A DNA stretch of 64,000 nt from Terracidiphilus sp. (GTDB taxonomy: Bacteria; Acidobacteriota; Terriglobia; Terriglobales; Acidobacteriaceae). The first letter of the stretch is position 1. Every line of letters starts with the position of its first letter. The notes beneath the pieces were generated by a model that ran no database searches, had not been told where the DNA came from, and worked only from the letters and a program-made list of their open reading frames with translations. The DNA lies in contig DATJEO010000212.1 in assembly GCA_035496515.1 (NCBI GenBank), forward strand, positions 1,701-65,700, read 5' to 3'. The translations under genes and the position numbers were made by a program. Shown piece by piece: positions 1 through 64,000 of the stretch.

Positions 1-476
1 CGACCCCAGGTCCGCGACGCTTCCTTGCTGGGCCAAAGGGCGAAACCCTCGTGATGCTTCGAAGTAAGCACTACGTATTTTGCTCCAGAGTCTGCAAAGG
101 TCGTGGCCCACTGTTCTGGATCGAAGAGCTGCGCGCGGAACTGTGGCGCGAAGTTTTCATACTTGTAATCGGCGCCGTAAACCTTCTCATGATAGGCCCA
201 GGTACCCGATTCAACGGGATTGGCCTTCGGATTGTCGCGGCCTTCCGTCATCTGATGCCAGTACCACTCGGCGTAAGCGAGCTTGCCGGGTATCACAGGA
301 GCATAGCCCGGTACGGAGTAAACGCCCCAATGGATGAAGATGCCAAATTTCGCATCTTGGAACCACGCCGGCATCGGGCGCTTGTCGAGCGAATCCCAAT
401 CGGCCTTGTAGTTCTGCGAGACAAGCGGAACGGCGCACATGAGCAGCAGCAACAGGAACAGCAGATGACGTTTCAT
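1..476 (-). CDS. Alpha-L-fucosidase (GH29), 5' part, runs off window edge
   Basis: Manual translation from ATG at 476: signal peptide MKRHLLFLLLLLMCAVPLVSQ, then WDSLDKRPMPAWFQDAKFGIFIHWGVYSVP...AEWYW...GAKYVVLTSKHHEGFALWPS, the GH29 N-terminal motifs. Absent from the ORF track. Confidence 0.92.
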   Translation of the reverse strand, partial: MKRHLLFLLLLLMCAVPLVSQNYKADWDSLDKRPMPAWFQDAKFGIFIHWGVYSVPGYAPVIPGKLAYAEWYWHQMTEGRDNPKANPVESGTWAYHEKVYGADYKYENFAPQFRAQLFDPEQWATTFADSGAKYVVLTSKHHEGFALWPSKEASRTWG

Positions 477-538
477 AAACTCTCTCCGATGGGCGAGCAT
501 TCAGCGCGTGTCGGCGCGGCTGTCGGACCGTCTAGGAA

Positions 539-997
539 TCAGGACAGTATGCAGGAGTCTGCGCTTTCGGCGTTGATAGACTCATCCGGCATAACGCCAA
601 TCTCCATCATATTTGTCCCGCAGCTTTGAATTCGGATTTGTTTTAAGTCGGTCCGATTCAGAAACCTTGGCTTGGTTTGAAACTCTCCCACTGGCGGAAT
701 ATCGAGTTTCTCCATCTCCTTCTTCATCATCGATGTCGCAAAGGACGACATGCCGGGGAGTGCACCCAGCAGTGTAGGCATATGCATCGCTGGATTGCCG
801 ACCGTGGCAACCTTCAGACTGTTCATTCGCTTCTGGATGATCGCATCGAGCCCGAAGAACGTGAAGAAGAGAGAGGCTTCTATGCCTTCCATGCTGGCGC
901 CATTGGCCATGATGAGTCCGGGATAAACGCCTTCGAGCGATCCGCGAGAAACGATGATGCTGACCTTTTCAATGGGTTGTGCTGATCCGTTGTCCAT
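539..997 (-). pseudogene. DsrE/DsrF-like (DrsE_2-type) sulfur-relay protein, apparently 3'-truncated
   Basis: EKVSIIVSRGSLEGVYPGLIMANGA...LFFTFFGLDAI...MMKKEMEKLDIPPVGEF is family-typical. After ~680 the sequence looks unrelated and lacks the usual C-terminal Cys motif (ACxxxxDM). ATG 997 preceded by AAGGA. Confidence 0.7.
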
Positions 998-1014
998 GCT
1001 TTTCCGTCCTTGGT

Positions 1015-1281
1015 TCAAATGCAGCCTTTGGGTTTGGGCAATCCAGCAATGCGCGCCGCTTTCTTGGCTGGTCCTTTCGGAAAAAGCTGGTAGAGCGTCT
1101 TCGTGTCTACGCCGCTCTCTTTCGTCAGTCGACGGATTGAAAGCGCATCCCCCTCTTTCTCGAACACCGCACGCATGAAGTTAATGACGGTCCAGTGTTG
1201 GGGGTTGAGTTCGGGGATCCTTTCGATTGCTGCGATTTCGCGCGCAATGACTTCGTTCCACTCATTGCGGTTGAATGAAAG
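1015..1281 (-). pseudogene. tusE: TusE/DsrC-family sulfur-relay protein, 5'-truncated
   Basis: Manual translation: EWNEVIAREIAAIERIPELNPQHWTVINFMRAVFEKEGDALSIRRLTKESGVDTKTLYQLFPKGPAKKAARIAGLPKPKGCI*, with the hallmark C-terminus. In-frame TGA at 1282-1284 directly upstream; N-terminal part and start missing. Confidence 0.85.
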
Positions 1282-1670
1282 TCAAGTTCCAGCCCGGTCG
1301 TTACAAAAATCGACGATCAACCTCCAACTACTAGAAGGTCTTTCCGAACCCGAAGGTCAGGGAGTTCTCCGACATGAAAATCCAATTGAACCGTAGTTTA
1401 AGAGTGACTTGCCGAATCCTGAGAATAGGAGCCGGTGAGGAATTCGATGTCCGATTGCATGGCGCAGATGAAGTCTTCGAACTTTGTACACAAAGCGCAA
1501 GGTGTTCTTCGCGTCGTGCTTATTTCGAAAGGCAACGGCTGAGAGCCGACCACGTAGAGGGCGTATGAAGCGACTGGATACGCACCAACAGCAGCTTCAG
1601 GGTAGCGACCGCTGCGCCGAATGAGATGAGCGCCTGCGTGAACAAGTTGCAGCCGGCTAACCAGCTGCGC

Positions 1671-2828
1671 TCACGAGTTCAATTCGCTCAGCTTTTTACC
1701 AACGGCGCCGGGGCCGAAATTGATGTGAGCGTCTTTCATCGAAAGGCCGACGACTTCTATCCGCTTCAGGTCCCTTGTTCCGATCCCTGCTTCCTCCGCT
1801 AGACGCAGCGAGTTGTCGCCGCGGATAAACGGAGAACTGCCGCGCTCCGCATAGGGATCGTAGCCCATCACCGCCATGCCCACGGCGTCCACGCAGACCG
1901 CGTTGCGCCCGGCAATGATGACACCGGGCGCCATCCTCTCAAGTCCCCTAAGCCAAGGTCCTTCCCCGCCTCGCACAGTTTCAACACCATCCACGATCGC
2001 GAGATCAATTGGACGGATACCGTTCTGATCAACAAGGATGCGCGGAACCCGATAACCCGGGTCTCGCGGCGAATCAGGATGCAACTCGGAATCTACTCCC
2101 GCGGGCGCAGGTGTAGTTCCGTCGTGCAGCACTGCCCCACGCTCTTGCGTTGGCCGCTCGTTCCCGTTAGTTCCGCAGTCGCTGCCATATAGGGAGCAGG
2201 GCGTGTTGCCGAAGTTGTTCTTCATCGTCATCGTCACGCCCGCAATCCAATGGTTCTTCAGCTTGGCCATGGAGACATACACGTCGCATTGGTAGAAAGC
2301 CGGATTCAGATGGTATGCGGGATAAGCGTATCCCCCCCACGGCACCTTCATTCGAACATATTGCTTGTAGTTGCCCAGGTTCTGCACGTTTTCCCAGACT
2401 ACCGGCACGCCCATGTTGTTGATCGCGTTCACGTCTAGCCCGTAGCGCGACCACAATGATAGATCCTGGTCCGCCGGGAAGAAGCTCTCGATCATGCGGA
2501 CGCGCCGTGCACCCGCCCTGGCAAACAAGTGCACCGTCGCAGCTATAGACTGCGGATCGGTACGATACGGGAGATCACGAGTTAGCGGGAATTTTTTGGG
2601 ATTACCCGTCAGATTCAGCTTGAGGGCAACAGTCTTTCCCCGCACCAGCTTCTCGATCCCGCCGATCTGATCGAACGCAAGCGAGAGTTGCCGACCGTAC
2701 TGCGCGTAATCGCGGCACCGGACGATCGCAACGCGGCTCGCCGGAGCATCGGCCTTCATCAGCTTTGGCATGCAAACTGCCCCAAGTGCCGCAGCACCGG
2801 CGGTGGCTAGCATCTCTCGTCTGTTCAT
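1671..2828 (-). CDS. Tat-exported DUF362-domain protein
   Basis: NRREML twin-arginine signal; motifs GKTVALKLNL, SMAKLKNHWIAGVTMTMKNNFG, DLAIVDGV, VCVDAVG. Confidence 0.8.
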   Translation of the reverse strand: MNRREMLATAGAAALGAVCMPKLMKADAPASRVAIVRCRDYAQYGRQLSLAFDQIGGIEKLVRGKTVALKLNLTGNPKKFPLTRDLPYRTDPQSIAATVHLFARAGARRVRMIESFFPADQDLSLWSRYGLDVNAINNMGVPVVWENVQNLGNYKQYVRMKVPWGGYAYPAYHLNPAFYQCDVYVSMAKLKNHWIAGVTMTMKNNFGNTPCSLYGSDCGTNGNERPTQERGAVLHDGTTPAPAGVDSELHPDSPRDPGYRVPRILVDQNGIRPIDLAIVDGVETVRGGEGPWLRGLERMAPGVIIAGRNAVCVDAVGMAVMGYDPYAERGSSPFIRGDNSLRLAEEAGIGTRDLKRIEVVGLSMKDAHINFGPGAVGKKLSELNS

Positions 2829-2999
2829 GTCTAGCGCCTCCTCAACGCTATGCTACTCGGATATGATCGACTGCGCTTGCTTAATCGATTCCCCCGAGAA
2901 ATGGCCTGGCGCCAAATCCGGCCTCGATAGGTCAATTGCGATCTTTCTTTGACGCCAGAATTCCCGAAGACTGATGGGCAACCACTTACCAGCCCGATT

Positions 3000-4334
3000 T
3001 CACTGCTTGATAACTGTCCCATCGGGGAGCCGGATTTCGCCCCACCCGCCATTCAGCGGACTCGCCGAAAAGGGGGCCTTCGCGGCTTCCCGCTCATCGA
3101 TCTCGATGCCCCAACCGGGCTTCTCGCTGACCCAGAGATAGCCGTCGCGCAATTGAGGGCAGCCCTGGAAGATCGCCTGCGTTCTCTCGTTGAACGGCGA
3201 GTATTCCTGGATTCCGAAGTTGTAGCTGACGAGATCGAGCGTGACATTTGCCATGTGGCCTACCGGTGACACATCGCCGGGACCATGCCATGCGGTTCTG
3301 ACTCCGAATTGCTCGGCGAGGATCGCGATCTTGCGTGCGGGGCTGAATCCGCCCACTTGCGAAAGATGTACGCGGATGTAATCAATGAGCCGGCCGGTGA
3401 TCAGCGGTTGCCATTCGTGCGGGTTGTTGAAGAGTTCACCCATGGCGATCGGCGTTGCGCAGTTCTGGCGGATCTGTCCGAAGTATTCGAGGTCTTCCGG
3501 AGAAAGCGGGTCTTCCAGGAAGAACATGCGGAAGGGCTCCGCGTCTTTGCAGAACTGCACAGCCTGATTCGGAGTAAGCCTCTCGTGCATGTCGTGCAGA
3601 AGTTCAACTTGGTCTCCAAGTTCGCGACGGCAGATTTCGAGGAGCTTGAGCGCGCGACGCGACTGGGCCGCGGGATCAAAGAGCGGCTTATCGTGAAGGG
3701 CCTTAGGGCGACCACTGTCCTTGTGCTGCGAACCGTAACCAGCCATGCCAGGCAATCCAACCTGAACGCGCACATGACGAAACCCCTGCGTCATGTACCT
3801 TTTCGCATTCTCGATCACCTCTTCAAACTCAGCCCCGCTGGCGTGCGCGTAGCAGTCCGCCGCCTCGCGGCATTTTCCGCCTGCCAGCTGATATACGGGC
3901 ATACCGGCTTGCCGCCCTTTTATATCCCAGAGCGCCTGATCGATGCCGCTGACGGCGTTGTTAAGCACCGGGCCGTTCTTCCAATAGGAGCTGTCGTAGC
4001 AGGTCTGCCAGATGTCTTCAATTCGATCCGTAGTCTTGCCGAGAAGAAGCGGCTTTAAATAGCGCTCTACCGCAGGCTTGACTAAATCTGCACGTTGCGT
4101 AAAAGTCGCGCATCCATAGCCATAAAGACCATCCTGGTCCGTGGTGATCTTTACAACAGTGAGGCGCACGCCCTGGGGTTCACACTCAATGACGCTGATG
4201 TCCTTGATCCGAGGAATCGGCATTGCACGTGTGGAGCGTGCTACCTGTTCATCGGCCGCAGCCATGGGTGATGCCAGAGCGACCGCACTGGCGCCTGCCA
4301 ACATCTCAATGAAGTTACGGCGTTGGAAACGCAT
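3000..4334 (-). CDS. Enolase-superfamily sugar-acid dehydratase (RspA/ManD-like) with Tat signal
   Basis: QRRNFIE signal; GLYGYGCATF, AVSGIDQALWDIKG, LLHDMHERL, FFLEDP, AMGELF, TAWHGPGDVSPVG, FGIQE. Confidence 0.9.
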   Translation of the reverse strand: MRFQRRNFIEMLAGASAVALASPMAAADEQVARSTRAMPIPRIKDISVIECEPQGVRLTVVKITTDQDGLYGYGCATFTQRADLVKPAVERYLKPLLLGKTTDRIEDIWQTCYDSSYWKNGPVLNNAVSGIDQALWDIKGRQAGMPVYQLAGGKCREAADCYAHASGAEFEEVIENAKRYMTQGFRHVRVQVGLPGMAGYGSQHKDSGRPKALHDKPLFDPAAQSRRALKLLEICRRELGDQVELLHDMHERLTPNQAVQFCKDAEPFRMFFLEDPLSPEDLEYFGQIRQNCATPIAMGELFNNPHEWQPLITGRLIDYIRVHLSQVGGFSPARKIAILAEQFGVRTAWHGPGDVSPVGHMANVTLDLVSYNFGIQEYSPFNERTQAIFQGCPQLRDGYLWVSEKPGWGIEIDEREAAKAPFSASPLNGGWGEIRLPDGTVIKQ

Positions 4335-4511
4335 AATAGAACCTCTCGATGGATTGCATCTCGATCAAACATCCGGTGGAGAACGCAATTTTACGATCCC
4401 GAAGTGAGCCGTAAGTATTCCACGGATCGTAACAAGTGCCCTCAGCATGGCGCGATGGTGCGATCGCGGGCGCCAATGTCACAATGGACGGGTAGTCTGC
4501 TGGAGAAGGAA

Positions 4512-5462
4512 TTGACAATCCATTCAGGCCCGGGCCGCCACCAGCTGCCCGCAAAAATGACCTCGCGTTCGGTGGCCGGCGTTTCGGCCTTCGGAATCCC
4601 CGCTATGCTTCTGGTGATGATAGCCGCCCTGCTCACCGTAGCCGCCAATGGCCAAGCCGCAGCCTCGCCTGAGAATCAAGCACCGCGGCCGTGGAACCAG
4701 AACCCGAACGGCATGCGTGTCTACATCTGGGCGGGTTTGAAGTCGCACTTCGCGGGCCAGCACGACTATCCCCAGTTCCTGGCAGACTGGAGCAAGATCC
4801 TCACCGAGCGCGGCGTCGTTGTGGATGGCGGCCTCCACCCCCCGTCAGTAAGTAACCTCGCTCAGACAGACGTCGTCATCCTATACAAAGGCGATGCCGG
4901 CTATCTCAGCGACACTGAGAGATCGGCGATCCAGGAGTATGTCAGGCGCGGTGGCGGGTTGGTCAGTCTGCATGACTCGCTCTGCGGCCCCGATCCCTCG
5001 TATTTCGCCAGCCTCGTTGGCGGCGCAAAAAAACACGGAGAGGTCAACTACACCTTCGGCGCGCCCATCGCGTACACCGTCGTAGATCCTGCCGATCCCA
5101 TCATGAAAGGCATGTCCAACTTCACGCTCCTCGATGAAGCGTTCTACAACATGACCTGGTCTCAGAACCCGGCGATTCATGTGCTCGCCACGACCGCAAT
5201 CCCCGCCACTCCAAGCGCAGGCGCGCACAAGGGTGAAGTGGTCCCGCAGATTTGGACCTACGAGCACACCGTGCCGGGCGGGAAGCCTGCGCGTGCGTTC
5301 GTGTGGATGCAAGGACACGAGTACGCCAATTTCTCCAACTATCAAGTTGAGCAGATGCTGCTTCGCGGAATCGCGTGGGCCGCTCACAAGCCGGTCGATA
5401 CACTGGTGGACTATGTGCCTCCGGCGCCACAGCATGCGGCGCCCACTCCTGCACCCAAATAA
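4512..5462 (+). CDS. Secreted ThuA-like (class I glutamine amidotransferase-like fold) protein
   Basis: Hydrophobic signal; GxKSHxxGxHDY, GGGLVSLH, FTLLDEAFY, WMQGH, LLRGIAWAA. Start uncertain (TTG 4512 after GGAGAAGG, or ATG 4557). Confidence 0.8.
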   Translation: MTIHSGPGRHQLPAKMTSRSVAGVSAFGIPAMLLVMIAALLTVAANGQAAASPENQAPRPWNQNPNGMRVYIWAGLKSHFAGQHDYPQFLADWSKILTERGVVVDGGLHPPSVSNLAQTDVVILYKGDAGYLSDTERSAIQEYVRRGGGLVSLHDSLCGPDPSYFASLVGGAKKHGEVNYTFGAPIAYTVVDPADPIMKGMSNFTLLDEAFYNMTWSQNPAIHVLATTAIPATPSAGAHKGEVVPQIWTYEHTVPGGKPARAFVWMQGHEYANFSNYQVEQMLLRGIAWAAHKPVDTLVDYVPPAPQHAAPTPAPK

Positions 5463-5523
5463 CGACCGTTCCCGCCAGCCTCAATGGATAATGCCGAGGC
5501 CGTTTCACTCCCCGAGCAGCCTG

Positions 5524-6279
5524 CTATCGCGTGGTCCATCCGCCGTCGATCAGAATATCCGTGCCAGTGATGAACCCAGCGGATTCGGAGCACAGATAGC
5601 AAGCAAGCGCACCGATCTCTTCCACCCTGCCCCATCTTCCCACTGGTATATTCGCCAGGAACTGAGCGCGTATCTCGGGATTATTCATGAGCTGCAGATT
5701 CATGTCGGTGCCAATCGGCCCCGGACTGATTCCGTTCACGGTGATTCCATCAGCCGCCAGTTCCAGCGACAGGGCACGTGTCAGTCCCAATAATGCCGCC
5801 TTCGCTGAACTGTATGCCGCTCGTCCAGGCAACGACACATGACTCATAATTGAAGTCATATTGAGGATGCGGCCGTACCCGGTCCCCTGCATGCCGGGCG
5901 CAAACGCGCGGCACATCAGAAAAGTCGAGATCAGGCTTGCGTCCAGCACGCTGCGAAACTCGTCGAGCGTGAAGTCCGCGAGGTTCTTTCTCACATTGAT
6001 GCCCGCGTTGTTGATGAGGATTTGCGGGCTGCCGAACCGGCCCTTGATTTCCTCGGCGAGCCTGGCTACCTGATCCTCCTGCGTCACGTCCGCGACGAAC
6101 ACTTCGGCTGTTTGCTGACTCGCAGCAATATCGCTCCGCACACTCTCCATGCGATCGCGGTCACGCGCGACCAGCGCGATCTGCGCACCAGCTCCCGACA
6201 ATGCTTTCGCCATAGCCTCGCCCAGTCCGCGACTGGCGCCAGTGATCACTGCTGTGCGGCCACTCAGGCTGATTTCCAT
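5524..6279 (-). CDS. SDR oxidoreductase (gluconate 5-dehydrogenase-like)
   Basis: TGASRGLG, NNAG, YSSAK, VNGISPG, IPVGRWG. Confidence 0.9.
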   Translation of the reverse strand: MEISLSGRTAVITGASRGLGEAMAKALSGAGAQIALVARDRDRMESVRSDIAASQQTAEVFVADVTQEDQVARLAEEIKGRFGSPQILINNAGINVRKNLADFTLDEFRSVLDASLISTFLMCRAFAPGMQGTGYGRILNMTSIMSHVSLPGRAAYSSAKAALLGLTRALSLELAADGITVNGISPGPIGTDMNLQLMNNPEIRAQFLANIPVGRWGRVEEIGALACYLCSESAGFITGTDILIDGGWTTR

Positions 6280-6297
6280 GCTTCCCCCTCGTTGTTG

Positions 6298-7599
6298 TTA
6301 CTGCCGCCATTTCAATGAGGCACTGGTCGCGCCTGTAGCCGTGACCGCATGCACCCTGCGTTCGCGGTTCCTTTGCGCATCGTCCGGATCGAGATAGAGC
6401 CAGCACGCTGCGGAGATCGCCGCCGCACCCACCATCGTATGGATCAGGAAATTCCACCCGCCGGGCCCTGCACCTACTCGCTGCAGGATCACACCTCCAA
6501 CCACCGGCGCAACAAACCCAGCCAGGTTCCCGAGCATATTCATCGTAGCCGCTACGGTCGCTGTGTAAGCTCCGCCAATCTCCACGCAGAGATCCCACGA
6601 GATAGGCATCGTCAGGTCGCTAGCGAAACTCGCCAGCCCCATCACCACCATCGCCGGCCCCGCCCACGGAATCCGTACGAATGCGAAGAGCAGTACGGCG
6701 GTAAGCAAAAAGCCGCAGAAGGCGATTGCCCGCCTTGGAAGCACCCTCGACACTATCCCCGATATCAACGATCCAAACCCGCCAAACAGCAACGGCAGCA
6801 CGGCAAGAAATGCGGCGTGCTCTGCTGATTGCCCACGACCCTCGCGCAGATAGGTCGGCAGCCACGTGACATAGAAGTACCAGACGTAGGAGAAGCAGAA
6901 GTATTGCAGCCCGAGCGCCGCCACTTGGGGAGTCAACAATAACTTCACCCAGCTCTGATCGGACCCGCGCCTCGCAAGGACAGATGAGGATCTCAGCAAC
7001 TCTCGCTCCCCGGCATTCACGCTCCTGTGTTGGCCTGGATCGTCTTTGAACCAGGCCAGGAATACGGCACACCAGACGAGTCCTAGCGAAGCGAAGCACA
7101 CAAAAGCCCATCGCCAGCCCAGCCATCGGATGCACAGGAGGGTCAGTGGCGGCGTAATCGCGCCTCCCCATCGTGTGCATGCCCACATCACCGCCTGCGC
7201 CGTAACGCGCTCGCGAGGCGGCAACCACGCGCTCAACATGCGCGTGAGATTTGGGAAGCATCCCGCTTCTCCCGCACCAAACAGAAAGCGGATTGCAATG
7301 AGCGAGGTTGCGTTCCAGGCAGCCCCCGTAATCGCCGTGAACGCCGACCACGCCAGCACAATCTGTGCCAGCGCGCGGCGCACACCCAGACGGTCGCCCG
7401 CCAATCCCATGGGAACCTCGAACAGCGCATAGGCGACCCCGAACGCACCAAACACCAGACCCATCTGCTGTTTCGACAGATGCAGATCGTGAGCGATGGG
7501 CACCGCTGCTCCTGAAATCGCAACTCGCTGCACATAAGAAAGGACGGCCAGGCCAATGGCCAGCGTCACCACGCGATACCGCGTTCGGCTCGGCTTCAT
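6298..7599 (-). CDS. MFS transporter (anion:cation symporter, sugar-acid type)
   Basis: About 12 hydrophobic segments; GDRLGVRR, IRFLFGAGEAGCFP, LGWRWAF, MNMLGNLAG; 4-bp overlap with the upstream gene. Confidence 0.9.
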   Translation of the reverse strand: MKPSRTRYRVVTLAIGLAVLSYVQRVAISGAAVPIAHDLHLSKQQMGLVFGAFGVAYALFEVPMGLAGDRLGVRRALAQIVLAWSAFTAITGAAWNATSLIAIRFLFGAGEAGCFPNLTRMLSAWLPPRERVTAQAVMWACTRWGGAITPPLTLLCIRWLGWRWAFVCFASLGLVWCAVFLAWFKDDPGQHRSVNAGERELLRSSSVLARRGSDQSWVKLLLTPQVAALGLQYFCFSYVWYFYVTWLPTYLREGRGQSAEHAAFLAVLPLLFGGFGSLISGIVSRVLPRRAIAFCGFLLTAVLLFAFVRIPWAGPAMVVMGLASFASDLTMPISWDLCVEIGGAYTATVAATMNMLGNLAGFVAPVVGGVILQRVGAGPGGWNFLIHTMVGAAAISAACWLYLDPDDAQRNRERRVHAVTATGATSASLKWRQ

Positions 7600-9209
7600 G
7601 GGCGCAGGCTCCAGGCATAGAGGCTGTCCCCCGCCCCGAATACGATGTACTGACGGCCGTCGAGTTGATACGAGATGATTCCGCCCGACTCATTGGCATC
7701 GAGTTCGTGATGCCAAAGTATCTCCCCGCTTTTGGCCGAGAAGACGATCAGGTTTCTCTGGTCATCCCCAGAGATCAGAAGATCGCTCGCGGTCGTCAGA
7801 ATGCTTGGTCCCACCGTTGTGGGCGCATTACTCAAATTTGGGTACGCGTGCTGCCAGGCTATATCTCCCGTGAGTGAATCGATCGCCTTCAGCACGCGAA
7901 CCGCACGTCCGATGCCGTCACCCATGCCTCCGTACCCGGCGGGCTTTTTGCTGGCATCGGTCAGATAGTAGATCGCCTTGCCCTCAACGGAGTTCACGTA
8001 CATCAAACCCGTCCGCGGACTGTACGCAGGAGCAGGCCAGTTGGACGCATTCACGATGTTGATCGAGCCGCCCACGGACGGATCCTTCTCCGGAATCGGA
8101 ATGGGCTCCCCCTCCGGTGACAGTACTGAGGCGTAATCGAGTGGAACGTAGGGCCGCACCGTCAGGTACTTGCCGGTCAAGCGGTCCAGTGTCAGGAAGA
8201 ATCCGTTCCTTGCGGCCTGCGCCACCAGCTTCTTCGGCTTCCCATCCACAGCGCGATCGAAAAGGACAGGGGCCGTGGTGTTATCGAAGTCGTGGGTGTC
8301 GTGTGGCGACACCTGAAAGTACCACTTGAGCTTCCCGGTGTCGGCATCAAGTGCCACGATGGATTCGGTCCAGAGATTGGCTCCCGGTCTTCCCTGCCCG
8401 GCAAACACCGGGTTCGTGTTCCCAGTGGGCCAATAGAGCAGGTTGAGTTCCGCATCGTACGTTCCAGGCATCCACGTCATGCCGCCGCCGTGATCGGATG
8501 CCGCCTCGTTCGGCCACGTCTTCAGTGCTGGATCGCCCCTCCTCGGTGTAGACCACCAGGTCCACTGCAGGTCTCCCGTCACGGGGTCGAAGGAGTCGAG
8601 AAATCCAGGCATATCCATCGCATCGCCGCCAACGCCAACGATCACATGGTTCTTCACGATCAGTGGAGCAGAGGTGGAGAAGTACTGCTTTCGCGCATCA
8701 GCGTAATTCTTCCTCCAGAGTTCCTTGCCCGAGTTCGCATCGAGAGCGACAAGCCAGTTGTCAGGCGTCTCGAAGAACACGGTGCTCTTCCATATCCCCA
8801 CGCCGCGCTGCCCCACCAGGTGTCCGCCGTGATCCGTCCAGCCATAGTGCCAGAGAGCCGCTCCGGTACGCGCATCCAGCGCCCACACGTGATCGGGAAT
8901 CGTAATGTAAAGCACTCCATCCGCAAACACTGGCGTGCATTTGATGATCGGAGTCGGCGCCCCGCGCTGCGCCCCCACGTCTCGAATCCGGTATACCCAA
9001 CTGGGCTCAAGCTTGTTCAGGTTTGAATCATCAATTTGCGTGAGCGGACTGTAACGTTGTCCCGTGTAGTCGCCATTGAACGTAGGCCAGCTTTCGACCG
9101 GAGAACTGGCTATTGCGCCCGGATCCACTGAAACGCGCGTTCTCTGGGCAGCCGCTACCGTCATCACCGTGAGAGCAGTAGCCATACAGAATCCAGCGGC
9201 TCGTCTCAC
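7596..9209 (-). CDS. PQQ-type beta-propeller dehydrogenase, 'acido-empty-quinoprotein' type
   Basis: Signal peptide; WPTFNGDYTGQRYSPLTQI, repeated ALDAxTGxxxW, GGGMTWMPGTYD, PHDTHDFD; no vicinal Cys-Cys; coupled to the upstream cytochrome c. Confidence 0.82.
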   Translation of the reverse strand: MRRAAGFCMATALTVMTVAAAQRTRVSVDPGAIASSPVESWPTFNGDYTGQRYSPLTQIDDSNLNKLEPSWVYRIRDVGAQRGAPTPIIKCTPVFADGVLYITIPDHVWALDARTGAALWHYGWTDHGGHLVGQRGVGIWKSTVFFETPDNWLVALDANSGKELWRKNYADARKQYFSTSAPLIVKNHVIVGVGGDAMDMPGFLDSFDPVTGDLQWTWWSTPRRGDPALKTWPNEAASDHGGGMTWMPGTYDAELNLLYWPTGNTNPVFAGQGRPGANLWTESIVALDADTGKLKWYFQVSPHDTHDFDNTTAPVLFDRAVDGKPKKLVAQAARNGFFLTLDRLTGKYLTVRPYVPLDYASVLSPEGEPIPIPEKDPSVGGSINIVNASNWPAPAYSPRTGLMYVNSVEGKAIYYLTDASKKPAGYGGMGDGIGRAVRVLKAIDSLTGDIAWQHAYPNLSNAPTTVGPSILTTASDLLISGDDQRNLIVFSAKSGEILWHHELDANESGGIISYQLDGRQYIVFGAGDSLYAWSLRP

Positions 9210-10102
9210 TTTTGCGTCTCGAGGAAAGCAGTCACGTTGTGCATATCGTCGTTTGCCAGGGTAAGCAGCATCTCCTCGTGGGCGGCGAGCGGATCGTGCA
9301 GATGCACCTCCACATCCTGTCCCCGATCCACTTTGATCGTCTTGCCCGACTCATCCACCAGCGTTATGCGGAAATCGCTGATTTGTACCACCTTCCCTCT
9401 CAGGATTCCGGCGGAAGTCTTCACCGTTGACGTAATCGCACTTTTGCCTGCCGGCCATATCCAATTTCGTTGTAGTTGCTCCGGCGATCGAAACCTGCTC
9501 GCGATGTGCGTGAACGTCGTCTCTGAGTGGCACTGCATGCAGTGCTTATCTACATACGCCTTTCCCTTGCCGGCGTCTCCCACCACGATGTTGAGTACTT
9601 CGTATGCTCCCCGATTCGCGACATTCTCCACCTGGACGTGAAGAAACTCTGCGACGTCTCTCAGTTGCTGTTCGCCCATTCTCGTGAATGCCGGCATGCC
9701 TTTATCCGGACGGCCAGTTTTCAGGAAGGCGGCAAGGTGTTCACCGTGATCATCTCCCAGCACTACGTCCGACGTGATCAAGCCCGGTCCACTCGCCCCG
9801 CGGGCATTCGCTCCATGGCAAAATGCGCAGCGTTGGGCGAAGAGCCGTTTGCCCCTCCCCGCCGCGACTTTATCCGGCACTGCTCCAAGGCCCAGGAACT
9901 CGCGCGTGGCCTCCGCTCTTTGAGACGGCGTCATGTCCTTGTAGCTCCGCTGCTCAATGCCCTCTTGGCTCCCGGTCCGGTTCTGCTGCGCCCCGAGCAG
10001 AGCCGCGCACCCTGCGGCAACACCCATTACTCTCCATGTCCAGTCGCGCACCTTGCGTTTAACTTTTGCGGTCATCCAGCGCCGAAGCCTCTCCACACGC
10101 AT
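9206..10102 (-). CDS. Periplasmic di-heme cytochrome c
   Basis: Two CxxCH motifs (CAFCH, CMQCH), GMPAF distal Met, signal-like N-terminus; exact start uncertain. Confidence 0.85.
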   Translation of the reverse strand: MRVERLRRWMTAKVKRKVRDWTWRVMGVAAGCAALLGAQQNRTGSQEGIEQRSYKDMTPSQRAEATREFLGLGAVPDKVAAGRGKRLFAQRCAFCHGANARGASGPGLITSDVVLGDDHGEHLAAFLKTGRPDKGMPAFTRMGEQQLRDVAEFLHVQVENVANRGAYEVLNIVVGDAGKGKAYVDKHCMQCHSETTFTHIASRFRSPEQLQRNWIWPAGKSAITSTVKTSAGILRGKVVQISDFRITLVDESGKTIKVDRGQDVEVHLHDPLAAHEEMLLTLANDDMHNVTAFLETQK

Positions 10103-10179
10103 GTAATCCCAGGACCGTTTCCGCTGGCCTCCGACCGAGCTCTCGTTCGGGGTCCAGGCGGTTCGATCAGATGAAACGC

Positions 10180-10208
10180 AGTATACAGATCAGCAATGCG
10201 CCAGTCAG
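10180..10208 (-). promoter_or_regulatory. Sigma70-like promoter for cytochrome c-quinoprotein-MFS-SDR operon
   Basis: Minus strand CTGACT-N17-TATACT. Confidence 0.45.
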
Positions 10209-10266
10209 ACCGGCGTACACTCCAACGAAACTCCATGGTCCGACTCAAGAGAAGCACAGCGTGCCC

Positions 10267-12552
10267 TCACTTCCGGCCTTCGCCTCGCGTGCGCGGAAAT
10301 GCCTGTGCGAGATATGCCCGGATCGTCTCCAGTTCGGTCGCAGACGCTGAAGCCCCTTTAGCCGACATCGTCTGCACAACGTTCGTCCATTCGCGCGGAC
10401 TCAGTCGTTCATTCGTGATCAAGTCCAGGCCGTGACATGTGGAGCACGCGCGAATCGTGATGTCTCGCCCCGCTCCCGGCGGCAGCAAAGCAGCCTGACG
10501 GCGAAGCAGGGCTGCGCGTCGCGGATCCTGCCGCTCCGCGGTGCCTTTTGGCGCGGGGCCCGCAATTGCATCGTGAAATGCGGCCGGATCGGGGCTTGCC
10601 TGAGTGATAATAGGTTCCGTTCCTCGCTCGTCGTCCAGTTTGAACACAATCAGTTCATCGCTGAGCAGCGGAGCTCGTAGCAGTCCTCCGCCGGTTGCCA
10701 CAATCGCCACGTATTGTGTGCCGTGTTCGTCGGCATATGTGATCGGAATTGATTCGGCGGAAGCGGGCAGACGGTACGTCCACACTTCCTGCCCGGTCTT
10801 CGTGTTGAAGGCCCGGAATCGGGCATCGTCCGTTGCACCGATGAACGTCAGGCCGCCAGCCGTGGATATCGGGCCGCCGAGCCCCGGACGACCGGTGTGC
10901 TGCTTCCCGGCAGGGAAGCTATCAGTGACGCCCAGGGTCGATCGCCATGCGATCTCGCCGCTGTTCACATCTACCGCCACCAGTTCTCCCCATGGAGGCT
11001 CCGTACAGGGCAGGTGCTTCTCTGGATTCCAGAAACGGGCCACTCCTGCAAACTGCCCCGAGTTGGTGTAGCCTCCGCTTGGATCGGGAACGATACGCAT
11101 CGGCTGGCCAAGATTATTCACGTTGACAATGAAAAGTGAGAGTTCCGGATCAAACGTACCGCCCGAATAGTTCACGCCTCCATGGGTCCCCGGCAGGTTC
11201 ACCGAGTAGCGATTGAAGGCTGGCGGGGTATAAGGCTCTTTTGCCAGCAGCATATGGTTGTCCTCAACGTAGGACTTGCACCATGCAGCGTGTTCGGGCA
11301 GGTCATGGTAAAGCTGCACCGTCATGGGCGCCAGCGGTTCAGGCCTCTCAGGAAACGGCTGTGTTGGCGACGCATGCTCACCAGGCACCTCACTTGCAGG
11401 CACCGGCTTCTCCACAACCGGAAACAGCGGCTTCCCTGTCACCCGGTCGAGCACGAACATGAGCCCGGTCTTGTTGACGATAACCACTGCGGGAATGTCC
11501 TTGCCATCGCGATGAACATCCACCAGCGTAGGAGGCGCCTCTGTGTCGTAGTCCCAGATGTCGTGGTGCACGGCCTGGAAATACCACAGCAGCTTTCCGC
11601 TCGCGGCATCCACAGCTACGACCGAACTGCCGAACAGATTGTCACCTGGCCGGTCCGTCCCGACGCGATCATAGTTCGGCGCTCCAAATGGCATGTAGAG
11701 AATGCCGCGCTCTTGATCAACGGTCATATATCCCCAGACGTTCACCCCGGAACGCTGCTTCCAACTCTCCCTGCCCCAGCTCTCGTTGCCGGTCTCTCCC
11801 GCACGCGGGACCGAGTGGAACGTCCAAACCAGCTTCCCCGTGTGAATGTCCCACGCGCGCGTATCCCCTGCGGCTCCCAGACCGCCGCCCTTCCCTCCGT
11901 ATCCTTCTCCGGGCCCCGCACCCGTGATCACGAGATTTTTGTAGATCACCGGCGGCGAGGGAAGAATGTAGGGCTCGTCCATCTCGCCGTTCATCACTTC
12001 GGGCGTACGCAGATTGACTGCTCCATCTATTCCGAACGTCAAATTCGGCTTGCCTGTCGCAGCGCTGATGGAATAGAGAAAGCCGTTATTGGTGCCGAAG
12101 AAGAGGGACGCGCCGGTGCTCGCATCTCCAGACCAGTATTCGGCTCCGCGCATTGACGCCTGCGCTGACCGGGGAAGGGCGAAGACCCATTTCTCTTTGC
12201 CGGTTGACGCATCCAGTGCCACAACGCGCCTATAGGGAGTCACGACAAACATGGTGTTCCCCACCACCAGTGGCTGATCTTCCGAGGGGCGCCATGCATG
12301 GTCAGTCACCGCGCCAGCCGGCGCGGGTGGCTTCATATGATAGATCCATGCGACCTTCAGACGGTTCACATTCGCCAACGTGATCTGCGTCAGCGGAGAG
12401 TAGCGCGCCGCTCCGGAATCGAGGTTCACCCGCGGCCATGAGCCCGAGCCGCCGTGGGAGGTAGCCGAGGTGGAGCGCGACCAGACAAAGAGAGCAACTA
12501 ACAAAACAACATGCCTCAACAACCAGGGGAAGCCGGCAGGGGCTCGTTTCAT
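10267..12552 (-). CDS. Glucose/quinate-dehydrogenase-type quinoprotein with C-terminal cytochrome c domain
   Basis: RYSPLTQITLANVNRLKVAW, SGVNVWG, HHDIWDYD, PCTEPPWGEL, GGPISTAGGLTFIGA; C-terminal CSTCH. ATG 12552 after AGGAGG. Confidence 0.88.
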   Translation of the reverse strand: MKRAPAGFPWLLRHVVLLVALFVWSRSTSATSHGGSGSWPRVNLDSGAARYSPLTQITLANVNRLKVAWIYHMKPPAPAGAVTDHAWRPSEDQPLVVGNTMFVVTPYRRVVALDASTGKEKWVFALPRSAQASMRGAEYWSGDASTGASLFFGTNNGFLYSISAATGKPNLTFGIDGAVNLRTPEVMNGEMDEPYILPSPPVIYKNLVITGAGPGEGYGGKGGGLGAAGDTRAWDIHTGKLVWTFHSVPRAGETGNESWGRESWKQRSGVNVWGYMTVDQERGILYMPFGAPNYDRVGTDRPGDNLFGSSVVAVDAASGKLLWYFQAVHHDIWDYDTEAPPTLVDVHRDGKDIPAVVIVNKTGLMFVLDRVTGKPLFPVVEKPVPASEVPGEHASPTQPFPERPEPLAPMTVQLYHDLPEHAAWCKSYVEDNHMLLAKEPYTPPAFNRYSVNLPGTHGGVNYSGGTFDPELSLFIVNVNNLGQPMRIVPDPSGGYTNSGQFAGVARFWNPEKHLPCTEPPWGELVAVDVNSGEIAWRSTLGVTDSFPAGKQHTGRPGLGGPISTAGGLTFIGATDDARFRAFNTKTGQEVWTYRLPASAESIPITYADEHGTQYVAIVATGGGLLRAPLLSDELIVFKLDDERGTEPIITQASPDPAAFHDAIAGPAPKGTAERQDPRRAALLRRQAALLPPGAGRDITIRACSTCHGLDLITNERLSPREWTNVVQTMSAKGASASATELETIRAYLAQAFPRTRGEGRK

Positions 12553-12750
12553 ATCCTCCTCAAGGATCGGGAGCCTAACTCGGTCCACGAAAACCAGGAC
12601 CCAATTTTAGCCATCCGCCGCCGGAGCCGTCGCGGGAACTTTGCGCAGTTCTGGTGCTGGCAATGGGCTGCAGCGTCGCGCGCAGTCCGCTGCCCCAACG
12701 CGCCGTGCATCGTTCCACACAGTGCTTAGGCCGTCTGTGTGGTCATGGTT

Positions 12751-15039
12751 TTACTCCGTCAAGATAAATTCCAGCTTGCCGCCGGCCATCAATCCCTGAT
12801 GAGTCAGCTGATAATTTGTGATTGGCGTGCCGTTTAGGAGGATCCTTGTGACATGGAACTTGCCACGCTCTGCTCCGCGTGCCTCGACGTGAAGGACCTT
12901 GTGATTCGGAAGTGAAACGGTCATCTCGTCAAAGCGCGGTACACCGAGTGTATAGACGGGGATACCGGGCGCTACCTGGTAAAAGCCGAGAGCGCTCATG
13001 ATGTACCAAGCACTCATTTGCCCTGCATCATCGTTCCCCGCAAGCCCTGCTGGGCCGTCGTGATATTGAGTGTCGAGTATCTCACGCACATGCTGCTGCG
13101 TCTTCTCCGGCGCCCCGGCGAGAGCATACAAATACGCGATGTGATGGCTAGGCTCATTTCCGTGGTCATACAAATTGTTGGCGAACAAGTCGTCCAGCTT
13201 CGCTATGAACTTGTTGTTCCCGCCGAGATACTGGATGAGTCCCGCAACGTCCTGCGGAACGAAAAAGGTATAGACCGCAGGTGTCCCCTCAGTGATCCAC
13301 ACCGGCCGCGAAGCGGGATCGAAGGGTGCAACCCAGGATCCATCGGCATAACGCCCACGCGCAAACCCGACGCGCGCATCAATGACATTCCGCCAGTTCT
13401 CACCCCGCTTGGCAAAATCTGCGATATCCTCCTTGTGCCCAAGCGACGCCGCCAGCTTCGAGATCATCGCGTCGTCGTACGCATATTCCAGTGTGCGGGA
13501 CACTTGCTCGTTCTTGTGAAAGGCGTCTACGATCCCGTCTTCGAGCGGTATATAGCCATATTTCAGGTAAGAGTCGAGCGCACGGCGGCCCTTTCCATCG
13601 AGGTACTCGCTGTGATCGGTCGGTTTCTGAGTGGCGTTCTTCCGGATTAGCCGGTAGGCGCTCTCGATGTCGAAGCCACGGAGACCTTTCTGCCAAGCAT
13701 CGGCAATCATCACGGCAGCATGGTCACCGACCATCTCGGACGTGTAACTATTCCAAGCGGGGAAGATCGGCAGGAAACCTCCCTGCTCACCCTTGGTGAT
13801 GATCGACTGCAACATTTCCGACTCGCGTTCCGGTTCCAAAATCATCAACAACGGCGCTTGAGCACGGAATATATCCCAAATAGAGAAGTCATCAAACTGT
13901 GCCCTTCTTGCCTTGACCTTCTCGACAGCACCATGATCGTGAAAACGGGGATATGACCCATCCACGTCGTTGTAGACGCGAGGCTGCAGGAGCGCATGAT
14001 ACATCGCTGTGTAGAAGACCGTTTTCGCAGGATCACTTCCGGCAATCTGAATACGGCTCAGTTCTTCCTGCCAGGCTCTATGAGCCTCATCCTCTACACG
14101 CGTGAAATCCCAATCAGGTATTTCCGCTTGAAGGTTCTTGCGCGCTCCGTCCGCAGACACGAACGAGCTGCCTACGCGAACTGAAATAGTCTCGCCCTTC
14201 CGCACGCGACCGAAATGCAGATACATACCGAAGCCGGGGCGAGGCGATGAAACAGGCGCTGTTGCTGCTGCCTCAGTTGCACCCCCGGTTGACGTCATAA
14301 GCTTGGGAACGACGACGACGCCGACCGGCTTCCCGTCGCCTTCCTGACGTTTCCCACCGTCGCGGGTCGCCTTGCCCACATAGGTTCCGAAAGACGCCAC
14401 CTTGTGATCGAACTTCAGAACAAACCAGGCGCTGAAGCCGGCAGGCTTCCCGGAGCCCGCATACTCTCTGCGAACCGGTACCTGGGCCATCAACTCATCG
14501 CCCTCTGCGTTGATTTGCACTGCACCTTCGCCAGCGCGCGCGTTGTTTTCGAGCACGATCCAAGCGTCGTCAGAGTCCTGCGTAAAAGCAAACCTGAGGA
14601 TACCTGCACGGGTTGTTCCCGCCACCGAAGCCGAAGTGTGCGCATCCGGGAGTTCGACACGGTAGACATACGGAGTTGCGAGCTCAGACGTGTGCTCGAA
14701 TGAAGAAGATCGATCCGTCGCCTCCGTCTTCAACGGCCCCATACCGGGCATCAGCGTGATCGTGCCATAGTCGGGCACAGCACTACCGCTCAAGAAATGA
14801 GTGGCACGGATCCCTTGAATTCGCTTGTCCGTGTAGTAGTACGGTGCAATTGCTTTCGTCTCGCCCGCTCGCGTCTGAGGAGTCCACTGCGTCATTGCAA
14901 ACGGCGGGCCAACGGCGGGGTAGGTCTGCCCTTCATTTTGCGTGCCTGTTCGGGTGTGAACGAGATCTTCCACTCGTTCTTGGCAGAACACTGGACCAAC
15001 AACAGCCGAAAGCAGAACCAACGCAAACAGTGCTTTCAT
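12751..15039 (-). CDS. GH92 alpha-mannosidase
   Basis: Signal peptide; GQTYPAVGPPFAMTQWTPQT, FYTAMYH, VSRTLEYAYDD, HGNEPSHH, GNDDAGQMSAWY. Confidence 0.93.
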   Translation of the reverse strand: MKALFALVLLSAVVGPVFCQERVEDLVHTRTGTQNEGQTYPAVGPPFAMTQWTPQTRAGETKAIAPYYYTDKRIQGIRATHFLSGSAVPDYGTITLMPGMGPLKTEATDRSSSFEHTSELATPYVYRVELPDAHTSASVAGTTRAGILRFAFTQDSDDAWIVLENNARAGEGAVQINAEGDELMAQVPVRREYAGSGKPAGFSAWFVLKFDHKVASFGTYVGKATRDGGKRQEGDGKPVGVVVVPKLMTSTGGATEAAATAPVSSPRPGFGMYLHFGRVRKGETISVRVGSSFVSADGARKNLQAEIPDWDFTRVEDEAHRAWQEELSRIQIAGSDPAKTVFYTAMYHALLQPRVYNDVDGSYPRFHDHGAVEKVKARRAQFDDFSIWDIFRAQAPLLMILEPERESEMLQSIITKGEQGGFLPIFPAWNSYTSEMVGDHAAVMIADAWQKGLRGFDIESAYRLIRKNATQKPTDHSEYLDGKGRRALDSYLKYGYIPLEDGIVDAFHKNEQVSRTLEYAYDDAMISKLAASLGHKEDIADFAKRGENWRNVIDARVGFARGRYADGSWVAPFDPASRPVWITEGTPAVYTFFVPQDVAGLIQYLGGNNKFIAKLDDLFANNLYDHGNEPSHHIAYLYALAGAPEKTQQHVREILDTQYHDGPAGLAGNDDAGQMSAWYIMSALGFYQVAPGIPVYTLGVPRFDEMTVSLPNHKVLHVEARGAERGKFHVTRILLNGTPITNYQLTHQGLMAGGKLEFILTE

Positions 15040-15112
15040 ATATCCATTTTGGCTGAAGTAGGGCGACGAACGAAAGTGGAGCGCAGACGGTTGAGGCGAC
15101 GGCGCGTCAAGT

Positions 15113-17080
15113 CTACTGATGATTCGGCTGCGGGGTAAATAACATCGCGGATCGGCCGACTTCCTTCTGAGTGGTCAATCTCCTTGCAGTATTCAGACCT
15201 CCCGCGCTTAGAATCCCGGCGACGTTGAAATGACGGATGTAATCCGCGTCAGATGTCATATTCGGAAGGTTCTCAACGTTCAGAGAGACCGGAAGATCAG
15301 TAGCCGCGACCGCAAATATCGCCCAGATGCCGGCGTCGCCTCCAGCAAACAGGTCGGCGCCTTGGTTCTCTCTTGAGGCATAGACAATCGCGGTGATGAT
15401 GTCCTGTGAGCGGGCAGCATCAACGCTCACATTGAACGTCAGGAACTTCGGGTATCCTGCAGCTGCATTCGCCAGTTGCTCCTCGTCATCCTTCACCGAA
15501 GCGGCCGCTGCGGATGGGGAAGGTATGTCGCCCGGCCGCAATGCCTTTGCGGTGCCTGTCTGGAAGACATCAATAAGGAGAACAGGTCGGCCCTCTCTTT
15601 CAAGCCGCTTTACCAAATCGGTCTCAAGCGCGGCGGATGATCCCTCTGGATCGACAACAACAGCAGGCTTGCCTCTTCCTTCGATCCAGATCCCCGGCAC
15701 TCGATCGCCCTTGACAGCCCGACTCAGAACGATAGATCGCCCGTGCACATCCGCAGTTACGTCGTGAGGGACATTCACGGCGAGCGTTTGCCTTAGCCTT
15801 TCACGCAGAAATTGCGTTTCGAGGTTCTGCTCATTCTGGCTCTGAGCACGCTTCTTCCAAACGCGGAACAGACCCTCAAGATCGACCGCATCGGCCGGAA
15901 GTGTACGATTCGAGAGCACCGTGAGTTCCTGAAGCATAGGGATAGGGACACTCACTTCGATCAAGGATTTCTCATTGCTCAGACCAGGATGATGCTTAGC
16001 GAGAAAGCGATAGACGGCTTCACGGCTGAGACGGTTGAAATTGTGCTGTGCATCAATTTGGACGACCTCTACTTGATCGCCCTTGCCATAGAGGTCGTAA
16101 ATGCGTTTGATCGCTGGAAATTCTTCATGTGGAACATTACGCGTCCAGTCGCCGGTTGCCGAGACCAAAAGCATTGGTTTCGGCGCGAACATCGCGGCAA
16201 TCTCGACATTGCTCGTGCCTATCCGCAAACCCGGCGCATTTTCGCATAGATCTCCGCCCTGCATGATGGCCGATACCATGTTCACGGGTGCCGAGAATCG
16301 CAACCGATCGTCAATTGCTGCAAGTAAGAACGTCTGAGTGCCGCCACCTGAGGCTCCCACTGCGCCCAAGCGATCGCTGTCTACATCCTCGAGAGATGCG
16401 ATGAAGTCGAGTGCCCGAATTGAGTCCCAGAGCTGCAGCCCCAAGGGCCCGAACGACCAAAGGCGCTGTTCGGCGCTCCCGAACCGATGCGGTACCTGGA
16501 TCGTATCGGTATAGCCCACCATGTCATAGGCGAAAACAACGTATCCCTGACGTGCCAGACTGATTCCCAGCGAAGGGCCGGAATAGACGTCATCGTTTTG
16601 GAGACGGCCGTACGGCCAGTGTCCTTGCGGGTTGAGTATGCCGGGATGTTTACTGCGCCCGTTTTGCGGGCGGTAGAGATTACCCCCGAGATAGAACCCC
16701 GGAAGAGTCTCTATTAATACTTTTTCGATGGTGTAGTCATCTCCCTTGATCCTTCCGAATATCTGCGGATGCAGAGGAGACTTCTCCGGCATCGGAGAAA
16801 GCCCGGCCGACACCAGGATCTGGTTACGGAGAAATGCCTTCCGCTGCTCCCATTCTCTTAAGCTCGCAAAGTGCGGCAAAGGCAGATGCGTATCGGTCGT
16901 GATGATATCGCGATTGCGCGAGTCGTCTTTCGAGACGCCTGGCACTCGCTGCTGCGCGTCCGCGCACATTCCCGGTCCACTACAAAGGAACAGCAGAATT
17001 GCGATTCCGCTGATACTGAGGCGTGCCGGTCTCTTAACGAAACAGATCTGAAGCGGACCAGGGGATTGGGCCTTGCCCAT
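15113..17080 (-). CDS. Secreted alpha/beta-hydrolase (acetylxylan-esterase-like)
   Basis: GNLYRP, GHWxxGR, LQLWDSIRALDF, nucleophile elbow GASGGGTQT, CENAP, GDWT, HNFN. Start uncertain (17080 has AGAAAGG; ORF open to 17230). Confidence 0.8.
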   Translation of the reverse strand: MGKAQSPGPLQICFVKRPARLSISGIAILLFLCSGPGMCADAQQRVPGVSKDDSRNRDIITTDTHLPLPHFASLREWEQRKAFLRNQILVSAGLSPMPEKSPLHPQIFGRIKGDDYTIEKVLIETLPGFYLGGNLYRPQNGRSKHPGILNPQGHWPYGRLQNDDVYSGPSLGISLARQGYVVFAYDMVGYTDTIQVPHRFGSAEQRLWSFGPLGLQLWDSIRALDFIASLEDVDSDRLGAVGASGGGTQTFLLAAIDDRLRFSAPVNMVSAIMQGGDLCENAPGLRIGTSNVEIAAMFAPKPMLLVSATGDWTRNVPHEEFPAIKRIYDLYGKGDQVEVVQIDAQHNFNRLSREAVYRFLAKHHPGLSNEKSLIEVSVPIPMLQELTVLSNRTLPADAVDLEGLFRVWKKRAQSQNEQNLETQFLRERLRQTLAVNVPHDVTADVHGRSIVLSRAVKGDRVPGIWIEGRGKPAVVVDPEGSSAALETDLVKRLEREGRPVLLIDVFQTGTAKALRPGDIPSPSAAAASVKDDEEQLANAAAGYPKFLTFNVSVDAARSQDIITAIVYASRENQGADLFAGGDAGIWAIFAVAATDLPVSLNVENLPNMTSDADYIRHFNVAGILSAGGLNTARRLTTQKEVGRSAMLFTPQPNHQ

Positions 17081-17413
17081 GGTAGTCGCCTTTCTTTCGC
17101 TTGCGTTCGAAGTGATACAAGAGGTCATCATTGTTGTTAGTCCCTTCGACGCCTTCGGGACCGCCTGCCCGTACACACCCGCATTGAGCCAGCTGTTCTT
17201 CACCCCGGTGACCAAGGCGAAAGTGAACATCCTAAACCGGAGCTTTCTGGCCAGTCCTCGTCATGATCAATCAGCTGTCTCCAGATATCGTCATTTATCA
17301 GGCGCTTGCTAGAAGAGCCCGTCTGGCTGTCGCAATTTGTCAAGATACGAGATCATTTCAATGGCCGACCGCCGACCGGCAGCGGGGCACCACCCGCGAT
17401 GCCGTGCACAGTC

Positions 17414-18466
17414 TTACTTTTTATACTCCGAGGCAAATAACTCCGCCTCTCGATTCAGTTCGTCGGACCTCGTTGAGCCGTCGTACAGAACAACCCGGTA
17501 CCGGAACGTCATTGTGTGATCCGTCTCGATCGTGAAATTCAATGCAGGCTGTTTGGGATCAAAGATGCTTCTTCCCAGCGGATTCGCCGCAAACAAGCCA
17601 TATCCGCGTGCGTGCCAATAGGTAGGAAAACCGAGGTTTCCAGGATGATCGAAGATTCCGATCGTCACCGTGTGATCTCCAGTGCGACCGGTGAGAGCGC
17701 ACCATCGGCCCCGCGTCCCCCAAGCGGCATCGCCTTTCACCCCTTCACTGGTGAGATAAATACCGGTCGCGTCCTTCGTATTACCGGCTTCGACGTTTGT
17801 CGGTCTTCCGCTCGCATCGGTAAACACGCCGCCCTTCTCGTCGGGAGATTCAAGCCAATGAGCGACGCGTAGACCCAGCAACCCTTCCTTATCATCGTGA
17901 AACACCACGCGATCGAGTGCTTTCAACGTGATGATCTGATCGATGACGCGTGCGTCTTTTTCCCTAGAGAAGACGTAGCGCGTCGCCTGCTCCAGGATTG
18001 GCTCATTCTGTCCGGTAACCCATGCGGACTCGACGTCAAGTTCTCCGCTGTTCAGTCCGCTGCGAGCGCTCAAGATCTTCTTGAAGACAACATTTCCCAT
18101 CTTGGCGCTGTTCTCTGGTTTGATGGCGTCGGAATTATTCCAAAAGTCAAACCCGTTCACGTTTCCGTAGTTGAACCAGAGCCCCGCGTGATGAGGATGG
18201 TCGACCCGTTCGCCCGGACGTGGTTCGAGTGGATACCCGCGCGTTACTACTACACCGTCACCTGTAACAAGCGGAAAGAGCGTGGGCTTCTTGAGTGTTG
18301 TTGGCCAGATATACGAAGTGAACGGCTTGCCATCAATCGTGATGTCTACCCGGCGTTGCACCTCATTCGCGGTGACCTTCACTCCCTTTACAGAGTCAGA
18401 GGCGAGAACCGCAGGGGCAAGCAGCGCCAATCCTGCGATGGCCGCGGCAAGGCCCATCTTATGCAT
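17414..18466 (-). CDS. Secreted DUF6807 ('PmoA-family'-labelled) protein
   Basis: GKPFTSY, TRGYP, DHPHHAGLWF, WHARGYGLFAANP; start overlaps the upstream stop (ATGCATAA). Confidence 0.75.
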   Translation of the reverse strand: MHKMGLAAAIAGLALLAPAVLASDSVKGVKVTANEVQRRVDITIDGKPFTSYIWPTTLKKPTLFPLVTGDGVVVTRGYPLEPRPGERVDHPHHAGLWFNYGNVNGFDFWNNSDAIKPENSAKMGNVVFKKILSARSGLNSGELDVESAWVTGQNEPILEQATRYVFSREKDARVIDQIITLKALDRVVFHDDKEGLLGLRVAHWLESPDEKGGVFTDASGRPTNVEAGNTKDATGIYLTSEGVKGDAAWGTRGRWCALTGRTGDHTVTIGIFDHPGNLGFPTYWHARGYGLFAANPLGRSIFDPKQPALNFTIETDHTMTFRYRVVLYDGSTRSDELNREAELFASEYKK

Positions 18467-19814
18467 ACACCTTGCCCCCGGCGAGCACCTGCTGGGTCTT
18501 GTCATCGAATGTGACTTTCTCCCCAGTCTGGATCGCTGCCACATTCATGCACAGCGCAATCGAGTGGCTATAACCCGCTTCGATCGGCGCATTAGGAGTT
18601 TTTCGCGAACGAACGCATTCCATCCAGTTGCGCATGTTGGCCGATGTTTGTGGATCCGCGCCGGTATCAGCCGCGGTCGATGCCTCCTCCGCATGGTCCA
18701 CGAGCGAAAAGCCGGGCAGCAGGTTTTCTTTCATACCCATCTCAGCCGCCGATCGCGCAGATAACCCGCCTATCGATGTCACTGTCTGTTTATCCATATC
18801 GATCATGCCGCCGTTGGAATAATAGAGTTCCTTCACTCCTCCAGCCGAGTTCGTGAACCGTGAAGTGTATTGCACCTGGAATCCTTTGCTCGGATCGTCG
18901 AGCGGGCCATAATCGAACACAGCTGTCATCGTGTCCCAGTTCTTACGGCCGTCTTTCCATAGATAAATACCGCCATTGGCTACGACACTGCGCGGATGCG
19001 GCAAACCGGTAAACCAGTGCACCGTATCGATCTGGTGCACAAGCCATTGATCGGGAATACCGGAGGAGTACGGCCAGAACAGACGAAACTCGAGATACTT
19101 CCGTGCATCAAACGGCTCATACGGGCGATCAAGGAGATAGCGCTTCCAATCCGTGTCCTGCTCTTTGAGGAGAGGAACAACGTTTGGTCGCCGCCATCGC
19201 CCAGGCTGATTGACGTTCCAGGTCATCTCAACCATCACGATCTCGCCGAATTTGCCGGACTGAATGTACTCGGCTGCTTTCTGATAACTCGGGGTGCTGC
19301 GACGCTGTGTTCCGATCTGCACGATCTTGCCTGTCTTCTTTACTGCCGCGAGAAACTTCCGCGCATCCTGCATCGTGTGCGCCGTGGGCTTTTCCACATA
19401 CGCGTCCCGGCCGGCATTCACGGCCTCGACACCATGCAACGCGTGCTGAAAATCTGCAGTGGCGATCAGAACAGCGTCCACATCTTTACGGGCGTAGAGC
19501 TCATCATTGTTGCGAACCGGATCGATACGGCTTCCGCTGAGCTTCTGGACGTAGGCGGCACCTTCTTCACGGCGTTTGTTCCAGATGTCAGATACGGCTA
19601 CGAACTCGAAGTTCAATTCCTTTGAATGCTGCAGAAAAGATGGAATCAGCGCTCCTTTCATGCGGTCTCCGCAACCGACCACGCCCACTCTGACGCGGTC
19701 GTTGGACCCGGCGATTGCGCCATAGCTGCGTGCGCTCCACGCCACTGTGGTGGCAGTAACTGCTGCCGACCCCGTTTTCAAGAAATTCCTGCGACTGTTT
19801 TCCATGCTTGCCAT
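18459..19814 (-). CDS. Tat-exported Gfo/Idh/MocA-family oxidoreductase
   Basis: SRRNFLK; RVGVVGCG, DVDAVLIAT, YVEKP, QIGTQRRS, WLVHQID, NWMECVRSR. Confidence 0.9.
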   Translation of the reverse strand: MASMENSRRNFLKTGSAAVTATTVAWSARSYGAIAGSNDRVRVGVVGCGDRMKGALIPSFLQHSKELNFEFVAVSDIWNKRREEGAAYVQKLSGSRIDPVRNNDELYARKDVDAVLIATADFQHALHGVEAVNAGRDAYVEKPTAHTMQDARKFLAAVKKTGKIVQIGTQRRSTPSYQKAAEYIQSGKFGEIVMVEMTWNVNQPGRWRRPNVVPLLKEQDTDWKRYLLDRPYEPFDARKYLEFRLFWPYSSGIPDQWLVHQIDTVHWFTGLPHPRSVVANGGIYLWKDGRKNWDTMTAVFDYGPLDDPSKGFQVQYTSRFTNSAGGVKELYYSNGGMIDMDKQTVTSIGGLSARSAAEMGMKENLLPGFSLVDHAEEASTAADTGADPQTSANMRNWMECVRSRKTPNAPIEAGYSHSIALCMNVAAIQTGEKVTFDDKTQQVLAGGKVYA

Positions 19815-19875
19815 GAATGGCTCCTCGTCATAAATAGCATCCTGAAATTCACGCATCTATCCTAAGGCACCGGAC

Positions 19876-19902
19876 AGCGCCGGATTTCAGAAACCCGGCG
19901 CT
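19876..19902 (-). other. Intergenic stem-loop between GH78 and Gfo/Idh/MocA genes
   Basis: AGCGCCGG...CCGGCGCT stem without a U-tract. Confidence 0.35.
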
Positions 19903-19960
19903 AAAGAATTGGGGAATGAATTCCATGTTGACTCAGTTAGTTCTTGAACGCGCGTCAAGT

Positions 19961-22768
19961 CTATTCGCTCATTTCAAGTGATTCGGGGGGCGAAAGAAAA
20001 TGATAGCGGCCTGAGGTGATTCGCAGTAGCTGGTAGCTGCTTTCACTCTTTAACCACTCCACCCCTTTAGCGGTCGTAATCGGCTGATTCGATTCCCTGA
20101 TACTGTCCCTCGCCTTTCCTGGCACACGGATGATGGCTGTCATCCCCGGGGGGATAAGAGCATCAATCTCCGTACGTTCTCCGGTCCGGTGCCACGCAAT
20201 GGAGATCCTTCCAACGGCAGAGTCATACGACGCGCTTGCCGACGTGATCCCGCAGACCATTTCCGGTCGCAGAATGAGCTGCTCACCCTGGGGGCGGGAC
20301 AAGTCGAAGTCCAGGCCAGCCAGACCGCGATAGAACCACTCTTCCGCATGACCCAACATGAAGTGGTTCTGTGAACTGGTGGGATCGGAGTTCCAGGCCT
20401 CCGTTAATGAAGTCGCTCCCATCTTCAACTGGTAGCCGTAGCTCGGCGGATCGGTGCGCGAAAGCATATCGCAGATCACATCGCTGCGACCTCCTTCATT
20501 GAGTGACTCCAATACATAATGAAATCCAATATCCCCGGCAGTCACGTGATTCTGATGAGAGCGGACATCGGCAACGAGATTCTCAACTACGGCTCGACGT
20601 CGCTTCTCCGGCACGAGACCAACCGCCAGCGAAATCGCATTCGCAGTCTGGCTTCCGGTGTCGTATTGATTTGTATCGCTATGCAGGAGCTCGCGGTTGT
20701 AGCTCTTACTAACCGCATCGGCAAGGGATCTGTAACGGGTGGCGTCGTCGGTCTTTCCCAGCAGCGACGCGATCTGCGACATCAGTGACAGATCGCGATA
20801 ATAGATTGCCGTTGCGGTCACCTTCATCCCGGTGAGCTGGGCATAACCCGGCGGCTTGGGGCCCATGTCGTACCAGTCGCCAAGTCCTTCGCTCAGGATG
20901 CCGTCTCTCGCCTCGGCATGAAGAAAGTCTAGATACTTCTGCATCTGTTCGTAGTGATTCCTGAGCAGATCAAGATCGTGAGTGAACCGATACTCGGTCC
21001 ACGGACTGAGAATCACCGCGCTGCCCCATTCGGGCGAATCACGGAAGCCGTTTTCGAACACCGCGTATTCTGGTGCAATTTCAGGTACAAGTCCCGATGG
21101 GAGCTGCGAATCTTGCATGTCAGCACTCATCTTCCGGTAGAGATTGCGGACATCATACCCATAGAAGATTCCGGGACCCATCAAATGTGTCTGCTCCAGC
21201 CAACCCAACTTCTCACGATGCGGGCAGTCGGTGAGAACACTCTGCATGTTGCTCTCGATAGCCATATCGATGAGGCGGTGAATTCGATTGAAGAGCGGAT
21301 TGCTCGTCTGGAATGCCCCTGCAGGGCGTGCTGACGAATGGATAAAGATGCCAGCTACGTTTTCAATGTGCGGCAACGCATTCGAACCTGGAGCCGGAGT
21401 TGTTTGCACCTGTACATAGCGAAAACCGGAATAGGTGAAACGCGGATGCCAACGTTCAACGCCCTGGCCACCGAGGATGTACGTAAACCAGACAGGCCCA
21501 TCAAAGCTTCGCTGAGTGACCAGACCGTCATCCGTCAGCAGCTCTCCGGGAGTCAACTTTACGGCGCTGCCTCGGGGACCGCGAACGGAGATCTCGGGCC
21601 AGCCGGAGAAGTTCTGGCCTAGATCGTAGACGGTGATACCCCGCTTTGGTGTAGTCACCTTTACTGTCCTATAAGTCTGCATCGGCTTGATTGAAGGAAT
21701 CTGCTGGGCCTTCAGCACGCCGCCCGGTCCATCTGTGACCTTTGCCCGAGCCCATTCTGCATCGTCAAAACCGGGCTGTTCCCACCCCGGCGACACCCGG
21801 GCGTCGTAGTCTTCTCCGCCGTAGGTCGATGAGAACGTGATTGGACTTTTCGACGTTTTCCACCTATCGTCACTGCCGATTATTTCCTCGCTTCCATCGG
21901 CGTGAGTCAGCATCATCTGCGCAATGAGCTTCGGCGGTCCGAAAGTTCCCTGAAGTTTTTGATAGCGCTGCGGCGTGTGCGGCACGTTATACATTCCGTT
22001 GCCAAGAAGCACAGCGATCGCGTTTCTTCCCGTCTTCAAATTGCGTGTCACGTCAAAGGCGTTGTAGAGGATCGTTTTTTGGTAGTTGGTCCAGCCCGGA
22101 TTCAGAACGCTGTCCGTTACAGGCTGTCCATTCACGAGAGCTTCGTATTGGCCCAGTCCCGAAACGAAGAGAATCGCCCGCTTTATCACCCCGGATGTCT
22201 GAAATGTATGTCGAAAGACCGGGACTGCAGCTGCGTCTTGTTGGGGGTCTTTTCCCAGAACTTGTGCGTCGGATGTAATCCAGTGTGCCGTCCAGTCGTT
22301 CGGCTGGAGTCCCATCGTGAATGTTGCGGCCTCGCTCCAGGAACTTGCGGCGTCGCTTTGATCCCAGATCTGCACCTTCCACCAATAGCTACTAGCTGCA
22401 CGAAGCGGCTTTCCGGCATAGCGACTCTGGAGGACATTTTTGGCACTCAATTTGCCTGTGTCCCAGAGATCCCCCTGGTCACGGGTCAGCTTGGTTAGAG
22501 ATGAGGCGACAATAACCCGATAACCGGTCAGGCTCAGGCCGCGAAGGGTCGCGTTCCGCGGAGTCGCGATCCAACTCAAGGTGGGAGAGTCCGTCTGAAT
22601 ACCCAAAGGATTCTCACGCGACTCACAACGCAGCTTCGATGCGACAAGGCTTCCAGTCAAGCTGCGCTGCAAAGGAGCGGCAGCGGCAGACACAGCAACC
22701 AGGATGGAGCAGGCTAATCCAGATAGTTGTCGAAAGTAGCGCGTGGGCGTTCGAGGCAGACGATGCAC
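19961..22768 (-). CDS. GH78 alpha-L-rhamnosidase
   Basis: Signal peptide; LRCExxxNPLGI, YDLGQNFSGW, FTYSGFRYVQ, TDCPHREKLGWLE, GATSLTEAW, SQNHFMLG. Confidence 0.93.
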   Translation of the reverse strand: MHRLPRTPTRYFRQLSGLACSILVAVSAAAAPLQRSLTGSLVASKLRCESRENPLGIQTDSPTLSWIATPRNATLRGLSLTGYRVIVASSLTKLTRDQGDLWDTGKLSAKNVLQSRYAGKPLRAASSYWWKVQIWDQSDAASSWSEAATFTMGLQPNDWTAHWITSDAQVLGKDPQQDAAAVPVFRHTFQTSGVIKRAILFVSGLGQYEALVNGQPVTDSVLNPGWTNYQKTILYNAFDVTRNLKTGRNAIAVLLGNGMYNVPHTPQRYQKLQGTFGPPKLIAQMMLTHADGSEEIIGSDDRWKTSKSPITFSSTYGGEDYDARVSPGWEQPGFDDAEWARAKVTDGPGGVLKAQQIPSIKPMQTYRTVKVTTPKRGITVYDLGQNFSGWPEISVRGPRGSAVKLTPGELLTDDGLVTQRSFDGPVWFTYILGGQGVERWHPRFTYSGFRYVQVQTTPAPGSNALPHIENVAGIFIHSSARPAGAFQTSNPLFNRIHRLIDMAIESNMQSVLTDCPHREKLGWLEQTHLMGPGIFYGYDVRNLYRKMSADMQDSQLPSGLVPEIAPEYAVFENGFRDSPEWGSAVILSPWTEYRFTHDLDLLRNHYEQMQKYLDFLHAEARDGILSEGLGDWYDMGPKPPGYAQLTGMKVTATAIYYRDLSLMSQIASLLGKTDDATRYRSLADAVSKSYNRELLHSDTNQYDTGSQTANAISLAVGLVPEKRRRAVVENLVADVRSHQNHVTAGDIGFHYVLESLNEGGRSDVICDMLSRTDPPSYGYQLKMGATSLTEAWNSDPTSSQNHFMLGHAEEWFYRGLAGLDFDLSRPQGEQLILRPEMVCGITSASASYDSAVGRISIAWHRTGERTEIDALIPPGMTAIIRVPGKARDSIRESNQPITTAKGVEWLKSESSYQLLRITSGRYHFLSPPESLEMSE

Positions 22769-22820
22769 AATGACTCCTGTGGTTGATGCAAAGCAATTGC
22801 AACATAAGCTGCTACGTGGG

Positions 22821-25800
22821 CTAGTCGTCCGGTATATCGATCCGCACTGGTCCGAGCAGTCCGGATGCCTGCAGCTGTTCGTCTCCAGAGAACGGATACT
22901 TACCTGGGATCCAAGTCAGCCGCTCTCCTTCCGGCAACGAGCTGTCCCGCAACAGCCGGTTCCACCAGAGGTTCGCGACTGTGACTTCCAGCTCATTGCC
23001 GCGCGCCTTCAGCACACGCTCGGGCAAAGCGAGGCGCCAGGGCGCACACCAAGCCACACCCAAGTCCTGCCCATTCAATCGCGCCGCAGCAATGTTTCGA
23101 ACCTCCCCAAGTGAGAGTGAGAGATTTCGATCGCCAATGTCTTCAGCGTCGAATCTGATTTTGTAGACAGCTTTTCCTGAGTAATATCGAATTCCGTTCT
23201 CGGATCTTCTGGTCCAGTCCTCAAGACGATCGAAGCGCACCGAGCCGGGACCGCCCCACTTCGGATCAAATGTTACTTCCCATGCGCCTTCCAAAGTTAA
23301 TAACGGCCGCAACCGAGGGAAATTCTCAGTTTCTGATCTTTCCCTCGCCGTGCTGCGGAACACCACGAAACCGCTCTGGTGAGGTTCCAAACGAACTGGA
23401 ACATGCGTCCGTCCTTCTTTCTCCTCAAACTGTTGAAGGAGCCGCCGCTCACCGTTCAGAGCGTCCCACCACTCAGGCTGTTTTCCCGTCACCCGAAACA
23501 CCCACGAAGCGGATAGCTCCCGGTCGTTGCGGTTGGCAACGAAGTAGATATCCTGGTCGCCGTCGCGCCGATGAATGGCACGCATCCCGTCACCTTCGAA
23601 ATCCGGTTTCACGTCGAGGTCAGCAAGCAGTTGCGATGTAATCCGATAGGGCGGATAGAGCGAAGCCGCCTGCAGACTCGCTTCCGTCAAGTTCCATGGT
23701 GAAGCAACGAATCCCCCGAGTTCGACCGCAGAATCGTCCTTGCTATCAGAGGACTGACGCACAGTCCAGGAACTATCGGTGACGACTTGCAGACGTTTGC
23801 CCGACGATCCAATCCCACACAGGGCGGCGATAACGCCAAACGGCGGCTTGGATTTTTGACTATCGCAGTCCACGGTGACTTTTATCTCGTTGTTGCCGTC
23901 GTGAATCAGCCAAGTTGCATCCAACCGTTGCACTTGGTTGATCACGTTGCCACCGCCCAGCCGCGACCCATTTAAGGAGACCTCATAGGCAGGACTTGCA
24001 GTGATGAGCACCTCAGCGATATCGAGCTCACTCGCATTTTCAACCCGAAACCGTCGCATGAACGATCGAATGCCCCGGTTCGCCTCAGGTGCATTCGAAC
24101 CCTTTGCCCAGATCCATCGCGCGTCTGCAAGCGGATTTTCCTGAGCCCAGCGATATGCGCTCGTATCAAGGACTGCCGATCCGGCGCCGACTTTGCGGAT
24201 TGTTCCCTCTTTTGTGCCTACGCCGAACAATGATTCTGCAATCGCACGAACCTGAACATCGCAATCTGGGTGTCCGCTCAGACTTGGCGAAGCCTTTGGC
24301 GGCATGCCCACCACCGTGGCGCCTGCTTCGGCCAGTTCTGCGATCTTCTTCAACAACTCTGGCGTCATGGTCTCAACCTGCGGGAGCACAAGTACGCGAT
24401 ACCGCATGCCGTCCGGAAGTACGATCTCGCCGTTTTTTACGGAGGCTCGAGCGATTAGAGTTCCAGGCGCGCAACCATCGAAGTTGTGTCCCCACCGGTC
24501 TTTGAACTCGCCCGGCTGAAAGGCAGAAGGCGGTGCAAGGAAGACGTTGGGAGCACCCTCCGCTGCGAGATACAGGACATCAGCGACGAACAGACCGCGC
24601 CTCAGCATCGCCGAACAACGCGTAACATAACGGTGATAGGCGCTGGACATATCCCACCATGTCTGTGTTCGATCCCAATGAACCCCGTAGCCGCCTTCTG
24701 GGCCCATGGTCATTCCGGGCGCCTTATCTGAGCCTGACTGAGACTGAAAACGGTGAAAGACAATCCGATTGATTCCCGCGCAGAAAGCCCAATCGCCCTG
24801 GCTTTTCATCGACGCAGGATGCTGCAGCCACCGCTCCGGAAACTCCGCAGTGAAGGACTCTGCCGCAATCACCTTTTTGCCGTTCGTATGTCCTACGGAC
24901 GTGGATTCGACAACGCTCCAATCGGTGTTGATTTGGCCGTAGTGGGACCAGAACTCCGCCATTGGAACATCCGCAATCTTACCTAGCTCCAGATCCGAGC
25001 ACGGATCGAGATCATATGGCTCGAGCGCCATTTGCAAACCGTACTTCTGTCCCATGCTCCTGAGCGCTTCTGCCTGGTTTGCAATTGTGAGTTCCTGCGC
25101 GGTCTGTCGTATATCCCACAGGAAACGCTCCGTAGTTGCCCGATCCTTGACCATAAAACCCGCAAGTGCCGGAAGGAAATTCGTCGGTGCGTACCCCCTG
25201 CGACGCTCGAACTCCGAAGCAAACTGCGCGCTCCAGTTCTGCGAACTCATCTCCCAGCTGTCATAGTGCAGCGTCGTCAATCCAGTTGTCTTGTGCCATC
25301 GGTTGCCGATCCTATCCAGCAGGGGTTTGAAATATGCATCGAAGTGATGCTCCGCAGCGGCGGGGTCAAACTTATTCGTCTCCCAACCCAGACCGGGATT
25401 CGGAGCTGGGCGCGTGGTTTGCGCGGTGATTCTTCGGCCGGCTCTCATGACGATCCATTCGCCTTCGGGTATCGCCCAGTCGAGCGTGCCGTCCTTTCTT
25501 AAAAGCTTGGTCAGATCCTGCACTTTCGCAGCGGCCACGCAGTTCTGCGCTCCCATCTCGGGATATTCCGAATGGGACGGCAGAGCTGGCCGCACCCACG
25601 GCACTTTGGTGAACGGTCCCAGAATTTGCGATGAGTAAGACCCGCGCGTATACAGGGCCTTCTCTTCGAGGTCTGGCGTCTTCGCCTCGTCCTGTGTGGC
25701 CGGAAAAGCCAGTACATAGTCGTCAAGGTAAAACTCTTCCCATACCTTGCGAAGTTCCGGCGTCAACGTCTCCTCGCCAAAGAATGGCGTGCGCGGTTTC

Positions 25801-26303
25801 GGCTTGGGGAGCGCTCCCTGAAACTTCCCGGGACCATGCATACGACTCACACTAGTTTACAGGAATTGCATTGACTCTCCCGGCTTTACCCATGGCCCGC
25901 CTGCCCCGCACCAACCCGCTCCCGCGCCCAAAGCCATCTCCAGGCCAAGTGAGTCCGCGTGCCCGAATGCATCCGCTACCATCTGCTGCCACGGCTCACT
26001 CATGAACTTGACCGGGCCGGGAGGGATCCCGATATTCACCTCGAGGTAGACGCCTCCACCTAGGCCTGCACTCTTCAACGACTCGAGATCTGCCCTCATT
26101 GCAGCTGCTTCAAGGTGTCCGTCCATGAAATACCAGTAAACCCACGGACGCGCGCTGTCAGGGGGATTTAAAAACGCTGCATGCTCGCGATCGCCGGGAT
26201 CGATCGCCGCCGCTCGCAATCGGTCGCTCATTGCCAGACCCAAGATTGTCAGCGAACCCGACTTCAACAGCGCTCTCCTGTTCAACCTTTCAAAGACGCC
26301 CAT
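22821..26303 (-). pseudogene. Tat-exported GH106 alpha-L-rhamnosidase-like gene interrupted by one in-frame TAA (25857-25859)
   Basis: N-part: NRRALLK, FLNPPDSARPWVYWYFMDG, GWCGAGGPWVKP; reads ...SMQFL*TSVSRMHGPG... in the same frame into HYDSWE, PMAEFW, AAESFT, GINRIVFH, SGLLGPV. Confidence 0.85.
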
Positions 26304-26416
26304 TGATTCCCCTTCAGTGCAGCTGTTGATTTTAGAATGCCTCCAAGAACCGCCGCTCGATGAAAATGAGCGAAAGGTAGTTGAGAGGCAAACATTGAGG
26401 TGGACAGGAGGCAAAA

Positions 26417-27193
26417 ATGGATGATCCGAATGCGAGGCAGGATCAACGAAGGGTAGCGATGATCACAGGCGCTGGCAGCGGCATCGGCCGCGCCGTCTCT
26501 TTAGCACTTCACGCTGCCGGCTATTCCGTTGTCCTGGCAGGGAGGCACATTGCCCGTCTGGAGGAGACCGCGGCGATGGCTGACAACGCGGGTACGTCAC
26601 TGCTGGCAGTTCCGGCGGATGTGACTCAGCCCGACTCTGTTGACCAACTGTTCTCGAAAACACACGCGGCATTCGGGCGGCTGGATCTTCTATTCAACAA
26701 CGCGGGAATCGGAGCTCCTGCGATTCCGATGGAAGACCTCACTTTCGCACAATGGAGCGATGTCGTGAATGTCAACCTAACCGGCGCCTTCCTGTGCGCC
26801 CAGGGAGCGATGCGAATGATGAAATCGCAGCAGCCGCGCGGAGGCCGCATCATCAACAACGGCTCGATCTCCTCGCACGCGCCCAGACCGCATTCCGCGC
26901 CCTACACGGCAACGAAGCATGCCATTACCGGACTGACCCGAAGCATTTCCCTGGATGGTCGACCCTACAACATTGCCTGCGGTCAGATCGATATCGGAAA
27001 CGCGCAAACCGACATGATGGCGACGATCGCAAAGGGAGCACTGCAGCCGGATGGCGAGACGCGGCCCGAACCGACTATGGATGTGAAGCACGTAGCGAAT
27101 GCGGTGCTTTACATGGCCAGTCTGCCGCTCGAAGCCAATGTTCAATTCATGACGGTGATGGCGACCAGAATGCCGTTCATCGGTCGCGGTTAG
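26417..27193 (+). CDS. SDR oxidoreductase
   Basis: [38 protein letters not shown]; GGAGG RBS. Confidence 0.92.
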
Positions 27194-27225
27194 TCAAAGC
27201 TTCCGCGTCAGCATGGCCACATTCG

Positions 27226-28380
27226 CTAGGGATGCAAAGCCTGCAGATTGCCATAGCCCACGACGACTGTGGACCCCACGAGGGTCAGCAGCGTAAGAAA
27301 GACGAGAACCTTGGTACGCAAGCTCACGCCACGCCACTCCTTCAGCGCGATTCCCCAGACGGTGCTGAAGATCATGATGCTGGCCATGTGCAGTGTCCAA
27401 CTCGAAAACTTATACTGACCCATCTGCGTCTCGCCCATGGTGTAGAAGAAAAACTGCATGTACCAGGTTGCCCCTGCCAGAGCAGAGAAGCCGTAGTTCG
27501 CTGCAAGTGATGATGTCGCGCGCGAATGAAGCTCAAAATCAAGGGCCATCTCTGTGGATGCGGCATCTGTGACATTCTCTATCGGCGGATGTGCCCTCAG
27601 ATTACTTTCTGGCCGGGGTGGGATGCGCAGATACTCACCGTAGCTTTTGTTCTGGATGCTCAGCACCAAGCACCAGATGAAGTTGGTTGTGAAGCCTCCT
27701 GCCAGCAACACAACAAGCACAGGCAATCCCTGCCACATGACCGGAGTCCCCTGCCCCACGGTTAGTTCCTTGATCGGATTCCCGGCATCGAGTCCAAATG
27801 CGAAGCAGGAGCTCATGACTCCGCAAAACGTCGCAACTCCAAGGCCGCGCTTCAAGCTGAATTCCTGGATGCTCGCGAGCTTCTCCTCCTGGGAAAGCTC
27901 TTTCTCCTTTGAGATTCCGGCCGCCCCCGCGAGCACAATTCCGCCAATGCAAATGCCTACACCAACGAGAATGATGATCCCCGATCGCTGCCCCAGGAGC
28001 TGCATGAATTGCCCATGGAAGATGGGCGGGACCAGAGTCCCGAAGACCGCCGTGTAGCCGAGTGCGACAGACATGCCCAGTGAGAGGCCGAGATACCGCA
28101 TCGTCAAGCCAAACGTCAATCCGCCGAGTCCCCAAAGAACGCCAAAGAAGTATGTCCAGAGGATTGCCGATGTCGGCGCCATTCCGAGGACGTGAAAGAG
28201 ATCGTGAGTCAGAGATAACGCCAGCACCCATGGCACGATGATCCAGCTCATCACGCCGCCGGCGAGCCAATATGTTTCCCACGACCACCCGAGGATGCGT
28301 CGAAATGGCACATAGAAGCTGGCAGAGGCCAGGCCTCCCAGCCAATGCAAGAAAACGCCCAACAGCGGATTGCCGCCCAA
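27226..28380 (-). CDS. rhaT: L-rhamnose/H+ symporter
   Basis: HWLGGLASASFYVPF, WSWETYW, WGLGGLTFGLTMRYLGLSLG, GGFTTNFIWC, WYMQFFFY, SWTLHMA, LKEW; TTG start after GAGG. Confidence 0.92.
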   Translation of the reverse strand: MGGNPLLGVFLHWLGGLASASFYVPFRRILGWSWETYWLAGGVMSWIIVPWVLALSLTHDLFHVLGMAPTSAILWTYFFGVLWGLGGLTFGLTMRYLGLSLGMSVALGYTAVFGTLVPPIFHGQFMQLLGQRSGIIILVGVGICIGGIVLAGAAGISKEKELSQEEKLASIQEFSLKRGLGVATFCGVMSSCFAFGLDAGNPIKELTVGQGTPVMWQGLPVLVVLLAGGFTTNFIWCLVLSIQNKSYGEYLRIPPRPESNLRAHPPIENVTDAASTEMALDFELHSRATSSLAANYGFSALAGATWYMQFFFYTMGETQMGQYKFSSWTLHMASIMIFSTVWGIALKEWRGVSLRTKVLVFLTLLTLVGSTVVVGYGNLQALHP

Positions 28381-28436
28381 CCATCACCTCTCTTGTTGCA
28401 TGCCTCTGCCCACAACCAACTTGAACCAAGTGGAAC

Positions 28437-29222
28437 TCACTTCAACGGCTCATCAAATTCCGCGGCCGCCATCAAGCCTGCGTCGACTACGTGAAGCACC
28501 CCAGTGATTCCGGCCGAATCGTCTGAAACCAGATAGAGCGCGGCCCTGGCCACATCTTCCGGTCTCAGAATTACTCCCAGAGGGACTCGAGATAGCCGCG
28601 CCTTGATGCGAGCTTCGCCTTCGGCCCCATGTCCTAGGTGCTCGCGAAGCATGGGAGTGTCGGTAATCCCAGGGCAGATGCAGTTCACGCGAATCCGGTC
28701 TCTCCCCAAGTCAAGAGCAAGCGACTTGGTAAGCAATGCAATTGCGCCTTTTGAGGCAGAATACGCTGGCGTCCCGACCTGACCGGCAAGACTCGCTATC
28801 GAACCGGTATTGAGAATCGCACCCCCTCTGCCCCGTCGCATGTGCGGCACGACATGCTTGATGGCGAGGAACGATCCCTTCACATTGACTGCCATCACAC
28901 GGTCCCACTCTGCCTCAGTCATTTGCTCGACAGGCTTTACCAGCAGAACGCCTGCGTTGTTGAAGAGAATGTCAATGCGCCCCCAGCGTGCTGCCGTGTC
29001 CTCCACCATCCGGCGAACATCCGCTTCGCTTGATACTTCGACCTCCATGGAAAATGCCTCGGATCCGTCGGAGCAGATGCATCGAGCCGTGTCTTCGGCC
29101 CCACTCTTCGACAGATCCGCAACCACAACTTTCGCTCCCTCGCGTCCGAAAGCAATGGCGCTAGCGCGACCGATCCCGCTTGCCGCGCCGGTGACGATTG
29201 CGACTTTCCCAGCAAGTTTCAA
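28437..29222 (-). CDS. SDR oxidoreductase (candidate sugar 1-dehydrogenase)
   Basis: TGAASGIG, FNNAG, YSASKG, IRVNCICPG; lies between aldA and rhaT. Confidence 0.88.
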   Translation of the reverse strand: MKLAGKVAIVTGAASGIGRASAIAFGREGAKVVVADLSKSGAEDTARCICSDGSEAFSMEVEVSSEADVRRMVEDTAARWGRIDILFNNAGVLLVKPVEQMTEAEWDRVMAVNVKGSFLAIKHVVPHMRRGRGGAILNTGSIASLAGQVGTPAYSASKGAIALLTKSLALDLGRDRIRVNCICPGITDTPMLREHLGHGAEGEARIKARLSRVPLGVILRPEDVARAALYLVSDDSAGITGVLHVVDAGLMAAAEFDEPLK

Positions 29223-29243
29223 ATGGAAAGTTTCTCCGGACCT

Positions 29244-30680
29244 TCAATACCTTTGCATATAGACGACGTGGCTCTGCGTGAATTCATACAAGCCGTGTTT
29301 GCCGTCTGCGCCACCGATTCCGCTCTTGCGCCATCCAGCATGAAATCCCTGCATGGCTTCAAAGTTTTCCCGGTTGATGTAAGTTTCGCCAAATCGGATC
29401 TCCTGGCAGGCGCGCAGAGCTGTGTTCAGATCCTTGGTGTAGATGGAAGAAGTCAATCCGTACTCGCAGTCATTCGCATATGCAATTGCCTCGTCAAGAT
29501 CACCAAACTCAACAACCGGAATCACCGGGCCAAAGATCTCCTGACGGATCACATCCATCGCCTGGGTACAAGCTGAGAGAACTGTGGGCTCGTAGTAGAA
29601 TCCAGCGGCTCGGTCTGCGCGCTTGCCCCCTGTACGCACCTCGGCGCCTGCCGCCACCGCACTGCCAACGAGACGCTCCACTTTTTTGAATCCGCCTTCG
29701 TTGATCAAGGGGCCGTATTCCACGGTCTCATCTTCAATCGGATCACCAAAGTGGGTGGCCTGCATCGCACTGGTTAACTTATCAACAAACTCCTGCGCAA
29801 CCGAACGATGCACGTACACGCGCTCCGCACAGTTACAAACCTGCCCGCTGTTTATCACGCGAGACGCTTTGATTACCTTGACGGACAGATCGATGTCGGC
29901 ATCGGCCATCACGATTGCCGGTGCCTTCCCACCCAATTCAAGATTGACCTTGGTGATGTTCTTTGCGGCCGCAACCATCACCGCTGATCCAGTATTCACG
30001 CTGCCGGTAAAGCTGACCATTCCGACGTTTGGCGAAGAAGCTAGCGCTTGTCCCGCGACAGGCCCTCGACCATGCACGACGTTGATAAGCCCAGCGGGAA
30101 AATTCATCTCGGCGAGCAATTCGCAGAACTTTGCCGCGTTATGAGGCGTCTCTTCGCTGGGCTTGATGACGATGGTGTTGCCTGTAATCAGCGCCGGACC
30201 GGCCTTACGCGCGATCAGAAAGAATGGGAAATTCCAAGGAAGGATCCCGCCGATCACTCCGATTGGCCGACGAAACAAAAAGATCGTCTCTCCCTCTCGA
30301 TCACTCTCAATGATTTCGCCTTCTATGCGGCGACCCCATTCGGCCATGTAATCCAAATAGTCCGCGGTGAATTCTACTTCGACGCGTGCGAGTCCCAGCG
30401 TTTTTCCCTGCTCTTCAGTGATCACTCTCGCGAGCGGTTCGACATGTTGCCGAATCTTCGCTGCCAAAGCTTTGAGATGCGCGGCCCGCTTTGCCGCAGG
30501 AAGCGCTCCCCATGAATGTTGCGCTTCAGCCGCAGCCGCAACGGCGTCGCTAACATCCTGTTCCGTACTGTCCGGGACTGTACAGATTGGCAATCCGGTT
30601 GCGGGGTTGATGACTTCGATTCGCTTCTCGCCACTTGAGCGAACAAATTTGCCATTGATGAAATTATCGAAGGCCTTCAT
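29244..30680 (-). CDS. aldA: Lactaldehyde/glycolaldehyde dehydrogenase
   Basis: ILPWNFPFFLIARK, IKPSEETP, SFTGS, LELGGKAP, NSGQVCNCAERVY, EIFGP, GETYINRENFEAMQGFHAGWRKSGIGGADGKHGL. Confidence 0.9.
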   Translation of the reverse strand: MKAFDNFINGKFVRSSGEKRIEVINPATGLPICTVPDSTEQDVSDAVAAAAEAQHSWGALPAAKRAAHLKALAAKIRQHVEPLARVITEEQGKTLGLARVEVEFTADYLDYMAEWGRRIEGEIIESDREGETIFLFRRPIGVIGGILPWNFPFFLIARKAGPALITGNTIVIKPSEETPHNAAKFCELLAEMNFPAGLINVVHGRGPVAGQALASSPNVGMVSFTGSVNTGSAVMVAAAKNITKVNLELGGKAPAIVMADADIDLSVKVIKASRVINSGQVCNCAERVYVHRSVAQEFVDKLTSAMQATHFGDPIEDETVEYGPLINEGGFKKVERLVGSAVAAGAEVRTGGKRADRAAGFYYEPTVLSACTQAMDVIRQEIFGPVIPVVEFGDLDEAIAYANDCEYGLTSSIYTKDLNTALRACQEIRFGETYINRENFEAMQGFHAGWRKSGIGGADGKHGLYEFTQSHVVYMQRY

Positions 30681-30753
30681 CAGCCCTCCCTCATTAGCTG
30701 GATGCGCCAGGGATCGCATTTGAATGCCTGGATCGACCTGCCTGTGCGTGGTC

Positions 30754-30783
30754 AACTTAATTTTGGCCAAGTTGGACTGTCAA
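30754..30783 (-). promoter_or_regulatory. Sigma70-like promoter for aldA-SDR-rhaT
   Basis: Minus strand TTGACA followed 17-18 nt later by TTAAGT/TAAGTT. Confidence 0.45.
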
Positions 30784-30840
30784 GCAGATTCCCTGCGATC
30801 ATCTGCGGTTAGTCCCGCCAGGACGCAACGCGCCAAAAGC

Positions 30841-30869
30841 TTGACAGAGCCAAATGACTGCTCTAGTTT
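30841..30869 (+). promoter_or_regulatory. Sigma70-like promoter for the DUF4038 operon
   Basis: TTGACA-N17-TAGTTT. Confidence 0.55.
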
Positions 30870-30900
30870 TCCGTTACTGAACTAGCGCGGGAGGTCCTCG

Positions 30901-32595
30901 TTGCCTGGCGGGATAGTGTCTGACGGAATTTCGAGGCGCGACTTCATCAAGTCGATTGCGGTAACTGGAGCTGTGGCCTCCGCTGGTCGGTATGGATTCG
31001 CCGAAGCGATACCCGCCACCGCCGGTATGGCCAGCGAATGGTGCTACAAGAGCGATAAGCAATATTCCGACCCGTTCAACCAGGTCGAAATGGACGCGCT
31101 TATCACTACCCCTTCAGGAGCCGAAGAACGAGTCCCGGGATTCTGGGCTGGTGAGTCGACCTGGTGCGTCCGTTATGCGCCAATCGCAGCAGGTCGCTAC
31201 ACGGTCCGGTCGGTTTGCAGCGATACGAGCAATCGCAATCTTCACGGTCAGTCTCTGACCCTCAATGTTCAGGCCTATGCAGGTTCGAATCCTCACTACA
31301 AGCATGGCCCTTTGAAGATCGCACCGGAGAAGCGTCACTTTCAGCATGCGGACGGAACGCCATTCTTCTGGCTCGGCGATACATGGTGGATGGGCCTGTG
31401 CAAACGCCTCTCGTGGCCCGATGGCTTCGAATCGCTGACAGCAGATCGAGTACACAAAGGCTTCACCATCGTACAGATTGTTGCGGGTCTCTATCCCGAC
31501 ATGGAGCCTTTTGACGAGCGCGGCGCAAATGAGGCGGGCTATCCCTGGGATCGCGATTTTGCCAAAATCAATCCCGCGTATTTCGACATGGCCGATGTCC
31601 GCATCCGGTACCTCGCAGATCACGGCCTTGCAGCGTGCATCGTCGGCTTCTGGGGATACTTCATCCCGCGAATGGGAATGGAGAAAGTAAAGAAACACTG
31701 GCGCTATCTTGTTGCTCGCTGGAGCGCCTACCCTGTGGTCTGGTGTCTGGCAGGCGAAGGCACGATGCCCTACTATCTCTCAAAAACTCCTGAAGCAGAC
31801 GCTGCAGCACAGAAGCACGGTCTCACCGAGCTGGCCCGCTATGTTCGGTCGATTGACCCGCACAAGCATCCCATCACCATTCATCCATCCAGTAGTGCCC
31901 GCGAATGCGTCGATGATCCATCTGTCCTGGATTTCGACATGCTTCAAACGGGGCACAGTGATAGGCAAAGTGTGCCCAACACGATCGAAACGGTAAACCG
32001 CTCCCTTGCCGCCACACCGCAAATGCCGGTGCTCATCGGCGAGGTCTGCTACGAAGGAATACAGGAGGCGAGCCGGCAGGAAGTGCAGCGATTCATGTTC
32101 TGGTCGTCCCTACTGAGCGGCAGTGGTGGTCACACTTATGGCGCGAATGGAATCTGGCAGGTGAATACCCGCGAGAAGCCATATGGGCTTTCTCCTCATG
32201 GCCACTCCTGGGGCGGTCCGGCATGGGATATCGCTGCCGCGCTTCCAGGATCGGGCCAACTTGGCCTGGCGAAGTCGCTGCTCACGCGATATTCGTGGTG
32301 GAAGCTGGAGCCAAAACCGGATTTGATTGATCCCCGATGGAGCAAGGAGGACTACTGGAAGCCATTCTCTGCGGAAATTCCGGGCGAGGTAATCATCGCG
32401 TTTATCCCCGCATCGTACACAGGCTCGACCTTCCGCAATCTCAAAGCTGGAAGGTACCGGGCTTTCTTTTTCAACCCCGTCGACGGAGCAGAAACAAACA
32501 TTGGAGCGGTCACCCCAGGGGCTGACGGATCGTGGAAGATTGCCGAGGTGCCCATCTTCCAAGACTGGGTTGTCGTCCTTGAAAGGAAGGCATGA
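30901..32595 (+). CDS. Tat-exported DUF5060/DUF4038 protein (GH140/apiosidase-like glycoside hydrolase)
   Basis: SRRDFIK; YSDPFN, GFWAG..W.VRYAP, HADGTPFFWLGDTWW, YLVARW, WCLAGE, DFDMLQTGH, GEVCYEG, GHTYGANGIW. Confidence 0.8.
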   Translation: MPGGIVSDGISRRDFIKSIAVTGAVASAGRYGFAEAIPATAGMASEWCYKSDKQYSDPFNQVEMDALITTPSGAEERVPGFWAGESTWCVRYAPIAAGRYTVRSVCSDTSNRNLHGQSLTLNVQAYAGSNPHYKHGPLKIAPEKRHFQHADGTPFFWLGDTWWMGLCKRLSWPDGFESLTADRVHKGFTIVQIVAGLYPDMEPFDERGANEAGYPWDRDFAKINPAYFDMADVRIRYLADHGLAACIVGFWGYFIPRMGMEKVKKHWRYLVARWSAYPVVWCLAGEGTMPYYLSKTPEADAAAQKHGLTELARYVRSIDPHKHPITIHPSSSARECVDDPSVLDFDMLQTGHSDRQSVPNTIETVNRSLAATPQMPVLIGEVCYEGIQEASRQEVQRFMFWSSLLSGSGGHTYGANGIWQVNTREKPYGLSPHGHSWGGPAWDIAAALPGSGQLGLAKSLLTRYSWWKLEPKPDLIDPRWSKEDYWKPFSAEIPGEVIIAFIPASYTGSTFRNLKAGRYRAFFFNPVDGAETNIGAVTPGADGSWKIAEVPIFQDWVVVLERKA

Positions 32596-33686
32596 CTCAT
32601 CCGGACGAAGCGAAAAACACAAGACCGTCAGAACCCTTCCGGGTGAGTCTATCGGCTGACTTTTGCCGCGCGGATGGTTTCCTTGCGTTTCCTGATATTG
32701 GTCTCTCACTTTTCGATCAGACTCCCTCACTCGCCTACGGCTTTCTCAGTGAGTACCTCCCAGAATATTCGCCCGCGCAACTTGCCAACTGCGATGTTCT
32801 GATTTCGCTGAAGCCCCGAGTTACAGCGCAATCTCTTGCAGGCATCGATCGGCTATGTGCAATCGGCCGATGCGGCGTCGGCTATGACAACGTGGACCTC
32901 AACGCCTGCACAGAACGTGGGATCGCGGTATACATCACTCCGACAGCCGTGGTTCGCCCCGTCGCTGAATCCATACTTCTGCTGATTCTGGCACTCTCAC
33001 ATCGCCTCATGGACAAAGACAGACTCGTTCGCCAGGGTCGATGGGCAGAGAGTACGCAGCCCCTGGGCCGAGAGCCGCGCGATCGCGTGGTCGGTACGAT
33101 CGGTCTGGGCAATATTGCTTGTGAAGCGATTCGGTTGATGCGAGTGTTGGACGTGCGCAACTTTCTCGCCTTTGATCCATATGCATCAGAGTCTCGGGCC
33201 GCGGAGCTTGGTGTAAAGCTTGTCGGGCTCGATGAATTGCTAATGCGCTCAGACTACGTTCTCGTGAATTGTCCACTCACGCCAGAGACGCGAGGACTTA
33301 TTGGGCCCGAGCAATTTTCGAGAATGAAGCCCGATGCGGTGCTCATCAATACAGCACGCGGACCGATTGTGAACGAAGCTGCGCTGATCGATGCGCTGCA
33401 ACAGCGAAAGATCGCAGGGGCCGCGCTGGACGTGTTCGAGAGGGAGCCGCTGAGCGCCGAATCGCCATTGGTCTCAATGGAGAATGTGATCCTTACTTCG
33501 CACTCCATCGCCTGGACGGAAGAACTTTTCAGGGATATGGGCCGAATGGACTGTGTGGGCGCACTTGCTGCCTATCGCGGTGAGGTACCGACGCATGTCG
33601 TAAATGTGAAGGTGCTCGACAATCCAAAATTCCTTGAGAAGCTCGAGCGTCGAAGAGTCATTGCGACAGCGCAGGAGGTTAGGTGA
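32592..33686 (+). CDS. D-isomer-specific 2-hydroxyacid dehydrogenase
   Basis: GVGYDNVD, IGLGNIA, PLTPETRGLI, INTARG, ALDVFE.EP, LTSHS. Confidence 0.9.
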   Translation: MTHPDEAKNTRPSEPFRVSLSADFCRADGFLAFPDIGLSLFDQTPSLAYGFLSEYLPEYSPAQLANCDVLISLKPRVTAQSLAGIDRLCAIGRCGVGYDNVDLNACTERGIAVYITPTAVVRPVAESILLLILALSHRLMDKDRLVRQGRWAESTQPLGREPRDRVVGTIGLGNIACEAIRLMRVLDVRNFLAFDPYASESRAAELGVKLVGLDELLMRSDYVLVNCPLTPETRGLIGPEQFSRMKPDAVLINTARGPIVNEAALIDALQQRKIAGAALDVFEREPLSAESPLVSMENVILTSHSIAWTEELFRDMGRMDCVGALAAYRGEVPTHVVNVKVLDNPKFLEKLERRRVIATAQEVR

Positions 33687-34456
33687 AAAGCTTCCGGCAG
33701 CGCGTTCGCGATGGAGAGTTGCTGGTTGGACAGCTTCTTCTTGAGTTCTTTACGCCCGGGATCGGCCCGTTGCTGGATGCGTGCGGTCTCGACTTCGTAA
33801 TCTTTGACATGGAGCATGGACGTTGCGATATTGGCATGCTCGAGATGTTGATTGCATCTTGCCGCGGCAGCAGCATCGTACCGATGGCTCGTGTTCCAGA
33901 CCTGAACTTTGCACCTCTCTCTCGCGTTCTCGACATTGGCGCAAAGGGAGTCATGATTCCTCGTGTCGAGACCAGACAACAAACTGAAGAAATCGTTCGG
34001 CAGCTCAAATACGCCCCTGAAGGCAAACGAGGGGTTGCCTTGGGCATTGCCCACGACCTCTATCGGCCGGCAGGCAAAGAATTCTTTGCAAAAGCAAACC
34101 AGGACACCGTAGTGATCATTCAGGTGGAGACGGCGAGGGCATTCGAGAATCTCGAAGAGATCATCTCGGTTCCCGGGGTCGACGTGGCCTGGATTGGCCA
34201 CTACGACTTGACGGTCTCAATGGGATTTCCTGCGCAATTCGATCATCCTAAACTTATCGACGCAATGAATGATCTCGTGCGAATCTGCCGGAAATACGGT
34301 GTGGCACCTGGATTTCTTCCGCCAAATCAAGAGTCGGCCGCTCATTGGATCGCGCAAGGATTCAGAATGATCAGCCTGGGCAGCGATATAGGTGTGTTCC
34401 TGGACGGCATCAACAGATTCCGAGCTCATATCGAACAGAATGGTGGAGCGAAATGA
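33683..34456 (+). CDS. HpcH/HpaI-family class II pyruvate aldolase
   Basis: DFVIFDMEHG, ARVP, LDIGAKGVMIP, G.RG, QVET, VPGVD...IG..DL. Confidence 0.9.
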   Translation: MKSFRQRVRDGELLVGQLLLEFFTPGIGPLLDACGLDFVIFDMEHGRCDIGMLEMLIASCRGSSIVPMARVPDLNFAPLSRVLDIGAKGVMIPRVETRQQTEEIVRQLKYAPEGKRGVALGIAHDLYRPAGKEFFAKANQDTVVIIQVETARAFENLEEIISVPGVDVAWIGHYDLTVSMGFPAQFDHPKLIDAMNDLVRICRKYGVAPGFLPPNQESAAHWIAQGFRMISLGSDIGVFLDGINRFRAHIEQNGGAK

Positions 34457-35229
34457 ATTTTTCCGTGCAGGCATTCAATGCCGGGACTTTCTGGGTCCCA
34501 GGTCCTGAGGTCTACTGGATGGAAGCATGGAACCGGCGCGAGGAGATGAATCTTCTCATCTATTTGGTTCGCGCTGGCGATCGCAACATTCTCATCAATA
34601 CCGGCCCGCCCCAGGATCTGACGATCATCAACCAGGCGTGGTTGAACTTCTTCGGCTATCCAGAAGCTCAGATCGTCCGGACTGAAGCCCAACTTCCGCA
34701 GAACATCCTCCGCTCGCAGGGTCTCGCTCCAGAGGACATTTCACTTGTGCTGGTTACGCCGCTTCAGGCTTATGCCACAGCGAATATCCCGATGTTTCGG
34801 AACGCAACTATCGGCATCTCACGCCGCGGCTGGATAGGAGATTTTCAGGCGCCTTTCTACCACCTTCATGTTCCGCGTCATCTCCGCGTTCCTCCCGACG
34901 TCAACCAGTACCTGCAGAATGATGGATGGGAAAAACTGCGACTCCTTGCCGATGAAGAAGAGATATTACCGGGACTTCGTGTCTTCTGGGCAGGCGTTCA
35001 TCATCGTTCCTCAATTGCCGTTGCGATTGATACTGTCAAAGGCACTGTCATCATCTCCGATTGCTTTTTCAAATACGGGAACATCGAATCCGGGAAGTAC
35101 CTCGGCGTCATGGAAAGCATGATCGAAGCCGATGCGACCTGGTCGCGAATTCGCAAAGAGGCAGCGATATTTGCGTCCATTTATGATCCGGAAATCTTCC
35201 TTCGGCATCCAGGTGGCGTTCTCGCCTAA
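34453..35229 (+). CDS. Metallo-beta-lactamase-fold protein (AHL-lactonase-like) with degenerate metal site
   Basis: ILINTG, GLAPEDISLVLVT-PLQAYA (where HxHxDH is expected), EILPGLRV..AGVH, DTVKGTVIISD, IYDP; ATGA overlap with the aldolase. Confidence 0.7.
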   Translation: MNFSVQAFNAGTFWVPGPEVYWMEAWNRREEMNLLIYLVRAGDRNILINTGPPQDLTIINQAWLNFFGYPEAQIVRTEAQLPQNILRSQGLAPEDISLVLVTPLQAYATANIPMFRNATIGISRRGWIGDFQAPFYHLHVPRHLRVPPDVNQYLQNDGWEKLRLLADEEEILPGLRVFWAGVHHRSSIAVAIDTVKGTVIISDCFFKYGNIESGKYLGVMESMIEADATWSRIRKEAAIFASIYDPEIFLRHPGGVLA

Positions 35230-35432
35230 CTCATCGAAGAGGTCCGCCTCCCTATGGCGCCCCGTAAATTACCCTGGACGATTGTGATTATCGCAGCGAA
35301 ATGCGAGGAATGGCACTCCTGGATCTGGGGGTTGGTCGTTAGCTCAAAACACCCGGACACGATTTGCTGGACGCACGACTGATGGAGGGTGGATCGCTGT
35401 GATCGACTGGCTCTGAGAACAGGCGCTGCGTG

Positions 35433-37931
35433 TCACTTCGCTTGCATCTCCATCTGGAACCTGTATTGGGGTATCAGAGTCGCTCCCTTCAAATCCACGA
35501 TTTGGCCTCTTTCGTCAAAGCTGGCCCGACGCCCCTTCTCGAAAAAGATAGGAGCGTCCTTTCTCAAAGGGAGAATGCTAAGCTCAAGCGGTCCACCGCC
35601 TGTTTTTGAGATGAAGCCTTGCAGTCCAATCGTCCACGGCATGCCGTTATTGAAATTATCGTCGAGCAGATTCCCACCTGCCGAGAGTCGAGCCACGTCG
35701 CCTGCGTAATCAATCTTGAGAAAGATGTTGCTGATTGTGCTGCTCTGAAGATTCGCCGGAGCGGATATCGCCCATTTCGCGGCCAATCTGAAATCGGAAT
35801 CGTCGGGAGCCATTGCGACCCCTTTTAAGCGCCACGAGAGCGGCGATCCGAGTTTCACTGGTGGCACTTCGCCCGCGGCTCTGAGTTTCTCGATTTTCAT
35901 TTTCAGATGGGCCTCGGAGACGAAGCCCGTGTAATACATCGTCTCATCAACTCTCAAGGAGTCCAGATTGCCACCGGCAAGCTTCAAATCTCCATGGAAG
36001 ACTGGATAGAGGCTGAAGTCGCAACGCGCGGTCCCTTCAGACTGGAGCACAAACGAATCTTTATCCGTGAAGAAGTCTTGTCCGGTTTCAAGCAGGTGCA
36101 TTGAACCATCGATGCTGGTTTTCCAAGCGTTTTCGGCATCTCGTTCTGATAGCAGAATCAGCTGGACCTCGGGACCCTTCCCTTTCCGAATCCGTATTGG
36201 ATGAACGAGCCCGGTCGGAATCCGGGAAATCGAAATGTCTTCACCCCGCCTTTGCACAAGTGCACCGTCCGCATGTACCGCCAAGCCGGGATCGTTCTTC
36301 ATGACGAATTCGCCCGGGATGCCCGGGATCTCTTCAAAAAAATAGGCATCCACATCGCGTGTCGTGATACGTGTGAACAACTGTGCAGTGGCATACTTCA
36401 AAGTCGAATCGCCGACTTCCAGATTGATCGGCCAGATGAAGTATGCGCCCGATGGGATGTCAATCGGCTTCTCGGGCACTTGCAGTTCTGACTCCGGCAG
36501 CAGAATCTGAAACTGCGTATTGGCTCGGACGGGAGTCGTCGCTCCTCGAACGTAGTTGTTCACGAACAAAAAGCCATGCTGACCATCGCTGCGAACGGAA
36601 GCGCGAACGACACTGAAATCGCCTGGACTCCGCGGAATGCTGGCGGGCGCATGGACCGACATCCGGGCCAACTCGCTTCCAAAGTCGTTCAGGAAATAAT
36701 GGAAGACCTTCAGTTTTCGAAATGAGGAGCGCTCTTGTCCAAATGCGCTCAGGGGAGCTTGGAAATCGTACGACTTCACAGGAACGTCTGTCGGGTAGCC
36801 GGTCGACTGCGATTCCTGGAGAGAGGTCAAACGCCCGTCGGGGTTTTGACCACCCTGGAACATGTAGTAGCCGTACAAATTGGCGCCTGAGCCGAGCATT
36901 ACCGGCACCATCGCTGCCACGTCGTCGGGCTCTATGATCGGTCTGCGATGATATGTGTCCTGAACTCCGCCGCCCAACTCGGCGGTAAGAAAGGGCGTGT
37001 CCCACTGCTCGGATTTGGATTGGTGAGGTCCGCCTATCATTCCCATGTTGCCCGCGACCCGGCTGTCAAACCTGAACATGTAGACCTCATTGGGAGCGAG
37101 ATCTGTGGACGATGAATCCCATGGCGCGTCGGGGTACCCACCGAAAACGGGCAACACCTCACCTTTTGGCACAACCGCGTTATCCCATCCTGTCACGGTG
37201 TACAAAGGAACATCGAGCCCGCTCTGAACCGCCAGTCTTTTGAGAGCGATGATATGTTCCTCGCCTTGCAGGGGGCCTTGTGCCGCATATTCGTTTTCCA
37301 ATTGAATTCCGATAACCGGGCCGCCATCTTTCCAGAGCAGCCCTTTCAACTGGGCACCTACCTGTGCATAGAAGGTGGACACAGACGCCATATAGTTGGG
37401 GTCGTTCCGGCGGGTAGGGCTTCTTTTCAGCAGCCAATCGGGAAATCCGCCGTTCCTGACTTCTCCATGTGTCCAAGGCCCAATTCTCGCGAAGACATAC
37501 AGATCGTGCTTCCGGCACAACTCGACGAAACGTTTCAGATCCTTTCGTCCCGACCAGTCGAATTCGCCTTCAATTTCTTCGTGATGAATCCAAATGACGT
37601 ATGTGGATACAATCTGCACCCCTGCGGACTTCATCTTGAGGAGTTCTTCTTCCCATTCGGACTCTGGAACACGCGAGTAGTGAAACTCACCCATCACTGG
37701 AAGCCAGGGACGCCCGTCCATCGTCAGGTACATCGAGTTGATCCCAATCGTGTGACCGGACGGTGATGAGAGGCTTCCCCCGTGGTATGAAGATGGCTTC
37801 GGAACCTGAGACGCCGTGCGCGCATCGATGGTGATCGAATTCACAGGGGCATCAAATGCGCGTCCCCTCAAATCAAAAGCGAACAACAAGAAGAGACCAA
37901 GAACCGCAATCTGTAAACTGCGCAATCTCAT
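35433..37931 (-). CDS. GH35 beta-galactosidase
   Basis: Signal peptide; MGEFHYSR, YVIWIHHEE, RIGPW.HGE.RNGG.PDW, IQLENEY, AELGGG, GYYMFQGG, SYDFQAPL. Confidence 0.92.
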   Translation of the reverse strand: MRLRSLQIAVLGLFLLFAFDLRGRAFDAPVNSITIDARTASQVPKPSSYHGGSLSSPSGHTIGINSMYLTMDGRPWLPVMGEFHYSRVPESEWEEELLKMKSAGVQIVSTYVIWIHHEEIEGEFDWSGRKDLKRFVELCRKHDLYVFARIGPWTHGEVRNGGFPDWLLKRSPTRRNDPNYMASVSTFYAQVGAQLKGLLWKDGGPVIGIQLENEYAAQGPLQGEEHIIALKRLAVQSGLDVPLYTVTGWDNAVVPKGEVLPVFGGYPDAPWDSSSTDLAPNEVYMFRFDSRVAGNMGMIGGPHQSKSEQWDTPFLTAELGGGVQDTYHRRPIIEPDDVAAMVPVMLGSGANLYGYYMFQGGQNPDGRLTSLQESQSTGYPTDVPVKSYDFQAPLSAFGQERSSFRKLKVFHYFLNDFGSELARMSVHAPASIPRSPGDFSVVRASVRSDGQHGFLFVNNYVRGATTPVRANTQFQILLPESELQVPEKPIDIPSGAYFIWPINLEVGDSTLKYATAQLFTRITTRDVDAYFFEEIPGIPGEFVMKNDPGLAVHADGALVQRRGEDISISRIPTGLVHPIRIRKGKGPEVQLILLSERDAENAWKTSIDGSMHLLETGQDFFTDKDSFVLQSEGTARCDFSLYPVFHGDLKLAGGNLDSLRVDETMYYTGFVSEAHLKMKIEKLRAAGEVPPVKLGSPLSWRLKGVAMAPDDSDFRLAAKWAISAPANLQSSTISNIFLKIDYAGDVARLSAGGNLLDDNFNNGMPWTIGLQGFISKTGGGPLELSILPLRKDAPIFFEKGRRASFDERGQIVDLKGATLIPQYRFQMEMQAK

Positions 37932-37977
37932 GGGATGATTCGATCTCCGGTGTGACTAAATGTGAACAGTCCTGAAA

Positions 37978-40098
37978 CTACGAATGCGCTGCCTCTCCAA
38001 AGTATTGCGCCGTGATCGCCGAGAAGCCGCTAGGCCGGATCAGGTCCACGACGATTCTCCTGATTGAGGTTATCGATGTCTTGATTTCATAGGTGTGCGA
38101 TGACCCAGGCAGTAGAGTGGAGAGCGTGGTCTTGCCTCCGTCCATTGGAAGGTCATCATACCCGTAGGCCAGCCATCGCAGGCAATAACCGCGTAATGCG
38201 TAACCTGGCAGCTGTTGTCTTGTTCGGAAATCGAAGTGGAATCGGCCTTCTCCCGATTTGCGCAGAACTGCCTTCTCGATGGGGCTCGCCTGCGAACGCA
38301 GGGCCTCGAACGAGGCTTTCTCTGCACCATAGAGATCCACGACCCCGTGCACTCGCTGTCGCAGGGCTCCCAGGCCTTTATCACCGACGAGGGTTCGGTA
38401 ATCGTTGTAATCGAAATAAATGGCGCCTGCGACTTCCGGGAATTTCCTGAAGACTTGCGTATGTGAGTTGATGATGTCGACGCGCTTCTCGTCTCCCGGC
38501 ATGATCTTTGGCTGACATTCACACCAGCCGTACTCCGAGACAACAATTGGTTTGTCAGGAAATGCTTTGCGAATGCGATCGAGATGCGCTTCAACATCAG
38601 CGGGACCGCCCGGTGTCCAGCTGCCGTAGTACTCATTGGTCGAGATGAAGTCGAATTCACCTGCCATGTCGGTGCCGGGATCACTCCCCAGCGTGTGTGA
38701 CGCGTAAGTTTGAAGCCGCGAGGGATCGAGGCGGCGCGCCTCGGCACTGATAGCGAGTGCGAACTGCCGCGACATCGGGTTCTTACCATCCACCTCGTTG
38801 CAAAGGCCCCACGCAACAATACATGGATGGTTGCGATCGCGATGGATCATCTCGCGCAGCTGCTCGAGCCCGTTCTGCTCCAGCGCGTGTTGGACCTCAT
38901 CTGAGGTGTTTGAGAAAGTCTCTGGACCCCACGCGGGCACTTCCTCCTGCATCAGGATTCCATGCCTGTCGCAGAAATCGAGAACACGGCGATCCTGCGC
39001 CCAGTGAACGCGCGTGAAGACGCAGTTCAGATCCTTCATGTCGCTGTGATTGCTATCGATCCATTCCGTACTTTCAGCAAACCCCAGTTCAGGATGACTG
39101 CCCGCCATTCGTTCGACACCTATAAGCGAGACCTTCTCCCCGTTCAGGTAGAAAGCCGATCCCCGAACCTCGAAACTGCGAATACCGAATTGCTCGATGA
39201 TCTCGTGAACTCCAGATGGGCTTTTCAGTTCGACGAATGCCTTGTATAGATGCGGAGTATCAAAGTGCCATAGGGCCGCATTCTGCAGCGTCGCTGTGCC
39301 CAGATCGATAAGTTGCTCGCGATCTGGTTGGATTGTGACTGCCACAGGACCGATGCGCAGCACTTCGTCTGAACTGCCATCGCGACGAATTGTCGCGAGC
39401 ACGTTTACCTTTTGCGTTTGAGCGGCGGTGTTGACGACGATCGCCCGAACGCGGATTTTCGCCGAACCCTCGGCTAGATCGGGAACCGCGTCGATCTCTA
39501 CACTCTCGATGAAGGTCGGCGTTGTGACGAAAAGATTGACGGGCCGGATGATTCCGCCATCGTTGGTCCAGTCATAGCTCTTGTTGCGCGGAAGCATACG
39601 GTCGCTAGGACGGTTATCGACCCGCACCAGCAATGTATTCACCGTTCCAAAGCTCAGGTGGGCCGAAAGATTCAGAGTGAACGCTGTATAGCCCTTGCCG
39701 AGGTGTTCGCCAGCCACCTGCCCGTTCAGAAACACTGTGGCCGTATGATTGACAGCTTCAAACTCAATGCGCACGTACCGCGATTTCCAGTCCTCCCGTG
39801 CTTCAAAACGAATGCGATACCAGGCAATTCCGAGATAGTCCGGTGACCTGCCGAGAGACTGCCATGTGTGTGGCACATGCACCGATTCCCAGTCATCTGC
39901 ACGATCCTGTGCAGTGGAAGGCTCGGTCGCGCCGGTGGGGTCAAGGCGAAATTCCCAGCCATCGCGGAGTGGAATGCTGCAGGATGCGCGCTTATCTTGT
40001 GTTGATGCAACCTCCGACTCAACTGCTTCCGTGCTGAGAAAGGCGAGTCCGCTTGTCGGTATAGTTTGCAGGAATTTACGCCGGGTTTGCACATGCAC
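37978..40098 (-). CDS. Tat-exported GH2 glycoside hydrolase
   Basis: TRRKFLQ; FEAVN, GGIIRPV, FGIRSF, DRNHPCIVAWGLCNE, KPIVVSEYG. Start 40098 or 40092. Confidence 0.9.
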   Translation of the reverse strand: MHVQTRRKFLQTIPTSGLAFLSTEAVESEVASTQDKRASCSIPLRDGWEFRLDPTGATEPSTAQDRADDWESVHVPHTWQSLGRSPDYLGIAWYRIRFEAREDWKSRYVRIEFEAVNHTATVFLNGQVAGEHLGKGYTAFTLNLSAHLSFGTVNTLLVRVDNRPSDRMLPRNKSYDWTNDGGIIRPVNLFVTTPTFIESVEIDAVPDLAEGSAKIRVRAIVVNTAAQTQKVNVLATIRRDGSSDEVLRIGPVAVTIQPDREQLIDLGTATLQNAALWHFDTPHLYKAFVELKSPSGVHEIIEQFGIRSFEVRGSAFYLNGEKVSLIGVERMAGSHPELGFAESTEWIDSNHSDMKDLNCVFTRVHWAQDRRVLDFCDRHGILMQEEVPAWGPETFSNTSDEVQHALEQNGLEQLREMIHRDRNHPCIVAWGLCNEVDGKNPMSRQFALAISAEARRLDPSRLQTYASHTLGSDPGTDMAGEFDFISTNEYYGSWTPGGPADVEAHLDRIRKAFPDKPIVVSEYGWCECQPKIMPGDEKRVDIINSHTQVFRKFPEVAGAIYFDYNDYRTLVGDKGLGALRQRVHGVVDLYGAEKASFEALRSQASPIEKAVLRKSGEGRFHFDFRTRQQLPGYALRGYCLRWLAYGYDDLPMDGGKTTLSTLLPGSSHTYEIKTSITSIRRIVVDLIRPSGFSAITAQYFGEAAHS

Positions 40099-40147
40099 CT
40101 CGCAGCGGATAACTTTGTGTACGTCAACGATAAACTCTGGAGCTTGA

Positions 40148-43100
40148 ATGTTGCCGGAATCCGCAGAGGGAACTCCATACTCCGTCCAATACCTCCTGCT
40201 GCCTGATGCTCCCCAAGCAGAGCGGGAAGTAGTAAAAGCATGGGAACAGGATGTCGAGATCCTTACCTATGCACCTGGTTCACCGGAGCGGAATCCGATG
40301 TTCCTGGAAAGGCGCGTGTACCAGGGCAGCAGCGGAAGGGTGTACCCCCTCCCTTTCATTGACCGCATCGCGACGGATCCAGCACCGAGGAAATGGAAAG
40401 CGCTTCATATCGAGAACGAATACCTCCGGCTCATGATTCTGCCTGAGATCGGAGGGCGCATCCACGTTGGCTACGACAAGACGACCGGCTACGATTTCTT
40501 CTACCGCCAGAACGTCATCAAGCCGGCGCTCGTCGGTCTGGCGGGGCCGTGGATCTCGGGAGGTGTCGAATTCAACTGGCCGCAACACCACAGACCCGCG
40601 ACGTTCATGCCGGTTACTACGGAGATGGAGAGAGCGGAAGATGGTTCCGTTACCATCTGGTGCAGCGATCATGATCCCATGCAGCGGATGAAGGGAATGC
40701 ATGGCGTCTGCCTGCGCCCTGGGCGAGCTGTAGTTGAACTGAAGGTCCGACTCTACAATCGCACGCCGTTTACACAGACGTTTCTCTGGTGGGCCAACGC
40801 AGCCTCCCGAGTACACGAGAGCTATCAGTCTTTCTTCCCCACAGATGTCAGGTCCGTCGCGGACCATGCAAAACGCGCCGTCACTTCCTTCCCATTGAGC
40901 GATGGGCGATATTACGGAGTGGATTATGGCGAGCGCGCGTTGAGCGGCGTGCCCGCGGATGAGGCGCCGAGCCAATTTGTGCCCGACGGCAGCTATCCGC
41001 CGAACGACCTCAGTTGGTATGCCAATATTCCCGTTCCAACCAGCTACATGGTGACTTGCACTGAGCAAGATTTCTTTGGAGGTTACGATCACAAAGCCGG
41101 CGCAGGCATGGTTCACGTGGCAAATCATCAGATCTCTCCAGGGAAGAAGCAATGGACATGGGGCAATCATGAGTTCGGCTACGCGTGGGATAGAAACTTG
41201 ACCGACCACGACGGGCCCTATATCGAATTGATGGCCGGCGTCTACACCGACAATCAGCCGGACTTCTCGTATCTGGCTCCGTGGGAGACCAAGACGTTCA
41301 CTCAGAATTGGTACCCGATTCACGCAATAGGTATTCCCGTGGCAGCCAATACAGATGCGGCACTGAGTGTCAGCACGGGGAGCGATGTGCTGCGGATCGG
41401 CCTGTGCGTTACGGCTCTTATCGATAACGCAACGATCGTTCTTAGGATCGGCGGTGTAGAAACTGCGCGATGGAATAGAAGCCTCGACGTTGCAAGTCCG
41501 GCTCTGATTGAATTCCCCATTCCAGCCGCCAGCGATCCAGCTGCGATAGCCGTTCTGGTGTATGACGGCGAGGGAATCGTAATTGACTACGATGCTGCGC
41601 GCGTCGAGTCTGCGAGTGCACCGCAGGTGGCGAAGGAGCCAAAGCCCCCCAAAGAGATAGAAACTGTCGAGGAGTTGTACCTGACAGGTTTGCATCTTGA
41701 GCAATATCGTCATGCCACCCGGATGCCGGAGGAATACTGGAATGAGGGGCTGCGCCGCGATCCCGACGAATCACGCATTCGCAACGCTCTGGGCCTTTGG
41801 CATCTTCGCCGCGGTGAGTTCGAAACGGCAGCGAAAAACTTTCAGGCCGCAATCGCCCGCCTGACCGCACTCAATCCAAATCCGCGGGATGGCGAGGCGT
41901 ACTACAGCCTGGGGCTCGCGTATCGGTACCAGGACAAGAGCAAAGATGCGTACGACTCGTTCTATAAAGCCACGTGGAATGCCGCCTGGCGGGCGCCTGC
42001 ATTTCTTGCGCTTGCTGAATTTGATGCCACCAGGCAAGACTGGCATAGGGCCGTAGACCATTTGCAACGAAGCTTGAGGGCGGATGCGGACAACCTGAAC
42101 GCCCGTAACCTTCTCAGCATCGTCTTGCGTAGATTGCGCGACATTACGGCCGCGGATCGGGCTCTCGAAGAACTTCTGACGGTTGATCCACTCGACATTG
42201 GCGCACGCTGGCAAAAGGGCATCGCCCCGGCCACCGGCCAGGAATGCCTCGATCTTGCGTTCGACCTGATGCGAGCTGGACTGTACCAAGAGGCGCGCAA
42301 TGTGCTCAAGGCCGCGGATGTGAGCGCGCGGGACGGATCGGTGCCCATGATCCTGTTGGCTCTTGCCCACGTCGAAGAGAAGCTCCAAGACTCAACCGCT
42401 TCGCAGACTCTCGATCGTGCGACGAGCTCTTGTGTGGATTATTGCTTTCCCAGCCGGCTGGAAGAGATGGTCATTCTCGAATGGGCGCTCGCAAAAACGC
42501 CCGCGATGTGGCTGCCGTCGTATTTGCTGGGGAATCTGCTCTATGACAAGCGGCGTTACGAGGAGGCTATCCTGCACTGGGAGAACGCCGCAAAGCGGAA
42601 CCCCTCGTTTGCGACCGTTCATCGTAATCTGGGAATCGCTTACTTCAACGTGCGTCAGGATCCTGACCGCGCCGTGAGTAGCTTTGAAGCTGCATTCGCT
42701 GCGAACAGGCAAGACGCGCGCGTGCTCTATGAGCGCGATCAGCTGTGGAAGAGAACGGGACGGCCTCCGCAGGAGCGGCTGAACGAGTTGCTGCAATATC
42801 CAACGCTCGTCGAAGCACGAGATGACTTGTCCGTGGAAGTCGCGACTCTTCTGAACCATGTTGATAGACCGGGCGAGGCTCTACATCTTCTGCTCGGCCG
42901 GCGTTTCCAGCCCTGGGAAGGCGGCGAGGGCATGGTACTTGGGCAGTATGTACGTGCGCGCCTGCTACTTGGGCGTCGTGCCCTTGATTTCGGTGACCCG
43001 GTTGAAGCGCGCTCTCAATTCTTCGCCGCACTTCAGCCACCACAAAATCTGAGTGAGGCAAAGCATCTGCTCACAAACCAGAGCGACATTTATTACTGGA

Positions 43101-43558
43101 TTGGTGAGTCATTCCGCCGCAGCGGCGATACCGAAAATGCCCGTGCTTGGTGGCTCTGTGCGAGTCAAGGAAAGGGCGATTTTCAGCAAATGTCCGTGCG
43201 GGATATATCGGACATGACATTCTGGAAAGGCCTTGCACTTCGGCGCCTAGGGAGGCATGACGATGCTGTGAATCTTTTCACTCGCATTTACGATTACTCG
43301 ATCGAACTTGAGAAGACTCCGCCCAAGATTGATTACTTCGCCACATCCCTGCCCGCGATGCTGTTGTTCCACGAAGATCTGGTCCGGCGCACTCGAATTG
43401 AGTCTCTCTTTCTCCGCGCCGAGGCTGTGGCCGGATTGAGTCGTGCGGAAGAGGCGCACAGCCTTCTTGAAGAAGTACTGAAACTCGATAGCAGCCATGC
43501 GGGAGCGTGGGATCTTCTCGAGCAGCTTGGCAAGTCCGCCAGTAAGCGGGTGCGTTAA
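40148..43558 (+). CDS. DUF5107-domain, TPR-repeat protein
   Basis: RVYQGSSG.VYP, ENEYL...ILPEIGGRI, IKPALVGLAGPWISGGVEFNWPQHH, PGKKQWTWG, YIELMAG; TPR-like C-terminal half. Confidence 0.88.
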   Translation: MLPESAEGTPYSVQYLLLPDAPQAEREVVKAWEQDVEILTYAPGSPERNPMFLERRVYQGSSGRVYPLPFIDRIATDPAPRKWKALHIENEYLRLMILPEIGGRIHVGYDKTTGYDFFYRQNVIKPALVGLAGPWISGGVEFNWPQHHRPATFMPVTTEMERAEDGSVTIWCSDHDPMQRMKGMHGVCLRPGRAVVELKVRLYNRTPFTQTFLWWANAASRVHESYQSFFPTDVRSVADHAKRAVTSFPLSDGRYYGVDYGERALSGVPADEAPSQFVPDGSYPPNDLSWYANIPVPTSYMVTCTEQDFFGGYDHKAGAGMVHVANHQISPGKKQWTWGNHEFGYAWDRNLTDHDGPYIELMAGVYTDNQPDFSYLAPWETKTFTQNWYPIHAIGIPVAANTDAALSVSTGSDVLRIGLCVTALIDNATIVLRIGGVETARWNRSLDVASPALIEFPIPAASDPAAIAVLVYDGEGIVIDYDAARVESASAPQVAKEPKPPKEIETVEELYLTGLHLEQYRHATRMPEEYWNEGLRRDPDESRIRNALGLWHLRRGEFETAAKNFQAAIARLTALNPNPRDGEAYYSLGLAYRYQDKSKDAYDSFYKATWNAAWRAPAFLALAEFDATRQDWHRAVDHLQRSLRADADNLNARNLLSIVLRRLRDITAADRALEELLTVDPLDIGARWQKGIAPATGQECLDLAFDLMRAGLYQEARNVLKAADVSARDGSVPMILLALAHVEEKLQDSTASQTLDRATSSCVDYCFPSRLEEMVILEWALAKTPAMWLPSYLLGNLLYDKRRYEEAILHWENAAKRNPSFATVHRNLGIAYFNVRQDPDRAVSSFEAAFAANRQDARVLYERDQLWKRTGRPPQERLNELLQYPTLVEARDDLSVEVATLLNHVDRPGEALHLLLGRRFQPWEGGEGMVLGQYVRARLLLGRRALDFGDPVEARSQFFAALQPPQNLSEAKHLLTNQSDIYYWIGESFRRSGDTENARAWWLCASQGKGDFQQMSVRDISDMTFWKGLALRRLGRHDDAVNLFTRIYDYSIELEKTPPKIDYFATSLPAMLLFHEDLVRRTRIESLFLRAEAVAGLSRAEEAHSLLEEVLKLDSSHAGAWDLLEQLGKSASKRVR

Positions 43559-43560
43559 GC

Positions 43561-44988
43561 ATGCATATACCGCCGTCTTCATCACCGCCACACTCCTCCG
43601 CATCCCCCGATCTTCACCTTGGCTACATCTGGACCATCGCGTTTATCGCCGCGATGGGCGGCCTGCTATTCGGGTACGACTGGGTCGTCATCGGAGGCGC
43701 AAAACCCTTTTATGAGGTGTACTTTCATCTCACCTCAGAAGAGTTGATCGGCTGGGCAAACAGTTGCGCCCTGCTTGGCTGCTTCGCCGGATCGCTTCTT
43801 GCCGGTTCGGCGGCCGACAAATATGGCCGAAAGAGACTCCTCGTCATCTCCGCGTTCTTGTTCGCCCTCTCATCTATCTTCACGGGATGGGCGCACAGCT
43901 TCAATGCATTCATTACCTGGCGGATCATGGGAGGAGTGGCCATCGGGCTGGCGTCGAACGTCTCGCCGATGTACATTGCCGAAATAAGTCCGGCTCAATG
44001 GCGAGGGCGTCTGGTCAGTCTCAATCAACTCGCAATCGTGGTTGGGATTCTCGCGGCGCAGATTGTCAATTGGCGCATCGCCGAAAAGGTTCCAGCTGAT
44101 CCTCTCCAAATCGTGCTCGCAACATCCTGGAACGCACAGTATGGCTGGCGCTGGATGTTTACAGCCGTAGCCGTCCCCGCTGTTCTGTTCCTCTGCTCCG
44201 CGCCATTCATCCCCGAGAGTCCACGCTGGCTTATCGCCCGGAAAAATTTGACAACTGCGTTCGATGTATTGCGGCGAATCGGCGGCGAAAGCTACGCGCA
44301 ATCGGAGTTGCCGATAATTCAGAACTCACTGGCAACCCCCCGCGAGCGCGAGGACCGGAGAGAGCTGTTTTCTCCGTTCGGTCGTAAGTTGCTTGCCGTC
44401 GGCGCTGCCCTAGCTGTTCTGCAACAGTGGAGCGGGATCAATATCCTCTTTAACTACGCACAGGAGGTCTACCGAGGTGCGGGCTATGGCGTGAGCGAAA
44501 TCCTCTTCAACATTGTCATCACAGGCGCCATCAATCTCATCTTCACCATCATCGGCATGTTGCTGGTTGATCGTTCTGGCAGGAAAAGACTCATGATCTT
44601 CGGCTGCATTCTCATTGGTTCGTCTCATCTTGCCGCCAGCGTTGCGTATCGCTTACATGCGCAAGGCAGTTGGGTTCTCGTCCTCACGTTGTGCGCTATT
44701 GCGTGTTATGCAATGTCCCTTGCGCCTGTTACGTGGGTTCTCATCACTGAAATCTTTCCTAATCGTATGCGCGCATCGGCAGTCTCGATTTCCGTCGCGA
44801 TCTTATGGGTCGCGTCGTTCGTGCTCACCTATACGTTCCCTCTAATCAACCGATCGCTTGGTACTTCAGGTGCCTTTCTTATTTATTCAGGTATCTGTTT
44901 TGCTGGGGCGGTGTTTGTGTCCCTTACATTGCAAGAGACGAAGGGACGCTCCCTTGAAAGTTTGGAAGAGTCCGCGATGCATCGGTGA
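43561..44988 (+). CDS. Sugar-porter family MFS transporter
   Basis: GGLLFGYD, DKYGRK, YIAEISP...RGRLVS, PESPRWL, QQWSGIN, DRSGRK, EIFP, ETKG. Confidence 0.95.
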   Translation: MHIPPSSSPPHSSASPDLHLGYIWTIAFIAAMGGLLFGYDWVVIGGAKPFYEVYFHLTSEELIGWANSCALLGCFAGSLLAGSAADKYGRKRLLVISAFLFALSSIFTGWAHSFNAFITWRIMGGVAIGLASNVSPMYIAEISPAQWRGRLVSLNQLAIVVGILAAQIVNWRIAEKVPADPLQIVLATSWNAQYGWRWMFTAVAVPAVLFLCSAPFIPESPRWLIARKNLTTAFDVLRRIGGESYAQSELPIIQNSLATPREREDRRELFSPFGRKLLAVGAALAVLQQWSGINILFNYAQEVYRGAGYGVSEILFNIVITGAINLIFTIIGMLLVDRSGRKRLMIFGCILIGSSHLAASVAYRLHAQGSWVLVLTLCAIACYAMSLAPVTWVLITEIFPNRMRASAVSISVAILWVASFVLTYTFPLINRSLGTSGAFLIYSGICFAGAVFVSLTLQETKGRSLESLEESAMHR

Positions 44989-45189
44989 TTTGTCCGCCCT
45001 TGCTGTGCTCAGAAAGGCACATTGAACCGCGAACATCGCGGCGAAAGACCTCACAAATGTGATCAGCGTTTCAACTCACCAAGCGGCCTACTACGCGGCT
45101 GCTCAGTCGAGGATGATCGTACACATCTCGTTATCTTGAATCTTGTTGGTCCTGTCTGGTTGCTCGTTGGTGCTGGATCGCGAACGGAC

Positions 45190-45759
45190 CTATTTCCTGG
45201 AGCGTGCTTGAGACTTCTTGCGGGAGGGCTTCCGGCGAGTTGGGCGTGCAGATAAGGATGCAATCTGCTTCTCCAACTCGGCCAGGCGGTCTTTCAGGAC
45301 TCTTATCTCTCCAGAGCCGGTGCTGTTTGCAGCTGCTGGGGCGGGCACTGCAATTTCGTCGATATTGTTCATGGCCGGTGGGGTCGATTCAGATGCGTTC
45401 TGGAGAAAGTCGAACGGGTTTAGGGCCGGCGTGATCGCACGGTATGTGCTCTGATACAGATCCAGCATTGCTTTCATGTAGCGGAGAGCGCTCTCCTGGC
45501 TGGCGCGTCCTGAAGCGATCACCATCTGACGCAAGATATCTAGCGGAAAACTGGAATCAGGTGTTTTCGCACCCTCCGCAACGATCTGGGTCAGGATCAC
45601 GCGGGTGATGTCTTCTCCGGAAGCTGCATCAACAACGCGCACATCGAATCCACTTCTAACAAGACCGGCGACTTCCTCCAGATTGATGTATCTGCTATTG
45701 GTGGCGTCGTAGAGCCTTCGATTCTCGTATTTCTTGATCAGAACGGTTTTGGCTGGCAT
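45190..45759 (-). CDS. phaR: PHA synthesis regulator (DNA-binding)
   Basis: IKKYENRRLYDATNSRYINL...VVDAASGEDITRVILTQI, the PhaR N-terminal domain. Confidence 0.9.
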   Translation of the reverse strand: MPAKTVLIKKYENRRLYDATNSRYINLEEVAGLVRSGFDVRVVDAASGEDITRVILTQIVAEGAKTPDSSFPLDILRQMVIASGRASQESALRYMKAMLDLYQSTYRAITPALNPFDFLQNASESTPPAMNNIDEIAVPAPAAANSTGSGEIRVLKDRLAELEKQIASLSARPTRRKPSRKKSQARSRK

Positions 45760-45785
45760 GGGAGAGCTTCTCCACTATTATGCAC

Positions 45786-45813
45786 TTGACTTTTCGATCG
45801 AACAGAGTAGGAT
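45786..45813 (+). promoter_or_regulatory. Sigma70-like promoter for the phasin-like gene
   Basis: TTGACT-N16-TAGGAT just upstream of the palindromes. Confidence 0.45.
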
Positions 45814-45822
45814 TCTTGTCGC

Positions 45823-45857
45823 ATGCTGCATTGCAGCATTTCCTGCAGCATGCAGGA
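45823..45857. promoter_or_regulatory. Putative PhaR operator (two palindromes)
   Basis: ATGCTGCA-T-TGCAGCAT and TCCTGCA-GCA-TGCAGGA between divergent phaR and the phasin-like gene; the first contains CTGC-N3-GCAG. Confidence 0.7.
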
Positions 45858-45864
45858 GGGTAGA

Positions 45865-46443
45865 ATGAGCCCCGCAGGGAAACCAAATCGCGAAGCAGCA
45901 ATGGACGAAATGATGGACAAAGCTGATTTCCGGAACGAGACCGCAGCGGTCTTGTTTCATGGCGTAGAGCGCATTGCCGAGGTCGAGAAGCAGTTCATTG
46001 ACCTTGCATTGGAGCACAACAAGGAGATGGGCGAGTTGCTGAAGAAGGCTGCAGCCACGCTGCCAGGCAGCCCCCGTATTCCAATGTTTGACCTGGCTTA
46101 CAGCGCCTTCAATCGTTACGCGGATGTACAGAAGGCCGCTGTGGACTTCATCGTGGATCAGAACCGAATCTGGCTGGATGTTTTCAAGGACAGGCCGGGC
46201 ACCGCAAAGAAGGCCGGCGAATCAGCCTCGCATGCGGTGAAGCAGGCGATGGAGAGCTCCTTTGCCGTGCAAAAGAAGGCACTCGAACACACCGCGGCAC
46301 ACACGAAGGCGGTGGTGGATGCTACCCGGAACCAGTTCGGAATCTCAGGAACCCAGGCCGATGCAATGACAGATAGCTTCAGGCGCGGAGTCGACACGAT
46401 CGTTGAGGCTCAGAAGGAACTGCTCAATATTGTGACTCACTAA
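45865..46443 (+). CDS. Putative phasin (PHA granule-associated protein)
   Basis: AGGAGG RBS; Ala/Lys/Glu-rich helical protein with 4 internal repeats; lies between phaR and the synthase genes. Function inferred from context. Confidence 0.6.
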   Translation: MSPAGKPNREAAMDEMMDKADFRNETAAVLFHGVERIAEVEKQFIDLALEHNKEMGELLKKAAATLPGSPRIPMFDLAYSAFNRYADVQKAAVDFIVDQNRIWLDVFKDRPGTAKKAGESASHAVKQAMESSFAVQKKALEHTAAHTKAVVDATRNQFGISGTQADAMTDSFRRGVDTIVEAQKELLNIVTH

Positions 46444-46569
46444 AGACGAGGGCGCGCTTTTTCGACCGGCCAAAGCGTGTTCCCGGCTCGACCTGCTTTG
46501 AATTAGTTGTCGGCCGTCACAGCGCGCCACGGCGAAAAAGGGGTATATATCTGCCCGCGGGGTAATCGT

Positions 46570-46974
46570 ATGCCAGAACAAGTTGGTGAACAGGCAAAGC
46601 CGTTCGATCCATTTGAGTCCATAAGGGGTATGCGGGACGCATATCTTGAGTCAATCTCCAAGACAATGGTTGAGGCAGTTAACTCCGAGAGCTATGCTCA
46701 GGCAACTGGAGCCATGCTGGATTATGCACTGAGCGCCTCAGCCCCATTCCGCGAGGCTCTGGAAAGGTCGATGGCCCAGACGCTGCAGCAACTCTCTCTG
46801 CCGTCAAGGCAGGATGTGGCGGCGTTGGCTGAGCGGTTCACCAACGTCGAGATGCGCCTTGACGATCTGGATGCAAAGATCGACCGGGTTCTTCAGGGGA
46901 TGGCGAAAGCGGCGCCCCCGCGGAATGGCAAGCGTCAGACAAGGCCTCGGAAGGCGGCAGCCAAACGAGCCTAG
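46570..46974 (+). CDS. phaE: Short PHA synthase partner subunit (PhaE / class IV PhaR-like)
   Basis: FDPF...SESYAQATG...LQQLSLPSRQDVAALAERFTNVEMRLDDL; directly upstream of a small PhaC. Confidence 0.7.
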   Translation: MPEQVGEQAKPFDPFESIRGMRDAYLESISKTMVEAVNSESYAQATGAMLDYALSASAPFREALERSMAQTLQQLSLPSRQDVAALAERFTNVEMRLDDLDAKIDRVLQGMAKAAPPRNGKRQTRPRKAAAKRA

Positions 46975-47050
46975 GCTGCGTTTGAACATTACTCAATCGA
47001 AAGCGTGGCGCCGCTCTGGCCATTGATAGCGATGAGAGGAAGTGATCCGT

Positions 47051-48118
47051 ATGCAGACGCCCGTGTCGGTAACGGAAGAGACACTCGCTTTTCAGAAGCG
47101 ATTGCGAACCTTCGTGAAGGTGCTCTCGACAAAAGCTGCAATCGCTCAGACTCCAAAAGAGCTGGTATGGACGCTCAACAAGACCAAGCTCTATCGCTAT
47201 GTTCCAGTTGTACCCGCCGAGAATCGTTTTCCGGTACCCCTGCTGCTGGTCTTTGCCATTATGAACCGGCCCTACATTCTCGATCTGCGGCCGGGTCATA
47301 GCTTTGTGGAGTTCATGATCCGCAGCGGTTTCGATGTTTATCTACTGGATTGGGGCCGCCCTGGGTTGGAAGACATGGGTACGAAACTGGACGACTATGC
47401 GATGGAATACCTTCCCCGGGCGATTCGCAAGGTAAAAGAAGTATCGGGATGCCAGGAATTCAGCATGCTCGGATGGTGTATCGGCGCCATTCTGACCACG
47501 ATCTACGCCGCAATAAGGCCGGATGATGGGCTTAGGAATCTGCTGCTGCTGACCGCGCCGCTCGACTTCTCCGATCGCAATCACGTGACCTTCGCGCGCT
47601 GGACAGACGAGCGATATTTCGATGTCGAGAAGATACTTGCGGCTTTCGGAAATATGCCGGGAGAGATGATCGACTATGGCGCGAGAGCGCTAAAGCCGGT
47701 CGATAACTACATCACTAATTACTACAAGCTATGGGACAACCTCGATAATCCGCGAGCTGTAGAAGCGTGGCATGCGATGAACACATGGGTCACTGACAAT
47801 ATCCCGATGGCCGGCGCCGCCTATCGACAGCTCATCGTTGAGCTATATCGCAAGAATGCATTGATGCAGAATCAATTGCGAATCAAGGATGAGTTGGTGG
47901 ACGTGAGCAATATTCGCGCTAACCTGTTGACAGTGATTGCGACTGGAGATCACATTACGCCGCCCTGTCAATCGGAAGCGATTCTCGGGAGAGTCTCCAG
48001 TACAGATAAGGAGACCTATCACATACCGGGCGGGCACATAGGCATCATGGCGGGAAGCAGTGCTCACCGGACGACCTGGCCTCACATTCAGGAGTGGCTC
48101 AGCGCAAGATCGCGCTGA
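47051..48118 (+). CDS. phaC: PHA synthase catalytic subunit, class III/IV size (~355 aa)
   Basis: QTPKELVW..NK.KLYRY, PLLLVFAIMNRPYILDL.PG.S, YLLDWG, lipase box GWCIG, GDHI, GGHIG. Start 47051 or 47042. Confidence 0.93.
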   Translation: MQTPVSVTEETLAFQKRLRTFVKVLSTKAAIAQTPKELVWTLNKTKLYRYVPVVPAENRFPVPLLLVFAIMNRPYILDLRPGHSFVEFMIRSGFDVYLLDWGRPGLEDMGTKLDDYAMEYLPRAIRKVKEVSGCQEFSMLGWCIGAILTTIYAAIRPDDGLRNLLLLTAPLDFSDRNHVTFARWTDERYFDVEKILAAFGNMPGEMIDYGARALKPVDNYITNYYKLWDNLDNPRAVEAWHAMNTWVTDNIPMAGAAYRQLIVELYRKNALMQNQLRIKDELVDVSNIRANLLTVIATGDHITPPCQSEAILGRVSSTDKETYHIPGGHIGIMAGSSAHRTTWPHIQEWLSARSR

Positions 48119-48138
48119 GCCTTACTCCTTACATACGA

Positions 48139-48924
48139 TCACATGTAAATGCCGCCGTTCACATTGATCTGCTGCCCGGTGATATAGTCGCCATTGCAAA
48201 TCAGGAAAGCTGCCGCCTTTGCGATCTCTTCCGGCCTGGCAAGCCTCTTCAGAGGGATTCTTGCTTTGATCTGCTCGAGGATCTCAGGAGGAATGGCGCC
48301 GACCATCTCTGTTTCGGTAAACCCCGGAGCTATGACATTGGCCGTGATATTGTACTTGGCCAGTTCCAGCGCCAGGACCTTGGTCATGGCGATGATGCCG
48401 CCTTTGCTTGCGGCATAGTTTGCCTGGCCGAAGTTCCCCGCCTGTCCTACGAATGAAGCGATGTTCACGATTCTGCCGTACCTCTGCTCGATCATTGCCG
48501 GAAGAGCGGCATTTGTGCAGTAGAAGACACTGTTGAGGTTGGTGTTGATCACCTCCAACCATTCTTCGTCGCTCATTTTGGCAATCGAATGATCGCGCGT
48601 AATGCCTGCGTTGTTTACCAGGATATCGAGCCGATGAAAACATTCCTGCACAACGGTGATGAGTTTCCGGGCCTGCTGACGGTCGGATACGTCTTCCTGG
48701 AAAACTTCACAGTCGCACCCCAACTGATGCACCTCATCCCTGAGGGTCTCAGCTGCGCTCCTCCTCGCCTTGAAGTTGATCGCTACCGAGGCGCCGAGGT
48801 GTGCCAGTTCCAGCGCAATCGCCCGGCCTATTCCTCGGGATGCACCTGTAATTAGAGCAATTTTGCCCTCGAGAGGACGTTCGATTGAGATACCCCTCTC
48901 TGGATGAACTGCAATGGTAGTCAT
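48139..48924 (-). CDS. phaB: Acetoacetyl-CoA reductase
   Basis: TGASRGIG, NNAGITRD, GQAGNFGQANYAASKGG, IAPGFTETEMV, YITGQQINVNGGIYM; follows the thiolase. Confidence 0.88.
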   Translation of the reverse strand: MTTIAVHPERGISIERPLEGKIALITGASRGIGRAIALELAHLGASVAINFKARRSAAETLRDEVHQLGCDCEVFQEDVSDRQQARKLITVVQECFHRLDILVNNAGITRDHSIAKMSDEEWLEVINTNLNSVFYCTNAALPAMIEQRYGRIVNIASFVGQAGNFGQANYAASKGGIIAMTKVLALELAKYNITANVIAPGFTETEMVGAIPPEILEQIKARIPLKRLARPEEIAKAAAFLICNGDYITGQQINVNGGIYM

Positions 48925-48938
48925 GTTGAACTCCCTTT

Positions 48939-50123
48939 CTACTTCAGCGATTCGAAGATTGCAGCGATACCCTGTCCGCCCCCAATGCACATGCTCACCA
49001 GCGCGTAGCGGCCGCCAATCCGACGCAGCTCGTGTATTGCCTTCACCGTCAGGATGGCACCGGTTGCTCCGATGGGATGGCCAAGAGAAATGCCGCTGCC
49101 ATTCGGGTTGGTTCTATCCAATGGCAGATCGAGTTCTCGCTGGACAGCAAGGAATTGGGAAGCGAAGGCCTCGTTCAGTTCAATCACGTCCATGTCTTTT
49201 GTGGTCAGCCCAGTGCGCTTGTAAACTTTCTCGACTGCTGGTATCGGACCCATGCCCATAACGCGAGGTTCGACGCCCGCAACCGCATAGCCGACCAGGC
49301 GTGCAATAGGCCGGAGCTCCGCACTCGCAAATTCCTCTTCTGCCAGCACCACGGCCGCGGCACCATCGTTGATGCTCGAGGCATTCCCTGGTGTAACTGT
49401 GCCTTCCGGATCGAATGCCGGTCTGAGTTTCGCAAGAGATTCGATCGTTGCATCGGCACGCGGAGACTCGTCAGTGACAAACTGAACAGTACCGGTTTTG
49501 CTTTTGAGTTCAACAGGTATGACTTGATCTCGGAAGCGGTTTTCCTGAATGGCGGCAAGAGCTCGGCGATGACTTTCCACTGCCCATTGATCCTGATCTT
49601 CACGCGAAATCTTCCACTCGCGTGCGATGTTCTCGGCAGTAGCGCCCATGTGGGTTTTCGAAAATGGGTCGGTAATGGCGGAAACGAGCGTGTCGATGGC
49701 GTTCACGTCATTAAGACGAGATCCCCAGCGGAGTGACTGCAGCCAATATGGAGCGCGGCTCATGGATTCGACACCGCCCGCTACAGCGGCATCGCAATCT
49801 CCGCTATATATCGATTCGGCTGCGGTAAGAATCGCCTGAAGACCGCTGCCGCAGAGCTTGTTGATCGTGAGAGCAGGTGTTTTAACAGGAAGTCCACCCT
49901 TCACGGCAGCTACTCGCGACAAGTACATGTCAGCCGGCTCGGTGTGAATGACGCTGCCAAAAACGACATTTCCGATCATCTCGGAAGATATTTTGGACCG
50001 CTGTAAAGACTGGCAAACTGATTTAGCCGCCAATTCGGTGGGGGGAATATCTTTTAGCGCACCTCCAAATTTCCCGATGGCTGTGCGGACAGCACTTAGT
50101 ACAACAACTTGCCGAGCACTCAT
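48939..50123 (-). CDS. phaA: Beta-ketothiolase (PhaA/BktB-like)
   Basis: [54 protein letters not shown]. Confidence 0.93.
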
Positions 50124-50533
50124 AAAGACTCCATTGTTCAGAGCTACGTGATTCGCAAATGAAATGCGAAGGCACCACGATGACGCTCTTAAACGCCGTT
50201 ACGTTGAATTTGTCGGATAGGCCCCTCGAGAGACCTGTTGATCACCTTTAGGCATGTACTCAGGCGAAGCGGAGATCGCAGGATCTGCAACCTGAGTTCA
50301 GACAGTATGGCCATACTGCATTTCTTCTGAGGCCCTGTTTGCCGCCGATGGGTTATTCACAATCCGGCTCGTCTGCGGCGTTCGCCGCCATCGCGCGCTC
50401 GGACCGCGCCCTGGGTGGATTGAGCCATTTTGCAGCCGATGTTGATTCTGTCAAGCAGGTAATATTACTAGGGTGCTGAGGAAATGTGATGTGGAACACC
50501 TAATCAGCATCTTAGTCGCTCTATAGCTCGGGA

Positions 50534-52144
50534 TTAGTGCGAGATCAGCCCCGAGTTGCGAAGAATCCGGCGTACTTTCTTAGGCGAGATTGAGAGAGTT
50601 GTGGCCACGCGCGATATCCTCCGATCCGATCGCAGCCACACCTTTGGAATTACGATTTCCGCAAACTCTTCTGTGATCTGCTGGAATGTCTTGTCGCCCA
50701 CAATGCCTTCGGACCAGCATCGAAGCGTGTCGTTAATCCCCGATGCTTTGACGATTCGCGACTTGAGCACGGCCAGATCTTCCAGGATGTGATCACTTTC
50801 TCCGGGTCCGATCAGAGCAGTTGCTTCAGACGCGAATCTGCGGGCACTTTCCCAGTCCTCGAAGAAATCATTCGCCGCGGTCATGCCGCGAGCAATTGCG
50901 GCGCCGGCGAGTAGCCGTTGATTCTGAGTCTCGTGAGCAAGGCTCAATGCCTCTTCGCTGTACTGACGTGCTCGATTCGCATGAACGGCAACGTCAGTGT
51001 CTTCTCCCGTCTGCTCCTCTACATGAGCGTTTTCGATGGCGGCCGCCAGTATTCGGGCTCGCGCCATCAGAATATGATCGTTCTGCCTGCGACCGATCTG
51101 GTATGCCTGACAGGCCTCGTCCTCCGCGCTCTCGATGTCGCCGCGATCCAGGTGAACATAGCCAAGATTTGAGAGCACCTTACCTATGCCGTCGAAATCA
51201 TCATGCAGAACATAGATCGCATGAGCCCGGGTTAAGGCATCCACGGCGCTTCGCCATGTTGTTTGATATTTGGTGAGGACTGTTTCGCGCGGCTCGGCCG
51301 ATGGGCGTGCTCGATTCGATCGAGATGCACTTTGGACCCTATCGATCCGCTTCCTCAACTGCAATGCCAGCAGGCGCTGAGCATAGCCGATGTTCACGAG
51401 AGTACGAGCAACATTCACATGATTGGGATCGCGGCGAGAGTAGATTTCGAGAGCACGCTCATAGTGTTCCAGAGCCTTTGAGTATTCGCCGGACCGCCGC
51501 ACGATTCGGCCCCGGGCAGACTCTATGTTTCCTAAGGCAACATAGTGGTCCGTCAACTTCAGCACGGATTCAGCACGGTCTAGGAGTTGAAGAGCCTCTT
51601 TAGACAGCCCTTTCTGGAACTGCAGCCAGCTCTCCTGTATCTGTACTACGGCCGCGAAGAATCCATCGTGGTTCGCCTCGGCAATTTCACGGGCCCTGAC
51701 GATATGCTTCAGGGCGGTCCCGTACTCCCCCTTTTTCCGGTGAGCGCGCCCTTTCCAGAAGTGAGCTACCGCTTCCTGCGATGTGCCCGGAAGCTCGCTA
51801 TAGGCGGTGAGCACCAGCTCGAGCTTGCTAATTGCGGCGTGGGGGCGATTCGCCGCAAGATCACGGAACGACTCTGCCATGCGAACTGACAGGTAATCCT
51901 CAATCGGGAGAATACGACGGCCGGATGCCGGAAATTTTTCCAGCATTGAATCGAGAATGCGGTAATCGCGATACCCTGCGTCAACCCATTGAGCAAACAG
52001 AAGCAGCAGCGCCGGACCGCCTGGAGTGTTCAGATCGACTTTGCCGATGTCGCTGTCAACCAGGGCAAGGATCTGAAAGCCTTTCTCAAGATTGCGTTGA
52101 GCTAGAGCCGCCGCCAATCCCTCTGCAAGCTGTGGATCAACCAT
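50534..52144 (-). CDS. TPR-repeat protein with C-terminal Fis-like HTH (putative regulator)
   Basis: TPR-like units ([24 protein letters not shown]...[28 protein letters not shown]); C-terminus [13 protein letters not shown]...[19 protein letters not shown]; AAGGAG RBS. Confidence 0.72.
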
Positions 52145-52347
52145 TAAGATTCTCCTTCACCAAGCGACCCGAATCGGTCCAGAAGGGGTCTGGCAGGTGC
52201 ACCAGAGGCTGGAACGGGCAGGAGTCCAGCTGTGGATGCATCGGGATGCGGAGAGATTATGGCGCGAAACGGCCTTCTCGTCCACTCGTCCGAATTGGAT
52301 TTGTGCGTTTGCCGGTAGGGCGAATTCTGTACTCCAATCCAATTAAC

Positions 52348-52360
52348 GCTGCAGTGCAGC
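52348..52360. promoter_or_regulatory. Putative PhaR-type operator upstream of aceA
   Basis: GCTGCA-G-TGCAGC, about 30 nt before the aceA ATG. Confidence 0.6.
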
Positions 52361-52389
52361 AGAACACCAATGAGGAGAGCATTTTGAGC

Positions 52390-53697
52390 ATGGCTAAGCC
52401 GATAAAGAACGGACCCGTTGCGGAGAGATGGAGCAGGATCGCGAGGACTTACACAACAGAAGACGTAAGCCGATTGCGCGGCACAGTTCAGATCGAGTAC
52501 TCGCTGGCTCGGGCGGGAGCCGAGAAACTCTGGAACCTTCTCCACCGCGATGACTACGTTCCCGCTCTTGGTGCGCTTACGGGAAACCAGGCGGTGGAAA
52601 TGGCAGCAGCAGGATTGAAGGCCATTTACCTCAGCGGCTGGCAGGTTGCGGCAGACTCCAATCTGGCTGGTCAGATGTATCCGGATCAGAGCCTTTACCC
52701 GGTTAACAGCGTTCCGGCGCTTGTTCGCGGCATCAACAATGCTCTGATCCGCGCCGATCAGATTGCCCACTCGGAAGGCCGTCCGGCTTTCGACTGGATG
52801 CTGCCGATCGTCGCCGACGCTGAAGCGGGGTTCGGTGGGGTTCTGAACGCATACGAATTGACGAAGAGCATGATTGAAGCAGGTGCTGCTGCAGTGCACT
52901 TCGAAGACCAGCTCTCTTCGGCCAAGAAGTGCGGCCATATGGGCGGCAAGGTTCTTGTGCCCGTGCAGGAAGCGATTCAGAAACTGACGGCCGCCCGCCT
53001 CGCCGCTGATGTACTCGGCGTGCCTACGATCCTAGTAGCTCGTACCGATGCCGATGCTGCGCAGCTGATCACGAGTGATTGCGATGCGGTAGACCGTCCT
53101 TTCCTTACGGGAAGGCGAACCGTGGAGGGATTCTTCTCGTTTCGCGGAGGACTGGATGCGGCCATTGCCCGGGGGTTGGCATACGCTCCGTTTGCCGACA
53201 TCATCTGGTGCGAAACTTCCGAGCCGAATCTCCCCGACGCTCAGCGATTTGCCAAGGCGATCCATTCTGAGTTCCCGGGCAAACTGCTGGCATACAACTG
53301 CTCGCCTTCCTTCAATTGGAAGAGCAAGCTCAGCCTCAATGAACTAGCCACTTTTCAGCAAAGGCTCGGCGAAATGGGCTATCGCTTTCAATTCGTAACC
53401 CTGGCAGGCTTCCACGCGCTGAACCTGTCCATGTTTGAGCTCGCACACGAATACAGCCGCACCGGCATGCTCGCCTATTCGCAACTGCAGCAGCGCGAAT
53501 TCTCGGTGGCAGAGAAGTACGGTTATGGAGCTGTGAAGCACCAGCGCTTCGTTGGAACGGGGTATTTCGATCAGATCGCTACTGTCATTTCAAGCGGCAA
53601 CACCTCGACGCGTGCCCTGCCTGGATCCACAGAAGAAGAGCAGTTCGAGGATCCCTACGACCACGAGGTACCTGACCAGCAACGCGCAACCGCTTAG
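52390..53697 (+). CDS. aceA: Isocitrate lyase
   Basis: [59 protein letters not shown]; ATG 52390 after GAGGAG. Confidence 0.97.
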
Positions 53698-53736
53698 CTT
53701 TTCAACCCAGCGCAAATCTTTCGAAGAGGAAACTGA

Positions 53737-55326
53737 ATGACGACGAGCACTTCAATTCCGGAGCTGATGATCCCTGAGTTCGGGTCATCGCGACAACTTC
53801 TCACGCCTGAAGCCGTACAGTTTCTCAAGGCACTGCACGCACATTTCAACAGCAGGCGTGTAGCTCTTCTTGAGGCGCGGCGACAGCGCCAGGATGGCTA
53901 TGATCGCGGCGCCCTGCCCCACTTTCTTGAGGAAACCAAACACATCCGCAACAGCGATTGGCGAGTGGCGGCTCCGCCCCAAGAACTCCTCGATCGCCGC
54001 GTCGAGATCACGGGACCGCCAGAACGCAAGATGATCATTAACGCTCTGAACTCAGGGGCTCGCGTCTTCATGGCCGACTTTGAAGATTCGAACTCACCCA
54101 CATGGAAGAATTGCATGTGCGGACAAAGGAACTTGATCGACGCCAATCTACGGACGATCACGTTCTCTTCCGGCGATGGTCGTCAGTATGAATTGAAGCC
54201 CGATCCGGCCGTTCTCTTCGTACGGCCTCGCGGCTGGCACCTGCTTGAAAAGCACTTCTGGGGGAATGGCTCTCCGATTTCAGCTTCACTGTTCGACTTC
54301 GGACTCTATCTGTTCCACAATTGCAGGATCCTGCTCGATCGCGGTTCGGCCCCATACTTTTATCTTCCGAAACTGGAGAGCCACCTTGAAGCCCGGCTGT
54401 GGAACGACGTGTTCGTCTTTTCGCAGCGCTACCTCGGAGTACCCGTCGGAACCATACGGGCGACGGTGCTGATTGAGACCATCTCCGCCGCTTTTGAGAT
54501 GGATGAGATTCTTTACGAGTTGCGCGATCATTCCGCGGGGCTCAATTGCGGCCGCTGGGATTACATATTCAGCTTCATCAAGAAGTTCAGGAACAGGCCT
54601 GACTGCGTATTGCCGCAGCGCGGCGACATCACGATGGAACAGCCCTTCCTTCGTTCTTACGTTGATCTGCTCATCCATACCTGCCACAAACGCGGCATTC
54701 ACGCTATGGGAGGAATGGCCGCGCAGATCCCAATTCGCGATGATCCAAAAGCCAATGAGGAGGCGATGCAGCGGGTCAGAGAAGACAAGCTGCGCGAGGC
54801 ACGCGCCGGGCACGACGGCACATGGGTTGCGCATCCGGGCCTGGTCCCAATCGCAATGTCAGTTTTCGATGAGCACATGCCTGCGGAGAATCAGATCAGA
54901 ACGCCCGCTGAATCTCACCTGCCCGTTAACGCGGATAATCTGCTCGAGGTCCCGTCGGGCCGCCTCACGGAAGCGGGTTTGAAGCGCAACATCGACGTAG
55001 GACTTCGCTATATCGAATCATGGCTTCGCGGTAATGGTTGCGTTCCGATCTACAACCTGATGGAGGACGCCGCGACCGCTGAGATATGCCGCGCACAATT
55101 GTGGCAATGGGTGCGCTATGGCGCCCAGCTGGAAGACGGACGCTCGATTTCGCGAGAACTGCACGATGAGATGCTCGGCGAGATTGTTGATGGCCTGCGA
55201 TCGTCCATGGGCAATGAGGCCTACTCAACCACGAAATTTGATCGAGCAAGTGAGTTCATGAGGAAGCTGACCCAGGGAGAATTCGAGGAGTTTCTGACGA
55301 CAGCGGCTTATGGCGAGTTAACTTAA
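53737..55326 (+). CDS. aceB: Malate synthase A
   Basis: DRRVEITGP, MADFEDS, VRPRGWHL, YFYLPKLE, GLNCGRWDYIFS, GGMAAQIP, GHDGTWVAHP, LMEDAATAEI. Confidence 0.97.
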   Translation: MTTSTSIPELMIPEFGSSRQLLTPEAVQFLKALHAHFNSRRVALLEARRQRQDGYDRGALPHFLEETKHIRNSDWRVAAPPQELLDRRVEITGPPERKMIINALNSGARVFMADFEDSNSPTWKNCMCGQRNLIDANLRTITFSSGDGRQYELKPDPAVLFVRPRGWHLLEKHFWGNGSPISASLFDFGLYLFHNCRILLDRGSAPYFYLPKLESHLEARLWNDVFVFSQRYLGVPVGTIRATVLIETISAAFEMDEILYELRDHSAGLNCGRWDYIFSFIKKFRNRPDCVLPQRGDITMEQPFLRSYVDLLIHTCHKRGIHAMGGMAAQIPIRDDPKANEEAMQRVREDKLREARAGHDGTWVAHPGLVPIAMSVFDEHMPAENQIRTPAESHLPVNADNLLEVPSGRLTEAGLKRNIDVGLRYIESWLRGNGCVPIYNLMEDAATAEICRAQLWQWVRYGAQLEDGRSISRELHDEMLGEIVDGLRSSMGNEAYSTTKFDRASEFMRKLTQGEFEEFLTTAAYGELT

Positions 55327-55344
55327 TCCATACGAGAAAAGAGC

Positions 55345-55380
55345 CCGGTCCTGCTCCGCGCGGGACCGGTTTTTTTGTTT
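55345..55380 (+). terminator. Rho-independent terminator of aceAB
   Basis: CCGGTCCTGC-loop-GCGGGACCGG followed by TTTTTTTGTTT. Confidence 0.85.
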
Positions 55381-55462
55381 GTCCGGCTTGCGGACGACGG
55401 AGAGTTACCATCCGATCAAAGGCAACTCGCAAACGTGCAAATCTCATCCTTCTCGGGTGTAT

Positions 55463-55495
55463 ACTGCAATGCAGCAAATCCCGCTGCACTGCAAT
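55463..55495. promoter_or_regulatory. Tandem putative PhaR-type operators upstream of the SDR
   Basis: ACTGCA-A-TGCAGC (55463-55475) and GCTGCA-C-TGCAAT (55483-55495). Confidence 0.55.
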
Positions 55496-55523
55496 ACAAC
55501 GTCCACTCAACAGGAACCTTTGA

Positions 55524-56390
55524 ATGCAAACAACTGCAATTACGGAACGGAAAGCTATCGAATCGCCCTTCACCCTTGAAGGCAAAACGGCCATTGTGAC
55601 CGGCTCCGGACGCGGCATAGGCCGTGCAATCGCCAAGCGGCTCGTCGCGGCCGGCGCTTGTGTAATGCTCAACGACCTCGACGAGAAGATGTTGCACGAA
55701 TCGAAGGAATCGCTTCCCGATCCCGAGCGGGTTGACGTGATCGCGGGTGATCTTACAGATCCTTCGGTTCCCGGCAGGATCGTCGAGGCCACCCTGGACA
55801 CTTTCAAGGCGGTGGACATCATCGTCAACAATGCGGGCTATAGCTGGGACAATGTCATTCAAAAGACTACTGACGAGCAGTTCCAGGCGATGCTTGATAT
55901 TCACCTCGTCACGCCATTTCGGCTGCTACGAGCGGCCTCCACGTACCTCAGAGAAACAGCAAAGCATGAGATTGCCAGCGGGCAGTGCGTCATGCGCAAG
56001 GTCGTCAACATCACTTCTATTTCGGGAACCGACGGCAATCCCGGACAGATCGGCTACTCTGCAGGAAAGGCCGGCGTCATTGGCCTGACCAGAACGCTTG
56101 CCAAAGAGTGGGGCAGGTTTAACGTAAACGTGAATGCGGTTGGGTTTGGGCTTATCGAGACCCGGCTTGTCCAGCCGCTGGATGCGGAAGGCGCATCGAT
56201 GGAGATGCATGGGCATCAGATCCGCCTCGGAGTGCAGAAGAGCCTGCTCGAATCCGTTAAAAGCGCGTGCCCGCTGGGTCGCCTGGGAACGCCGGACGAT
56301 GCTGCGAAGACGGTGCTTTTCTTCTGTTCACCGCTCTCAGACTACGTGACCGGCGAGGTGCTGATCTGCAGCGGCGGGCTCCACTTTTGA
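55524..56390 (+). CDS. SDR, 3-oxoacyl-CoA/ACP reductase-like
   Basis: TGSGRGIG, VNNAGYSWD, GNPGQIGYSAGKAG, LAKEWG, PLGRLGTP. Confidence 0.9.
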   Translation: MQTTAITERKAIESPFTLEGKTAIVTGSGRGIGRAIAKRLVAAGACVMLNDLDEKMLHESKESLPDPERVDVIAGDLTDPSVPGRIVEATLDTFKAVDIIVNNAGYSWDNVIQKTTDEQFQAMLDIHLVTPFRLLRAASTYLRETAKHEIASGQCVMRKVVNITSISGTDGNPGQIGYSAGKAGVIGLTRTLAKEWGRFNVNVNAVGFGLIETRLVQPLDAEGASMEMHGHQIRLGVQKSLLESVKSACPLGRLGTPDDAAKTVLFFCSPLSDYVTGEVLICSGGLHF

Positions 56391-56594
56391 GACAGCTTTC
56401 TTGAAACCATCAACCGCCTCAGCGAAGGGGGCCGTATCCGCCGGCGCAACCGCGTTTTCAGATTCGTTCAGCAGCTCACATAGTCGGGCCCAATGATCGA
56501 AGCTGAATTCTTCACCGCAATCAAGAGACTTTGTGGGTGTTTCATAGCGCGAATTGTTCGGGGCATTCCGATTCGATGTCATGACAATTGGCAT
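56337..56594 (-). CDS. Small hypothetical protein A (GEEFS-H-CEL motif)
   Basis: GGAGGAGG RBS; shares a 19-aa motif with 56918-57127; tail overlaps the SDR 3' end by 54 nt. Confidence 0.7.
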   Translation of the reverse strand: MPIVMTSNRNAPNNSRYETPTKSLDCGEEFSFDHWARLCELLNESENAVAPADTAPFAEAVDGFKKAVSKVEPAAADQHLAGHVV

Positions 56595-56917
56595 CGTTCC
56601 TCCTCCGATATTGGAGACGACTTCTGTGCGTCCGTGCGGCTGAGCTTAGCATAGTGTCCGATCACAAGATCTGAACCGCTCTGGAGTTGGGCTGCGGCGG
56701 ACGCCAGTCCGATTCTCCCTCACCTGCGCGCTGCCCATGCCGAATGGAGATGCTGATGCACGCGCTCGCGCTTGATCGTCGCTAATTGGCGTAGCTTTCC
56801 TAGGGTATTTCCTAGTTACGGACGTACAGAACGCGAGCCTAAGATCAAGGGCCTGATCCAGAAATTCAGGTTTTCGGCCGATCCGGAACAGATATCAAGA
56901 CTCGTTCGGAGGTGCCT

Positions 56918-57127
56918 ATGTCATCCGTTCTTCTCGATCCCATAACTCAGGAAAAGAAAGATGTGAGCGAGTGCTCCCCCACGAGTGCCCAGCCGCATCC
57001 CGCTTCCTATGACTCAGGCGAGGAGTTCAGCCTGGCTCATTTTGTACATGACTGCGAACTCATTGAACAGGAAGACCAGACTTCCGACAGATCGGTACTT
57101 GAGGACGAGTACCTACCCGTCGCGTGA
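56918..57127 (+). CDS. Small acidic hypothetical protein B (GEEFS-H-CEL motif)
   Basis: GGAGG RBS 5 nt before ATG 56918; shares the motif with 56337-56594. Confidence 0.72.
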   Translation: MSSVLLDPITQEKKDVSECSPTSAQPHPASYDSGEEFSLAHFVHDCELIEQEDQTSDRSVLEDEYLPVA

Positions 57128-57294
57128 CGTTTTTGGCAAATTCGCCTTCGCTCTTCCTGGCATTCTGACGCGCGAACGCGTCTTTGCACGGAGGTGTGGC
57201 CTGTCGAATTTTGCGACCAGGATTCTCCTGCGCTGAACAAGGAGCGGCGATCCACAGTTGGCCTGCAAAGCAGGCTGACTCGTCTGCGAAGGCG

Positions 57295-57324
57295 ACGGCC
57301 GGATCACAAGATCGATCCGGCCGT
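57295..57324. terminator. Hairpin between convergent genes (possible bidirectional terminator)
   Basis: Perfect 11-bp stem ACGGCCGGATC / GATCCGGCCGT with 8-nt loop; weak U-tract. Confidence 0.5.
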
Positions 57325-57358
57325 TTCGTGAGAGTGTTTGAACGTCTGCCCCGCTCGT

Positions 57359-60300
57359 CTACTTCAGACCATAACTGAATGGGATGGTTGTGCCATCGTT
57401 CAGTGTAATCAAGAAGGAGTAGGTCCGATTGGCTCCCGATAGACCCTTGTTGTCGATGTTGAAGATCCATTGTTGAGCAGTTGGATCCCAACGGAATGCA
57501 GCGTCCGGCGTTGTGGAATCGACGGTTTCGTTAACCGTGTTCGTCGTCGTACCATTGAACACCTGGTACAGAACGAACTTCGACACCACCCCGGGATTCC
57601 CAATTGAGACCCCATTGGCATCGCACACCCGGAACTTCGCCGGTGACGTGCTCTTTGCGTTGAACACGCTGGTTCCGTTGACATTGATCGGTTGTAGAAT
57701 CTGATGGCCCGCGTCGCCATAACAAACTCCGCCGCTCAAATAGCTCACGCTAAGTGTTCCAGGATTGTAGTTGATGCTGTAGTTCGCGGAAGTTTGCCCG
57801 GTACAACTAATCGGGAAACTCCCAATCGTCTTACCGTTGGTTGTTGTCGAACAATTCAAAGACCCGCCCAGAACACCGGACAGCTCGCCGTTCACGAATC
57901 CGGCATAGGTTACAGTGAACGAAGGTAGGGCCGCACCGAGAATCATAGATTTGTTGTCTGCAGTGATATTCAGAATCGCCTTGCCGATCTCATCGCTTAC
58001 GGTTCCCGCGGTGTTGTTGTAGTTTCCCGTCGCATCAGTGAACGTCCAGCTATCGGTGTAGCTGTTTGCATTCGTGTGCGCGCTGCCGCTCAAGTCCAGT
58101 CCACCGAGGATCTCGCCCTTCACACCCTTGGCAGATCCCGTGGCCATATGCAACTTGCCGTCATAGGTCACGTTGTAGGGCGTCACGTTCACGACTGCAT
58201 TGGCTTTGCCGATCACGTCGTTCACGGTTCCGCTCGCGCCTTTGTAGTTTCCGGTCGAGTCGGTAAACGTCCATGAATCGCTATAGGTGCTTGCATTGGT
58301 ATGCGTGGTCCCGCTCAGGTCAAGTCCGCTGAGGCTCTCGCCTTTCGCACCCGTCACCGAGCCCACTGCGGTATGCGCATTTCCGTCGTACGTTACGCTG
58401 TACGCCGTCACAGTGACATTTGCATCCGCCTTGCCGATCTGGTCATGCACCGTGCCGCCCGCTGTGTTGTAGTTGGCGTCGCCTGCGAAGCTCCAGGCGT
58501 CGGCAGCGAAATCTCCCGCGTTTGTGTGAGTCGTGCCGCTCAGAGTCAACAACCCGCTCAGATCCTCGTTCTTAACGCCGGTTGCAGTGCCTGCGGCTGT
58601 GTGTGCATTGCCGTCGTAGGTCACGTTATATGGGGTGACGTTTACGATGGCATCTGCCTTGCTGATGACATCGTACGCACTTCCACTTGCGCTGTTGTAG
58701 TTCCCTGTCGAGTCGGTGAAGGTCCACGAATCGGTGTAGTGATTCGCATTTGTGTGAGTAGTTCCCGCCAGGTCCAGCCCACTGAGATTCTCGTTCTTCA
58801 CCCCAACGGCGGTACCGCTTGCGGTATGCGCATTGCCATCGTAGGTGACACTGTACGGAGTCACAGTTATGGTTGCACTGGCCTTACCAATGACATCGTT
58901 AACCGTTCCGCTCGCATTGTTGTAATTCCCTGTTGAGTCGGTGAACGTCCAGCTATCGTTGTAGGAGTTCGCATTTGTGTGTGTGGTTCCGCTCAGGTCG
59001 AGGCTAAAGCTCTCTCCCTTTACACCAGTCGCTGTACCAGTTGCGGTGTGCGGGTTTCCGTCATAGGTGACACTGTAGGGATTGACCGTGATAATGGCAT
59101 CCGCCTTGCTGATGCGATCGTGCACGGTGCCGCTGCCCGGGTTGTAGTTGTTGTTCCCAGCAAAGCTCCAGGCGTCAGTCGGAAAATCACCAGCATCAGT
59201 GTGCGTTGTTCCTGTCAGCGTCAGCAGACTGGCAAGATCCTCACCCTTCACACCCGTAGCCGTGCCTGGTGCGATGTGCGCATTGCCATCATAGGTAACG
59301 GTGTAAGGAGTGATGCTGAGATTTGCATTAGCCTTGTTGATGACATCGGTGATGATGGTAGCCGGAATGTCGTTGTAATTGGCGGTGCCTGTGAATGCCC
59401 ATGTATCGGCGGAGTACGTTCCGGCGTTGGTGTGCGTGGTGTTGCTCACGTCCACGCTGCCTACTGTGCCTCCTGTCTCCCCGTTCACACCGGTAATCGA
59501 TTTTGCAACTGCGCTGTGCGGATCCCCGTCATATGTCAGCGCGTAGGGCGTAACGACTACGCTTGCCGTGGCCTTCGCAATTGTGTCAGTAATCGTTGTT
59601 GCACCGATATCGTTATAGTTGGCTGTTCCGGTAAAGGTCCAGGTGTCGCTGTTGTACGTGCCGGCGCCGACATGTGCAGTGTGGCTGAGATCGACAGTGC
59701 CGACTGTAGCGCCTGTCTCGCCGTTCACGCCGCTGATCGTCACGGCCGCCGTGTGGGATTGTCCGTCGTAAGTAAGCGAGTAAGGTGTAACAACAATCGC
59801 CGCATTCGCCTTGTTGATGGTGTCAGTGATAGTCGTAGCGCTGATGTCGCTGTAATTCACCGAGCCGGCAAAACTCCAATAATCGGTCGAATAGGTGCTC
59901 GCGCCCGAATGCGTCGTATGGCTCACGTCCACGGTGCCTACCGTATTGCCGCTCTCACCGTTGACGCCGCTGATTGTAGTCACCGATGCTGTGTGTGCCT
60001 GGCCATCGTAGGTCACGCTATAGGGAGTAACTACGATCGTCGCACTCGCCTTGCTGATGTCGTTGTTGACTGTTCCGCTGGCGTCTGCATAGTTTCCGCT
60101 CGGATCATGGAAGCTCCATGAGTCATTCGCATAAGTTCCAGCATTGGTATGGGTCGTGCCGCTCAGGTTGAATCCAGAGCTCAAATCTACATTCCCCAAG
60201 CCCTTTGCCGTCCCAACCGCAGTGTGGGCGATCCCATCGTACGTCACGCTGTATGGGGTGACTGAGAGCGTGGCGGTTGCCTTCGTTATATCCGCGCTCG

Positions 60301-62545
60301 CTGTGGCGGGCTTCGAGCTTACGCTGGTACCCGCCGCGCCCAGAGTGTAGTTCCCGACTGCATCGCCGCTGATTGACAACGTTGCCGATACCGTTATGCC
60401 ACTGCCGGCATTCGCGTTTGCGAAGCTGCCGTTCGTCGCTGTGCAAGCGACCTTGCTCGAGTCCGCGGGTAGCACGCCACTCAGAGAGCAGCTCATATTT
60501 GCATTGGGTTCCGTTGCATTCCCATCGTAGGTTTTGTTGCCTGCTGTCAGGGCCGCAATGAGTGGTGCAGTATTCACAATTAGAGTGCCGGAGTTGTCGT
60601 TACTTCCGCTGAAGTTCCCCGTTGGCGAATAAGTTGCCGTCAGGCTGTAAGCGACAGTGCTGGCCGATGGGTAAATGATCGTGCATGTTGAAGCCGAAGT
60701 CGTCGAGGTTGCAGCGGCAAGAGATGTACACGTTGCAGAACCGCCGTTGCTCACAGTCATCGCTACACTGCCCGTGGGAGATCCCGATCCTGACGTGTTC
60801 GTCACCGTCACGGTAGATGTGGCTGTTTGGCCATAGGTGACTATCGCTGAGCTCTCCTTTGTCTGCGTCGTAGAACTCACGAAACTGACGGTCAGGCTGC
60901 CGTCCTTGTTTCCAAACGGACCGACCGAGCAGGTAGTCGAACCAGAGGCGCAGCCCACCTTAGTCCACTGCTGTGGTGCGCCGCTCCAGTTGGCGCCGGG
61001 CATCGCGGTGAATGTGATGGTGATGCCGTTCGCAGGCGAAAAGGAGCAACCACTGCCTGAGGCTGTTGTGCCATTCCATGTGCAAGTGCTCGAGTCCAGG
61101 CTGTTCGATACGATGCCCGGATTGCTTCCACTGAAGAGGAGCGACATGTTGATCGTCGAGGCATCCGTAAAGATTGTCTGTGCCTGGAAGCCCGAACTGC
61201 CGCCCACCGCCGTAAGGTGATATCGGGCGCCGAGATCGGACGGGGTTGGCGCATAGTCCGAGAGGGCGAAACTTCCCTTTCCATCCGCCGTCACTGTGTA
61301 GTCAGGTGGATCCACCAGCATCTGGTTCACCCACTCGCGCAGGTACAATTTCACGGTCTCGCCGGGCTGGAACCCGAGTCCAGTCATCACAACGGGAGTG
61401 CCGGGCGCGTAGTCTGGCTGGTCCGTCGAAATGGTCGGGAACCAATAAACCTCGGCTGCGCCAGCGGAAGATCCTGTCCCGCCTGCCGCAAGCAATGTGC
61501 CAATTGTCACAGGAGAGACGAATCCGCCAGAGTGATCCACGCCTGACGCTGCTCCTGAAATGAAAGCTCCCGCAATGTTGTTACCCCACGGCTGAAGCAG
61601 ATCGACTGCGGTTCCCCCGGTGCCACCCATGGCCAGAATGCTTCCATTCTTCGGCAGAAGAGCCGCGATATGGCCACTTCTTGGAGTTGCCCCATTCACG
61701 AGGCGGAACGCATTTGTCCACTGGCTGAATATCTCTGCTGAGCCAAGGTCTACAGTGCCGTTTGTGCCGCCAATGATAGCTACGCCATCGTAGGTCGTCG
61801 TCGCGCTTGCATTTGTGCGCGGATATGTCATGTTCGGGCCAGCAGCAACTGCGCCCTCCATGGTATCCGGGCTGTAGGTGAACACTTCCGTGGAACTGAG
61901 CACGGCACCATTGATGTCCATGCCTCCCGCGACTAACACCCGACCATCGGGAGTAGAAGCAGCAGCAGCATTGGTTCGAGGAGTCATCAGCGTGCCGATC
62001 GGCATGACAGACCCATCCGCAGTCTTGAACAGCAACAAATTGCCGACGGGACCGGTCGTGCTTTCGCCTCCGACAATCAGCACGTTGCCATCGGACAATA
62101 TCGCCATCGCATGTTTTGCGAGACCCGCACCAAGCGACGCCTGCAGAACCGTCCACGTGCCGTTCTGCGAGTCGAAGATCTCAGCTGTGTCGCTATATCC
62201 TCCTCCCGTCGTCAGACCGCCCGTGACCAGCACATCCCCAGTATTCAGGACAATTGCCGCGTGATTCGCACGGGCTACGCTCATCTGGGATGCAACAGAG
62301 AATCCACCTGTAGCAGGATCGAAAATCTCGGTGGAGGCTTGCGGCACGCCGTTGCCGTCACTGCCACCTGTGATCAAAACCCTCCCCCCCGGAAGGAGCA
62401 CCGCAGCCGCTCCGGTCCGTGTTTGCGCCATGGGGCCCACCGAGGACCATGTGTTCGAAGTTTGTGAGTGTCCGCTCTCAGTTGGAAGCAGGAAGGAGAG
62501 GAACAGGAGAGACACAACAGCCAGGAACTTTCGAAACGTGCGCAT
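57359..62545 (-). CDS. Large secreted surface protein: Kelch propeller, Ig-like, YDG/MBG-like repeats, C-terminal PxKF-like domain
   Basis: Signal peptide; Kelch units (GRVLITGG, STEIFDP); TD.PDYAPG; NKTYDG; 10 tandem repeats; ITADNKS...LPSFTVTYAGFVNG; SPAKFRVCDANG. Confidence 0.88.
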   Translation of the reverse strand: MRTFRKFLAVVSLLFLSFLLPTESGHSQTSNTWSSVGPMAQTRTGAAAVLLPGGRVLITGGSDGNGVPQASTEIFDPATGGFSVASQMSVARANHAAIVLNTGDVLVTGGLTTGGGYSDTAEIFDSQNGTWTVLQASLGAGLAKHAMAILSDGNVLIVGGESTTGPVGNLLLFKTADGSVMPIGTLMTPRTNAAAASTPDGRVLVAGGMDINGAVLSSTEVFTYSPDTMEGAVAAGPNMTYPRTNASATTTYDGVAIIGGTNGTVDLGSAEIFSQWTNAFRLVNGATPRSGHIAALLPKNGSILAMGGTGGTAVDLLQPWGNNIAGAFISGAASGVDHSGGFVSPVTIGTLLAAGGTGSSAGAAEVYWFPTISTDQPDYAPGTPVVMTGLGFQPGETVKLYLREWVNQMLVDPPDYTVTADGKGSFALSDYAPTPSDLGARYHLTAVGGSSGFQAQTIFTDASTINMSLLFSGSNPGIVSNSLDSSTCTWNGTTASGSGCSFSPANGITITFTAMPGANWSGAPQQWTKVGCASGSTTCSVGPFGNKDGSLTVSFVSSTTQTKESSAIVTYGQTATSTVTVTNTSGSGSPTGSVAMTVSNGGSATCTSLAAATSTTSASTCTIIYPSASTVAYSLTATYSPTGNFSGSNDNSGTLIVNTAPLIAALTAGNKTYDGNATEPNANMSCSLSGVLPADSSKVACTATNGSFANANAGSGITVSATLSISGDAVGNYTLGAAGTSVSSKPATASADITKATATLSVTPYSVTYDGIAHTAVGTAKGLGNVDLSSGFNLSGTTHTNAGTYANDSWSFHDPSGNYADASGTVNNDISKASATIVVTPYSVTYDGQAHTASVTTISGVNGESGNTVGTVDVSHTTHSGASTYSTDYWSFAGSVNYSDISATTITDTINKANAAIVVTPYSLTYDGQSHTAAVTISGVNGETGATVGTVDLSHTAHVGAGTYNSDTWTFTGTANYNDIGATTITDTIAKATASVVVTPYALTYDGDPHSAVAKSITGVNGETGGTVGSVDVSNTTHTNAGTYSADTWAFTGTANYNDIPATIITDVINKANANLSITPYTVTYDGNAHIAPGTATGVKGEDLASLLTLTGTTHTDAGDFPTDAWSFAGNNNYNPGSGTVHDRISKADAIITVNPYSVTYDGNPHTATGTATGVKGESFSLDLSGTTHTNANSYNDSWTFTDSTGNYNNASGTVNDVIGKASATITVTPYSVTYDGNAHTASGTAVGVKNENLSGLDLAGTTHTNANHYTDSWTFTDSTGNYNSASGSAYDVISKADAIVNVTPYNVTYDGNAHTAAGTATGVKNEDLSGLLTLSGTTHTNAGDFAADAWSFAGDANYNTAGGTVHDQIGKADANVTVTAYSVTYDGNAHTAVGSVTGAKGESLSGLDLSGTTHTNASTYSDSWTFTDSTGNYKGASGTVNDVIGKANAVVNVTPYNVTYDGKLHMATGSAKGVKGEILGGLDLSGSAHTNANSYTDSWTFTDATGNYNNTAGTVSDEIGKAILNITADNKSMILGAALPSFTVTYAGFVNGELSGVLGGSLNCSTTTNGKTIGSFPISCTGQTSANYSINYNPGTLSVSYLSGGVCYGDAGHQILQPINVNGTSVFNAKSTSPAKFRVCDANGVSIGNPGVVSKFVLYQVFNGTTTNTVNETVDSTTPDAAFRWDPTAQQWIFNIDNKGLSGANRTYSFLITLNDGTTIPFSYGLK
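57983..60283 (-). repeat. Ten tandem ~75-80-aa intragenic repeats
   Basis: Consensus KAxAxxxVTPYxVTYDGxAHTA...SGTTHTNAxxY.DxWxF..GNY...GTVxDxI, counted in the translation. Confidence 0.9.
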
Positions 62546-62959
62546 AGATGGCCATCCGTTCTCGCAGACCGAAGATTGTATGTTTCAAAACGCAGGAATA
62601 CAGTCCTGCCGTTCTGAACTCAGTCCGGGAAGTTTCGAGCAGTCTATGTCGCATGCAGCTAATTACGATGCGTAACAAAACGAAGGCGTCATTACACTCA
62701 TAACGAAATCGGAATTACCAGATAACATCGAGCAGCCACACTCGTAATCGCGCAGATTCCGTCAATGTAAGTACAAGTTGCAGAACTGCAATCACTTTTG
62801 AAGTACCACTTCCGTCACCTCTATTCACGGAGGACGGCACGTTCTTGCTCGCCCCGGCATGGTCGGTTACCGATGAACAGAGGAGTAGAGACGGGTGCTC
62901 GGCACCAAACGCGGCGTCTCAGGCTGAATGCATCCGGCCTCGACTAGCACCTGGGGGAA

Positions 62960-63886
62960 TCAAATGGGTCCGCGACTGCGGCGTACTCGCGCGGCGGCGA
63001 AGAGAAATAAGGCCGCAACAACCAGGCCGCTCCACAGACCAGGGCTGACCAGGAATTGGCCGAAGTTCAAGTGCGCCCAAGCATGCATCGCGTGGTCATT
63101 TCCCGGATAAGCTTCCGCGCCGGGGGCTCCGCCGAAACGGTACTGCATCCAGTGCGGGAAATAGCTCGTGTTGAATGCAATCTTCTCAACAACACCGATG
63201 GCGATCGGCGGTAAAACAGCCCAGAGAAACGCTGCGCGCCGTGCCCATGCGGAAGCCAGAAGCATCCAGCCATAAGCGGGTGCAAACCACAGCCCGTGGA
63301 GAGCCACCATGTGATAGAGCATCATCATCCACATCGTAGACAATGACAAGTTCGTCCACAGCACACTGAGACCAATGCCACTGACCTGCAATATCACTAT
63401 GTTCAGAAGCAACATCACAATATGGGTAGCGATCGTCAGTGCGACCGTGATCAACGGAACAACGATGAGGGGAATCATCATTTTCGAGAGCACCACGGTG
63501 AAGTCGGAGACCGGGAGTGACTTCCAGAATAGGATGCTGCGATCGCGGCGTTCGCCATGCAGGGCCTCAACGCAATAGAAGATCGAGACAAGGAACCCGG
63601 TCCCCATCAGGAACATTGCGGCGAAGCCATACGGCCGCTCGACTGCCTCCTGCAGTTGCATCGGACCGAGCGACTCGGCGGAGCGTATCTTGGCGATGAG
63701 GTGCGTCGAGCCTAGAAGAAATCCCACAAGTATCAGGCCAGCAACGATCAAAGGCACAATGTAGATTGAGCGGTGCTCCCAAAGTTCGCGACGAATGGAC
63801 CAATAGAAAGTGCGCTGAGGGGAGATGGCCGCAAGCGCGGCTGCCTGTGGTTCGAAGTCGGACATCGGTGTCGAAGGCGAGCTCAT
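62960..63886 (-). CDS. ABC-2-type transporter permease
   Basis: IRRELWEHRS, LHGERRDRSILFWKSLPVSD..VVLSK; about 6 TM segments. Confidence 0.88.
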   Translation of the reverse strand: MSSPSTPMSDFEPQAAALAAISPQRTFYWSIRRELWEHRSIYIVPLIVAGLILVGFLLGSTHLIAKIRSAESLGPMQLQEAVERPYGFAAMFLMGTGFLVSIFYCVEALHGERRDRSILFWKSLPVSDFTVVLSKMMIPLIVVPLITVALTIATHIVMLLLNIVILQVSGIGLSVLWTNLSLSTMWMMMLYHMVALHGLWFAPAYGWMLLASAWARRAAFLWAVLPPIAIGVVEKIAFNTSYFPHWMQYRFGGAPGAEAYPGNDHAMHAWAHLNFGQFLVSPGLWSGLVVAALFLFAAARVRRSRGPI

Positions 63887-64000
63887 TGTGCCGCTCCGTG
63901 ATTTTGGGGCTGGTTGGTCATTACGGCTACAAACAAATCGGCAATGCTTGGTGTCCGTGTGTCGCCTAATGAGAGCAGCTTTGTTCGCTCGATGCCATCG
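63883..64000 (-). CDS. ABC transporter ATP-binding protein, 3' end only
   Basis: Manual translation DGIERTKLLSLGDTRTPSIADLFVAVM...*; ATGA overlap with the permease. Function inferred from tail motif and context. Confidence 0.7.
   Translation of the reverse strand, partial: DGIERTKLLSLGDTRTPSIADLFVAVMTNQPQNHGAAQ

Follow-up and report, generated by a model that had tools for sequence, protein, structure and literature searches.

The window, the 64,000-nt stretch of DNA analysed here, carries two small head-to-head genes (A and B) together with an SDR gene, a glyoxylate-shunt pair and a PHA cluster (Table 1). An earlier note had described the pair as ORFs of 85 and 69 aa, each with a strong ribosome binding site; both were recovered at the positions given there, each with a GGAGG ribosome site. 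Comparison of the 19-residue blocks that it aligned (56472–56528 in A and 57005–57061 in B) confirmed 11 of 19 identical residues, 8 of the 11 being encoded by different synonymous codons; nucleotide identity was 33/57, and the best ungapped 19-mer match between shuffles of the two proteins (n = 300) was 8 or fewer. The selection at the protein level that had been read from these codons was borne out in 70 family cores, in which codon-position entropy was 0.83/0.57/1.45 bits. A and B were the only copies of the motif gene in the genome of the window, which is 75% complete. Over its final 54 nt, A runs antisense to the 3' end of the SDR gene; its C-terminal tail is thus probably a product of read-through that followed the loss of a stop codon.

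Table 1. Features at and around the small genes A and B, in window coordinates
Feature	Position	Strand	Remarks
PHA cluster	45190..50123		phaR, phasin-like gene, phaE, class III phaC, phaB, BktB-type thiolase
TPR protein with HTH-like C-terminal end	50534..52144	-	divergent from aceA; context only
aceA and aceB, glyoxylate shunt	52393..55326	+	upstream of the SDR gene, same strand
Paired TGCA-x-TGCA operator before the SDR gene	55465..55493		putative PhaR site
NAD-type SDR	55524..56390	+	TGxGxGIG, Asp51 at strand 2 end, NNAG, YxxxK; predicted target
Small gene A	56337..56594	-	85 aa; copy convergent on the SDR gene
26-residue conserved core, copy A	56463..56540	-	
Ribosome binding site of A	56599..56606	-	GGAGGAGG
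Degenerate GTGA-N6-TCAC remnant	56654..56665		spacer of 4, one mismatch
Ribosome binding site of B	56908..56914	+	GGAGGTG
Small gene B	56918..57127	+	69 aa, ATG start; divergent paralogue of A; C-terminus Val-Ala
26-residue conserved core, copy B	56993..57070	+	

A and B are paralogues in a family of ~60-residue proteins without a name. Homologues beyond the window were present across Acidobacteriota, amounting to 332 clusters at 50% identity with a median length of 63.5 aa, and members were detected in this phylum only; a phylum-wide draw of 400 genomes gave one weak match (E 0.002, genome G571), and none of 16 pattern matches in viral contigs was confirmed. The family core reads P-x3-S-Y-D-S-G-x-E-[HCF]-S-x2-H-W-x2-V-x3-V. 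The core of B retains P, S, Y, D, G, E, S and H, and that of A has Leu rather than Tyr at motif position 6 and Arg rather than Glu at position 19; both copies deviate from the consensus helix. Among 148 representatives, the motif Asp, Glu and His were 96–100% conserved, and position 12 was His or Cys in 86% and Phe in 11%, with Phe in both window copies. The earlier note had claimed a short conserved motif in variable small proteins, which stood, and had counted a shared "CEL" as part of it, which did not hold family-wide, its Cys occurring in 3% of the 148 representatives; "CEL" is a local feature of A and B outside the family core.

The strong conservation of Asp, Glu and His, together with the frequent His/Cys at position 12, would suit a stand-alone metal site that serves as a metal buffer or sensor. 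We regard this as quite unlikely: the D/E/E/H/C site proposed earlier would depend on the Cys found in 3% of members, position 12 can be Phe, as it is in A and B, and a metal site leaves the association with the SDR described below unexplained. No Cys is conserved in the family, the commonest (24%) being that at motif position 12. The AlphaFold2 monomer model likewise argues against a metal site, consisting of one helix behind a loop (pTM 0.38) with an N-terminus of pLDDT below 50.

The statement that the motif belongs to no recognised family still holds for Pfam, NCBIfam and the PDB alike. When 37 members were scanned against Pfam and NCBIfam, the best E was 0.008, in single members only; a PDB profile search with the family returned no match at E up to 10, a Foldseek search with the monomer model returned none, and the family core profile had no significant match among 2451 ORFs of the genome. 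In the ESM Atlas, copy B had no usable match, and the relative P0179 matched unnamed clusters only (0.89–0.90). Some family copies are fused to a DUF2934 or receiver domain; the PF11154 (DUF2934) matches in P0074, P0099 and P0161 are confined to the separate fused domain and leave the motif itself unmatched. A search of the 322–2000 aa range found no longer fused forms, which is weak evidence. Other resemblances considered for the core included ACP helix II, zinc knuckles and EF hands; a likeness to the PhaR N-terminal domain or its hairpin-helix was rejected (hhalign probability 0.2%). The family was not named in the main texts of papers found by word search, a route by which an unnamed family is undetectable.

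Analysis of the gene neighbourhood revealed that, in 42 of 52 genome loci, the small gene adjoins one NAD-type SDR gene of class III PHA clusters, convergently in 41, and that this adjacency persists with five or more kinds of upstream neighbour. Among the best 80 metagenome loci, the SDR gene lay beside the small gene in 53. In 400 family genomes, the small gene was found in 20, the SDR in 26 and both in 19; one further SDR-bearing genome carries a frameshifted copy of the small gene, and the 6 of 26 without any copy count against an inhibitor of the SDR. The small gene occurred in none of 14 genomes that have the same PhaR clade but lack the SDR, 12 of which were searched again. On a quick PhaC tree, the small gene and the SDR were lost together only two to three times, and the small gene by itself twice; the joint loss of adjacent genes is explicable without a functional link.

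These data bear on the partner that had been proposed for the motif. Of the earlier suggestions, a docking peptide remains the best reading of the motif, but the TPR-HTH protein as its partner did not survive the synteny comparison: its gene was present in 8 of the 52 genome loci and in 1 of the best 80 metagenome loci, and it travels with aceAB. The precursor-peptide core fared no better, since no recurrent modifying enzyme or peptide exporter was found among the mapped and Pfam-scanned neighbours. Docking on the TPR-HTH protein, or a core or leader of a modified peptide, is thus largely refuted by distribution and in our estimate very improbable, its one favourable point being proximity in this window. 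The evidence suggests instead the convergent SDR (55524–56390) as partner, which the earlier note did not name.

The SDR probably acts as an NAD-dependent (R)-3-hydroxyacyl-CoA dehydrogenase of MFE-2 type. In SDRs, an Asp that closes strand 2 favours NAD, and this residue, the last of strand 37–42, was present in 56 of 56 SDRs accompanied by the small gene. The best sequence match in the PDB was 2et6, a (3R)-hydroxyacyl-CoA dehydrogenase, and relatives of ~50% identity share their operons with MaoC-type dehydratases, thiolase-like proteins, acyl-CoA dehydrogenases or CoA transferases. All NCBIfam scores were under the cut-offs shown. Two observations count against the proposed role: the best Foldseek match is a FabG reductase, which makes the oxidation direction less certain, and the only PF06850 (PHB depolymerase) match in the 75% complete window genome was on PhaC, which does the same for the supply of 3-hydroxybutyryl-CoA.

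Prediction of a complex used the SDR dimer and residues 14–52 of the small protein, both from the relative locus L041, whose SDR is 85% identical to that of the window and whose peptide is 33% identical to B and 28% to A. The SDR was the only partner tried, and NAD was absent from the prediction, which left an empty pocket for the peptide to enter. The complex scored 0.81 (runs 0.81, 0.80 and 0.85), compared with 0.11 for the best of three controls; unrelated 39-mers on the empty SDR pocket scored 0.00, and 0.11 was obtained with the peptide on an unrelated protein. Among solved complexes, 116 of 157 reached the score mark, as against 2 of 215 mismatched pairs, a calibration that is rough for the L041 complex; 7 of 44 blindly picked neighbours also passed it. 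The runs agreed in at least 82% of contacts, with a partner pLDDT of at least 74, and recall of the complex from a like structure is less likely because the sequence and Foldseek searches found no solved relative of the peptide.

The predicted interface comprises SDR residues 17–25, 42–44, 68, 94–102, 117, 156, 169 and 199–204, which in the model are its cofactor and catalytic motifs; apart from the glycine loop, the contacted residues presumably play their usual roles in the NAD pocket. All seven core columns with an invariance of 90% or more fall within this interface. In the model, the motif Tyr takes the adenine position, the Ser before it contacts the SDR Asp that normally binds the adenosine ribose, and the nicotinamide and substrate side is covered by the H/C/F residue together with the helix. 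The invariant motif Asp is placed on the glycine-rich loop, described as the pyrophosphate site (PMC12822633). The model thus supports binding of the small protein to the SDR, with its invariant residues in the NAD site. Leu43 of the SDR, a predicted contact, was conserved in all 56 SDRs accompanied by the small gene and was altered in 4 of 5 SDRs without it, from two lineages, and six outgroup SDRs retain it; changes in the SDRs without the small gene showed no enrichment at the interface (5/39 versus 30/137 elsewhere).

The true partner might instead be another protein, such as a Rossmann enzyme or an FNR/CRP or receiver regulator, with the SDR link a matter of cassette inheritance and the complex one of pocket-filling. 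Extra copies of the small gene adjoin CRP/FNR, receiver-domain, ABM and cold-shock genes, orphan copies adjoin CRP/FNR, receiver and PocR-kinase genes, and these copies and the fusions to receiver and DUF2934 domains are more than a pure SDR inhibitor needs. In genome G220 (97% complete, 810 contigs), a copy of the small gene was present but neither an SDR orthologue nor PhaR was found; independent losses are few, and the absence of NAD from the prediction would favour pocket-filling. However, the controls scored low, 4 of the 5 genomes that carry orphan copies have the SDR with an adjacent copy as well, and the orphans retain the motif Tyr (18/19) and Asp (19/19). On balance, a different partner appears improbable, and we retain the SDR.

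Examination of the upstream regions of family genes revealed the box GTGA-N6-TCAC with at most one mismatch in 51 of 65, compared with 4.9 in shuffles, and in perfect form in 28 of 65, compared with 0.19. A TAnnnT element lay 20–23 nt downstream of the box in 23 of 50 cases, versus 0–2 in eight control windows, which is class II spacing to a −10 element. The box preceded phaR in 7 of 98, phasin in 1 of 75 and phaC in 8 of 84 cases; other genes behind it in the genome encode hydrogenase, HypC, CcmE/F, multiheme cytochromes, cytochrome c and Usp. The genome carries three CRP-family genes, two of which encode an N-terminal Cys cluster and themselves lie behind the box. Upstream of the window pair no intact box was found, the best match having three mismatches, and the remnant at 56654 is probably nonfunctional. 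TGTGA-N6-TCACA is the CRP consensus, and all three CRP-family proteins examined have a CRP-type RETV recognition helix. In Bacillus and Paenibacillus, the same sequence is described as the Fnr box (10.1101/2020.01.03.894683).

Short contigs over A and B were recovered from three metatranscriptomes of three studies: a 195-nt exact contig over A and its leader, and contigs of 151 nt (exact) and 245 nt (12 differences) over B. These contigs were not counted as support for expression of the pair, because the runs were found using this stretch, depth was below 5, the strand was unassigned and one run contained exact contigs elsewhere in the window too.

We consider it moderately probable that the 26-residue core binds the NAD pocket of the neighbouring SDR and inhibits it, acting as a low-oxygen brake on PHB breakdown. 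Operators like that of the SDR occur at 45824 (phasin/phaR) and 52350 (aceA), so a PhaR-type operator would be common to SDR, phasin and aceA. The SDR may oxidise PHB-derived 3-hydroxybutyryl-CoA towards acetyl-CoA and the glyoxylate shunt. At low oxygen, an FNR/CRP-type activator would switch on most family members, and the peptide in the NAD pocket would shut the NADH-producing route; a PhaB/SDR futile cycle would thereby stop, with carbon retained in PHB. PhaB lacks the Asp contacted by the peptide in the SDR model. On return of oxygen, a protease might clear the inhibitor through Ala-rich C-termini; C-terminal Ala-Ala was found in 20 of 115 family proteins versus 39 of 2451 genome ORFs. 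More tentatively, and somewhat short of an even chance, the core could be an encoded NAD mimic, with Tyr as adenine and Ser/Asp as ribose and pyrophosphate, that shuts off the SDR competitively and, through an anaerobic regulator and a C-terminal degron, determines which way the PHB cycle runs in Acidobacteria of soil and peat.

The same plug might serve the opposite direction of catalysis: the SDR would be an NADH-dependent acetoacetyl-CoA reductase feeding PHB, the peptide would throttle it or park the apo-enzyme, and the box might answer to cAMP or carbon. The same complex and synteny would fit this, the closest SDR folds are FabG reductases, and the box and RETV helices are of CRP type. 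Yet PhaB is already present in each cluster, the operator of the SDR is common to aceA, and the box precedes hydrogenase, HypC, CcmE/F, multiheme cytochrome, Usp and the two Cys-cluster CRP-family genes, so we give a reductase little probability and prefer the brake on breakdown. How simultaneous PHB synthesis and breakdown are avoided has been called an unsolved issue, and in native granules NAD+ drives conversion of 3-hydroxybutyryl-CoA to acetyl-CoA (PMC7147478); an NAD-site plug on a candidate enzyme for this oxidation would be a directly testable switch. If true, it would provide a peptide scaffold of natural origin for inhibiting dehydrogenases selectively, perhaps a handle on PHA yield, and an extra regulatory layer on carbon storage in a soil phylum that is both abundant and little studied.

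No small-protein inhibitor of an SDR cofactor pocket was described in the open-access literature searched. The immunity proteins IFS, IFT and Tsi6 fill NAD pockets of toxic NADases, but they are folded antitoxins of NAD-destroying toxins rather than short regulators of a housekeeping dehydrogenase. CP12, from cyanobacteria and plastids, is described as a small acidic and largely disordered protein that folds on GAPDH near its coenzyme and catalytic sites in a redox-cued shut-off (PMC3838966). The family proteins resemble it in being small and, by AlphaFold2, mostly unstructured alone, and in a predicted target that is also a Rossmann-fold dehydrogenase. However, none of 37 members matched the CP12 Pfam model, the family lacks conserved Cys pairs like the disulfide pairs of CP12, its target is an SDR, its control is seemingly transcriptional rather than by disulfide, and its peptide is predicted to replace the cofactor, whereas CP12 requires and touches bound NAD(H). 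PirC of Synechocystis, a small inhibitor of phosphoglycerate mutase that shifts carbon between PHB and other sinks (PMC9049629), differs in being released from PII under nitrogen limitation, and the family has no Pfam/NCBIfam match. PhaM and phasins, described as accessory proteins of PHA clusters (PMC9049629), are far larger granule- or DNA-binding proteins with no profile match to the family. Oxygen-responsive CRP/FNR control of PHB is described for Fnr, Anr, CydR and FixK2 in Herbaspirillum, Pseudomonas, Azotobacter and Bradyrhizobium (PMC9049629), where it acts on pha genes; here, in contrast, the box lies on the small gene and seldom on phaR, phasin or phaC, so that control would pass through the inhibitor protein.

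The head-to-head pair of small paralogous genes described in the earlier note, here A and B, was recovered with a strong ribosome-binding site before each reading frame, and the final 54 nt of A overlap, on the opposite strand, the end of a gene for a short-chain dehydrogenase (SDR). The 19-residue blocks of the two proteins share 11 identical residues, 8 of them through synonymous codons, as had been claimed; the best 19-residue match in 300 shuffle trials of A and B was at most 8/19. No further copies were found in the window's genome (75% complete). The locus contains phaR, a phasin-like gene, phaE, class III phaC, phaB, a BktB-type thiolase gene, a TPR-HTH gene, aceA, aceB and the SDR gene. 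Directly past B lies a large repeat protein, which was absent beside family members in the other loci examined.

Coordinates of the features in the window and in related loci
Feature	Position	Strand	Remarks
A	56337-56594	minus	85 aa; GGAGG site ahead
B	56918-57127	plus	69 aa; GGAGG site ahead
SDR, short-chain dehydrogenase	55524-56390	opposite to A	
Secreted-type protein	57359-62545	minus	1728 aa; Kelch, YDG and MBG repeats
TPR protein	50534-52144		HTH-like C-terminal end
Paired TGCA-x-TGCA operator	45824		phasin/phaR pair
Paired TGCA-x-TGCA operator	52350		aceA
Paired TGCA-x-TGCA operator	55465-55493		SDR
Remnant of GTGA/TCAC box	56654		4-spaced
Example GTGA-N6-TCAC sites, window's genome (G000)	C197:22852, C142:775, C98:2204, C282:9109, C119:11080		
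Degenerate small ORF, genome G022	L044:15096-15290		strong RBS; right after phaR
Frameshifted copy, genome G376	L222:7811-7987		
Family member with second motif	L041:7710-7907		
Fusion protein	L310:7356-10034	minus	892 aa

Syntenic copies were present in four genomes among 60 relatives searched, one with the identical head-to-head arrangement, and a profile detected the gene in 20 of 400 genomes of the bacterial family, at 1-5 copies per genome. Homologs of the motif do exist elsewhere: when 185,579 species genomes were scanned with a strict pattern, 52 loci came up (51 titled Acidobacteriota and one uncultured bacterium), a number that is a floor since the pattern would miss A and B themselves. 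A phylum-wide draw of 400 genomes gave one weak match. The four locus sets behind these counts overlap and share descent, and the counts are thus not independent. Clustering at 50% identity placed the small proteins in 332 groups among 1.84 billion representatives. Of these 332, the 148 new proteins that were listed had a median length of 63.5 aa, and their core followed the consensus P-x3-S-[YF]-D-S-G-x-E-[HCF]-S-[LV]-[ED]-H-[WL]-x-[ED]-[VL]-x2-[LM]-V-E (conservation: P 91%, S 96%, D 99%, E 100%, S 98%, H 96%, V 91%), with freely varying flanks. The Cys of the originally proposed motif occurred in 3% of the same 148 proteins and is not a family feature; the metal site suggested for that motif fits poorly, and we consider it very improbable. 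Selection on the peptide was borne out in 70 cores, where third codon positions were the most variable (1.45 bits vs 0.83 and 0.57), 3 of 26 core columns being preset by the selection pattern used. The earlier impression of no recognised family also held, with no fitting name in Pfam, NCBIfam, PDB or Atlas and none from searches of the main texts of open papers; where sources name members, they are a 'hypothetical protein'.

In some family members and loci (P0074, P0099, P0161, P0116, L294, L148/L163) the motif is fused to DUF2934 at either end or to a receiver domain, or is in frame with a cold-shock domain. Part of these fusions may be read-through; a table row of PMC9100948 gives the function of DUF2934 as 'unknown'. 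In the degenerate ORF of G022, the helix and the acidic C-terminal motif are all that remains. At the end of 19 of the 148 representatives (P0008-P0010, the L041 protein, L328 and others) stands a second short motif, F-D-D/E then Cys or Leu, which falls outside the stretch folded with the SDR.

Analysis of gene neighbourhoods revealed that the upstream neighbour varies (phaR, thiolase, phaC, aceB, TPR-HTH) and the SDR is constant. An SDR orthologue adjoins the gene in 42 of the 52 genome loci, convergently in 41 and within 360 nt in 39; phaC is present in 40 and phaR in 36. The TPR-HTH protein, which had been put forward as a docking partner, occurs in only 8 of these loci; docking on it fits poorly, as does the precursor-peptide reading, and both are hardly credible. 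This protein, which has no NCBIfam match, is divergent from aceA in nearly all related loci and is likely the aceAB regulator. In metagenomes, the SDR was found in 53 of the best 80 of 145 loci. In the 400-genome family draw, PhaR matched in 136 genomes and the SDR orthologue in only 26, which include 19 of the 20 gene-positive genomes; a twentieth SDR genome, G376, carries its frameshifted copy in the usual place, facing the SDR. Among 14 genomes of the same PhaR clade without the SDR, none had a gene copy (12 were re-searched with every candidate scored). By score, PhaR itself split in two: the type of the class III cassette occurs in about 39 genomes, and a distant PhaR, near which no phaC was found in 20 loci sampled, in about 97.

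Several observations count against the link to the SDR: the gene is absent from six SDR genomes, genome G220 has it without SDR and PhaR, in locus L208 it sits between thiolase and phaC with the SDR not in view, and a quick PhaC tree (67 rows, with L081 mislabelled because its SDR lies just beyond the stretch) reduced the pattern to two or three losses of both genes together and two of the small gene alone. Joint loss of neighbouring genes can occur without interaction. Extra copies away from the SDR adjoin CRP/FNR, cNMP, receiver, ABM, cold-shock, LexA and carboxyl transferase genes; the core residues are retained in them, and 4 of 5 tested genomes with such copies additionally contain an SDR that has a copy beside it. 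A partner other than the SDR is a main rival explanation, which we regard as unlikely.

The SDR and peptide from a relative's locus, L041, were folded in one NAD-free job (two SDR chains and small-protein residues 14-52, an alignment for each), the folded peptide being 28-33% identical to A and B. The complex scored 0.81 vs 0.11 for the best of three controls; of 157 solved complexes, 116 reached the score mark, as did 2 of 215 mismatched pairs, although these counts are only rough for this job. Repeat runs shared at least 82% of contacts, with a partner pLDDT of at least 74. The prediction supports binding of the small protein to the SDR, and binding by itself appears quite probable. In the model, peptide contacts are restricted to one SDR subunit and outline the cofactor site, with SDR strands 1, 2 and 4 ending at T17, D42 and N94. 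The motif Tyr contacts T17, G18, D42, L43, L68, N94-Y97 and I117, the preceding Ser G18, D42 and L43, the invariant Asp G18, S19, I23, G24, D42, N94 and A95, and the H/C/F residue I23, F199 and A251; catalytic S156 and Y169 lie within the interface. We take D42 to hold the adenosine ribose and mark NAD preference, and L43, L68 and I117 to line the adenine pocket. The SDR glycine loop is described as the pyrophosphate site in a passage of PMC12822633. Because the modelled contacts map onto the cofactor site, the peptide looks like an NAD stand-in. PhaB has Phe-Lys-Ala at the positions of the SDR's Asp-Leu-Asp, which would spare it from the peptide. Leu43 is kept in all 56 SDRs that accompany the gene and altered in 4 of the 5 that do not (two lineages); changes over the whole interface showed no enrichment (5/39 vs 30/137).

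Passages on CP12 (PMC3838966) and PirC (PMC9049629) describe a mode of action similar to the one proposed here; membership in either was rejected, as the family matches neither profile and lacks Cys pairs. CP12, as described there, binds next to NAD, whereas the family peptide is predicted to take NAD's place. Searches of open papers for small-protein or cofactor-mimic inhibitors gave no precedent among the papers listed.

The sequence GTGA-N6-TCAC, with at most one mismatch, lies ahead of 51 of 65 distinct gene copies, 28 of them perfect, compared with 4.9 and 0.19 expected from 100 dinucleotide shuffles, and is less common before SDR (11/68), phaR (7/98) and phasin (1/75). A TAnnnT hexamer follows 20-23 nt downstream in 23 of 50, a distance typical of class II activated promoters. 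The window's genome contains 76 matches with the 6-nt spacer vs 7-20 with other spacers. Pfam analysis of 20 downstream genes, a selected list chosen by eye from 68 sites, revealed NiFe hydrogenase small subunit, HypC, CcmE, CcmF, two multiheme cytochromes, phosphoketolase, acetyl-CoA hydrolase/transferase, two Usp, FeoA, ATP synthase b and carboxyl transferase, as well as two CRP-family regulators, both with an N-terminal Cys cluster (C-x2-C-x7-C). This gene set looks like a low-oxygen regulon. An identical box is given for the Bacillus and Paenibacillus Fnr site in a portion of 10.1101/2020.01.03.894683; for an Acidobacterial FNR regulon, our literature search returned no paper. The A/B region has lost the box, save for the 4-spaced remnant, and control of the window pair may therefore differ. 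C-terminal Ala-Ala, with which ClpXP degrons end, was ten times commoner in family members (20/115) than in genome ORFs (39/2451).

The SDR scores under the cut-off of every NCBIfam model shown; among PDB entries it is closest in sequence to a (3R)-hydroxyacyl-CoA dehydrogenase, and its top fold match is a FabG. Relatives at about 50% identity occur in 69 plasmid records, six of which were examined; all four annotated ones contain acyl-CoA catabolic neighbours, with MaoC-type or acyl dehydratases in two, and genes of thiolase-like proteins, acyl-CoA dehydrogenase, CoA transferase or carboxyl transferase. Upstream of the SDR is a paired TGCA operator, which we infer to be a PhaR site, and at least three TGCA occur in the leaders of SDR (53/66), phasin (28/73) and phaC (6/74). 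Its sharing by phasin/phaR, aceA and SDR suggests PhaR control of the glyoxylate shunt here; SDR and shunt would therefore be derepressed jointly when granules are present. This route would lead from 3-hydroxybutyryl-CoA to acetyl-CoA and biosynthesis. According to part of PMC7147478, 3-hydroxybutyryl-CoA is converted to acetyl-CoA on native granules in an NAD+-dependent manner, and how a PHB futile cycle is avoided is an unsolved issue. The window's genome (75% complete) yielded no PF06850 depolymerase, a gap in the mobilisation reading. Identical SDR binding with the enzyme running towards PHB, the other main rival, seems to us rather improbable. We lean towards an inducible, short-lived inhibitor: the small protein, once induced, would occupy the SDR NAD site, and at low oxygen 3-hydroxybutyryl-CoA oxidation would be halted, NAD+ spared and carbon held in PHB. 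Known oxygen control of PHB, as described in part of PMC9049629, concerns pha gene transcription and, unlike this proposal, acts without an inhibitor protein.

In PHA cassettes of L310 and, similarly, L284, L308, L309, L313 and L320, a fusion protein (by eye, a FabH-like condensing domain and a PhaB-type reductase preceded by an N-terminal part of unknown type) is placed behind biotin carrier and carboxyl transferase genes, possibly a malonyl-CoA route to PHB monomers.
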